From Bacteroidales bacterium (GTDB taxonomy: Bacteria > Bacteroidota > Bacteroidia > Bacteroidales > WCHB1-69), in the NCBI GenBank assembly GCA_031272415.1, contig JAISTU010000207.1:1-36879 (forward strand): a DNA stretch of 36,879 bases, read 5' to 3'. Under the pieces are notes generated by a model. It was given only the letters and a program-made list of their open reading frames with translations. It was not told where the DNA came from and searched no databases. The position numbers were made by a program, and so were the translations under genes. Positions within the stretch are counted from its first letter, which is position 1, and every line of letters starts with the position of its first letter. Of this stretch, positions 1-36,879 are shown in pieces.

Positions 1-132
1 GTTACGATTTAGCGGGGGAGGGCACTACATTTCAAAAAAACCGTTTCTGAAAAATATAAAACACTGATAATCAAATAGTTAATTTTTTTCTCAAAATGAC
101 AAGACCGTCGAAGTCGGGGATATATTAAAGAA

Positions 133-174
133 AATAATTCTCAATTCTCCATTTTCAATTCTCCATTCTCCATT
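133..174. repeat. Short-word repeat block (aataattctcaattctccattttcaattctccattctccatt)
   Basis: The same 'ccattctcaattctc / gagaattgagaatgg' words recur at 4124-4150 and 10914-10930 in opposite orientation, and at 23111-23140 in the same orientation. Confidence 0.7.
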
Positions 175-189
175 ATTTTTGTTCAATTT

Positions 190-234
190 TTAGAACAAAT
201 TTATCCTAAAATGCAAAAAAAATCTACACTCTAA
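190..234 (+). repeat. Repeat module 'ttagaac-N10-aaaatgcaaaaaaaa-tctacactctaa'
   Basis: Near-identical copies at 9027-9078, 12420-12468, 23145-23198, 26078-26110, 31817-31843 (partial), 10926-10970 (minus orientation) and inside a CDS at 17333-17365. Confidence 0.85.
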
Positions 235-237
235 TTT

Positions 238-257
238 GGGCAAAGCATGCTTTGCCC
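238..257. repeat. Perfect 20-nt palindrome gggcaaagcatgctttgccc (repeat module)
   Basis: The sequence is its own reverse complement. A sister copy, gggcaaggcatgccttgccc, lies at 4384-4403 and a degenerate copy at about 12473-12490. Both good copies are followed by 'ctaca'. Confidence 0.85.
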
Positions 258-281
258 CTACAATCTCTTAAATTTTCATCT

Positions 282-314
282 TTAATTTTTAATTGGCAAA
301 AAGGTGTATCTTTG
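282..314 (+). promoter_or_regulatory. Promoter cassette: ttaatttttaattg-N11-TATCTTTG (Bacteroidota -7 box TAnnTTTG)
   Basis: TATCTTTG at 307-314 lies 46 nt upstream of the ATG at 360. The same cassette occurs upstream of six other genes in the window. Confidence 0.7.
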
Positions 315-359
315 TAATTTATGCTTATATAAAAAAAATATTTCTAAAATAAGTAAAAA

Positions 360-3300
360 ATGAGAAGGCATTTTAAAATTTTGATTATTTGTATAGGATT
401 GATATTGAGTTTGTTACATACAGAGGCACAATTCTATAACGGCTATAATCTTACTTTTGGCAAAAATAGGATACAGTACGAAAATAGAGTCTGGAACTAT
501 TATCGCACACCGATTGTTGATATTTATTATTACTCACAAGGCAAAGAATTGGCACAGTCGGCGGCTCAAAAAATGCAATCTATCATCACACAAATGGAGC
601 AAAAAATTGGGGTTTCACTCGAAAGGAAGATACAATTGATAATTTATGCACGTCAATCGGATTTTATGCAGTCTAATATTGGCTTGCAGAATGACCAATT
701 TTACAATATAGGTGGAGTAACGCAGGTGTATGGGGACAAAATAATTTTATTTTTTGACGGCAATAGTGGTCATTTTTTTGAGGCTTTACAGGCGGGCGTG
801 GCGGGTTTATTTGTTAATTATTTGACTTTCGGCAGTGGTTTGGCGGCAGAAATCACTTCTTCTTACCGCTCCGATATACCTCAATGGTTTACCGGCGGTG
901 CAACGGCTTTTTTGTCTAAAAAATGGACACAAACGCAACAATCTCAATTAAAAAATAGTTTTATTGCAAAAAAATATAAAAAATTATACAAATTAAGTTT
1001 TGAGGAGCAACAATTGGCAGGATTTTCGTTTTGGAACTATGTATCAAAGACTTACGGTGAGACGGCAGTGCCTATGATATTATATTATACAGGGATTTCT
1101 AAAAATTATGAAAAAGGTTTTTTGTATGCCATTGGGACAGACTTTAGAGATATTTTTGAGGCTTGGTTGTCGGCGTGTGAGAATGAATTTGCTGTAAATC
1201 ACGGAGATACAAAAACCATTGGGGCGGATTTAGTCAAATACAAAAAACGGACGCACTATATTGAGCCCAAAATTTCGCCCGATGGCACAACTTTAGCATA
1301 TATCACAAATAAAGAGGGCAAGGTGAAAATATTTTTGCAAAATTTAGAAACAAAAAAACGTCAATGTATTTATTCTCAACATTATAGCATTGAAGATAGA
1401 CCTGATTACAGTTCGCCTTTAATTGAGTGGCATCCTTTGGGGGAGCAATTGACAATGTGCATCGAATGGCATGATAAAGTGTATTTGAAAAATTATACAT
1501 TAAAAACCAAAAAATGGAGTCAAAGGCAGGTGATTTTTATCAATAAAGTGGTTGATTTTTCTTATGATTTGGCCGGAAAAAGGATGGCAATGAGTTGCGT
1601 AAATCACGGACAATCAGATATTTACATCTACAATTTAGCCTCACGTTCTCTTATTCAAATCACTAATGATAAGGCGGACGACTGTGGAGCGGTCTTTGTT
1701 TATGGCGATAAAATGCTGGCTTTCAGTTCAAACCGAACAAATGATACTTTGGGTAAAGAGAAGGATGATTATCTCGACAATAACATGGATTTGTTTCTCT
1801 ATGATGTTGAAAAAGAGAGCAAAAACCTCACCAAAATAACTAAAACACCACAGGCAAACGAGAGCGGAATTTGCAATGCAGGGGAAAATAAAATCATGTA
1901 TATAAGCAAAGATAATCACAAAATTGTTCGCTATCTTGGTGAATTTCAGAGCGTTATAAGTCATATAGATACTTCCGTTCATTACGATTTTCGATTGGTA
2001 ACCCAGCCTGTGGAAAAATATACGGATGTGGACATTGAACAACAAAATTTATCAACAGACGGGCAAACAATTTATGAACAAGTGTTTAAAAATGGGCGTT
2101 GGTTGTTGGCAACACAAAATTTAAAAGAAGAAAGCGACAATGAATTTATAGAAATTACGCAAAATGCTGATATTCAATTAGATGTATCTATTCCCAAAGA
2201 TAGCCTTTCATTAGATAGCACAAGGGCAGTAAAAATAAAACGATTGCGACAAGTTAGAATGTCAGAAGTATTTGGAAATCAGAAAGATACAAGTTTAAAT
2301 GCCGATAAAAAGGAAAATAATTTACCCGTTTTTGAAAATAATTCCGCAAGCGCCGATACTCTTGTTTTGTTGCAAAGGGGTTATCAGGTGCAATATTTTA
2401 TCAGCGAGTTGGTGGCGCAGGCAGATTTTGGTTTTCTTAATGATGCCTATCAGCAGTATGTTCGTTCCACGTCTCCGATTTATCTTAATGCGGGTTTAAA
2501 TGCGTTTGCGATGGTTGGCATTAGGGATTTATTGGAAGATTTTCGCATGTCGGCGGGCGGACGTCTGTCGGTGGATTTGGGCGATATTGAATGTTTTTAT
2601 AGTTTTGAAAATTTAAAGCAAAGACTTGATAGACAAGTGTTTATATTTTATAGAACGCAAAAATACACCTTCTCACAAACCGACATTCGCCAACAAACGG
2701 CTACTGTTTATTATCGTTTAAAATATCCTTTTGACCGCATTAACAGTCTTTTAACTACATTTGCTTTGCGTTACAATCAAACCGATTATCGCTCGGCGTC
2801 AGACCTTAATGTGCTCAAACACACCGCAGAAAGGAGTTTTTGGACATATATTAAAGAAGAATATACGATTGATGCCTCTAAACAGTTGGATGTCAATATG
2901 TTAAAAGGTTTTCGGGGGAAGATATTTGCAGAATTTTATTTCACCCCTGACAAAAAATTTGAAAATATGCTCGTTTATGGCTTTGATTTTCGGCATTATA
3001 CTCAATTGGACAAAACGTTGATATGGGCAAATCGCTTAGCAGGTAGCGGCTCGTTAGGGAAAAACAGGCTCATTTATTATATGGGCGGTGTGGATAATTG
3101 GATTTTTGCCAAATTTAATTCCGAAACTTCGGTAGATACAACTATCAATTACAGTTATCAAACATTGGCGACCAATATGCGTGGATTTGAGCAAAATATA
3201 CGCAATGGCAACAATTTTGTGGTTTTAAATTCCGAATTAAGGTGGCAAATTTTTCAGTCTTTGTTTGCCCGTCCGTTGCGGAGTGAATTTTTGCGGACAT

Positions 3301-3569
3301 TTCAGTTAGTTGCATTTGGGGATGTAGGCACGGCGTGGAACGGTTGGAGTCCTTACGACCCCGATAATGCACTCTATACCAGAACAGTAACGCAAGGCGA
3401 TTTGACCATCAGTTTTCGCCGTGAAATAGAGCCGATTGTTGCCGGCTTTGGCATTGGGGCACGTTTTATGCTTTTTTCTTATTTTATTCGCTTGGATTAT
3501 GCGTGGGGTGTTTCCAATTACAAAATCAACAAAGGTGTTTTTTACCTTTCATTAAATTTGGATTTTTAA
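360..3569 (+). CDS. Large outer-membrane protein with TolB-like PD40 beta-propeller repeats and a C-terminal Omp85/surface-antigen-like beta-barrel
   Basis: 1069-aa ORF downstream of a promoter cassette. It has a signal peptide (MRRHFKILIICIGLILSLLHTEAQ). PD40-like repeats include ISPDGTTLAYITNKEGKVKIFLQNL and GQSDIYIYNLASRSLIQITND. The C-terminus has an alternating hydrophobic pattern ending in Phe (GFGIGARFMLFSYFIRLDYAWGV...FYLSLNLDF). Confidence 0.75.
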   Translation: MRRHFKILIICIGLILSLLHTEAQFYNGYNLTFGKNRIQYENRVWNYYRTPIVDIYYYSQGKELAQSAAQKMQSIITQMEQKIGVSLERKIQLIIYARQSDFMQSNIGLQNDQFYNIGGVTQVYGDKIILFFDGNSGHFFEALQAGVAGLFVNYLTFGSGLAAEITSSYRSDIPQWFTGGATAFLSKKWTQTQQSQLKNSFIAKKYKKLYKLSFEEQQLAGFSFWNYVSKTYGETAVPMILYYTGISKNYEKGFLYAIGTDFRDIFEAWLSACENEFAVNHGDTKTIGADLVKYKKRTHYIEPKISPDGTTLAYITNKEGKVKIFLQNLETKKRQCIYSQHYSIEDRPDYSSPLIEWHPLGEQLTMCIEWHDKVYLKNYTLKTKKWSQRQVIFINKVVDFSYDLAGKRMAMSCVNHGQSDIYIYNLASRSLIQITNDKADDCGAVFVYGDKMLAFSSNRTNDTLGKEKDDYLDNNMDLFLYDVEKESKNLTKITKTPQANESGICNAGENKIMYISKDNHKIVRYLGEFQSVISHIDTSVHYDFRLVTQPVEKYTDVDIEQQNLSTDGQTIYEQVFKNGRWLLATQNLKEESDNEFIEITQNADIQLDVSIPKDSLSLDSTRAVKIKRLRQVRMSEVFGNQKDTSLNADKKENNLPVFENNSASADTLVLLQRGYQVQYFISELVAQADFGFLNDAYQQYVRSTSPIYLNAGLNAFAMVGIRDLLEDFRMSAGGRLSVDLGDIECFYSFENLKQRLDRQVFIFYRTQKYTFSQTDIRQQTATVYYRLKYPFDRINSLLTTFALRYNQTDYRSASDLNVLKHTAERSFWTYIKEEYTIDASKQLDVNMLKGFRGKIFAEFYFTPDKKFENMLVYGFDFRHYTQLDKTLIWANRLAGSGSLGKNRLIYYMGGVDNWIFAKFNSETSVDTTINYSYQTLATNMRGFEQNIRNGNNFVVLNSELRWQIFQSLFARPLRSEFLRTFQLVAFGDVGTAWNGWSPYDPDNALYTRTVTQGDLTISFRREIEPIVAGFGIGARFMLFSYFIRLDYAWGVSNYKINKGVFYLSLNLDF

Positions 3570-3595
3570 TAAATTTTTTTTACAATAATAAATAT

Positions 3596-4132
3596 ATGAT
3601 AATCAATCAGTTAATAATAAAAAATATTATTTTAGGGGCTGCATTTTGCTTGATTTCCAATTCTCTTTTATCGCAATCGGATAGCATTGTTGAGCCGATA
3701 ATTGTTGGAGAAACTTCATTGGAGCAACTTTTATCCATTGATAATTTTCGGACAGAATTTGAAATGTATTATTCTCAATATCAATTAGATACGGAACAAT
3801 TGGAAAAAATAACGACTCTTTTTTCAGACTATCAAAATCAACATTTTCATATTGTTGCCATTGTTGGTTCATGGTGCGGAGATACCAAAGAACAATTGCC
3901 GATTTTGTTGAAAATTCTCTCTGCAACTGCCCTAAAAGACGTGGAAATCACTTATATTGCGGTCAATAGGGACAAAAAAGCAGGTCAAAAAGATGTTACC
4001 GAATATGCTGTTGAAAGAATACCTATTTTTTTGTTTTATGCCAATGAACAATTGCTGGGAAAAATAGTGGAAACTCCCCGCCAAAGTATGGAAAAAGATA
4101 TAATTGAAATATTTAGGTCAATGGAGAATTGA
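3596..4132 (+). CDS. Secreted thioredoxin-fold protein with a monothiol CGDT motif
   Basis: The internal ATG at 3596 gives a signal-like N-terminus (MIINQLIIKNIILGAAFCLISNSLLSQ) and removes overlap with the upstream gene. The thioredoxin-like signature VAIVGSWCGDTKEQLP has Thr in place of the second Cys, followed by ...ERIPIFLFY. The last codons and the stop lie inside a repeat element. Confidence 0.65.
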   Translation: MIINQLIIKNIILGAAFCLISNSLLSQSDSIVEPIIVGETSLEQLLSIDNFRTEFEMYYSQYQLDTEQLEKITTLFSDYQNQHFHIVAIVGSWCGDTKEQLPILLKILSATALKDVEITYIAVNRDKKAGQKDVTEYAVERIPIFLFYANEQLLGKIVETPRQSMEKDIIEIFRSMEN

Positions 4133-4369
4133 GAATTGAGAATTATTTTTTTTGCATTTTTGCACCACCTTGTCTGAACTGTGATTTTGAATGATTAACA
4201 TGATTGCTATGATTTCACACAAATCAAAAAAATCATACGAAAATCAAAGTTCAGACAATTTTATAATCATGCTAATCCTGTAAATCTTATGAAAATCGTG
4301 GTTCAGACGAGAAATGTCTAATTTTAGAAATGCAAAAAAAATAAATCTCAAATCTCCATTCTCAATTTC
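4124..4369. repeat. MITE-like composite element bounded by terminal inverted repeats of about 40 nt
   Basis: The left end is gagaattgagaattgagaattattttttttgcatttttgcac (4124-4165). The right end is aaatgcaaaaaaaataaatctcaaatctccattctcaatttc (4328-4369), an imperfect reverse complement. The interior holds a long hairpin, gtctgaac...gttcagac (4172-4256), and a second gttcagac arm at 4301-4308. Confidence 0.75.
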
Positions 4370-4383
4370 CTTTCACCTTTTTT

Positions 4384-4431
4384 GGGCAAGGCATGCCTTG
4401 CCCCTACACAAAAAACGGCAAGGATGCCGTT
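4384..4431. repeat. Palindrome gggcaaggcatgccttgccc plus adjacent hairpin aacggca-aggatgccgtt
   Basis: 4384-4403 is a perfect palindrome and a sister of 238-257. At 4411-4431, aacggca pairs with tgccgtt. Confidence 0.75.
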
Positions 4432-4480
4432 TCTACAATTCTTAAATTTTAATTCTTAATAAAAAATTTTTTTTCATTTT

Positions 4481-4513
4481 TTAATTTTTAATTGAAAAAA
4501 TTGTGTATCTTTG
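4481..4513 (+). promoter_or_regulatory. Promoter cassette ttaatttttaattg-N11-TATCTTTG for the hydrogenase operon
   Basis: Same cassette as 282-314. The -7 box at 4506-4513 is 87 nt upstream of the ATG at 4600. Confidence 0.7.
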
Positions 4514-4599
4514 TAAATGCCTTTGTAAAAAGGGGAATTTATTTGGTAAAAAAATAACAAATTTTAAAAACGAGAATTAAATAAATTATAATAAAAAAC

Positions 4600-4980
4600 A
4601 TGGACAAAATCAAATCTTTAGCAGATTTACAAGCGAAAAAAGAGAGTCTTTTGGCGACAATGGCTCAAACGAATGAACAAGATGTTCAAATTAAAGTGGC
4701 GATGGCTACATGCGGAATTGCTGCGGGTGCAAAAGAAGTGATGGACACGATGTCAGATATTTGTGAGGCAAAGGGTGTCAAAACAAATATTTCTCAAACC
4801 GGTTGCATGGGCTATTGCTATGCCGAGCCGACAGTAGAGATTAAAAAACCGGGCAAAGAGCCTATCGTTTTTGGATATGTAAATGCAGCAAAAGCAAAAG
4901 AAATTGTAGAAAAATACATTCTTAATGACGAAATTATAGAAGGTGTTATTCCGCAAAATTATCAATCAATTGACAACTAA
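4600..4980 (+). CDS. Small thioredoxin-like [2Fe-2S] ferredoxin subunit of a multimeric [FeFe]-hydrogenase (HydD-like)
   Basis: 126 aa, first gene of the operon. Cys pattern is ATCGIAAG...QTGCMGYCYAEP. It resembles the separate small 2Fe-2S subunit or N-terminal extension of NuoF-like HydB proteins. Confidence 0.7.
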   Translation: MDKIKSLADLQAKKESLLATMAQTNEQDVQIKVAMATCGIAAGAKEVMDTMSDICEAKGVKTNISQTGCMGYCYAEPTVEIKKPGKEPIVFGYVNAAKAKEIVEKYILNDEIIEGVIPQNYQSIDN

Positions 4981-5004
4981 ATTAAATTTTATAAGTTAAA
5001 AAAC

Positions 5005-6474
5005 ATGGACGTAAATAAAAAACAATTGCGTATAGCATTACGCAACTGCGGTTTTATAGACCCTGAAAATATTGATCAATACATTGTTCGCGACGGCTAT
5101 ATGGCATTAGCGAATGTATTGATGCAAAACAATCCGCAAGCGGCAATAGAGGTTGTTAAAAAATCCGGTTTACGCGGACGCGGAGGTGGCGGTTTTCCTA
5201 CCGGATTGAAATGGGAGTTGGCAAGTAAAAATCCTTCAGACCAAAAATACATGATATGTAATGCAGACGAGGGCGATCCGGGCGCATTCATGGATAGGTC
5301 TATTTTGGAAGGCGACCCTCACAGCGTAATAGAAGCAATGGCAATAGGCGGGTTCTGTATAGGTGCTACAAAAGGATTGATTTATATTCGCGCCGAATAT
5401 CCGTTGGCAATTAAACGTTTGGAAATTGCTATTGCACAAGCCAGAGAATATGGATTTTTAGGTCAAAAAATATTAGGTTCTGATTTTGATTTTGACCTTG
5501 AATTGCGTTACGGAGCGGGGGCTTTTGTATGTGGTGAAGAGACGGCTTTAATTCATTCAATGGAAGGTATGCGTGGAGAGCCGACTTTTAAACCCCCATT
5601 TCCGGCACAAGAAGGTTATCTTAAAAAACCATCTAATGTAAACAATGTAGAAACTTTTGCCAATATACCTGTTATTTTCAACAAAGGTTGGGAGTGGTTT
5701 TCATCTATTGGAACGGAAAAATCAAAAGGTACAAAAGTGTTTGCCCTTGCCGGACAGATTAACAATGTAGGATTGATAGAAGTACCGATGGGAATTACAT
5801 TGCGGGAAGTTATTTTTGAAATCGGAGGAGGCATCAAAGGGGGGAAGCAATTCAAAGCCGTTCAAACCGGTGGCCCTTCCGGCGGTTGTTTAACGGAGGC
5901 ATTTTTGGATACACCTATAGATTATGACAATTTGATTGCAGCCGGCTCTATGATGGGCTCAGGCGGTATGATTGTCATGGACGAAACAAGTTGTATGCCG
6001 GCGGTAGCACGATTTTATTTGGATTTTACTGTTGAGGAGTCTTGTGGAAAATGTACTCCCTGTCGTATCGGAAATAAAAGGCTTTGCGAAATTTTGGATA
6101 AAATTATTGAAGGAAAAGGTACAATGGATGACTTAACTATTTTGAAAAATTTAAGTCAAGTTATCAAAGATACAGCCCTTTGCGGATTAGGACAAACCTC
6201 TCCTAACCCTATTTTATCTACTATTGACCATTTTTGGGATGAATATGTGGCACACGTTACCAACAAAAAATGTCCTGCCGGTCAGTGTAAGTCAATGAAA
6301 CAGTATATTATTGATGCAGAGCAATGTATAGGCTGTACGGCTTGTGCAAGGGCTTGTCCTGTGGGGGCTATCAAAGGTGAAAAGAAAAATCCACATAGTA
6401 TCAATCAAGACCTTTGTATCAAATGCGGGGCTTGTTATGAAAAATGTAAATTTAACGCAATCAGTATTATTTAA
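5005..6474 (+). CDS. hydB: NuoF-like NAD(P)H/FMN-binding subunit of a multimeric [FeFe]-hydrogenase
   Basis: GLRGRGGGGFPTGLKW (FMN/NADH-site motif of NuoF), EESCGKCTPCRIG (N3-type 4Fe-4S), and two C-terminal ferredoxin motifs, CIGCTACARACP and CIKCGACYEKC. Confidence 0.9.
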   Translation: MDVNKKQLRIALRNCGFIDPENIDQYIVRDGYMALANVLMQNNPQAAIEVVKKSGLRGRGGGGFPTGLKWELASKNPSDQKYMICNADEGDPGAFMDRSILEGDPHSVIEAMAIGGFCIGATKGLIYIRAEYPLAIKRLEIAIAQAREYGFLGQKILGSDFDFDLELRYGAGAFVCGEETALIHSMEGMRGEPTFKPPFPAQEGYLKKPSNVNNVETFANIPVIFNKGWEWFSSIGTEKSKGTKVFALAGQINNVGLIEVPMGITLREVIFEIGGGIKGGKQFKAVQTGGPSGGCLTEAFLDTPIDYDNLIAAGSMMGSGGMIVMDETSCMPAVARFYLDFTVEESCGKCTPCRIGNKRLCEILDKIIEGKGTMDDLTILKNLSQVIKDTALCGLGQTSPNPILSTIDHFWDEYVAHVTNKKCPAGQCKSMKQYIIDAEQCIGCTACARACPVGAIKGEKKNPHSINQDLCIKCGACYEKCKFNAISII

Positions 6475-6476
6475 TC

Positions 6477-6485
6477 AAAAAGGAG
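6477..6485 (+). promoter_or_regulatory. Shine-Dalgarno-like site (aaaaggag) 10 nt before the hydA ATG
   Basis: aaaaggagtaagagtttaATG. Confidence 0.5.
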
Positions 6486-6495
6486 TAAGAGTTTA

Positions 6496-8274
6496 ATGGA
6501 AAATATTAAATTAACCATAGATAATAAAGAAATTGAGGTTGCAGCAGGAACAACTATTTTAAAGGCTGCACGTTTGCACAATATTGAAATACCTACATTG
6601 TGTTATTTTGACCTCAAAGGGATGGACATTACCAACAAACCGGGCAGTTGTCGTATTTGTACGGTAGAAATTGAGGGACGTAAAAATTTAGCCCCTGCTT
6701 GTATTACCGAATGTATGCCCGGAATGATAGTTAGAACCAACAATATCAGGGTTTTAAATGCAAGACGTTCGGTGCTTGAATTATTGCTTTCTGACCATCC
6801 GACAGATTGTTTGATTTGTCCAAAAAGTGGCAATTGTGAACTGCAAGCATTAGCAGTAAGATTTGGCATACGTGAATTGCCTTATCAAGGAGAAAAATCA
6901 TCACATAAGCGCGATAAATCACCTGCTATTTTGCGGGATATGGACAAATGTGTAATGTGTCGGCGTTGTGAAATGATGTGCAATAAATTCCAAACTGTCG
7001 GGGCGCTTTCTGCGGTCAATAGAGGTTTTAATGCGGTTGTTGCGCCTGCATTTGAGGATAGCCTTTCGCAAACAGCATGTACATTTTGTGGTCAATGCGT
7101 AGCCGTTTGTCCGGTAGGTGCTTTGTCGGAAGTCAATCATACTGCGAGCGTTATACGTGCTATCAATGACCCCAAAAAGACTGTTGTAGTGCAAACTGCC
7201 CCTGCGGTAAGGGTTGCTATTGGAGAAGAATTTCGCATGAAACCCGGCACCATTGCAACAGGTCAAATGTCAGCGGCTTTACGGCGTTTAGGCTTTGATT
7301 ATGTGTTTGATACGGATTGGAGTGCCGACTTAACCATTATGGAAGAAGGTACGGAATTGTTGGGCAGATTGAACAAATATTTAGCGGGCGATAAAGAAGT
7401 AAAAATGCCTCTTTTGACCTCCTGCTGTCCTGCATGGGTAAAGTTTTTTGAACATCAATTCCCTGATTTAAAAGACATACCATCTACCGCCAAATCACCT
7501 CAACAAATGTTTGGGGCAATTGCTAAAAATTATTTTGCACAAAAAATCGGTGTTAAAAGAGAAGATTTGATAGTGGTTTCCGTAATGCCTTGTTTAGCAA
7601 AGAAATATGAACTTTCACGTGATGAGTTTAAGACCGACAACAATCCTGATGTTGATTTTTCTATCACCACACGCGAATTGGCAGCATTGATTAAACAAGC
7701 CAATATTGATTTTTCATCTTTGCCGGAAGAAGATTTTGACTCACCATTGGGCGAATCTACCGGTGCAGGTGTTATATTCGGAACAACCGGCGGTGTAATT
7801 GAGGCGGCAGTTCGGACTGCGTATGAGATACATACAGGAAAGCCTTGTCCGTCAATAGATTTTACGGAATTGCGTGGTTTAGAAGGCATTCGCTCGGCAA
7901 CAATAGATTTTGACGGTTTGCCTATCAATATTGGAATTGCACACGGATTGAGCAATGCCAGAAAGTTATTGGAGGAAATTCGGGAAGGAAAAAGCCAATT
8001 TCATGCTATCGAAATTATGGCTTGTCCGGGCGGTTGTATCAATGGAGGCGGTCAACCACTTAACCATGGCGACAGTCGGATAATACAAGCCCGCTGGGAA
8101 GCCATTTACAAGGCAGACAAAGATAAACCTATCCGTAAATCTCACGAAAATAAATCAGTACAACAATTGTACAAAGAATTTTTGGGAGAACCTTGTGGCG
8201 AAAAGGCGCATCATTTGTTGCATACGCACTATTTTAAGCGTAAAACAGAATTTGAAGTAGATTTAGATAAATAA
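6496..8274 (+). CDS. hydA: [FeFe]-hydrogenase catalytic subunit (long, multi-cluster form)
   Basis: Three H-cluster motifs are present: TSCCPAWV, MPCLAKKYE and EIMACPGGCINGGGQP. The N-terminus has a 2Fe-2S ferredoxin-like domain and two 4Fe-4S motifs (CVMCRRCEMMC, CTFCGQCVAVCP). Confidence 0.95.
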   Translation: MENIKLTIDNKEIEVAAGTTILKAARLHNIEIPTLCYFDLKGMDITNKPGSCRICTVEIEGRKNLAPACITECMPGMIVRTNNIRVLNARRSVLELLLSDHPTDCLICPKSGNCELQALAVRFGIRELPYQGEKSSHKRDKSPAILRDMDKCVMCRRCEMMCNKFQTVGALSAVNRGFNAVVAPAFEDSLSQTACTFCGQCVAVCPVGALSEVNHTASVIRAINDPKKTVVVQTAPAVRVAIGEEFRMKPGTIATGQMSAALRRLGFDYVFDTDWSADLTIMEEGTELLGRLNKYLAGDKEVKMPLLTSCCPAWVKFFEHQFPDLKDIPSTAKSPQQMFGAIAKNYFAQKIGVKREDLIVVSVMPCLAKKYELSRDEFKTDNNPDVDFSITTRELAALIKQANIDFSSLPEEDFDSPLGESTGAGVIFGTTGGVIEAAVRTAYEIHTGKPCPSIDFTELRGLEGIRSATIDFDGLPINIGIAHGLSNARKLLEEIREGKSQFHAIEIMACPGGCINGGGQPLNHGDSRIIQARWEAIYKADKDKPIRKSHENKSVQQLYKEFLGEPCGEKAHHLLHTHYFKRKTEFEVDLDK

Positions 8275-8291
8275 TTGATTAACAAAGAAAT

Positions 8292-8297
8292 AAGGAG
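8292..8297 (+). promoter_or_regulatory. Shine-Dalgarno-like site (aaggag) 8 nt before the hydC ATG
   Basis: taaggagatatagatATG. Confidence 0.5.
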
Positions 8298-8305
8298 ATA
8301 TAGAT

Positions 8306-8785
8306 ATGCCTGTAAAGATAAAAATGAAACAAGATCATATTGATAAAATCAAAGAGATCTGTAAAAAATTCAATAATGATGGCGGTGAATTGATAAATGT
8401 TTTGCACCAGACACAACATTTTATTGGTTATTTGCCCGCAGAAGCACAGGAACTGATAGCCAGTGAGTTAAATGTATCAGTGGCACATGTTTATGGAGTT
8501 GTGTCTTTTTATTCATTTTTTACCATGACGCCGAAAGGGGAATATCCGATTTCGGTATGTATGGGAACAGCCTGTTATGTACGCGGGGCTGAACGTGTTT
8601 TGGACGAGTTTAAACGTCTTTTAAACATCAATGTAGGAGAAACCACAGCAGACGGAAAATTCTCTCTGACGGCATTGCGCTGTATCGGAGCCTGTGGTTT
8701 AGCACCCGTGATTACTATCGGCGAAAAAGTGTACGGAAGACTCGCCCCTGATGATGTCAAAGGCATCATCGAAGAGTATAAATAA
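8306..8785 (+). CDS. hydC: NuoE-like [2Fe-2S] subunit of a multimeric [FeFe]-hydrogenase
   Basis: 159 aa with the NuoE-type cysteine pattern CMGTACYVRG...CIGACGLAPV. It is the last gene of the operon and is followed by a terminator. Confidence 0.88.
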   Translation: MPVKIKMKQDHIDKIKEICKKFNNDGGELINVLHQTQHFIGYLPAEAQELIASELNVSVAHVYGVVSFYSFFTMTPKGEYPISVCMGTACYVRGAERVLDEFKRLLNINVGETTADGKFSLTALRCIGACGLAPVITIGEKVYGRLAPDDVKGIIEEYK

Positions 8786-8821
8786 CGACATTTGTTAGTT
8801 TTTTTATCATAATTTTATTTT

Positions 8822-8847
8822 GCCGCCCTCATAAGGGCGGCTTTTTT
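8822..8847 (+). terminator. Rho-independent terminator of the hydrogenase operon
   Basis: gccgccc-tcataa-gggcggc is a 7-bp GC-rich stem followed by tttttt. Confidence 0.85.
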
Positions 8848-8880
8848 AATTTTTAACATATAGCAATGGCACACCTTGAA

Positions 8881-9078
8881 TTAGAGTGGAGATTCTTTTG
8901 CATTTTTGCACTACCCTTGTCTGAACTTTGATTTTGAATGATTTTTTTGATTTGTGTGATTATTTTAATCCTGCCAATCTTATAAATCTTATGAAAATCG
9001 TGGTTCAGACAGGAAAGGCACAAAATTTAGAACATTTTTCTCCCAAAATGCAAAAAATCTCTACGCTCTCCACTCTAA
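8881..9078. repeat. MITE-like composite element with terminal inverted repeats
   Basis: The left end ttagagtggagattcttttgcattttt matches the right end aaaatgcaaaaaatctctacgctctccactctaa as an imperfect reverse complement. The interior unit gtctgaactttgattttgaatgatttttttgatttgtgtga...gttcagac spans 8919-9010. Confidence 0.75.
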
Positions 9079-9102
9079 AAAAAACTTCGCACTTTATAAA
9101 TT

Positions 9103-10170
9103 TCACGGACAACCTACATCAATAAAAATGGGCAAATGGTCTGAAAATCCGCCTGTATAACTCATTCCTGTATAAGTGCGAAATGTTTTTTTGCCCATAT
9201 TTTGTGGGTCATCTATGAGTAAAAAATCTGCGTCAAAAATCACTCCTTCGCTTACGGTGTGCAGTCCGTTGGTGTCATTGAGCAAGCCAAATGAGGCAAA
9301 AAATTGGTCTAAAATTCCCCACATTTGCCCAAATTTGTTTGTTCCTTTGTTGTTCGCTTCCAAATAAGGATACATCATATTGACCAACGATTTGCCATCC
9401 GATTGACGTGCTTTGTAAGGTGCATTTAAATATTTTGTAATACTTTCATTATCAGGATAATCGTTAAAATCACCCATTATCAAAATTTTGGCTTGCGGAT
9501 TTTGAGAAAGCAGTGTATCTACCTTTAAACGAAGCAATTGTGCCGTTTTATTCCTTTTTTCGATAGTATTTGCATAGCCTCCGTAGCGAGAAGTCCAATG
9601 ATTGACAAATATATGCAGTGTATCTTTGCATTTTGTTGTTGTTAATCCTTTGATATACAGAATGTTACGTGTTTTAAAAGTAGTATCATTATCTATTTTT
9701 ACAACAATTGGCATTGCCTCCAACACTTTGAAGGTAGCAGGTCGGTAGAGCAATGCGGTATTGATGCCTCTTGGGTCGGGCGATTGAAATATAAAGTATT
9801 GATAATCAAACTTTTTCAATGGTGAACCGTAAAGCAGTTTTTTTATGACGTTTTCATTTTCTATTTCACAAACACCCACAATATCAGGCACTTGCAGACC
9901 TCCTATCGCAATCAACACTTTGGCAATATTTTGTGCTTTGTGATGAAATCGCCAAGATGTCCAATGATTATTGCCCGTCGGCGTAAAACTATCATCATTT
10001 TTGTCGGGATTATCAATTGTGTCAAAGAAATTTTCCAAATTGTAAAAGCATATTCTCAAAGTGCTGTTTTCCCTTTGTGCATAAGCAGAAAAGTCCGATG
10101 TTTGCCCATTTGTCGACAAAAAAGTTAACAATACCAAAATGGTGTGAAAAAAAGTGGAGAAGTATTTCAT
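9103..10170 (-). CDS. Secreted endonuclease/exonuclease/phosphatase (EEP) family protein
   Basis: The start was moved to the ATG at 10170 (MKYFSTFFHTILVLLTFLS, signal-like), which avoids overlap with the upstream gene. The N-terminal motif LRICFYNLENFFD and the C-terminal GGFSDHLPIF are typical of the EEP fold. Confidence 0.7.
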   Translation of the reverse strand: MKYFSTFFHTILVLLTFLSTNGQTSDFSAYAQRENSTLRICFYNLENFFDTIDNPDKNDDSFTPTGNNHWTSWRFHHKAQNIAKVLIAIGGLQVPDIVGVCEIENENVIKKLLYGSPLKKFDYQYFIFQSPDPRGINTALLYRPATFKVLEAMPIVVKIDNDTTFKTRNILYIKGLTTTKCKDTLHIFVNHWTSRYGGYANTIEKRNKTAQLLRLKVDTLLSQNPQAKILIMGDFNDYPDNESITKYLNAPYKARQSDGKSLVNMMYPYLEANNKGTNKFGQMWGILDQFFASFGLLNDTNGLHTVSEGVIFDADFLLIDDPQNMGKKTFRTYTGMSYTGGFSDHLPIFIDVGCP

Positions 10171-10183
10171 AACATGTTGATTA

Positions 10184-10846
10184 TCAAATAAATTCATAAA
10201 ATAGAGCAATTATTTTAATTTTATTGGATTGCGACATATCAACCGGATTGGTGCCATATTCGGATTGTGGTACGGTCGCATTATGACGTGCAAAATACTC
10301 AATCCATTCATCTGATACTGAACTATTTACGCCCTTAAAAGACATAATTTTTTGCTTAAACATCGGTTTTCCATTTTTCAAACGGTAACAATACCAAACC
10401 AACTCACTGCAATAAAAACTGCTGTCGGAAGGAGAAAACAGGTAATCGTATGGTTTAGAGATACATAAGTTGGCTTTTTGGAGTGCAGTCGGCAACAAAT
10501 ATTGGTATTTTTTTTTCACTCTTGCGAGACTTGCCAAATATTTTCCGGTAGCATCTTTTGCTATATCTTTCACAAAATCAGCGATATAAGTTTTACAAAC
10601 AAGCGGAGGTGTTGCCTCAATGACAAAAACGCTGTCATTGTCAATGTACACAATGCCAACATGCGTGTAAGGGAGACTTTGTTTTTTTGCAGTTGATGCA
10701 ACAATTGCGTCCGTAAAATCCGAACTCTTATTCACAATAAACAGTAAATCACCATTTTGTAAAATATTTTTTTGTGCAACCGCTCCGTTTTCTCCTGTAA
10801 AAACAATTCCAATCAACAAAAAAAAGATATATATTGCTTTGCTCAT
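10184..10846 (-). CDS. YiiX-like permuted papain-fold (NlpC/P60 superfamily) protein, secreted
   Basis: The start is set at 10846 (MSKAIYIFFLLIGIVF) because the upstream ATG at 10867 sits inside the promoter -7 box. Motifs are NGDLLFI, PYTHVGIVY and SFYCSELVWYCY (catalytic Cys context). Confidence 0.6.
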   Translation of the reverse strand: MSKAIYIFFLLIGIVFTGENGAVAQKNILQNGDLLFIVNKSSDFTDAIVASTAKKQSLPYTHVGIVYIDNDSVFVIEATPPLVCKTYIADFVKDIAKDATGKYLASLARVKKKYQYLLPTALQKANLCISKPYDYLFSPSDSSFYCSELVWYCYRLKNGKPMFKQKIMSFKGVNSSVSDEWIEYFARHNATVPQSEYGTNPVDMSQSNKIKIIALFYEFI

Positions 10847-10864
10847 AAAATATTGTGTAAAATG

Positions 10865-10897
10865 CAAAGATACACCTTTTTGTCAATTAAAAATTAA
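10865..10897 (-). promoter_or_regulatory. Promoter cassette (reverse complement: ttaatttttaattg-N11-TATCTTTG)
   Basis: caaagata at 10865-10872 and caattaaaaattaa at 10884-10897, immediately upstream of the minus-strand gene starting at 10846. Confidence 0.7.
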
Positions 10898-10913
10898 GAA
10901 CCTTTTTTTAATT

Positions 10914-11151
10914 GAGAATTGAGAATGGATAATTATTTTTTTTGCATTTTCGCACAAAATTGTTCTAAAAATGGTCATTTCCCGTCTGACAGTGCCTTTT
11001 CCTGCACCATATTGCAGACTCGCCCCGCAATCTCTTTGTCTGAACTATGATTTTGAATGATTAACATGATTACTATGATTTCACACAAATCAAAAAAATC
11101 TTACGAAAATCAAAGTTCAGACAATGCAAAAAAAACTCAAATTTTTTCTCC
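10914..11151. repeat. MITE-like composite element
   Basis: The left end is gagaattgagaatggataattattttttttgcattttcgcac (10914-10955). The right end is aatgcaaaaaaaactcaaattttttctcc (11123-11151), an imperfect inverted match. The internal hairpin unit at 11038-11122 is nearly identical to 4172-4256. Confidence 0.75.
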
Positions 11152-11191
11152 TTAACAATCCACAAAATAACAAAAAAATATTTTTTAATTC

Positions 11192-11224
11192 TTCATTTTT
11201 AATTGAGGAATTTGTGTATCTTTG
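11192..11224 (+). promoter_or_regulatory. Orphan promoter cassette (ttcatttttaattg-N11-TATCTTTG)
   Basis: Same cassette as upstream of bona fide genes, but the next convincing start codon is about 380 nt downstream at 11605. Confidence 0.55.
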
Positions 11225-11393
11225 CAAAACGTAAAAAAATATGGAGTAATGGAAAACGAAATCAGACAAAATTTTGGCTACAGCAATAAGGCTGTATTGA
11301 GGAGTAAAAAAGGTGCTTTAAGTGTCGCTCGTTTAGGAGGAGACGCCGAGAAGTGCGTTTTTGCTATGCAATGTGTTGATTATCAAGCATTTA

Positions 11394-11408
11394 CCCCCCC
11401 CCCCCCCC
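11394..11408. repeat. Homopolymeric C15 tract
   Basis: Fifteen consecutive C in an AT-rich context, flanked by tgattatcaa / tgataatcaa words. It lies between the orphan promoter and the methyltransferase ORF. Confidence 0.95.
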
Positions 11409-11604
11409 AACTCACTGATAATCAATAAGTTACGAAGCACAACCTATCCTCTCCTCAAAGGAGGAGAAAAGAAAAATAATCGTCTCAACCACAATATTAA
11501 TAAGGTTAGGAAGATTGACAAGATTTTGTGCTATCAAAATTCTTGGAAATTAAGTAGGATATTGGGGTGTGTATTGTGTGAAATTTTAAATAATAATTGC
11601 AATT

Positions 11605-12349
11605 ATGGGATTGATTTTAAAAATTAGACAATTTCATGTCAGGCAATTGTTTTTGCCTAATTTGTTCAGTGTTTTGGTAAATCCATTTTTCTTGTGTCGT
11701 GTAGGGATGGCAAAGCAAATTGCCCGCTTTGCAAAACAGTTCCCTCAAAATGGACGTATGCTTGATTTTGGTTGCGGGCATAAACCATATCGTTCTTTTT
11801 TTCCAAATGTTTCAGAATATATTGGTGTTGATTTTGAGAATGAAGGACATAGCCACAGCAAGGAAAAAATTGATGTTTCTTATGATGGAAAAACATTGCC
11901 TTTCCCCGATGCCTACTTCGATTGTGCAATTTGTACAGAGGTTTTAGAGCATGTCCCCGACATTGACGGCACTTTGGATTTGTTAAATCATGCTTGCAAA
12001 GACAAAGCATTGATTATTTTTACTGTTCCTTTTATCGGCTGAACACGAAATGCCATTTGATTTCAGACGTTTCACGCTTGTCGGATTAAAAGCCAAACTT
12101 GCAGAACACGGATTTGAAACACTTGAGTATAAGAAAAACGGCAACTCAATATCGCTTTTAACTCAATTATGGATAATGCTTATACATAGATTGTTGTATA
12201 CAAAAAACGTACTTTTAAACTATTTTATCAATTTCATTTTTATATTCCCCTTTACATTGCTTGGCTGTTTACTATCTGTTATTTTTAGACAACGAAAAGA
12301 GATGTATTTCGGAAGTATGATTTTAGCACAAAAAAACCATAAAATTTAA
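11605..12349 (+). pseudogene. Class I SAM-dependent methyltransferase, split by a +1 frameshift near 12030-12040
   Basis: ORF 11605-12042 carries the SAM-binding motif MLDFGCGHKPY and ends ...IIFTVPFIG*. Frame +1 continues as (L)SAEHEMPFDFRRFTLVGLKAKLAEHGFE (ORF 12050-12349), the expected continuation of the same fold. Confidence 0.7.
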
Positions 12350-12419
12350 TTTTTATTTGTCAAAATTTGTTTATCTGATTGTAAGAGCGATGTCATCTCT
12401 TTCAAAAAAATGTCACTTT

Positions 12420-12468
12420 TTAGAATATTTTTATCTCCAAATGCAAAAAAAATCTACACTCTCCACTA
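12420..12468 (+). repeat. Repeat module ttagaat-N-aaatgcaaaaaaaatctacactctccacta
   Basis: Same family as 190-234. It is followed by a degenerate copy of the ggcaa-gcatgc palindrome. Confidence 0.8.
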
Positions 12469-12598
12469 TGTTTGGCAAGCATGCCATTGCTTCTACAGTA
12501 AATTATTTAGGGGGTTATTGAATAAATTTCCCTAAAAATAGCGAAAAAAAAGTTTAAATTCCTAAAAAATGGGGGTATATTAAGCCAAAAAAGTATTG

Positions 12599-12606
12599 TA
12601 TCTTTG
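12599..12606 (+). promoter_or_regulatory. -7 box TATCTTTG (gtattgTATCTTTGcaaaac) for the hmu-type cluster
   Basis: Consensus TAnnTTTG 29 nt upstream of the ATG at 12635. The ttaattttt-aattg block is absent here. Confidence 0.6.
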
Positions 12607-12634
12607 CAAAACAGTTAAATTATTAAAAAAAACT

Positions 12635-14851
12635 ATGAAAATTACATACATTATCACTATTGGATTATTTTTAGGCTGGTGCGGAAGTTTGTCGGCACAA
12701 AATCGGCAAATTTCAGGCATGGTAACGGCTACAGATGCCAAAACGGGCATTCCGTATGCCTCCATTAGCATCAAAGGAACAAATTTTGGGACTGCCGCCG
12801 ACAAAGATGGCAAATACGACCTTTCTTTGCCGGCGGTCGGAAAATATGTATTTTGGGTCAGAGCAATGGGATTTGAGCAACAAGAATGGACAATTGAAGT
12901 CAAAAAAGATACAGTGGTCAATTTTGTATTGCAGGCGGATAGATTGAACATGGAAGAGGTGGTGATTACCGGCACACGAACACCCAAAATGTTGAAAGAT
13001 GTGCCTGTTCCGACACGAATTATTCCGTCAAAAGATATACAAAATGCTGATGTTGTGAATGTTAAAGATATTTTAGAGACCGAACTTTCCGGCATGGAAT
13101 TTACCTCTCATGGTGGCTCTACGAATATCAATATGCAAGGTATGAGCGGAAAATATATTTTGTTTTTGCTTGATGGTGAGCGAATTGCGGGTGAAACGCG
13201 AGACAATGTAGATTATAACCGTTTAGATGCCACTAACATTGAGCGAATTGAAATTGTAAAAGGCTCTGCATCAGCGCTTTATGGCTCAAGTGCTATCGGA
13301 GGGGTGGTCAATATTATTACCAAAGATGCCCAACAGCCGTGGCAAGTGAGCCTTCATTCTCGCTATGGTAGCCATGCTCAACAGCAATATGGAGGCAATA
13401 TCGGCTTTAAAAAAGGAAAATTTAACAGCCTCACTTCGGCAAATTTCAAATATTTTAAAGGATATATGTTGAAAGATGCGGAAGGAATTGATTATTTATT
13501 TGAAAATGAGATAATTACAGATACTGCCAAATATTCTACCGAAGTCAAAGGATACAAAGATTTTTCGGTTCATCAAAAATTTACCTATCAGCCTGTAAAT
13601 CAATTAAAACTGACTTTAAAAGGTGGATTTTATCAGCATGAAGATTTAGGTTTGGCGAGCAACAATAAGCGAAATGATTTTTATTTAGGTGGAAATACCT
13701 CATTAAGAGGCGATTGGCAAATGACAAAAAAGCAAAGTTTGCAGTGGAATTATAATTTTGATATTTACAGCAAATTTGACCGTTTTTTGACCGAAGAGAT
13801 GGCGGGCGTTAAGAGAAACACTTACCAAAACACGCAACACACGGCGAATGTGCTTTTTCATCAATACTTTACGGACAATAATATTTTGACGGTCGGGGCG
13901 GAATTTGCGGGAGATTTTTTGCTCACCTACCAATTCAAAGACACGGGAGTTGAGAAAAGTTATAATTTTGTTGTTTTTGCCCAACATGATATACTGTTGT
14001 GGAAAAAATTCAATTTGGTATATGGCTTGCGGTTGGATTATAATACTGCGTTCAATCCTAACATAAGTCCCAAAGTATCAATGATGTACAAGTTGAAAGA
14101 TTTTACATTTCGTGTTTCTTACGGTGGTGGATTTCGCGCTCCTTCTTTGAAAGAATTATATACCGATTGGGATCATCAGGGCATGTTTCGTTTAGTGGGC
14201 AACAAAAATCTTAAACCCGAAAAAAGCCACAATTGCTCTTTGTCGGCTGAATATACAAGAAATATCTTAAATATTTCATTATTAGGATATTACAACTATA
14301 TCAAAGACCAAATTACAAGCATTTGGAATCAAAAAGAAGATACTGCATTTTATGTCAATCATGGAAAAGCGCAAACAGCGGGAATGGAACTCAATGCAAG
14401 AATTGAAACCGCCTTTGGGCTTTCCGTAAAATACTCATATTCATATACTTACACATATTCATTGGACGACATGGGTGTCAATATCAATTCCACTCGTCCG
14501 CACACCGCCACTCTGCAAGTAGGTTATCGTTTCAAAAAAGGAATTTATGAAATACAGCCGCTCATTCAGGGACGTGTGTTGAGTTCGTTGGAGATGAAAG
14601 GATATTCTGCCGACAGGAATGAGTATTACACCATTACGTACCCTGCTTACACTTTGTGGAAATTTATACTTAATCAACACTTTTTCAAGGCATTATCTTT
14701 ACAATTAGGCATTGAAAATATTTTTGATTACAAGGCAAAACATCAAACTTTCAATTCTTCACTCACGCCGGGGAGAACTTATTTTGCAGGTTTAAATATA
14801 GAAATTGACAAATTATTTCACTTAAAATACAAAAAATATAAAAAACTATGA
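12635..14851 (+). CDS. hmuR: TonB-dependent outer-membrane receptor, haem-receptor-like (HmuR-type)
   Basis: The start at 12635 gives a signal peptide (MKITYIITIGLFLGWCGSLSAQ). There is an N-terminal CarboxypepD_reg-like domain and a plug (EEVVITGTRTPK, ERIEIVKGSASALYGSSAIGGVVNIIT). FRAPSLKELYTDWDHQGMFRLVGNKNLKPE is a FRAP-x10-H...NxNL arrangement. The protein ends with a terminal aromatic-rich barrel strand. Gene context includes a CobN-like gene. Confidence 0.8.
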   Translation: MKITYIITIGLFLGWCGSLSAQNRQISGMVTATDAKTGIPYASISIKGTNFGTAADKDGKYDLSLPAVGKYVFWVRAMGFEQQEWTIEVKKDTVVNFVLQADRLNMEEVVITGTRTPKMLKDVPVPTRIIPSKDIQNADVVNVKDILETELSGMEFTSHGGSTNINMQGMSGKYILFLLDGERIAGETRDNVDYNRLDATNIERIEIVKGSASALYGSSAIGGVVNIITKDAQQPWQVSLHSRYGSHAQQQYGGNIGFKKGKFNSLTSANFKYFKGYMLKDAEGIDYLFENEIITDTAKYSTEVKGYKDFSVHQKFTYQPVNQLKLTLKGGFYQHEDLGLASNNKRNDFYLGGNTSLRGDWQMTKKQSLQWNYNFDIYSKFDRFLTEEMAGVKRNTYQNTQHTANVLFHQYFTDNNILTVGAEFAGDFLLTYQFKDTGVEKSYNFVVFAQHDILLWKKFNLVYGLRLDYNTAFNPNISPKVSMMYKLKDFTFRVSYGGGFRAPSLKELYTDWDHQGMFRLVGNKNLKPEKSHNCSLSAEYTRNILNISLLGYYNYIKDQITSIWNQKEDTAFYVNHGKAQTAGMELNARIETAFGLSVKYSYSYTYTYSLDDMGVNINSTRPHTATLQVGYRFKKGIYEIQPLIQGRVLSSLEMKGYSADRNEYYTITYPAYTLWKFILNQHFFKALSLQLGIENIFDYKAKHQTFNSSLTPGRTYFAGLNIEIDKLFHLKYKKYKKL

Positions 14852-17800
14852 GATTATTAAGAAAAAAAGGCAAAAAAATTATTATTTGTGCATCTATTGC
14901 ACTGTTTATCATTGGAATATGTGCTTTATTTATTCGTTTAAATACGGTAAAAATAGCCTTATTGAATTTTCCGAATTTTCAATATGCAAAAATGTTTAAG
15001 TCCAATACCAATCGATATATTGACTTGAAAAACATTACATTAGAAGATTTTGAAAAGTTAAAAAATTATGATGCTGTTTTGATTTTCGGCATGGGCATTC
15101 GCATGACGGATGAGCATAGAAAAGCATTGGGAGTCCTTAAAAATAAAGGAATTACAATTTATTCTACTGCTGTAACCGACCCTGTTAATCAAATTTCTAC
15201 ATTGGACAGTTTACAAGCGGCAAATGTGTCGGCATATTTGGAAAATGGAAGCCAAAAAAATTATCGTAATCTATTCAATTACATGCGAAAAGAGGTGTTG
15301 AAAAAGCATTTTTTTAATCAGCCTGTCGCAGCGCCGACCGTTGTCAGTTCGGACATATTTTTCCATTTGGATGGTGAAAATGTGTATAATTCCGTGTCTG
15401 AATTTGAAAATTATTACAAAAAAAATGGCTATTACAAGGAAAATGCCCCCAAAATAGCACTCATTTGTGGGATGATGGCACCTTTTGGGTCGGAGAAAGC
15501 CTATTTGGATTCGTTGATTATTGCACTGGAAGAAAAGCAATTAAATGTATATCCTTTTTACAGTTTTTCCAAGCGGTTTGAATTTTTGGAAAGCATTTCG
15601 CCCGATGCAGTGGTTTATTTGCCACACGGACGTCTTTTGATGGGCGAGGGCGACAAAATTACACATTGGTTAAAAAGTCGCAATATTCCACTCTTTTGTC
15701 CTCTTACTGTGCATGTTACGATAGATGAATGGCTCAAAAATAAACATGGAATGTTCGGCGGTTTTTTGAGTCAAAGTATTGTTATGCCTGAAATTGACGG
15801 CGGAATTATGCCCTTTACAGTTTTTGCACAACAAATTGATAATGAGGGACTTTACTCATTTGTTCCCATCTCTCATCGTTTGCAACAATTTGTAAATATT
15901 GTATCCAATTATATAAATTTAAAGCATAAACCAAACAAAGACAAAAAATTAGCGATTTATTATTACAAAGGTGCAGGCAATAATTCTTTGCTTGCGTTTG
16001 GCTTGGATGTTGTGCCTTCTTTGTATAATTTATTACAAATGCTTAAAAATGAGGGCTATACGGTCAAAAATTTGCCTTCTTCTGTGTCGGAATTTAAGGA
16101 TTTGATTTACAGACAAGGACCTGTTTTTAACAGTTATGCGGAGGGAAAAATTAACCAATTTTTGCACTCAAATTATCCCGCTTTTGTTGGACAAGAGGAA
16201 TACAATTTATGGCTTAAAAAGAGGCTTTTACCGCAAGTGGAACAACAATTACAGCAAAAATATGGCACACCGCCGGGGGAATATTTTACGCTCTCTCAAA
16301 ATGGAGAAAAGATGCTTGCTGTTACGCGTATTGAGTTGGGAAACATTGTTTTGTTGCCCCAGCCTGTGCAAGGGACGGGTGATAATTCATTCTCGGCGGT
16401 GCATGGCGACAATCCATTGCCTCCCTATCACTATATTGCTGCTTATTTGTGGGCACAAAATCATTTTCAAGCCGATGCTATGTTGCATTTTGGCACGCAT
16501 GGCTCTTTGGAATTTATACCCGGCAAACAGGTGGCTTTGTCTTCTTACGATTGGAGTGATATTTTGGTCGGTCAAACACCCCATTTTTACTATTACAGTA
16601 TTGCAGACGTGGGCGAGGCAATGATAGCAAAAAGAAGAACTTATGCCACGCTGATTAGCCACCTTAATCCGCCTTTTATAGAGACCCAATTGAATGAGAA
16701 GGTGGAGCATTTACAGCAAAAAATTCGCAATTATTTGTCATCAGATGCAAAAAATAAAGAAAAATCGCTTAATTTACAAATTAAAGCAGAGGTCATAAAA
16801 ATGGGTTTTCATCGAGATTTAAAATTAGATAGTTCTTTAATGCAAATTTATTCAGATGAAGATTTACAGAAAATAGATAATTTTGCAGAGGAGTTGTGCA
16901 GTGAGAAAATTACGGCAGGACAACACATTACAGGCATTGCTTTTGATGAGCGTAAAATACAATCTTCGGTGGTATTGATTTGCAGCGACCCCATTGCATA
17001 CAGTTTGGCACAATTGGACGTGTTGAAAGGAAAAATTACACCACAACAGATTGAAAATCAGCCTTATTTCAATGCAAATTATTATTTACCTGCCCAAAAA
17101 GCAGTCAAAAAAATGTTGGCAAATCCGAACATTGACCCTCTCAAAGTGCTTGTTTCTATAGGAATTAGCCCTTCGGAAATTGAAAAAGCAAAACAAATTA
17201 ACGCTCAAAGCCAGCCTACTGCAAATCCAATGGCGATGATGATGGCAAAACAGCCAACAAAAGGGAATAAAATGACATCTCAATCACCTGCAATGTCACA
17301 TTCTCCCCAAAATATGCCACAAAATACAAAAATTAGAACAAATTTATCCCAAAATGCAAAAAATCATCCGCAAAATATGTCGCAAAATGCACCTTCACAG
17401 TCGGAACAACTTATTAGTCAATCAATTATAACAATAGAAAACACTTTGCAAAAAGTCAATCAATATTATCAAAATTTAAAATTAAGTCCGCAAAATGAAC
17501 TCTCTCAATTGGTCAATGCGTTCAATGGAGGTTACATTTTGCCTTCTTCCGGTGGTGATTTTATCGCCAATCCAAGCACTTTGCCAAGTGGTAGAAATTT
17601 GTATGCAATCAATGCCGAAGCCATGCCGACACCGCAAGCATGGGAAAAAGGCGTTACGTTAGCAAAGGAACTCATTGATAAATACCGCAAAAATCACAGC
17701 AATCAATATCCACAAAAAGTGAGTTTTACGCTCTGGTCGGGCAGTTTTATTGAGAGCGAAGGGGCAACGATTGCACAAATTTTGTACCTTTTGGGGGTAG

Positions 17801-19077
17801 AGCCGGTGCGAGACCAATTTAATCGTGTTTTAGATGTTCGCTTAATCCCTGAAAATGAATTAAATAGACCTCATATAGATGTAGTTGTTCAGACTTCGGG
17901 GCAATTCAGAGATTTGGCGGCTTCACGTTTATTATTGTTACAGAAAGCCATTGATTTAGTGGCAAATACAGATACAAAAGTGGACAATTTTGTTCAAAAA
18001 GGCAATCAAAAAGCCGAAGAGATGCTGTTAAAGAGCGGTTTTTCTCCCAAAGATGCACGACAATTAGCGTCTGTTCGTATTTTTGGCGGTGTAAATGGTA
18101 TGGCAGGCACCGGCATTACGGCGATGGTGGAAAGTGGGGCGCGTTGGGAAAATGAGTCTCAAATTGCAGAAGTTTATCTCAATAATATGGGTGCAATTTA
18201 CAGTGATACAGGCAATTGGGGTGATTTTCAGGGCGGTGTTTTTGCCGCCGCTTTGCAAAACACGGATATAGTTGTGCAACCCAGACAAAGCAATACGTGG
18301 GGAGCGTTGAGTCTTGACCATGTGTATGAATTTATGGGGGGCATAACGTTGGCAGTTCGGAACGTAACAGGCAAAGAACCTGAGGCTTACTTCAATGATT
18401 TGAGAAATCATTACCATGTCCGAATACAGGATTTGAAAACTGCCATAGGGGTGGAAGCACGCACGACCATCTTCAATCCTGCCTATATTAAAGAGCATAT
18501 CAAAAGTGAAAGCGACGCCAATTCTTTTGCAGAAATTATTCGCAATACTTATGGATGGAATGTGATGAAACCCAGCGTAATAGACAACGAATTGTGGGAA
18601 CAAATTTTTGATACGTACATTGACGATAAATACAATCTGAATTTGAAAACGTTTTTTGAGACACAAAATCCTGCTGCTCTGCAAGAAATGACCGCCGTTA
18701 TGTTGGAAACGTACAGAAAAGGCTATTGGAAAACTGCCAATGAAAAAATTGCAAAATTGAGTACTTTACATGCCGATTTGGTTACAAAATATGGTGCAGG
18801 ATGCAGTGGTTTTGTGTGTGATAATGCAAAATTACAACATCTTATTTCTTCTCAATTACCTGATAATCAAAGAGATAGATACAATTCTCAAATTTCGCAA
18901 GCAAGGGAAATACAAACATCTGATAATCAGAACGTCGTGTTAAAAAAAGAAACTTTACAAGACAACTCTTTTACGCGGAAAAGCACTGCATTGTCCACGA
19001 TTTTGGCAATTGTGGGAGGCGTTGCAGTTGTGTTGGTTGTTTTGTTGATTATTGTTAAGAGGAGGAAAAATGACTGA
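14848..19077 (+). CDS. hmuS: CobN/Mg-chelatase-family large protein (HmuS-type), membrane-anchored at both ends
   Basis: 1409 aa, with an ATGA overlap with the receptor gene. CobN-family blocks include HFGTHGSLEFIPGK, LPSGRNLYAINAEAMPT, DVVVQTSGQFRDL and QPRQSNTWGALSLDHVYEFMGG. There is an N-terminal TM helix (IIICASIALFIIGICALFI) and a C-terminal TM helix (ALSTILAIVGGVAVVLVVLLIIV). Confidence 0.85.
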   Translation: MRLLRKKGKKIIICASIALFIIGICALFIRLNTVKIALLNFPNFQYAKMFKSNTNRYIDLKNITLEDFEKLKNYDAVLIFGMGIRMTDEHRKALGVLKNKGITIYSTAVTDPVNQISTLDSLQAANVSAYLENGSQKNYRNLFNYMRKEVLKKHFFNQPVAAPTVVSSDIFFHLDGENVYNSVSEFENYYKKNGYYKENAPKIALICGMMAPFGSEKAYLDSLIIALEEKQLNVYPFYSFSKRFEFLESISPDAVVYLPHGRLLMGEGDKITHWLKSRNIPLFCPLTVHVTIDEWLKNKHGMFGGFLSQSIVMPEIDGGIMPFTVFAQQIDNEGLYSFVPISHRLQQFVNIVSNYINLKHKPNKDKKLAIYYYKGAGNNSLLAFGLDVVPSLYNLLQMLKNEGYTVKNLPSSVSEFKDLIYRQGPVFNSYAEGKINQFLHSNYPAFVGQEEYNLWLKKRLLPQVEQQLQQKYGTPPGEYFTLSQNGEKMLAVTRIELGNIVLLPQPVQGTGDNSFSAVHGDNPLPPYHYIAAYLWAQNHFQADAMLHFGTHGSLEFIPGKQVALSSYDWSDILVGQTPHFYYYSIADVGEAMIAKRRTYATLISHLNPPFIETQLNEKVEHLQQKIRNYLSSDAKNKEKSLNLQIKAEVIKMGFHRDLKLDSSLMQIYSDEDLQKIDNFAEELCSEKITAGQHITGIAFDERKIQSSVVLICSDPIAYSLAQLDVLKGKITPQQIENQPYFNANYYLPAQKAVKKMLANPNIDPLKVLVSIGISPSEIEKAKQINAQSQPTANPMAMMMAKQPTKGNKMTSQSPAMSHSPQNMPQNTKIRTNLSQNAKNHPQNMSQNAPSQSEQLISQSIITIENTLQKVNQYYQNLKLSPQNELSQLVNAFNGGYILPSSGGDFIANPSTLPSGRNLYAINAEAMPTPQAWEKGVTLAKELIDKYRKNHSNQYPQKVSFTLWSGSFIESEGATIAQILYLLGVEPVRDQFNRVLDVRLIPENELNRPHIDVVVQTSGQFRDLAASRLLLLQKAIDLVANTDTKVDNFVQKGNQKAEEMLLKSGFSPKDARQLASVRIFGGVNGMAGTGITAMVESGARWENESQIAEVYLNNMGAIYSDTGNWGDFQGGVFAAALQNTDIVVQPRQSNTWGALSLDHVYEFMGGITLAVRNVTGKEPEAYFNDLRNHYHVRIQDLKTAIGVEARTTIFNPAYIKEHIKSESDANSFAEIIRNTYGWNVMKPSVIDNELWEQIFDTYIDDKYNLNLKTFFETQNPAALQEMTAVMLETYRKGYWKTANEKIAKLSTLHADLVTKYGAGCSGFVCDNAKLQHLISSQLPDNQRDRYNSQISQAREIQTSDNQNVVLKKETLQDNSFTRKSTALSTILAIVGGVAVVLVVLLIIVKRRKND
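17333..17365 (+). repeat. Intergenic-type repeat module embedded in frame in hmuS
   Basis: ttagaacaaatttatcccaaaatgcaaaaaatc matches 190-224 (ttagaacaaatttatcctaaaatgcaaaaaaaatc), differing by one substitution and a shorter A run. Here it is translated as ...IRTNLSQNAKNH... Confidence 0.85.
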
Positions 19078-19762
19078 TATTTTGCTGATTATCACTATTT
19101 TATGCTTTGTAAAGAATCTGTTTACAGCCTCTCTTTTGCCTTCTTTTTGGCAAAAGTTGCTCATTGGCTTGATTTGTTTTGCAGTTGTTTGGTTTTTAGA
19201 ACCTTACGCCATTCAAATCAACAAATTTTATGCAGAAAATGTATTGCTAAAATATGATAATATCTTGAATATCAATCTATTTACAACTGTTGACCTTTTG
19301 CTGACTTTCACTTTTTGCCACTTAATTGTCAAAAAACAGCAATATAAAAAATTGCAATTATATGAAAAAATATTGCTTTTTTTGCCTTTTTTATCTTTTT
19401 TACCGATAGTGTTTTATTGGCAAATACAAACATTTTTTCTGTTTTGGGGTCAATCTTTTCTAAAATTAACCTTTTTATTTTCAGTTTTTATTTTTCTGCT
19501 CATAACAGGAATTTCGAGTGGAATAAGCAAAATCATCACAACAAGAACAATTTTTTTGGAAATTATCGGCATTTTATCATTGTTTTTGTTTGTTTTTTCT
19601 GTCTGTTGCATGGTATTGCATCCGACAAGTGTAATTATCTATAACACAACCAATTACATCAATTTCAGGGAGTTTATTTTTTCATTTCTGACTCTGCTGT
19701 TAGGCTTTGTAGTTGGTTTTTTATCGCAAAAAATTAAAAAATATATAAAAAAATATCAATAA
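19070..19762 (+). CDS. Polytopic integral membrane protein (position of hmuT in hmu loci)
   Basis: The ATG at 19070 is preceded by aggaggaaaa and overlaps the hmuS stop by 8 nt. About seven hydrophobic helices. No recognisable catalytic motif. Confidence 0.6.
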   Translation: MTDILLIITILCFVKNLFTASLLPSFWQKLLIGLICFAVVWFLEPYAIQINKFYAENVLLKYDNILNINLFTTVDLLLTFTFCHLIVKKQQYKKLQLYEKILLFLPFLSFLPIVFYWQIQTFFLFWGQSFLKLTFLFSVFIFLLITGISSGISKIITTRTIFLEIIGILSLFLFVFSVCCMVLHPTSVIIYNTTNYINFREFIFSFLTLLLGFVVGFLSQKIKKYIKKYQ

Positions 19763-20382
19763 TGGAATATATATCAAATGTAATGTTTTGGATTTCAAAT
19801 GGTTTGTTAGTGCCTGTAATTGTCGGGCTGCTGTTTTTCTTTTGTCAATCAATATTGATGATAGGCAGCCTTTACAATCAATATTTACAGCGCAAAAAGC
19901 AGCATAAAATCCTAAAAATCAAATTGTTAAAATTAGACAATAACAATTTATCGGATTTGGAAAAAGAAATTGAGCAAAGTCCTCAAAATGAATGGACTAA
20001 AACCATTTCCCAATTGTACAAAATGCAAAATAGTTTGGCACACAGAGATTTATACATTTCTGAATTTGAAATGAAAGCACAAAAAAGCATCTCAAAAGCC
20101 AAAATATTGGTCAAATTTGGACCCATTTTGGGTTTAATGGGGACGCTCATCCCTATGGGACCTGCATTGGTGGGACTTTCCACAGGAAACATAGAATCGA
20201 TGGCTTACAATATGCAGGTCGCTTTTGCAACTACTGTTTTGGGGCTTTTGACGGGTGCAATCGGCTATATTTTGTTGCAATTTCGGCAAAAATGGGCAAA
20301 TGAAGACCTTACACAACTCGATTTTATTTCCAATCTTATGTCTGAGAATCAAAAAAATACATTATGCGAAGGCGACAAATAA
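19762..20382 (+). CDS. MotA/TolQ/ExbB-family proton-channel protein
   Basis: TAATG overlap with the upstream gene. The conserved channel region is KFGPILGLMGTLIPMGPALVGL followed by a C-terminal TM helix (TTVLGLLTGAIGYILLQF). Confidence 0.75.
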   Translation: MEYISNVMFWISNGLLVPVIVGLLFFFCQSILMIGSLYNQYLQRKKQHKILKIKLLKLDNNNLSDLEKEIEQSPQNEWTKTISQLYKMQNSLAHRDLYISEFEMKAQKSISKAKILVKFGPILGLMGTLIPMGPALVGLSTGNIESMAYNMQVAFATTVLGLLTGAIGYILLQFRQKWANEDLTQLDFISNLMSENQKNTLCEGDK

Positions 20383-20693
20383 TTAAAAATGAGGACAATA
20401 CGGATATTATGGCAACGGTTTCCAATCTTTTTGATGTGGCGATGGTGTTTGCGGTCGCTCTGATGGTGGCTTTGGTAACAAAATTTAAAATGACCGAAAT
20501 TTTCTCGCAAGAAGATTATACAATTGTTAAAAATCCCGGTACCCAACAAATGGAAATTATTACCAAAAAAGGCGAAAAAATTACCAAATATTCTACCGCC
20601 GACCAACAAACTTCCGCCTCTCCAAAAGGCAGAAAAGTCGGTATCGCTTACGAATTAGAAACAGGAGAAATAATTTATGTGCCGGAAAAATAA
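20364..20693 (+). CDS. Small single-TM protein in the ExbD position (DUF2149-like)
   Basis: 19-nt overlap with the MotA/ExbB gene. It has a basic N-terminus, then one TM helix (NLFDVAMVFAVALMVALV), then a soluble tail. Confidence 0.55.
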   Translation: MRRRQIIKNEDNTDIMATVSNLFDVAMVFAVALMVALVTKFKMTEIFSQEDYTIVKNPGTQQMEIITKKGEKITKYSTADQQTSASPKGRKVGIAYELETGEIIYVPEK

Positions 20694-20756
20694 TTGAAAA
20701 TTAAAAAATAAAATCTAACATAAAAAAATATTTAATTCTCAACTCAAAAAAAAGTG

Positions 20757-20764
20757 TAATTTTG
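20757..20764 (+). promoter_or_regulatory. -7 box TAATTTTG (aaaagtgTAATTTTGcaaaa)
   Basis: Matches TAnnTTTG, 51 nt upstream of the ATG at 20815. Confidence 0.5.
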
Positions 20765-20814
20765 CAAAATTATTAATTATATTTTTTTTTAACGTTAAAA
20801 ACAGATTTTTTTTT

Positions 20815-21834
20815 ATGACAGATTTTAGGATTTTTCGTATGACAATGGCTGTTGCGTTGATAGCAACGGCGGTCGGTTTTACAGCATGTAAGAAACCGAT
20901 AGTAGTAGACACAGTTAGTTTGGATAAAACCGAACTGATGATGTTTAAAAATGACACAATTACGCTAACGGTGACCATTTTGCCCGACAATGCAGAAGAT
21001 AAGTCGGTCAAATGGAGTAGCAGCAATGCAACAGTTGCGGCGGTAGACCAAAATGGCGTAGTAGTAGCACTCGCAGGCGGTACGGCGGTGATTATGGTAA
21101 CAACAAATGACGGCAATAAATCTGCCTCATGCAACATTACCGTGCCTATCGACAGCGGAACTCTGGCAGGGAGTCCAATTAAATGGATACTCCTCAATGA
21201 AAAAACAATGATTCTCAGGGGAGAAGGTGCAATGAAAGATTACACCAACCTTGACCAATCTAAACCGTGGGATAACCCCAACTCAAAAATTAAGGACATT
21301 ATTGTTGAGGAAGGTGTAACCGCTATCGGGAAGTATGCGTTCTATCGGGCTATGATAGAAACGATTACAGTGCCGACAACCGTAACTTCTATCGGACAGG
21401 GTGCATTTACGGAAGCCTCTGAGTTGAAACAGATTACTTTCGCCAGCGATGTAGGCTTGCAAGACATCAACGACTACGTATTCCAAAGTTGTTGGTCTCT
21501 CAAAACGCTCAAACTGCCTTCAACGCTAAGGGCTCTCCGTACGGCTGCATTTCAGTATTCCGGTTTGGAAACGATTGAAATTCCTCTCCAAGTTACCACA
21601 ATTCAACAGGCTGCTTTTGGTGGCTGTGATTCTTTAAAAGAATTGACCGTCAATTGGGCAAACCCAGTCACATGTGCAATGCAAAATTCAACCGACATTG
21701 GCAATGGTGTTTTCAAAAGTATTTCTACTGCTAAATTAGCAACTATAAAGTTGAATGTTCCGGCGGGTTCAAAGACCAACTATGAGGCGCATGATGTTTG
21801 GAAATATTTCAATATAGTAGAAAAACCAAATTAA
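20815..21834 (+). CDS. Surface lipoprotein with a Big_2 Ig-like domain and BspA-type leucine-rich repeats
   Basis: Lipobox ATAVGFTAC. Big_2-like segment VSLDKTELMMFKNDTITLTVTILPDNAEDKSVKWSSSNATVAAVDQNGVVVALAGGTAVI. LRR_5/BspA-like repeats include VTAIGKYAFYRA, VTSIGQGAFTEA, INDYVFQSC, RTAAFQYS and IQQAAFGGC. Confidence 0.8.
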   Translation: MTDFRIFRMTMAVALIATAVGFTACKKPIVVDTVSLDKTELMMFKNDTITLTVTILPDNAEDKSVKWSSSNATVAAVDQNGVVVALAGGTAVIMVTTNDGNKSASCNITVPIDSGTLAGSPIKWILLNEKTMILRGEGAMKDYTNLDQSKPWDNPNSKIKDIIVEEGVTAIGKYAFYRAMIETITVPTTVTSIGQGAFTEASELKQITFASDVGLQDINDYVFQSCWSLKTLKLPSTLRALRTAAFQYSGLETIEIPLQVTTIQQAAFGGCDSLKELTVNWANPVTCAMQNSTDIGNGVFKSISTAKLATIKLNVPAGSKTNYEAHDVWKYFNIVEKPN

Positions 21835-21866
21835 TTAATGTTTTATTTTTTGTGTCATAATATTAT

Positions 21867-21902
21867 GGCTCCCTGATATATGTTTGGGGAGTCTTTTTTT
21901 TA
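21867..21902 (+). terminator. Rho-independent terminator between convergent genes
   Basis: ggctccc-N13-gggagtc (7-bp stem with one G-U pair) followed by T9. Confidence 0.7.
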
Positions 21903-21938
21903 TGGGGGAAATAATATAATTTATTGATTTACAATGTA

Positions 21939-22925
21939 TTAAAAATATTTTTCTATCAAATATTGAGCAATTTGGACGGCATTTGTGGCAGCCCCTTTTC
22001 TGAGATTATCGGCTACTATCCACATATTGAGGGAATTATCTCTACTGAAATCGCGTCTGATTCTGCCCACAAAGACATCATCTTTTCCTTGTGCAAAAAG
22101 TGGCATAGGATATAGATTGTTCTCTACATTATCTTCTACCGTAACCCCAGGCATGTTGTTGAGCAAAGTATAAATCTCTTCCATGGAGAAAGATTTTTTT
22201 AATTCCACGTTCACCGACTCGGAATGACCGCCCGTAACGGGGACACGTACAACAGTAGGAGAGATTTGTATGTTCTTGTCATTGAGTATTTTATGAGTTT
22301 CATTGACCAATTTCATCTCTTCGCTCGTGTAGCCATTTTTTTCAAAAGTGCCTCCATGCGGGAAAACATTCATATCTATGGGGTGCGGATATGCCTTTTC
22401 TACGTTTTCTTTTCGCCGTTCTGCCTCCAATTGGCGAACGGCTTTTACGCCCGTTCCTGTTACCGACTGATAAGTAGAGACAACTACTCTCCTGATTTTC
22501 AATGCTTTATGAAGTGGATAAAGAGCCATCACCATTTCAATAGTAGAACAATTCGGATTGGCAATAATTTTATTAACCGGCGAAATAGTTGCGGCATTTA
22601 TTTCCGGCACAATCAGCGGAACTTGCTCATTCATACGCCATTGTGAAGAATTATCAATCACAAAACATCCATTTTTGGCAAAAGTAGGTGCATATTGTTG
22701 CGAAACCGCACTGCCTGCCGAAAATAAAGCAATGTGAGGACGCATTTTTATCACATCTTCTACCGAATAAATTTTGTAATATTTGTTGTTGATTTTCAAT
22801 ACATTACCTACTGATTTAGGCGATGCCGCCGCTATTACATCTGAGGAAGAAAAACCTCTCTCTTCCAACACTTTTAACATCACATTTCCCACTAATCCTG
22901 TGGCTCCAATTACAGCAATTTTCAT
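21939..22925 (-). CDS. asd: Aspartate-semialdehyde dehydrogenase
   Basis: MKIAVIGATGLVG (NADP-binding), IANPNCSTI (active-site Cys) and VPVTGGHSESVNVEL. 328 aa. Confidence 0.9.
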   Translation of the reverse strand: MKIAVIGATGLVGNVMLKVLEERGFSSSDVIAAASPKSVGNVLKINNKYYKIYSVEDVIKMRPHIALFSAGSAVSQQYAPTFAKNGCFVIDNSSQWRMNEQVPLIVPEINAATISPVNKIIANPNCSTIEMVMALYPLHKALKIRRVVVSTYQSVTGTGVKAVRQLEAERRKENVEKAYPHPIDMNVFPHGGTFEKNGYTSEEMKLVNETHKILNDKNIQISPTVVRVPVTGGHSESVNVELKKSFSMEEIYTLLNNMPGVTVEDNVENNLYPMPLFAQGKDDVFVGRIRRDFSRDNSLNMWIVADNLRKGAATNAVQIAQYLIEKYF

Positions 22926-22963
22926 CTTTTTTTACTTTACTTTATTTAATTAATTAACATTTT

Positions 22964-22997
22964 GCAAAGATACACCTTTTCGTCAATTAAAAATTAA
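22964..22997 (-). promoter_or_regulatory. Promoter cassette for asd (reverse complement: ttaatttttaattg-N12-TATCTTTG)
   Basis: caaagata at 22964-22971 and caattaaaaattaa at 22984-22997. Confidence 0.7.
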
Positions 22998-23016
22998 ATT
23001 TTAAAAATCGGCTCAA

Positions 23017-23036
23017 TTAGAGTGTAGAGTGTAGAG
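23017..23036. repeat. ttagagtgtagagtgtagag, the inverted partner of 23180-23198
   Basis: Its reverse complement ctctacactctacactctaa matches tctacactctacactataa at 23180-23198 (18 of 20). Confidence 0.8.
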
Positions 23037-23110
23037 AATTGATTATCAAATGTTTATATCTTATTTTGTAGGGGGGAGACAGGTAGAGGGTACAGGATGA
23101 AAGGTAAAAA

Positions 23111-23198
23111 AATAATTATCCATTCTCAATTCTTTTCTCCAATTTTAGAACGTTTTTATCCCAAAATGCAAAAAAAAAATCTACACTCTACACTATAA
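23111..23198 (+). repeat. Word block (aataattatccattctcaattc) plus ttagaac...aaaatgcaaaaaaaaaatctacactctacactataa module
   Basis: 35 nt at 23143-23177 are identical to 26076-26110. Same family as 190-234. Confidence 0.85.
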
Positions 23199-23208
23199 AA
23201 AAAGGTTT

Positions 23209-23241
23209 TTAATTTTTAATTGAATAATTTGTGTATCTTTG
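23209..23241 (+). promoter_or_regulatory. Promoter cassette ttaatttttaattg-N11-TATCTTTG
   Basis: The -7 box at 23234-23241 is 23 nt upstream of the ATG at 23264. Confidence 0.7.
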
Positions 23242-23263
23242 CAAAAGTTAAGAATGAAAAAAT

Positions 23264-23812
23264 ATGCAGAAAAAAATATTTAAACAAAAATGGAGTTTGG
23301 CAATAGTAGCCTTTGTTTGTATGGTTTTTTTTATGGCGTGCAATCAACCGAATTATTTTTATTTTGAAAATCAAGATATAGAAAATGAAGTGTGGACGGT
23401 CAATAATCAATTGCCGTTTCATTTTACGGTTGAGGACACCATAAAACCATATTATGTAGGCTTTTGTGTGCGTTATACGCAGCAATATCCGGCGCAAAAT
23501 ATGTATGTTTTTTTGCATACCACTTTGCCCAATGGAATGATTATGCACGATACAATTTTGACGGATTTGTTTTATTTAGACGGCAGTGCAATTGGTAAAG
23601 GACAGAGAATCAAGGAATTATATAATACATTCAGTCCATTAACTTTTCCATTGAAAGGAAAATATACCATGCGACTTGAACAGGCGGTACGCATAGACAC
23701 AACAGCAATTGATAGTTTGAAAGGAATTGTTTCAATAGGATTATATATAACTGAAAATCAAGTAAATAAAGATGGGAAATATACGCAAAAAAAGCAAACA
23801 AAAAAGCAATAA
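23264..23812 (+). CDS. gldH: GldH-like gliding-motility lipoprotein
   Basis: Lipoprotein signal (VCMVFFMAC), size about 180 aa. Pattern is W..N..LPFHFTVEDT...YYVGFCVRYTQQYPAQNMYVFL ... LEQAVRIDT..LKGIVSIGLYI, as I recall for GldH. It lies immediately upstream of a PBP1A gene. Recognised from memory only. Confidence 0.55.
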   Translation: MQKKIFKQKWSLAIVAFVCMVFFMACNQPNYFYFENQDIENEVWTVNNQLPFHFTVEDTIKPYYVGFCVRYTQQYPAQNMYVFLHTTLPNGMIMHDTILTDLFYLDGSAIGKGQRIKELYNTFSPLTFPLKGKYTMRLEQAVRIDTTAIDSLKGIVSIGLYITENQVNKDGKYTQKKQTKKQ

Positions 23813-26027
23813 TAAAGCACTTACGTGGCTGTGGAGAATATTTATCGGCGGTTTTGCGACTGTTATTTTGATATTTTTTCTTATTTCCGTAGGTGCATTG
23901 GGGTTTATGCCTTCGTTTGAGGATTTGGAAAACCCCAAAACCAATTTAGCGACAGAGATTATCTCCGAAGATGGCTACGTTTTGGGGAAATATTATGTAG
24001 AAAATCGTTCGCCGGCACAATATTATCAATTGCCTGATAATCTGATAAATGCGTTGGTCGCTACCGAAGATGCACGATTTTATAAACATTCGGGAGTAGA
24101 TGTTCGGGCGATAATGAGAGCCTTGTTTGGCGTGCTAACTTTCTCAAATCGAGGCGGTGGCAGTACAATTACTCAACAATTGGCAAAAAATTTATTTCCC
24201 AGAGGCGAGGATAGAAATATGTTTGAAATTGTTTTTATTAAACTCAAAGAGTGGGTTGTGGCGGTGAAATTGGAGCGAAATTATTCAAAAAATGAAATTT
24301 TGGCGATGTATCTCAACACGGTAGATTTTGGTAATTTATCGCACGGCATCAATTCGGCTGCAAAAACATATTTTGATAAATCTCCAAAAGATTTGACCGC
24401 CGAAGAAAGTGCGCTGTTGATAGGGATGCTCAAAGCACCTTCCAAATTCAATCCTAAACGACACCCTGAGGATGCCAAAAAACGCCGAAATGTGGTCTTA
24501 AGTCAAATGGAAAAATATGGCTATCTAACTGAAAATGAGTGCAATCAATACAAAGAAACAGAAATAGATATGTCTCATTTTAAATTGCAAGACCATAGGG
24601 TAGGCTCGGCGACTTATTTGAGAGAATATTTACGTCTAAAATTGCAAAAATGGGCAGAAGAAAATCCCAAACCTGACGGCTCACATTGGAATATTTACAA
24701 AGATGGTCTAAAAATTTATACAACTATCAATTATAAAATGCAACAATATGCGGAAGACGCTGTAAAAGAGTGGGTTGCAGGCACTTTACAAGAGCAATTT
24801 TTCAAGGAATGGAAAGGCAAAAAAAATGCACCTTTTTACAATCTTTCGGACGAAGAAACCCAAAAAAACCTTACAAAAGCAATGAAAGAGACCGACCGTT
24901 ACAAAGAACTCAAAAAAAATGGCTGGTCGGACGAAAAAATACGTGCTAATTTTGAAACGCCTGTACAAATGTGGCTTTTTAACGGGAAAGATGAAATTGA
25001 TACTGTTATGTCTCCTTTTGATTCCATTCGGCACATGAAATCGTTTTTAAATTGCGGTTTTTTGGCGATAGAATCCAAAACGGGCAAGGTGAGAGCATAC
25101 GTCGGTGGCGTCAATTTTGAATATTTTAAGTATGACCACGTAACTACATCTCGGCGTCAGGTAGGGTCGACATTTAAGCCTTTTGTTTACACGGTGGCGA
25201 TGCAAGATGCTGAATATTATCCTTGTACGCAAATTCCTAACTTGCCTGTTACCATTGATTTGCCCAACGGTCAATCGTGGACACCAAAAAATTCTTCCAA
25301 ATATAAAGAGGGTCAAATGGTTACGCTCTCCGAAGCCCTTGCCAATTCGATGAATAATGTATCTGCTTATTTAATGAAACGCATTGGTCCTGCGGCAGTT
25401 ATCAATTTATTACGCAAAATGGGTGTCCAAAGCGATATACCTGAAGTGCCTGCTATATGTTTGGGGGCTTGCGAACTCAAACTCGAAGAAATGGTGGGAG
25501 CAATCAATACTTTTAATAATCAAGGTGTTTATATTAAGCCTTATTATATTACCAAAATTTGTACGAGTAAGGGGCAAATTATCGCCACATTTTCCACCAC
25601 ACAAGAAGAGCCGATTGACAAAGTTTCTGCCTATAAAACCGTCCGTTTAATGCAAGGTGTAGTATTAGAAGGCACTGCTGCACGTCTCAATTATCGTTAC
25701 AAACTCAATATGCCCATGGCGGGCAAAACAGGTACAACAGACGACAATGCTGACGGCTGGTTTATGGGTTATACTCCACTTTTGACGGCTGGCGTTTGGG
25801 TAGGCTGCGATGACAGACAAGCACATTTTCGCTCCACAGCACTCGGACAAGGGGCTAATTCAGCCTTGCCGGTGTGGGCTTTGTTCATGAAAAAATGTTA
25901 TGAAGACCCTACTCTTAAATTGACAAAAGATGAATTTCCAAAACCCGATAATGAACTCTTAAAACAGGAATACTTTGATTGTCAAACATATAACTCAATG
26001 TTTAAAACAAAAAATATAGAATTTTAA
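23772..26027 (+). CDS. Bifunctional class A penicillin-binding protein (PBP1A: glycosyltransferase plus transpeptidase)
   Basis: GT51 motifs are ATEDARFYKHSGVD, GGSTITQQLAKN and RKLKEW-like KLERNYSKNEILAMYLN. Transpeptidase motifs are STFKP, SMN and KTGTT. It has an N-terminal TM anchor and overlaps the gldH-like gene by 41 nt. Confidence 0.9.
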   Translation: MGNIRKKSKQKSNNKALTWLWRIFIGGFATVILIFFLISVGALGFMPSFEDLENPKTNLATEIISEDGYVLGKYYVENRSPAQYYQLPDNLINALVATEDARFYKHSGVDVRAIMRALFGVLTFSNRGGGSTITQQLAKNLFPRGEDRNMFEIVFIKLKEWVVAVKLERNYSKNEILAMYLNTVDFGNLSHGINSAAKTYFDKSPKDLTAEESALLIGMLKAPSKFNPKRHPEDAKKRRNVVLSQMEKYGYLTENECNQYKETEIDMSHFKLQDHRVGSATYLREYLRLKLQKWAEENPKPDGSHWNIYKDGLKIYTTINYKMQQYAEDAVKEWVAGTLQEQFFKEWKGKKNAPFYNLSDEETQKNLTKAMKETDRYKELKKNGWSDEKIRANFETPVQMWLFNGKDEIDTVMSPFDSIRHMKSFLNCGFLAIESKTGKVRAYVGGVNFEYFKYDHVTTSRRQVGSTFKPFVYTVAMQDAEYYPCTQIPNLPVTIDLPNGQSWTPKNSSKYKEGQMVTLSEALANSMNNVSAYLMKRIGPAAVINLLRKMGVQSDIPEVPAICLGACELKLEEMVGAINTFNNQGVYIKPYYITKICTSKGQIIATFSTTQEEPIDKVSAYKTVRLMQGVVLEGTAARLNYRYKLNMPMAGKTGTTDDNADGWFMGYTPLLTAGVWVGCDDRQAHFRSTALGQGANSALPVWALFMKKCYEDPTLKLTKDEFPKPDNELLKQEYFDCQTYNSMFKTKNIEF

Positions 26028-26075
26028 AGGGAACTTATGGATTGCTTTTTGCTTAAAATTTGGGTGATTTTCATT

Positions 26076-26110
26076 TTTTAGAACGTTTTTATCCCAAAAT
26101 GCAAAAAAAA
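26076..26110 (+). repeat. Repeat module ttttagaacgtttttatcccaaaatgcaaaaaaaa
   Basis: 35 nt identical to 23143-23177. It sits between convergent stop codons, so it is not tied to a promoter here. Confidence 0.9.
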
Positions 26111-26119
26111 TAGGTAAAT

Positions 26120-28516
26120 TTACATTTCTACGACTGTAATTCCGGTGCCGCCAAATTCTTCTTTTTGGTCATAAAATGCTTTAACAAAGCGTTGTTTGCG
26201 CAAGAATTCGCGTATTTTGAGACGCAAAATTCCATTTCCTTTTCCGTGTAAAATACTCACTTGATGTATGCTCAACAATGCTGCGTCGTCCAAATATTTT
26301 TCAACCTCTTGCAAAGCCTCGTCTGCACGAAAGCCTCTGATGTCCAATTGAAGGGAAAAATTGGCAGTTTTTTTGCTTAAATCGGGATAAAGAGAGCCTG
26401 ATTTACGGATTTTTTTGGCTTCTGTGCGTGAAATTTTGCGTACATTTTTTTTGTCCGTGCGTACATTGATAGAATTGAACGACACCACTACCTCATCACC
26501 ATTGATAGTCGTTATTTCCCCAATAGTGTGCGTATCTTCCATAATTACGGTGTCATATAAGGCAATTTGAGGGTCTATATCTGCAATTTTTTCGTTTTCA
26601 GTGGCGGGAGGTATTTCTTTTTTGTTCTCTTCTTCCATTTGTTGAACCACTTTTTGGATTTCTGCTTTTGCTTTTTTTGTAACTTCCTTATTTGCTTGGT
26701 GTTCGCGGATTTCTTTGACTGTTTTTTCAATCAATTTATTGGTATCTTTGAGCAAATTTTGTGCTTCTTGTCGGCTTGTTTTAAGGATTTTTGCTTGCTG
26801 TGTTTGTAGTGATGCTAATTTTTCTTCATATTCTTTTTTTAGTTCAATGAATTGATTTTGAGCGATTTCCAATGATTTTTTTTGTTCATCTACTTCTTTT
26901 TCTTTGTTTTGCAATCGGTGCAAAAGTTGGTCATATTTAATTTTTTCTTTTCCTGCAATTTGCGTGGCACGGGCGAGAATGTGTGGATTGAGACCCGATT
27001 TTTGTGCAATTTCAAAAGTGAATGAGGTGCCGTATTGACCGATTTTGAGTTCAAAAAGAGGACGCATTTCATTGGTATCGAACAGCATAGCGCCATTTTC
27101 AATTTTAGAATTATTGAGTGCCATCATTTTCAATTTTCCAAAATGAGTTGTTACCAATCCGCAAGCATTTTTTGCCGCCAAAGTTTCCAAAAGTGCTTCT
27201 GCAATTGCCTCTCCGTAATGCGGGTCTGTGCCTCCCCCCAATTCGTCCAACAAAAACAAACTATCAGGACGTGCTTTGGAGAGCAAAATTTGCATATTTT
27301 TTAAATGTGAAGAATACGTACTTAAATCATTATCAATTGATTGCTCATCTCCAATATCAATAAAAATATCTTTAAAAATACCAAATTCCGACAAAGGACT
27401 GCAACAAACAGGCAACCCGCATTGAAACGAATATTGTGTTAATGCTAATGTTTTTAAACACACTGACTTACCCCCTGCATTAGGACCTGAAATAACCAAT
27501 ATTTTAAATTTTTCACCCAAAACAATGTCCATAGGTACAACGGGTTTATTTTTGGACTTCAAATGTAACCAAAGCAATGGATGCACTGCTTTTTTCCAGT
27601 GAATAAAAGGCTGATTGGAAATAATCGGTTTGCAAGCATTCATTTGGAGTGCAAATTTGGCTTTTGCTCTTATAAAGTCAATGATACTCAAATAGTTATA
27701 ACCTTCCAAAACAGACGGCAAACAAGGACGCAAATTGTCAGTAAATTGTTTTAAAATAAGCACTATTTCTCGCCTTTCTTCCAATTGCAGATTGTGCAGA
27801 TGATTGTTAGATTCATAAATATCTTGTGGCTCAATAAAATACGTTTGTCCACTTGCTGAGACATCTCTTATAATTCCTTTCACTTTCCGCTTGTTGACTG
27901 CCGGCACAGGCAACACAAAAGCACCATCTCTGATATTGAGTTCGGCATTATCGTCAATGAGTTTGAGTTGTTTGTGAAATTGCAGATTTTTCTTTGCCAA
28001 AGCAGAAAGTTCGTTTTCTGTTTCCCGAATTTGCCGCCGAATAAAAGACAATTGTTCTGACGCAGTATCTTTTATAACTCCTTTATTATCAATAATTTCA
28101 TCAATTTGCAACAAATAATTTTCATGCAAATCCATATTTGTCGATAAATGAGAAAGTTGTGGATATTTAGAAATATTTTGTTCATTTTTGAAAAAAATCA
28201 AACAAGCATCAATTGTGTGCAAAGAATCCCTCAGATTACACAAATTTTCAATCTCAATAAAAGTGCCTTCTGTTTGTAAGCGATTGATTTCCTGCGTCAT
28301 ATCAAAATAATTTTGTGCAGGAAAGTAGGCATTTGAGAGCAAAATTTGTATAAATTCGTCCGTTTGTGTATGTACTTTTTGCAGGTAGGAATAGGAGGTA
28401 CTGATACGAATTTTATCTACCTGTCTTTTTCCTAATGTGCTAATACAGTGTGTTTTAAGTAAATTCCGAATTTGTTCAAAATCAATTTTATTTTCAAAAT
28501 CGGCAGGATAAATCAT
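26120..28516 (-). CDS. mutS2: Endonuclease MutS2 (MutS-family ATPase with a C-terminal Smr domain)
   Basis: Walker A ISGPNAGGKSV, Walker B region LFLLDELGGGTDP, a coiled-coil K/E-rich linker and the Smr domain LDIRGFRADEAL...ILHGKGNGILR. Confidence 0.9.
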   Translation of the reverse strand: MIYPADFENKIDFEQIRNLLKTHCISTLGKRQVDKIRISTSYSYLQKVHTQTDEFIQILLSNAYFPAQNYFDMTQEINRLQTEGTFIEIENLCNLRDSLHTIDACLIFFKNEQNISKYPQLSHLSTNMDLHENYLLQIDEIIDNKGVIKDTASEQLSFIRRQIRETENELSALAKKNLQFHKQLKLIDDNAELNIRDGAFVLPVPAVNKRKVKGIIRDVSASGQTYFIEPQDIYESNNHLHNLQLEERREIVLILKQFTDNLRPCLPSVLEGYNYLSIIDFIRAKAKFALQMNACKPIISNQPFIHWKKAVHPLLWLHLKSKNKPVVPMDIVLGEKFKILVISGPNAGGKSVCLKTLALTQYSFQCGLPVCCSPLSEFGIFKDIFIDIGDEQSIDNDLSTYSSHLKNMQILLSKARPDSLFLLDELGGGTDPHYGEAIAEALLETLAAKNACGLVTTHFGKLKMMALNNSKIENGAMLFDTNEMRPLFELKIGQYGTSFTFEIAQKSGLNPHILARATQIAGKEKIKYDQLLHRLQNKEKEVDEQKKSLEIAQNQFIELKKEYEEKLASLQTQQAKILKTSRQEAQNLLKDTNKLIEKTVKEIREHQANKEVTKKAKAEIQKVVQQMEEENKKEIPPATENEKIADIDPQIALYDTVIMEDTHTIGEITTINGDEVVVSFNSINVRTDKKNVRKISRTEAKKIRKSGSLYPDLSKKTANFSLQLDIRGFRADEALQEVEKYLDDAALLSIHQVSILHGKGNGILRLKIREFLRKQRFVKAFYDQKEEFGGTGITVVEM

Positions 28517-28531
28517 TTTGTCTTTTTTACT

Positions 28532-29359
28532 TTATAAAATATTTTTTAATAATTCTTCTGCTGTCATTTCCATTTTGGAAAATGCAAAAAGTTTTTTACC
28601 TAAGTCTTTTAATGATGCTCCGATATGGTATAAATCATTGTCAATCAATAGAAAACGGTCATGTATATTTGGTTTTTCTTGCATCAAAATTTTAGGATAT
28701 TGTGCATTCTGTTTTTGTAAATCCAATCGCAAAGTGTCTGAAATTTCTTTTGTAAAAATTGTTGCTTTTACCTTGCTTTTTCGCTTGGAAAGTAAAGTTA
28801 AAACACTCATATCCAGGTAATTATCTGTCACTACAATTTCTTTTTTTGCTGTTTCAATCAAATCGGAAACAAATTTATAAGCATCAAAAATTTGTCCGTT
28901 GTAAAAAACACCTTCTTTTTCTTTTGGAGGCAATTCGGTACGAACTATAAAATCTATCTGTTTTTCCGTTTGTGTAACACGATATTCCAAACGCTCAAAA
29001 CGTTGATTGATAGCATAGCCTTTTAAAATATAATCTCTTAACGTTTTTGTAGCCCAAATACGAAATTCAGTACCACGTTGAGATTTTACTCGGTAACCAA
29101 CAGAAATTATTACATCCAAATTATAAAAAGCGACAGGTCTATCAATATTTGTAATATGCAAAATTTGCATATTGCTTTTTGCGTCAAGTTCTTTTTCCTT
29201 AAAAACATTCTTTATATGCTTGGATATAACCGATTGGTCACGCTCAAAGAGCATAACCATTTGTGCCTGCGTGAGCCAAACAGTATCGTTTTCCACTCTG
29301 ACATCCAACTGAACACTATCGTTAGGATTATACAATATAATTTCGTTTTTTGTATTCAT
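28532..29359 (-). CDS. RhuM-family protein (virulence-associated RhuM-like; function unknown)
   Basis: The N-terminus IILYNPNDSVQLDVRVENDTVWLTQAQMVMLF...ISKHIKNVFKEKEL, then FYNLDVIISVGYRVKSQRGTEFRIWATKTLRDYILKGYAIN, and the C-terminal HDRFLLIDNDLYHIGASLKDLGKKLFAFSKM match my recollection of the RhuM family. Confidence 0.7.
   Translation of the reverse strand: MNTKNEIILYNPNDSVQLDVRVENDTVWLTQAQMVMLFERDQSVISKHIKNVFKEKELDAKSNMQILHITNIDRPVAFYNLDVIISVGYRVKSQRGTEFRIWATKTLRDYILKGYAINQRFERLEYRVTQTEKQIDFIVRTELPPKEKEGVFYNGQIFDAYKFVSDLIETAKKEIVVTDNYLDMSVLTLLSKRKSKVKATIFTKEISDTLRLDLQKQNAQYPKILMQEKPNIHDRFLLIDNDLYHIGASLKDLGKKLFAFSKMEMTAEELLKNIL
29153..29173. repeat. Perfect palindrome aatatgcaaa-a-tttgcatatt inside the RhuM-family gene
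   Basis: 10-nt arms around one central base. It shares a 19-nt core with the palindrome at 29425-29449. Confidence 0.9.
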
Positions 29360-29691
29360 TTTGTTCTATTTTGTGATATGTTTTCAACTAAAAATGTTAC
29401 GTCCTGTATTTCCCCATTTGTTATAGTATATGCAAAATTTGCATATACTGAATTTCGTTGCGAATTTTGAACTGTCAAGAAATCCTTGACAGTTGATTTT
29501 TGTAATTCGCCTTCTTTGATAATATTTTTGACATGCAAACTAATATTTTGTTTTGTTGTAGCAAACAAAACGGTCATTTGTGCCTGCGTGAGCCAAACAG
29601 TATCGTTTTCAATCATCACTTCCAACTGAACACTATCGTTGGGTTTATATAATATTATTTCATTTTTCTTGTCGGCAATTGGGGTAGTCAT
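29356..29691 (-). pseudogene. Truncated RhuM-family paralogue (N-terminal about 80 aa only)
   Basis: IILYKPNDSVQLEVMIENDTVWLTQAQMTVLF...ISLHVKNIIKEGELQKSTVKDFLTVQ, after which similarity is lost. 36 nt (29575-29610) and 20 nt (29621-29640) are identical to 29258-29293 and 29304-29323. The stop overlaps the start of the full-length copy (ATGA). Confidence 0.6.
29425..29449. repeat. Perfect palindrome agtatatgcaaa-a-tttgcatatact
   Basis: 12-nt arms around one central base. It is located where the truncated RhuM paralogue loses family similarity. Confidence 0.9.
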
Positions 29692-29694
29692 ATT

Positions 29695-30441
29695 TTAGTC
29701 ATTTTTCAGAGACTCTTCTGCAATCTTTTTTAGCACTGCATTGATTTTCATGCGTTTTTCTTTACTGAAACTGCACAACTGCTCTTGAAATTCGGCAAGA
29801 ATATCATTTTCGAGATGCTTATTTCCCACAACTTTATATTTCAAATAATACAATTTCCCTTGCTGTTCTTTGTAATTGACTTCTTCGTCCGAAAGAGCAG
29901 TGAGTGCTTTTGGGTCCCAGTTCACCATTCGTACTCCTCTGTAAATCAGCCCTTTATCGTATAAATCACAAAAGACTTTCAGCACTGATTTTGAGCGAAT
30001 TTCATCCATTGTGAATGCAGTCCTGTCCCAGTCGCAGGAGCAGCCCAATTTTTTAAGTTGTTCAAGGATAATTCCGCCGTGTTTGTGTGTCCACTCCCAA
30101 GCATGTTTAAGAAACTCTTCGCGGGAGAGGTCGCTTTTTTTGACGCCTTCTTGTGCCAATTTATTAACTACTTTGGCTTCGGTGGCAATTGAGGCATGGT
30201 CAGTTCCCGGCACCCAGCAGGCATTTTTTCCTTGCATTCTTGCCCTGCGTACAAGCACGTCCTGAATGGTATTGTTGAGCATGTGTCCCATGTGCAAAAC
30301 ACCGGTAACATTGGGAGGCGGAATAACAACAGTATAAGGCTTTTGTGCATTAGGCTGAGAATGAAAAAGTTTATTTTCAAGCCAATATTTATACCATTTT
30401 TCCTCGATTTTATGCGGTTCGTATTTTGATGATATTTCCAT
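29695..30441 (-). pseudogene. valS: Valyl-tRNA synthetase, 5' fragment only (about 205 of about 870 codons) with an unrelated 40-aa tail
   Basis: The N-terminus is classic ValRS: [55 protein letters not shown] ... [19 protein letters not shown]...[10 protein letters not shown]. The expected TTRPET and KMSKS regions are absent. The ORF ends at 29695 and RhuM-family ORFs follow directly. Confidence 0.8.
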
Positions 30442-30450
30442 TATATTCCT

Positions 30451-31746
30451 TTATTCTTTGGGCTTTCCGTTAGACAAAAATTCCATTGTTTCGTTAGATT
30501 TTGCTTTTTTATTGTAAAATTCTACCGAATAATAAGGTTTTTGACCGGGTTGATAAATTATACTGCCTTCATTTACAGTCGATTTGGGATAATTATTTTC
30601 AATATATGTCCGAATGGAAGAAGGTATACTTTCAATTTTTGCCAATTTAATAACTGTTTCTTTCCACTCTGCATTTTGGGTATAAGTAACAGTATTTTCG
30701 CCTTTTGCATCAGTGAAAGTGGCTACATAATTTTGCTCCTCATCGTACATCCAATCTGCATCTTTGGCACGTGGATAGCGAGATTTGAGCAATGAATCAA
30801 AAACTGTTTTTACAGAATCTTCCCATACAACAGATTTGGGGCGATAGGCAGGCTTAATCTCTTCTTTTTGTTCAACTTCCTCACTTTGTTCAACCACTTT
30901 GTAAGGGTCATCTACTTTGAGAAATTTTCCATCTCGTGTAAACCACACTGTCGCATGAGGCTGATTGACACCATTTCTTTGAATAACAATCTGATACACA
31001 CTACCTTCCTGCTCAAATTCGTCATATTCATCATAATCTATTTGTTTGTAAATATAATCGGGATAATTTTTGGCGACCCATCTTTGAATGGCGGCAGGCA
31101 GTTCATCTTCTCTCAATTTTGTAGGATAAATTTCCATAGAACGCGAATTTTCAAACGCTTTTTCTATTTTTTTATCTTCCTGTTCTTCTTTTTTTGCATT
31201 TTTAGTGTTTTTTGTTGTCTCGTTTGTTTGTTCTGTGCGAATAACTTTCCCTGTTTTGTCTAAATAAACACGCGTAATTTGTTTATTTTTAATGTTTTGT
31301 TGTTCATAAATAGTAACTATGAACTGGTCATTTTTATCACTCCGCGTCTCTCTTTGCAGACTTTCCAATTTAAAATTAGGAAAAAACTCATTCACACTCT
31401 TTGCCTGCGAAGACATAAAACGCTCATTAGGCAATTTTTCCAATGTTCTTTTCCAAACGCCCATAGTATCCAAATCAATCACAGACGCAACATCCCTTAA
31501 CGAGCAACTGATTCTGTAAATCCCGTCCGATTTAACAAATTCCCATTGCTGTTCGGTGGCAGAAGAGAACTTCTTTTTAAACATTTTCATCACATTTTCA
31601 GGGATTTGGTCTTCCCTTAAATATGTTTTTGTCGCCACAGAAGTGTCGTTTTTTTTAGATTTTTGTGCTTGTACAAAACCTACACAAACCGTTGTCAGTA
31701 ACACCAACAAAATCAATTTTCTCAAATTTATTCCTGTCTTAATCAT
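30451..31746 (-). CDS. Secreted protein with repeated PepSY-like (DUF2874-type) modules
   Basis: It has a signal peptide (LILLVLLTTVCVGFVQAQ). Four modules have the form [I/L]P..[V/I]...[F/V]...[F/Y]P.......W/Y... (IPENVMKMFKKKFSSATEQQWEF; LPAAIQRWVAKNYPDYIYKQIDY; VKTVFDSLLKSRYPRAKDADWMY; IPSSIRTYIENNYPKSTVNEGSI). There is a K/E-rich central linker. Confidence 0.5.
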   Translation of the reverse strand: MIKTGINLRKLILLVLLTTVCVGFVQAQKSKKNDTSVATKTYLREDQIPENVMKMFKKKFSSATEQQWEFVKSDGIYRISCSLRDVASVIDLDTMGVWKRTLEKLPNERFMSSQAKSVNEFFPNFKLESLQRETRSDKNDQFIVTIYEQQNIKNKQITRVYLDKTGKVIRTEQTNETTKNTKNAKKEEQEDKKIEKAFENSRSMEIYPTKLREDELPAAIQRWVAKNYPDYIYKQIDYDEYDEFEQEGSVYQIVIQRNGVNQPHATVWFTRDGKFLKVDDPYKVVEQSEEVEQKEEIKPAYRPKSVVWEDSVKTVFDSLLKSRYPRAKDADWMYDEEQNYVATFTDAKGENTVTYTQNAEWKETVIKLAKIESIPSSIRTYIENNYPKSTVNEGSIIYQPGQKPYYSVEFYNKKAKSNETMEFLSNGKPKE

Positions 31747-31816
31747 TATATTACGAATTTTAAATACAATTTAATTATTATGTTATAACGTTTATTGAGA
31801 TATTTTATTGTATATT

Positions 31817-31843
31817 GAATGCAAAAAAAATCTACATTTACAT
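31817..31843 (+). repeat. Partial repeat module gaatgcaaaaaaaatctacatttacat
   Basis: Same aaatgcaaaaaaaatctaca core as 211-228. Confidence 0.7.
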
Positions 31844-31853
31844 TTTTTTAATT

Positions 31854-31886
31854 TTATTTTTTAATTGAAGGAAAAGTGTATCTTTG
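31854..31886 (+). promoter_or_regulatory. Promoter cassette variant (ttattttttaattg-N11-TATCTTTG)
   Basis: The -7 box at 31879-31886 is 49 nt upstream of the ATG at 31935. Confidence 0.65.
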
Positions 31887-31934
31887 TATTTTTAAAATAT
31901 TTTTGTAGTATTAATTAAATAAACTGTAAATTTC

Positions 31935-34775
31935 ATGAATAAAGGAATTGTAAAAAGTATGTTTTTAGTCGTTTGCATGTTATGGACGGCTGTGTGGGCG
32001 CAAGATGTGAATGCGCCGATTAACAATGACCCCAACGTTAAAATTGGGAAATTAGAAAATGGAATGACCTATTATATTCGGGCAAACAAAAAGCCTGAGA
32101 AAAAGGTGGAATTTCGTTTGGCAGTAAATGCAGGCTCTATGCAGGAGAATGATGACCAGCAAGGATTAGCGCATTTTACTGAACACATGGGTTTTAACGG
32201 CATCAAAGGCTATCCGGGCAATGCGGTTGTAAGTGAATTGCAAAAAATTGGCGTCTCTTTTGGGGCTGATTTAAACGCATACACTTCTTTTGACCAGACT
32301 GTTTATATGATACAGTTGCCGTCAGATGACCCTAAATATCTCAATCTTGGCTTTGACATTCTCTATGGCTGGGCAGCCGGCATGTTGATGGATGACAAAG
32401 AAATTGACAAAGAAAGAGGTGTCATTATCGAAGAATGGCGAATGCGATTGGGAGCCAACGACAGAATGCAGCGGAAATATTACCCTGTTTTGATGAACAA
32501 TTCCCGCTATGCAGAGCGGATGCCGATTGGGAAAGTTGAACTGTTGAAAACTTTTAAACCGCAAGTATTAAAAGATTTTTACAAAGATTGGTATCGCCCT
32601 GATTTACAAGCAATTATAATTGTTGGCGACATTGATGTAAATGCTACTGAAGCCAAAATTAAAGAAATGATGAGTGGTATTCAAATGCCTGCTAATCCGC
32701 GTAAAAAAGAAATTTATCCCATTCCTATGCGTACCGAGCCGGCGGTCGTTATTTGCACCGATAAAGAAGCCCCCGCAACAGTGTTGTTTTCTTACAAGTT
32801 GTTCCCTAATTTCAAAATTGAGAAAGTAGGCGATTATAAGACCGAATTTACGCATCAATTGTACAATACGATGTTTGATGCTCGTTTTTCTGAAATATCA
32901 CAAAATCCTGATTGTCCGTTTATTGGAGCATCAGAAGGCTATGGAGATTTTATAGGCGTGTTGGATGCGTATGGTTTTCAGATAGTTTGCAAAGAAAATC
33001 GCACCGAAGACGCACTCAAAAGAGTGATACAAGAAGAACATAGAGTGAAAAAATATGGCTTTTTGGAGTCGGAACTCAAGCGTGCCAAAGAAGTGTTAAT
33101 GGAAAGATACAAACGGGCTGAAAAAGAAGTAGATAAGACCGAATCTGCTACATTTACATGGCAATATATCAGCCATTATTTAGAAGGCGACCCCATTCCG
33201 GGTGCCAAAAGATTAGCCAAATTTGCCGAAAAATTTGTGGCAGAAATTACACTTGAAGAAGTAAACGCTTTGGCAGAGGTTTGGTTAAAAGAAAATAATG
33301 CTGTTGTAGTGTTGCAAATCCCTGAAAAAGAAGGAATTAAAGTGCCTACCGAAGACGGATTGCTCAAAATTATGACCGACCCTCAATTAGCCAACGTTGA
33401 ACCTTATGTTGATGATTATAAAGAAACTGATTTTGTTGACCCTGATAAAATTACAGCCGGAAAAATAGTTTCTGAAAGGAATTTGGACGAAATTGGTGCC
33501 AAAGAATTGATGCTCTCTAACGGTGTAAAAGTGATTTTGAAAAAGACCGAATTTAAGAATGACGAAATTGTAATGAGTGCCCGTAGCAAAGGCGGTTACA
33601 GTCTCTATCCGCCCGAAGATATTGTGTCGGCTCAATTTGCCAATGAATTTGTAGATAACGGCGGTATTGCGGACATGGACGTCAATTCGTTACACAAAAA
33701 AATGCAAGGAAAACGCTATGGTTTAATGCCTTACATTTATACTTTGGGGGAATCGTTTGACGGGTCTGCATCACCCGACGATTTGGAAACCTATTTTCAA
33801 TATTTGCATGCTTATTTTACCAATATCAGAATAGATACAAGTGCATACAAAGTGGTAATGGATCAAATGCTTACGCAGATAAAAATGATTGCACAAATGC
33901 CAATGTATAAAATGCTTGCCAAATTGATGGACGTAAGTACGCAAAAAAATCCTTACGCATCCAATATTTTGACAATGGGCGAGGAGGGCATCAAAAAAGC
34001 CGACTTTAACCGAGCAGTGCAGATATTTAGGGAGCGGTTTGCTAATCCTGCCGATTTTGTGTTCACTTTTGTAGGCAATTTTGATGAAACTTTGATGCGT
34101 CAATATTTGGAAAAATATGTAGCCTCTTTGCCTACACAACGCGGTCAAAATGAATTCTATAGGGATGCTGTTTTGGCGGATATGTTCCCCACAACACAAC
34201 AAAGTGAAACAATCATTTCAGGTACGGAAGACCAAAGTTGGGTTGGCATTGCGTTTTCACACCAATATCCTTATTCAAACGCTAATAACATGATAGCCAC
34301 ACAAATAGGAGACGCAATTGATATTGAATTATTAGAATTGATACGCGAAAAAATGGGAGGTGTTTATTCGCCTATCGTTCAAGCAGATTTTGAGAGACAT
34401 CCCAAAGCCGAATGGGCTCTTATGATTGCCTACGCTTGTGCCCCCAAAAAAGTAGAAAAAATTACCGCTGCAGCATTGAAGTTTTTGAAAAATTTCCAAA
34501 AAACAGGACCTAAACCCGAAACTTTGGAAAAAGTTAAAAAACAACTCATCAACAGCAACCTTACGCGTTTAGAATCAAATAATTTTTGGAAAAATTATAT
34601 TTCTGGTAAATATTTTGAGGACGAGCAAGCAGAACTCAACTTAATCAATTCATACGAAGCAAGAGTGAACGCCGTTACAATGGATGACATTAAGAAGTTT
34701 TTACAAGAAAATTTTGACCCCAATCATTACGTAAGAGTAACATTGTTACCCGAAAACGTAAAGAAAAAGAAATAA
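31935..34775 (+). CDS. M16-family (insulinase/pitrilysin-like) zinc metallopeptidase, secreted
   Basis: Signal peptide, inverted zinc motif HFTEHMGFNG (HxxEH), downstream Glu region ERGVIIEEWR. The 946-aa size fits the two-halves M16 architecture. Confidence 0.88.
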   Translation: MNKGIVKSMFLVVCMLWTAVWAQDVNAPINNDPNVKIGKLENGMTYYIRANKKPEKKVEFRLAVNAGSMQENDDQQGLAHFTEHMGFNGIKGYPGNAVVSELQKIGVSFGADLNAYTSFDQTVYMIQLPSDDPKYLNLGFDILYGWAAGMLMDDKEIDKERGVIIEEWRMRLGANDRMQRKYYPVLMNNSRYAERMPIGKVELLKTFKPQVLKDFYKDWYRPDLQAIIIVGDIDVNATEAKIKEMMSGIQMPANPRKKEIYPIPMRTEPAVVICTDKEAPATVLFSYKLFPNFKIEKVGDYKTEFTHQLYNTMFDARFSEISQNPDCPFIGASEGYGDFIGVLDAYGFQIVCKENRTEDALKRVIQEEHRVKKYGFLESELKRAKEVLMERYKRAEKEVDKTESATFTWQYISHYLEGDPIPGAKRLAKFAEKFVAEITLEEVNALAEVWLKENNAVVVLQIPEKEGIKVPTEDGLLKIMTDPQLANVEPYVDDYKETDFVDPDKITAGKIVSERNLDEIGAKELMLSNGVKVILKKTEFKNDEIVMSARSKGGYSLYPPEDIVSAQFANEFVDNGGIADMDVNSLHKKMQGKRYGLMPYIYTLGESFDGSASPDDLETYFQYLHAYFTNIRIDTSAYKVVMDQMLTQIKMIAQMPMYKMLAKLMDVSTQKNPYASNILTMGEEGIKKADFNRAVQIFRERFANPADFVFTFVGNFDETLMRQYLEKYVASLPTQRGQNEFYRDAVLADMFPTTQQSETIISGTEDQSWVGIAFSHQYPYSNANNMIATQIGDAIDIELLELIREKMGGVYSPIVQADFERHPKAEWALMIAYACAPKKVEKITAAALKFLKNFQKTGPKPETLEKVKKQLINSNLTRLESNNFWKNYISGKYFEDEQAELNLINSYEARVNAVTMDDIKKFLQENFDPNHYVRVTLLPENVKKKK

Positions 34776-34801
34776 TAATTTTGTGTGGTGATTATTTAAT
34801 C

Positions 34802-34827
34802 AAAAGGACGGCTTTGCCGTCCTTTTT
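34802..34827 (+). terminator. Rho-independent terminator
   Basis: aaaaggacggc-ttt-gccgtcctttt, a perfect stem with a 3' T run. Confidence 0.85.
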
Positions 34828-34851
34828 AATTAAACATCAAAAAAAAATTAT

Positions 34852-35883
34852 ATGCAATTATCGGAACGAATTACGGCTTTTGTACGACTTGGAGAAGAAT
34901 TGAAAAGCAAGAAAATCAATGATTTACAAAAAATAATTCAAAATGAACATTTGTACAATCCTTGGTTTATTACTCCTTTTGTGCAGACATCTATTGACAA
35001 TATCAGTCTTTGGTTAGAGAAAGAAACGTTGGAAAATTTTCTTAAAAAATATTATTATTTAATTGAAAATAAGAAGATTATACAAAATATAGGGATTGTT
35101 ATGGCGGGTAATATTCCTTTGGTAGGGTTTCATGATTTTTTGTGTGTTTTGTTGGCTGGCGAGAAAGCAATTTGCAAATTATCTTCTGATGACAAGCGAC
35201 TTTTGCCTGCCATTGTTGCCATTTTGCTGCAAATTGAGCCACGTTTTTCTTCGCAAATTCATTTTGTTGAGCAAAAAATATCTTCTGTTGACAAAATAAT
35301 TGCCACAGGTTCGGATGTAACTATGAGCATGATGGCGACCTATTTTGCCAACATTCCCACTCTTTTGCGAGGACATAGAAATTCAATTGCGGTTTTAGAC
35401 GGCAACGAAAATGATACACAATTGTCGGCATTGACAGATGCTTTGTTTTTGTATTTTGGCATGGGCTGCAGAAGTGTTTCAAAAATTTATATTCCGCACG
35501 GATATGATTTTAAGAGATTGTTTCAATCAATTGATAATCAATATAAAACAATACTTTCTCAACATCATAAATATTTGAATAATTTAGAATATCAAAAAGT
35601 AGTTCATTTGATTGACAATCAAGTGTTTTTAGACCAAGGTGTCAGCATTTTCAAGGAGGATGAGAAATTACATTCGCCTTTGAGTGTGGTGCATTACCAG
35701 TTTTATGGAAACAAAAAAGACTTGTACGAACAATTGTCGGCACAAAAAGACAAAATTCAATGTATGTGTAGCAATGTGATGCCTTATAGCGAATTTATTG
35801 CGTTCGAAAATGCACAGCAACCATGTTTGTATGAGTTTGCTAATGAGATAGATACGCTGCATTTTATTCTCAATAAGGAGTGA
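34852..35883 (+). CDS. LuxC-type acyl-CoA reductase family protein
   Basis: Conserved blocks recalled for the Bacteroidota acyl-CoA reductase family are IGIVMAGNIPLVGFHDFLCVLLAG, KLSSDDKRLLP, IIATGSD, NSIAVLDGNE and FLYFGMGCRSVSKIYIP. Confidence 0.65.
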   Translation: MQLSERITAFVRLGEELKSKKINDLQKIIQNEHLYNPWFITPFVQTSIDNISLWLEKETLENFLKKYYYLIENKKIIQNIGIVMAGNIPLVGFHDFLCVLLAGEKAICKLSSDDKRLLPAIVAILLQIEPRFSSQIHFVEQKISSVDKIIATGSDVTMSMMATYFANIPTLLRGHRNSIAVLDGNENDTQLSALTDALFLYFGMGCRSVSKIYIPHGYDFKRLFQSIDNQYKTILSQHHKYLNNLEYQKVVHLIDNQVFLDQGVSIFKEDEKLHSPLSVVHYQFYGNKKDLYEQLSAQKDKIQCMCSNVMPYSEFIAFENAQQPCLYEFANEIDTLHFILNKE

Positions 35884-36016
35884 TTTTTTTATCTCTCATT
35901 CATCGGTTTTGTACGCTAAAACAGGCTAAAAAAATTTATTTTATTGATTATCAATACATTACGCATTTATTTTCATTTATTTTCTTCGAAAAAGCATTTT
36001 ATATCAAAAAAAAGTG

Positions 36017-36024
36017 TATCTTTG
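36017..36024 (+). promoter_or_regulatory. -7 box TATCTTTG (aaaagtgTATCTTTGcatttt) for tRNA-Leu
   Basis: 26 nt upstream of the first base of the tRNA. Confidence 0.65.
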
Positions 36025-36050
36025 CATTTTACTTAAATTTTCCATAAGAC

Positions 36051-36134
36051 GCCCAGGTGGCGGAATTGGTAGACGCGTTGGTCTCAAACACCAATGGGGT
36101 AATTCCCGTACCGGTTCGACTCCGGTCCTGGGCA
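36051..36134 (+). tRNA. tRNA-Leu (anticodon CAA)
   Basis: Acceptor stem gcccagg/cctgggc, D-arm gcg/cgc with aattggtaga loop, anticodon stem ttggt/accaa, loop ctCAAac, long variable arm (class II), T-arm accgg-ttcgact-ccggt, discriminator A. No encoded CCA. Confidence 0.95.
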
Positions 36135-36135
36135 C

Positions 36136-36187
36136 AAAACAGTCTGATATTATTATATATGTTTATATCAGGCTGTTTTGCTTTTTA
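36136..36187 (+). terminator. Long hairpin terminator after tRNA-Leu
   Basis: aaaacagtctgatat-N14-atatcaggctgtttt is a 15-bp stem with one G-U pair, followed by gcttttt. Confidence 0.7.
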
Positions 36188-36601
36188 TGCAATGCCCTTT
36201 ATATTGTAAATAAAGTGTTAAATCGTCTATCCAAAGTCCATTTTCAATGGCTATCCTTTTTAATTCTTGTTGGAAAGCAAACTTCGACCACCTCCGCTCA
36301 GTTTGAGATTGTTCTCCCAAATTTTCCGCGATTCCTCCTCTGTAGGCGGAGTTGATCGTTTCACGGATTCGCTGTTCTGTTTTGCCCTCATCCAATAATC
36401 TCTGTTCGTTATTGTCTCCCATTGGAAATCTGTCACCCATTCGGGTCTTTCGTTGTTTTTACCTATTATTTCCTGTAACTTCTGCTCTGCATTCTTATTA
36501 ACCTGACATCTAAATAACCTTTTAAAGAAATTAAATATCTTTTGCCACCATTTTAAATTAGCCTCATTCTCTACCTGTATAAAATTCTGATCCGAAATCA
36601 T
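36168..36601 (-). pseudogene. Degraded gene of unknown function (two overlapping reading frames)
   Basis: ORFs 36260-36601 and 36168-36440 overlap in different frames and read like parts of one protein (...ERPEWVTDFQWETITNRDYW... / ...EQRIRETINSAYRGGIAENL...FQQELKRIAIENGLWIDD...). The 3' end runs into the tRNA terminator hairpin. No family recognised. Confidence 0.3.
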
Positions 36602-36651
36602 TCAATATAACACTTCAAAGCAGGGAATTGCAGGCTTGCCCCGCAAGCCTC

Positions 36652-36719
36652 TGTCTGAACTTTGATTTTGAATGATTTTAATGATTTGTGTGATTATTTA
36701 AAATCCTGCCAAGTTTGAT
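36652..36719 (+). repeat. gtctgaac-type repeat unit (truncated copy)
   Basis: gtctgaacttttgattttgaatgattttaatgatttgtgtgattatttaaaatcctgcc matches 8919-8975 closely. It is preceded by the hairpin aggcttgc-ccc-gcaagcct. Confidence 0.8.
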
Positions 36720-36879
36720 ATGACTTCCAACCTGACAGGCAATGCCAACGATTACATTACCATTGCGAGCAACGGAAATATGGTGAATACTGCGCTCAAT
36801 CAAACAACCGTGCCGTATTATATTGTTGGCAATAAAAACATTAACAAGACGCTAACTATCAACGAAGGCGTTACAATCT
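36720..36879 (+). CDS. Partial ORF running off the window (N/T/I-rich, adhesin-like repeat composition)
   Basis: The ATG at 36720 comes directly after a repeat unit. The frame stays open to the window end (MTSNLTGNANDYITIASNGNMVNTALNQTTVPYYIVGNKNINKTLTINEGVTI...). It looks visibly less AT-rich than the flanking DNA. It may be an internal fragment of a larger gene. Confidence 0.3.
   Translation, partial: MTSNLTGNANDYITIASNGNMVNTALNQTTVPYYIVGNKNINKTLTINEGVTI

What the first reader, a model, noticed from the sequence alone, without database searches (positions are those of the whole stretch)
17206..17410. An intergenic repeat module is inserted in frame in the CobN-like hmuS gene and is translated as a Q/N/P/M-rich segment
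Bases 17333-17365 (ttagaacaaatttatcccaaaatgcaaaaaatc) match the intergenic module at 190-224 with one substitution and a shorter A run. Flanking DNA (ccccaaaatatgccacaaaatac / ccgcaaaatatgtcgcaaaatgcacc) resembles the 'gcaaaatgc' ends of the same family. The reading frame is not broken. The region encodes ...QSQPTANPMAMMMAKQPTKGNKMTSQSPAMSHSPQNMPQNTKIRTNLSQNAKNHPQNMSQNAPSQSEQ..., a low-complexity stretch between well-conserved CobN blocks. This parallels the in-frame Rickettsia palindromic elements. It would be an example of a mobile repeat creating new peptide sequence in an otherwise conserved enzyme. The Met/His/Gln-rich composition could even be functional, for instance in metal or haem handling, but that is speculation.
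Basis: partly seen in the sequence, partly recalled or inferred. Interest (0 to 1): 0.72.

Follow-up and report, generated by a model that had tools for sequence, protein, structure and literature searches.

The report
Repeat fragment inside HmuS's disordered loop
A 40-base unit of this bacterium's own intergenic repeat family sits in frame inside a haem-iron enzyme gene, but the low-complexity stretch around it is a known disordered loop shared by the whole enzyme family, so the event is a small tolerated addition and not a new protein segment.

Summary
The sequence observation is real. Bases 17333-17363 match the intergenic module at 190-220 at 30 of 31 positions, with none expected by chance. 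Against the copy at 9020-9059 the match runs 40 bases (17326-17365, 36/40), which is one complete core unit of a family with six intergenic copies in the window. A profile built from the intergenic copies alone scores the gene copy at 26.7 bits (E 1.4e-7). The best hit in 1.4 Mb of other Bacteroidota DNA is 12.8 bits. The hmuS reading frame is intact.

The 60-70-residue low-complexity stretch was not created by the repeat. It is the methionine-rich insertion (MRI) of HmuS haem dechelatases, found in every HmuS and disordered in the cryo-EM structure. The segment here is 74 residues against a median of 82 in homologues, and its QP..MAMMMA start is conserved.

Only 13 codons (TKIRTNLSQNAKNH) come from the repeat. 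An imperfect 23-base direct repeat (19/23) abuts the unit on both sides and adds about 8 more codons, giving 63 bases or 21 codons. This looks like one insertion with target duplication in the most length-variable part of a disordered loop.

No close relative exists in the databases, so presence versus absence could not be tested. Interest is modest.

The parts
14848..19077 (+). hmuS, a CobN-like haem dechelatase of 1409 aa, intact, with hydrophobic N- and C-terminal segments
   Evidence: ORF list and translation. Pfam CobN-Mg_chel 2-1089/1090, E 2.4e-289. Best PDB match is HmuS haem dechelatase 9d26, 1424 bits.
17200..17421 (+). Variable segment equivalent to the HmuS methionine-rich insertion (residues 785-858, 74 aa, 8 Met)
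   Evidence: Alignment with homologues. MRI described in PMC12583661. Predicted pLDDT 35-58 against 88-95 in the flanking helices.
17303..17325 (+). Left direct repeat CTCCCCAAAATATGCCACAAAAT (encodes PQNMPQN); probably the original target sequence
   Evidence: 19/23 identity with 17366-17388. It is the only such pair among 15,753 pairs of 23-mers in the segment.
17326..17365 (+). 40-nt core unit of the intergenic repeat family, in frame; it spans the 14 codons TKIRTNLSQNAKNH, the last of them only in part
   Evidence: Both ends coincide with the points where the intergenic copies stop resembling each other.
17366..17388 (+). Right direct repeat ATCCGCAAAATATGTCGCAAAAT (encodes PQNMSQN)
183..224 (+). 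Intergenic copy of the core unit; closest to the gene copy over the central 31 nt (30/31)
9020..9059 (+). Intergenic copy, 40 nt, 36/40 identical to the gene copy over its whole length
10934..10975 (-). Intergenic copy
12413..12454 (+). Intergenic copy, upstream of hmuR
23138..23181 (+). Intergenic copy
26071..26112 (+). Intergenic copy
12596..14851 (+). hmuR-like TonB-dependent receptor, immediately upstream of hmuS (the true start is probably downstream of the listed TTG)
   Evidence: Pfam Plug, TonB_dep_Rec_b-barrel and CarbopepD_reg_2.
19052..20693 (+). Downstream operon genes in the hmuT, hmuU (MotA/ExbB) and hmuV (DUF2149) positions
   Evidence: Pfam. The nearest homologue's locus L001 has the same order.

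Best explanation
The low-complexity stretch is the methionine-rich insertion (MRI) of an HmuS haem dechelatase. The MRI is an intrinsically disordered, length-variable loop in domain IV that every HmuS has and that CobN and ChlH lack.

In this lineage, one complete 40-nt core unit of a genome-specific mosaic intergenic repeat family was copied into the most length-variable part of that loop. About 23 nt of the target were duplicated at the same time. The net gain is 63 nt, or 21 codons, so the frame is kept. The frame used has no stop codon. The addition is tolerated because the loop is disordered and already varies from 23 to 142 residues among homologues.

The most likely mechanism is a single replication or repair template switch to an ectopic repeat copy and back, with re-annealing about 23 nt upstream. 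Short homologies (ACA/CAAAAT) at the junctions would have helped.

Status of each step:
- Shown: identity of the loop as the MRI; membership of the 40-nt unit in the family; the repeat-unit-repeat layout.
- Inferred: direction of copying (family to gene); a single event; template switching as the mechanism; functional neutrality.
For: MRI identity:
- The PDB best hit is HmuS 9d26, and the alignment breaks exactly at this segment.
- The paper reports an MRI in all 680 HmuS sequences, mean 82 aa, minimum 22, with no cryo-EM density.
- Homologues are the same overall length and all carry the segment. This one is shorter than 66% of them.
- Predicted pLDDT is 35-58 across it.

Repeat origin:
- 30/31 and 36/40 matches to intergenic copies.
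- A profile built from intergenic copies only gives 26.7 bits, E 1.4e-7, against a maximum of 12.8 bits in 1.4 Mb of control DNA.
- The ends of the gene copy coincide with the unit boundaries of the family.

Insertion layout:
- The 23-nt direct repeats abut the unit exactly: 17303-17325 | 17326-17365 | 17366-17388.
- 19/23 identity occurs at only one offset among 15,753 23-mer pairs in the segment, and in 0 of 131,829 random in-phase pairs across the gene.
- No intergenic copy has such flanks.

Position: the unit lies just after the conserved MPxxxK motif, where homologues differ by 0 to about 90 residues.
Against: - No close relative is available. The nearest HmuS is 63% identical and the nearest Asd 67%, so no empty site has been seen.
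- The direct repeats differ at 4 of 23 positions. The event is therefore old, or the repeat partly reflects the (P/S)QN(M/A/T) periodicity of the region.
- Codon shuffles of the region reach 19/23 somewhere in 3 of 300 trials.
- A 23-nt target duplication is longer than known transposases make, so the mechanism is inferred from the layout alone.
- The whole MRI here is a compositional outlier. Q+N is 0.30, the highest of 116; charged residues are 0.095, the lowest of 116. The 63-nt event does not explain this.
Confidence: 0.75

Rival explanations
1. Classical transposition of a small non-autonomous element (MITE-like or RPE-like) into hmuS, later trimmed to its core.
For: The family is multicopy and occurs in both orientations in intergenic DNA. 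The gene copy is flanked by direct repeats, as a transposon insertion would be. In-frame intragenic MITEs are well documented (PMC10969869).
Against: The unit has no terminal inverted repeats and no significant fold on the + strand; the - strand gives z -2.7 and -1.7 in the two copies folded, from G-U-dependent hairpins not conserved across copies. A 23-nt duplication is far longer than usual target-site duplications (own knowledge: 2-14 bp). None of the six intergenic copies has flanking duplications. Only one coding-region copy occurs in 37 kb. No transposase is linked to it in the window.
Confidence: 0.12
2. The repeat seeded the whole Q/N-rich half of the loop. After insertion, its TCCCAAAATGCA part was amplified by slippage into the PQNM/PQNT/SQNA units, so about 35 residues would derive from the repeat.
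For: The units CCCCAAAATATG, CCACAAAATACA, CCGCAAAATATG and TCGCAAAATGCA resemble the unit's TCCCAAAATGCA. The loop has the highest Q+N fraction of 116 homologues.
Against: The flanks have no significant similarity to the family (E 4; E >= 0.1). Tandem Repeats Finder finds no array there. QNMPQNTK aligns with the conserved GEMPDFVK motif of homologues, so the left unit looks ancestral. CAA-AAT is simply the AT-rich codon pair for Gln-Asn. Acidic residues are also missing from the conserved first half of the loop, which has no repeat similarity.
Confidence: 0.06
3. The 40-nt unit is a functional DNA or RNA site, such as a regulator binding site or part of a promoter-upstream cassette, and its copy inside hmuS is kept for regulation of the hmu operon.
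For: Four of the six intergenic copies lie 50-150 nt upstream of a conserved Bacteroidota-type promoter cassette in the same orientation, and one of them is upstream of hmuR.
Against: The distances to promoters vary. Two copies lie between convergent genes. There is no excess of promoter-like or terminator-like sites around the gene copy, no Rfam match, and no significant fold on the + strand; the - strand folds somewhat better than shuffles (z -2.7, -1.7) but not consistently across copies.
Confidence: 0.04
4. Chance resemblance in A-rich low-complexity coding DNA, or an assembly artefact.
For: The region is A-rich and repetitive. The window is a single metagenome-type contig with no second copy in the databases.
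Against: There were 0 matches in 100 shuffles, E 1.4e-7, and a control maximum of 12.8 bits in 1.4 Mb. Both sides of the unit are hmuS sequence that is collinear with homologues, and the frame is intact. A chimeric join would not produce that.
Confidence: 0.03

Closest known systems
Methionine-rich insertion (MRI) of HmuS haem dechelatase (Bacteroides thetaiotaomicron; PDB 9D26/9P4S; PMC12583661)
   Same: Same position in domain IV, between the same conserved blocks. It starts with the same Met cluster (PMAMMMA against MMAMMMA), is low in complexity, is predicted to be disordered, has 8 Met in 74 residues, and sits in the same operon context.
   Different: It is shorter than in B. theta (about 60-74 against 119 residues). 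It has almost no charged residues and is the richest in Q+N of 116 homologues. It contains a 40-nt unit of an intergenic repeat.
Rickettsia palindromic elements and other in-frame intragenic small repeats (ERIC, BOX; review PMC10969869)
   Same: A multicopy, mostly intergenic repeat is found in frame inside a conserved enzyme gene and adds peptide sequence at a structurally permissive place.
   Different: The unit is only 40 nt and not palindromic. Only one coding-region copy is seen. It is flanked by a 23-nt duplication. It lies inside a loop that was already disordered and variable, so it does not create a new surface insertion.
Modular mosaic intergenic repeats such as pneumococcal BOX elements or enterobacterial BIMEs (own knowledge)
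   Same: The intergenic regions of the window are built from short modules that recur in different combinations and orientations.
   Different: There is no sequence similarity to any described family: no Rfam match, and the pattern is absent from 185,579 species genomes and from the JGI metagenomes.
Templated insertions made by microhomology-mediated template switching (FoSTeS/MMBIR-type events; own knowledge, papers listed but not read)
   Same: A short stretch copied from elsewhere in the genome, a flanking duplication of the target, and 2-3 nt of shared sequence at a junction.
   Different: These events are described mainly in eukaryotes and in experimental systems. Here the mechanism is inferred from one old event whose duplicates have since diverged (4/23).

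Membership tests
HmuS haem dechelatase (class I chelatase superfamily) | Full-length CobN/Mg-chelatase domain | tested here: met
   Pfam PF02514, profile positions 2-1089 of 1090, E 2.4e-289.
HmuS haem dechelatase (class I chelatase superfamily) | Closer to solved HmuS than to CobN or ChlH | tested here: met
   9d26 HmuS scores 1424 bits, against 368 bits for ChlH and 320 for CobN.
HmuS haem dechelatase (class I chelatase superfamily) | Methionine-rich insertion in domain IV | tested here: met
   A 74-residue segment with 8 Met at the equivalent position, with a conserved QP..MAMMMA start; definition from PMC12583661.
HmuS haem dechelatase (class I chelatase superfamily) | Catalytic His (His-538 in B. 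theta, motif HFGTHGS) and loop residues Phe-502 and His-506 | tested here: met
   The HMMER alignment to 9d26 shows lhfgtHgslef and dnsFsavHg conserved. The residue roles are taken from PMC12583661.
HmuS haem dechelatase (class I chelatase superfamily) | Complete six-gene hmuYRSTUV operon | tested here: inconclusive
   A TonB-dependent receptor lies upstream, and a MotA/ExbB protein and a DUF2149 protein lie downstream. The gene in the hmuT position has no Pfam hit. No hmuY was found; the upstream ORF 11605-12042 is a methyltransferase fragment.
In-frame mobile repeat insertion of the RPE/MITE type | Multicopy element in the same genome | tested here: met
   Six intergenic copies in 37 kb.
In-frame mobile repeat insertion of the RPE/MITE type | Terminal inverted repeats or a palindromic structure | tested here: not met
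   Not met for the gene copy and the + strand: no fold beyond shuffles (z 0.66, -0.66, -0.49, 0.10). The - strand of two intergenic copies folds somewhat better (z -2.67 and -1.67) via G-U-dependent hairpins that do not hold across the other copies. No inverted termini.
In-frame mobile repeat insertion of the RPE/MITE type | Short target-site duplication at each copy | tested here: not met
   The intergenic copies have no flanking duplication. The gene copy has an atypically long, imperfect one of 23 nt.
In-frame mobile repeat insertion of the RPE/MITE type | Several independent in-frame insertions in unrelated genes | tested here: not met
   There is only one significant coding-region hit in the window. 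The rest of the genome is not available.
In-frame mobile repeat insertion of the RPE/MITE type | Presence/absence polymorphism among close relatives (an empty site) | not testable with these tools
   No relative is closer than 63% (HmuS) or 67% (Asd) identity. The protein is not on record elsewhere.

The most novel reading that the evidence does not exclude
The 40-nt unit may be a discrete cargo placed by a ruler-type integration that duplicates about 23 nt (two helical turns) of target. This layout resembles off-target spacer integration by Cas1-Cas2 more than transposition. If so, the genome's mosaic repeats, or at least this copy, were moved by an uncharacterised integrase-like activity, and hmuS records one such event in a permissive loop.
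Probability: 0.05. Interest if true: 0.6.

Novelty: new member of a known kind. Interest (0 to 1): 0.3.

Why it matters
This is a clean small example of how a disordered, length-variable loop in an otherwise conserved enzyme can take up stray genomic DNA without loss of the gene. It also shows that the HmuS methionine-rich insertion tolerates radical changes in composition, here almost no charged residues and 30% Gln+Asn. That bears on the proposed haem-feeding role of the loop. It does not reveal a new kind of element or a new way of making protein sequence.

Tried and rejected
- **Close relatives for an empty-site comparison.** A peptide scan of 185,579 species genomes with HmuS found nothing. 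A protein search found nothing above 63% identity. An exact look-up of the protein found no record. The Asd scan gave at best 67% identity.
- **The repeat family elsewhere.** Two patterns in genome contigs and one in metagenome contigs gave zero hits or a single chance hit, L003. The nearest homologue's contigs L001 and L002 have no copy.
- **RNA explanations.** Rfam finds only a tRNA. The + strand has no stable or conserved fold; the - strand of two copies folds somewhat better than shuffles (z -2.7, -1.7) but the hairpins depend on G-U pairs and are not kept in other copies.
- **Tandem-repeat origin of the PQN units.** Tandem Repeats Finder finds nothing in 17100-17500.
- **Internal promoter or terminator near the unit.** Counts are at the chance level.
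- **Weak profile hit at 35241-35283 inside ORF 34852-35883 (E 0.032).** On inspection it is not a copy.
- **CRISPR-like array in the window.** None found.

Full report
**1. The observation**

Bases 17333-17365 differ from 190-224 by one C/T substitution and by an A run of 6 instead of 8.

The match is not chance. The 31-nt pattern, allowing up to 3 mismatches, has five matches in the window and none in 100 dinucleotide-preserving shuffles. I built a profile from the six intergenic copies only, leaving the gene copy out. It finds the gene copy at 26.7 bits, E 1.4e-7, and this is the only significant hit inside a coding region. The same profile run on 1.40 Mb from 83 other loci, almost all Bacteroidota (fetched for other purposes), gives nothing above 12.8 bits.

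Bases 17326-17365 align without gaps to 9020-9059 at 36/40. These 40 nt start and end where the intergenic copies stop resembling one another, so the gene holds one complete core unit of 40-44 nt and not a random fragment.

**2. The gene**

ORF 14848-19077 is open for 1409 codons. It matches Pfam CobN-Mg_chel end to end. Its best solved relative is the HmuS haem dechelatase of Bacteroides thetaiotaomicron, 9d26, at 1424 bits; ChlH scores 368 and CobN 320. The HFGTHGS motif containing the catalytic His is conserved (residue roles from PMC12583661).

A TonB-dependent receptor gene lies upstream. A MotA/ExbB gene and a DUF2149 gene lie downstream, in the same order as the nearest homologue's locus. 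The gene therefore looks functional.

**3. The low-complexity stretch**

The 120 best homologues are 1214-1469 residues long, and the 115 full-length ones are no shorter than this protein on the whole. All of them carry a variable segment at this position.

Between two conserved anchor columns the segment is 74 residues here. Across the 116 full-length sequences, this one included, the median is 82 and the range 23-142, and 66% are longer than this one. The first half aligns with conserved motifs of the family: QPTANPMAMMMAK...SP...QNMPQNTK against QPKMNRMMAMMME...HP...GEMPDFVK.

The HmuS structure paper names this feature the methionine-rich insertion. It covers residues 780-898 in B. theta and has 21 Met. 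It gives no cryo-EM density and is present in all 680 HmuS sequences examined, with a mean of 82 residues and a minimum of 22. CobN and ChlH lack it. The authors suggest it may feed haem to the head/neck site (PMC12583661).

An AlphaFold2 model of residues 601-1000 with 39 homologues agrees. pLDDT is 35-58 across the segment and 88-95 in the flanking helices. The repeat-encoded peptide (model residues 229-240) falls in blocks of pLDDT 46-50. Low confidence is expected for any low-complexity stretch, so this is a weak test.

**4. What is specific to this lineage**

Two things are.

First, the composition of the loop is an outlier. Q+N is 0.30, the highest of 116 (next highest 0.154, median 0.07). 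Charged residues are 0.095, the lowest of 116 (median 0.31). Met content is ordinary at 0.108.

Second, the 40-nt repeat unit is present. The 23 nt immediately before it (17303-17325) and the 23 nt immediately after it (17366-17388) match each other at 19/23. They encode PQNMPQN and PQNMSQN. Among all 15,753 pairs of non-overlapping 23-mers in the segment, only this offset reaches 19/23. None of 131,829 random in-phase pairs across the gene does. Codon shuffles of the region reach 19/23 somewhere in 3 of 300 trials.

The two boundaries were defined independently, the unit by BLAST to an intergenic copy and the repeats by the best 23-mer pair. They abut without gap or overlap. Unit plus one repeat is 63 nt, or 21 codons. 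None of the six intergenic copies has such flanks.

**5. Most likely history**

One event copied a core unit from an intergenic copy into the loop and duplicated about 23 nt of target.

- The unit lies just after the MPxxxK motif, where homologues differ by 0 to about 90 residues.
- By my own reading of the sequence, two of the unit's three + strand reading frames are open, and the frame used gives TKIRTNLSQNAKNH.
- The repeats have since diverged at 4/23, and the unit differs from its best full-length match at 4/40. The event is therefore not recent.

A 23-nt duplication is too long for known transposases (own knowledge). The unit has no inverted termini and no significant fold on its + strand; the - strand folds slightly better than shuffles but not consistently across copies. 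I therefore favour a replication or repair template switch, with a return about 23 nt upstream, over transposition. The junctions share ACA/CAAAAT.

This mechanistic step is inference from one locus, and I give it roughly 0.4. That the 40 nt derive from the family I put at about 0.85. That the stretch is the MRI I put at about 0.95.

**6. What could not be done**

No genome or contig closer than 63% (HmuS) or 67% (Asd) identity exists in the collections. The repeat pattern is absent from the species genomes and the JGI metagenomes. An empty site, other gene copies and the family's total copy number therefore remain untested.

**7. Verdict**

The large feature is already known as the HmuS methionine-rich insertion. 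The small feature is a new instance of a known phenomenon, an intragenic in-frame copy of an intergenic repeat (review PMC10969869), with an unusually long flanking duplication. Interest is modest.

Noticed in passing
window 120-330, 4100-4520, 8880-9080, 10850-11230, 12400-12620, 22950-23250, 31800-31900, 36640-36710: Nearly every intergenic region is a mosaic of short recurring modules. These include GAGAATT heptamer runs, the 40-nt core unit, ATCTACACTCT(A/C)CACT, and GGGCAAAGCATGCTTTGCCCCTACA hairpins. There is also a palindromic element of about 90 nt, TTGTCTGAAC...GTTCAGACAA (4170-4259 and 11036-11125 are 97% identical). No Rfam family or other genome matches them.
   Followed up: partly
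window 282-321, 4478-4517, 10858-10897 (-), 11189-11228, 22960-23000 (-), 23208-23246, 31859-31890, 36006-36030: A strongly conserved promoter cassette, TTTTTAATTTTTAATTG-N-GTGTATCTTTGCAAA, precedes many genes. It contains the Bacteroidota-type TAnnTTTG motif. The conservation extends well beyond the usual -33/-7 elements. Four of the six intergenic core units lie 50-150 nt upstream of it in the same orientation.
   Followed up: partly
window 17200-17421: Apart from the repeat, the whole methionine-rich insertion of this HmuS has lost its charged residues (0.095, lowest of 116 homologues) and is 30% Gln+Asn (highest of 116). The conserved HP motif reads SP.
   Followed up: partly
window 28532-30441 (-): A 248-aa ORF (29695-30441) matches only the N-terminal half of a class I aminoacyl-tRNA synthetase (Pfam tRNA-synt_1, positions 1-209 of 414). 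It is followed by two small ORFs (29356-29691 and 28532-29359, the latter of the RhuM family) that share a 93-nt direct repeat at 88% identity (29258-29350 / 29575-29667). This may be a synthetase gene interrupted or truncated by an inserted RhuM-type cassette.
   Followed up: no
window 11398-11410: A run of 13 C in the intergenic region upstream of a truncated methyltransferase-like ORF (11605-12042). It could be a slippage-prone tract or a sequencing or assembly problem.
   Followed up: no
window 11605-12596: No hmuY-like gene precedes hmuR. The upstream ORF is a 145-aa methyltransferase-domain fragment. The hmu cluster here seems to be hmuRSTUV only, followed by a BspA-type leucine-rich-repeat/Big_2 protein gene (20815-21834).
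   Followed up: partly

Follow-up and report, generated by a model that had tools for sequence, protein, structure and literature searches.

Friedrich and colleagues are said to have reported in 2007 a 'genes-in-pieces' ribonucleotide reductase in phage Aeh1, with the gene order nrdA-a / mobE / nrdA-b. The pieces encoded by this nrdA gene, which is split by mobE, assemble with each other, and the tails derived from the element are essential for activity (Crona et al. 2011, PMC3045599). The locus analysed here lies in a 36,879-nt stretch of DNA from a Bacteroidales bacterium (hereafter the window) and concerns valS, the gene for valyl-tRNA synthetase (ValRS). Like Aeh1 nrdA it is an essential enzyme gene split by a free-standing selfish gene, with new C-terminal and N-terminal tails at the break, a selfish gene tightly coupled to the upstream piece, and pieces that are separately translated and, we infer, assemble. 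New tail and head peptides (at the end of the upstream and the start of the downstream piece, respectively) that are absent from the unsplit orthologues, as expected of genes in pieces, were found. The two cases differ in their setting: Aeh1 concerns a phage ribonucleotide reductase and an HNH/MobE endonuclease, whereas here the host is a cellular chromosome, the broken gene encodes an aminoacyl-tRNA synthetase, and the gene at the first break (site 1) belongs to the RhuM/PDC-S05 family. Unlike Aeh1, moreover, the present system has two break sites and up to three pieces that are dispersed in the genome, its tail and head are paralogous to each other and recur at another RhuM locus, and the role of these tails is a proposed one.

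Naturally split synthetases are also known, namely the LeuRS alpha/beta of Aquifex aeolicus and the AlaRS of Nanoarchaeum equitans, each of which consists of two polypeptides that assemble into an active enzyme. The present ValRS resembles these enzymes in being a synthetase made as separate polypeptides; to our knowledge, the Aquifex and Nanoarchaeum splits lie at other break points, are associated with no selfish gene and have no reported conserved tail/head motif. Shiba and Schimmel reportedly observed in 1992 that fragments of IleRS/MetRS type, broken around the CP1 insertion, reassemble non-covalently in vitro. This tolerance of class I synthetases for breaks around CP1 makes both break sites described here (sites 1 and 2) plausible, although those fragments were laboratory-made and without docking peptides. 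Split genes of N. equitans have been discussed in the literature (PMC3491384). Split inteins and 'fractured genes', in which a homing endonuclease gene lies between two ORFs (Dassa et al. 2009, PMC2677866), share with our locus a host gene broken into two ORFs around an inserted gene; intein blocks are absent here, and no protein splicing is therefore expected. No description of a split ValRS was found in the literature searched. Genes in pieces (in phage) and split synthetases are thus already known, but that literature yielded no ValRS divided into two or three scattered pieces by RhuM/PDC-S05, T5orf172 and DUF1016 genes and bearing a paralogous tail and head. We consider it likely that the truncated valS ORF of the window encodes the functional N-terminal subunit of such a ValRS in pieces, with assembly predicted to be non-covalent.

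A truncated valS followed by RhuM genes

The ORF at 29695..30441 (reverse strand; 248 codons plus stop) is intact and can be read as the opening part of a valyl-tRNA synthetase gene that has been split (the N piece). Its residues 1–205 (29827..30441, reverse strand) form a ValRS core, delimited by alignment with the T. thermophilus enzyme (1GAX) and by invariant columns, and the 43 residues that follow (29698..29826, reverse strand) form a C-terminal tail with a conserved motif, which we propose to be a cassette-derived docking peptide. The core contains the HIGH motif as HMGH (residues 50–53; 30283–30294, reverse strand) and spans the first half of the Rossmann fold, reaching the first strands of the CP1/editing insertion; the N piece possesses the class Ia Rossmann-fold half together with its HIGH signature. 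Pfam tRNA-synt_1 matches residues 15–221 of the N piece, corresponding to profile positions 1–209 of 414 (E 1.3e-61), and the NCBIfam valS models match residues 4–209 only (profile positions 2–207), with scores of 280–330 bits against the full-length equivalog cut-off of 612–704 bits. The ORF alone is not a complete ValRS. Within the core there are 118 invariant columns (14 relatives), and every conserved ValRS residue is kept in the window; overall the N piece is 75–84% identical to the orthologous ValRS of relatives, with no acceleration of change. No exact match to the 248-aa product was found on record.

In the alignment with T. thermophilus ValRS the N piece covers residues 1–208, and ValRS similarity ends at about residue 205–208 (~29820–29830), where the 43-aa non-ValRS tail takes over. 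Neither the N piece nor the window contains a CP1 editing domain, a KMSKS loop, an anticodon-binding domain or a C-terminal coiled coil, and a tRNA-synthetase domain was found nowhere else among the window ORFs of at least 90 aa. These results agree with the original prediction, in which some 205 N-terminal codons of valS run into other sequence near 29815–29830 and the rest of the gene is not encoded downstream: the truncation is borne out by the Pfam, NCBIfam and 1GAX alignments, and the two ValRS stretches on which it had drawn, the HIGH region and a second one, are both present in the N piece. The sequence beyond the break had been called unrelated, which holds in so far as the tail is not ValRS; the tail is, however, a conserved motif with a paralogous head on the next piece.

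Two RhuM ORFs and mutS2 lie directly behind the valS fragment, as had been predicted and as Pfam matches and ORF positions bear out. The first, which starts 3 nt past the N-piece stop, is a truncated RhuM-like ORF of 111 aa comprising the N-terminal part only (29356..29691, reverse strand). Its residues 8–85 are matched by the PADLOC PDC-S05 models, it is 46% identical to the RhuM of a related locus (L001), and its position corresponds to that of the RhuM gene behind the tail in L001 and in a further locus (L175). The second is a full-length gene of the RhuM family/PDC-S05, encoding 275 aa (28532..29359, reverse strand), which begins within the truncated copy, the two sharing 4 nt at the stop of the latter. 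Its likeness to the family (PF13310 / PDC-S05) consists in a full-length match to PADLOC PDLC04879 (PDC-S05; E 6.4e-117) and a match to Pfam PF13310 in the N-terminal part (residues 71–130, 73.5 bits against a cut-off of 33.7, covering profile positions 16–73 of 252 only). This RhuM is 50% identical to that of L001, and its nucleotide identity to the RhuM gene of L175 is 72.5%. A 93-nt direct repeat, with copies at 29258..29350 and 29575..29667 that are 88% identical, shows that the 5' end of RhuM has been partly duplicated in tandem. Directly after the RhuM ORFs, tightly packed, comes mutS2 (26120–28516, reverse strand). In L001 and L175 the cassette runs on past RhuM, where the next piece begins with its start codon and head, a continuation that is absent in the window. 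The 15-nt spacer from the RhuM stop to the mutS2 start (28517..28531, reverse strand), delimited by alignment of RhuM 3' ends, marks a rearrangement breakpoint, the cassette having been cut right past the RhuM stop, where mutS2 begins. Comparison with relatives, which had been suggested from the outset, found ValRS pieces in their loci, and valS–mutS2 synteny was present in none of these other loci.

RhuM is a PADLOC candidate defence gene (PDC-S05), and a role as toxin domain has been suggested for it (PMC3710099). Elsewhere the family occurs in pathogenicity and defence islands and in R-M neighbourhoods, whereas in the window's relatives it lies within an essential gene, between stretches that code for a tail and a head, an arrangement for which we found no description in the literature searched. 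That literature also holds nothing specific on RhuM as a nuclease. A search for a relative of RhuM in the PDB returned none, and its single-sequence AF2 model had a pLDDT of 36.

Split valS genes in related loci

Our comparison with related loci suggests how such an N piece can arise. In L001 the N piece with its tail (8274–9029) is followed, with a 4-nt overlap, by a RhuM gene (9026–9748) and then by a third ORF encoding a head and the rest of valS. This third ORF starts MNTTEIINQLGSEFSAEELAKIAEIALQVEQKAKN (its start is also given as MNTTEIINQLGSEFSAEELAKIAEIA), continues YAVVATTRPETIFGDTAMC and proceeds through YAVVATTRPET as the rest of ValRS. By the order of these ORFs, valS is divided by a RhuM gene; the upstream piece ends in a tail, and the downstream piece begins with a head. 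The break (site 1) falls between residues 208 and 209 of T. thermophilus ValRS, at the start of the editing insertion. A second break (site 2) falls at about residues 417/418, after WWGHxIPAWY, where the middle pieces (M pieces) end. It holds a DUF1016/YhcG PD-(D/E)XK gene in L005 and L006, a T5orf172-GIY-YIG+EcoRI-methylase-like gene in L007, L008 and L010, and other genes in L174 and L172; the site-2 genes are of nuclease families (GIY-YIG/T5orf172, YhcG PD-(D/E)XK). Behind them lie C-terminal pieces (C pieces) of 458–509 aa with KMSK(S/Q), Anticodon_1 and Val_tRNA-synt_C, and at least 30 clusters of C pieces within this size range (458–509 aa) were found. The new ends at site 2 are short and of opposite charge, M pieces ending in VEVEEN.. 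or EKRETSEL and C pieces starting with MSKDKK... A host ORF interrupted by a free-standing gene, with its halves on either side, is seen in L001 at site 1 and in L005, L007, L010, L172 and L174 at site 2; the window retains only the upstream half and the RhuM genes.

Pieces of valS also occur singly or in other combinations. An N piece with tail is followed by an HPPK gene in L002, without RhuM and without further valS, and a locus from the same sample (L003) has a 261-aa M piece, composed of a head and ValRS residues ~209–418, between DUF805 and release-factor genes. Another M piece of 267 aa (P0121, in L004) begins 12 nt past the end of ahcY. In L011 the N and M parts are found with no C piece nearby, in L171 a stand-alone C piece follows an epimerase gene, and P0267 represents a two-piece version in which head, M and C are contained in 716 aa. 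The M piece aligns to residues 209–418 of 1GAX, with the editing domain present in P0121; as the N piece corresponds to residues 1–208, nothing is lost at site 1. Unsplit genes make up 141 of the 167 loci with this part of valS (two further loci are without valS), and the true splits all come from apparent termite-gut metagenomes or genomes, judged by sample series and source names.

The truncated form is shared and constrained. The same truncation, with the tail motif LAEFQxQLxxFSxEKxxKI, is found in at least nine other metagenomic proteins, and the longer motif LAEFQxQLxxFSxEKxxKIxAxLKxIAE in P0002, P0003, P0004, P0006, P0008, P0011, P0357, P0360 and P0361. The N-terminal ValRS fragments returned by the protein search are 248–358 aa long and all stop at the same place; in all three protein searches none of the matches listed exceeds about 1.75 times the length of the query, and the absence of full-length ValRS among them is not biological. 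Codon comparison of the window with L001 and L002 gave, for the ValRS core, pS of 0.71–0.75, pN of 0.07–0.10 and dN/dS of 0.02–0.05. For the tail, pS was 0.57–0.77 and pN 0.20–0.28, with dN/dS of about 0.2–0.35 (about 0.2 in one pair, pS being saturated in the other two). The M-piece cores had pN/pS of 0.15–0.21, and their heads were less constrained than the tails (pN/pS 0.34–0.95 over 33 codons). Because the synonymous sites of the tail have diverged, it is the peptide that is constrained rather than its DNA. The split is, in addition, common to three lineages with saturated synonymous change, and hence the N piece and its tail have long been maintained by selection after the break. Looking for the hallmarks of a pseudogene, we found neither relaxed selection (core dN/dS 0.02–0.05) nor disabling mutations, the ORF being intact. 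A gene-decay reading of the N piece is not supported by these comparisons, and the ongoing gene decay suspected in the original prediction is at odds with a conserved family, purifying selection and the existence of matching downstream pieces.

Tails and heads align in register, with E, L, F and E invariant and K and I nearly so. Their similarity has a z of 18 and was reached by 0 of 1000 shuffles; for the window tail against the P0121 head, p was 0.003. Tail and head are paralogous copies of one motif of ~30 aa. Among the sequences compared the motif occurs at split ends only, and it is present in none of the 141 unsplit valS loci. Modelling suggests, at low confidence, that the tail may be helical: the AF2 model of the N piece, built from a 14-row alignment, had a pLDDT of 44.5, and the helical tendency of the tail was the sole feature used.

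Searching 1.84 billion representatives with the tail only returned the N pieces and one other protein, P0362, which consists of a head, DUF3805/3806, a valS-like remnant (FAIAAAPRPET) and a tail. Within its locus (L175), P0362 is followed, with a 4-nt overlap, by RhuM and then by a 424-aa ORF ending in ..CAPRPET..tail, and the tail-, RhuM- and head-coding DNA is 81–93% identical between L175 and L001. The presence of tail–RhuM–head DNA at two loci, at this level of identity, argues that the unit of tail, RhuM and head acts as a repeated, portable cassette. One speculative extension, which we hold to be possible but doubtful, is that this unit is a gene-splitting cassette that carries its own cognate docking peptides and would tether or shuffle immunity-like domains via the docking pair and the site-1 loop of valS. 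Equipped with its own docking pair, such a cassette could cut any host ORF without killing it, and it would then amount to a non-covalent modular 'protein Lego' kept by a selfish element in a cellular genome. The immunity-like domains concerned are DUF3805/3806 in P0362, and SUKH and DUF1871 in related inserts.

Downstream pieces of the window organism

The sequence of the window is present in two public runs from two studies, a termite gut metagenome (X1; 98% of sampled words) and X2 (69%). A 3088-nt contig of SRR14710912 carries the window MutS2 and is the 3088-nt X1 contig matching the window; X1 is therefore SRR14710912. The same run has the M piece P0121 on a contig of 1107 nt. Its contig has a depth of 115 in X1 and 6.2 in X2, and the window contigs have depths of 102–117 and 2.9–7.3, respectively. 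Other valS-bearing organisms stand at 132, 73 and 49 in X1 and at 27–31, 33 and 65 in X2, with quite different X1/X2 ratios. When X1 was compared with L011, whose valS is not broken at site 1, the N contig (117x) ended at the break with a loose end (GTTGTGGGAAATAAGCATCTCGAAAATGAT) that is the tail, the 115x M contig began just past the break, and the depth at the break fell to 23.7. No X1 contig of at least 100x spanned site 1. From the co-abundance in two metagenomes and the complementarity of the two pieces, we infer that P0121 is the M piece of the window organism. Behind the stop of P0121 a T5orf172-like ORF begins (MKAEPSNQYIYI). Scans of metagenomes and GTDB genomes with P0121 did not recover the organism of the window.

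The C piece of the organism was not found with the L010 C piece as bait, this bait being too divergent. Another C piece from the same run, P0238, has a depth of 14.6x and thus belongs to another organism. A tentative candidate is a 7657-nt X1 contig at 82.5x, in which the match starts exactly at site 2 and of which X2 has variants at 2–5x. Only P0270 (jgi+Logan) shares its local variant peptide EYRGKEPFKN, and P0270 can tentatively be put forward as the C piece of the window organism. Among the four options raised in the original prediction, relocation of the 3' part comes closest to these results: the run also has, at equal depth, a separate contig with a matching M piece that abuts the break, whereas the C piece is tentative.

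Proposed assembly and alternative explanations

We propose that a selfish gene entered a surface loop of valS in termite-gut Bacteroidales, with RhuM as the putative agent of insertion at site 1. The upstream part would thereby have gained a stop and a tail, and the downstream part a start and a head, and the selfish gene would be translationally coupled to the upstream piece (3-nt spacer in the window; 4-nt overlaps in L001 and L175). Each of the three pieces would be translated independently. Tail and head (~30 aa, probably helical) may dock on each other, and in this way the pieces would reassemble non-covalently; by analogy with Aeh1 NrdA, the product would be an active enzyme and may charge tRNA-Val. 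The purifying selection seen on the pieces and on the tail would lend indirect support to assembly and to a requirement for the tail. As each piece has its own start and stop, rearrangement can separate the pieces, and later rearrangements may have scattered them. In the window organism the N piece would have stayed with the RhuM remains (one truncated, one intact) beside mutS2, and the M piece would have come to lie behind ahcY on another contig.

A ValRS in pieces would have implications for annotation as well as for the elements involved. Annotation pipelines and human readers alike will take ORFs like the N piece for pseudogenes or 'partial' genes, the NCBI relatives being named 'class I tRNA ligase family protein, partial' or 'hypothetical protein', and a genome may be scored as being without an essential synthetase, with distorted completeness estimates and inferences of symbiont decay as a result. 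If the proposal is true, the genes-in-pieces solution extends from a phage ribonucleotide reductase to an essential cellular enzyme of translation. Short peptide pairs, such as the site-1 tail and head or the acidic and basic ends at site 2, may serve as docking tags, and RhuM/PDC-S05, DUF1016/PDC-S02 and T5orf172 genes may act as intragenic selfish elements, not solely as defence-island genes.

Several other explanations of the truncated ORF can be weighed against this proposal. The N piece could be a relic, a 5' stump left by a rearrangement or by RhuM insertion, with a second intact valS elsewhere serving the cell, as the original prediction had envisaged. Such a gene is not found in the window, which has no further valS, and a divergent copy (below ~80–85% nucleotide identity) would be beyond the reach of the baits used; the tandem duplication and partial degradation of RhuM also speak for local instability. 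A stump left behind would not, however, be expected to keep an intact ORF and all conserved ValRS residues, or to show, over three lineages, dN/dS of 0.02–0.05 in its core and ~0.2–0.35 in its tail. The same form is found in at least nine other sequences, no X1 contig at the depth of the organism spans site 1, and the co-abundant M piece abuts the break. Given a conserved family with purifying selection on both core and tail, we consider a relic unlikely.

Conservation as a stand-alone protein would also fit a paralogue that has been neofunctionalised (e.g. to a regulatory or RhuM-linked task), with ValRS activity coming from another gene, and in L175 the tail motif is indeed also carried by non-ValRS ORFs beside RhuM. 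This explanation is distinctly improbable in our view, as the ValRS catalytic motifs are kept at 75–84% identity to orthologous ValRS, and matching M and C pieces exist that are equally constrained and, in L001, contiguous. The conserved stand-alone product that the original prediction had allowed for is thus real, but it appears to be a subunit of a split synthetase, not a paralogue with a new job.

Covalent rejoining of the pieces would be a different solution, whether through a split intein, trans-splicing, ribosomal bypass or the programmed excision of DNA; instances from other fragmented genes are cited in PMC3045599 and PMC2677866. We regard this as very unlikely for valS. Tail and head together amount to ~80 aa; the junctions lack Cys, Ser and Thr, the downstream ValRS sequence is not preceded by His-Asn, and inspection of tails and heads for intein blocks (a Cys/Ser N-extein junction; terminal His-Asn followed by Cys/Ser/Thr) found none. 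No recombinase gene adjoins, and the location of the pieces on different contigs with unrelated neighbours rules out bypass and local excision. Genuine loss of ValRS in a host-dependent symbiont, another of the options first considered, is highly improbable: reduced symbionts do occur in the termite gut habitat, and other broken genes in the window had been remarked upon, but the window has many intact large genes, purifying selection acts strongly on both the N and the M piece, and the M piece is present at matching depth.

Lastly, the metagenomic origin of the window and nearby repeats (the RhuM copies and an AT-rich, high-depth stretch at 26076–26109) could speak for an assembly chimera at 29815–29830, one of the options in the original prediction. 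The chance of this is negligible, since single contigs from two independent studies cross it with 0 differences at the depth of the organism (a 498-nt X1 contig at depth 117, spanning ValRS, tail and RhuM, and a 1095-nt X2 contig at depth 7.3), the X1 and X2 contigs offer no rival continuation or competing loose end at comparable depth, and the same type of junction is found in unrelated assemblies. An inverted joint from 26109 to 31894 was also encountered; a graph tangle at AT-rich sequence of low complexity probably accounts for it.

In-frame domain and linker inserts in ValRS

At both positions where valS is broken in relatives (site 1, T. thermophilus ValRS residues 208/209; site 2, ~417/418), we found that ValRS carries in-frame DUF559/Vsr-like endonuclease domains (PF04480, PF18741). 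They occur in two related loci, L018 and L031 (valS site 1), and in the related proteins P0024, P0031, P0041 and, at site 2, P0344. On either side the domains are bordered by Pro/Gly-rich linkers (..PPSPPEGG.. and ..SPSGGVEGA..), and comparable short inserts in four further proteins (P0126, P0005, P0007 and P0127) comprise the linker only, with no endonuclease domain. These inserts look like palindromic selfish DNA residing within coding sequence. Additional in-frame inserts at site 1 were seen in ValRS that is either unsplit or of the N+M form: an SMI1/KNR4 (SUKH-1) immunity-type domain in locus L012 (3032-3676 region, E 1.5e-17), an insert of ~120 aa with no assigned domain in locus L010 (7736-9346), and a DUF1871 domain ahead of the tail peptide in protein P0011.

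RhuM copies and a cassette-like array outside valS

In the termite-gut metagenome run SRR14710912 (X1), a contig at depth 212 omits 447 nt between the window's two RhuM copies (29017-29465), and depth across 29015-29617 is ~1.5-2x that of the flanks; RhuM-like sequence is therefore present in X1 in extra copies or variants. Components of the cassette also occur at a non-valS locus, L175, as an array (8001-11538) running from P0362 (head, DUF3805/3806 and tail) through RhuM and a 424-aa ORF with a terminal tail to another ORF. The array also includes A(A/T)(P/T)RPET, the junction peptide of valS, in 2 or 3 degenerate copies.

Other contigs matching the region around the valS fragment

A second run with sequence of the window, X2, contains, besides the window's organism, a relative in which valS has no break at site 1. 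Here a 333-nt contig (depth 3.2) lies on window 29825-29909 with ~86% nucleotide identity to the window's N piece, and has a loose end reading ..ENGYAVVATT. In X1, a single contig (depth 95) links window 26109 to 31894 on opposite strands, and k-mer depth reaches ~14,000 in the AT-rich intergenic stretch at 26076-26109. This joint is probably a graph tangle over low-complexity sequence, or it may reflect inversion of the mutS2-RhuM-valS-N-PepSY block in some of the population.

Broken and intact genes bearing on gene decay

The original prediction of a frameshifted methyltransferase corresponds to the SAM-methyltransferase at 11605-12349, which is read in two frames as a 145-aa part with Methyltransf_23/11 matches and a 99-aa part with no match. 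In the 36051-36601 region, two overlapping minus-strand ORFs (90 and 113 aa), neither with a Pfam match, come after tRNA-Leu(CAA) (36051-36135). Large intact genes disfavour general genome decay: a 592-aa [FeFe]-hydrogenase with NuoF-like and thioredoxin-like ferredoxin genes (4600-8785), and a 1409-aa CobN together with a TonB-dependent receptor (12596-19077).

At L001, a related locus with split valS, RhuM, the selfish gene, is itself in decay: a MITE-like 48-nt inverted repeat (9545-9650, 75% complementary) lies within its coding sequence and takes the place of part of the protein.
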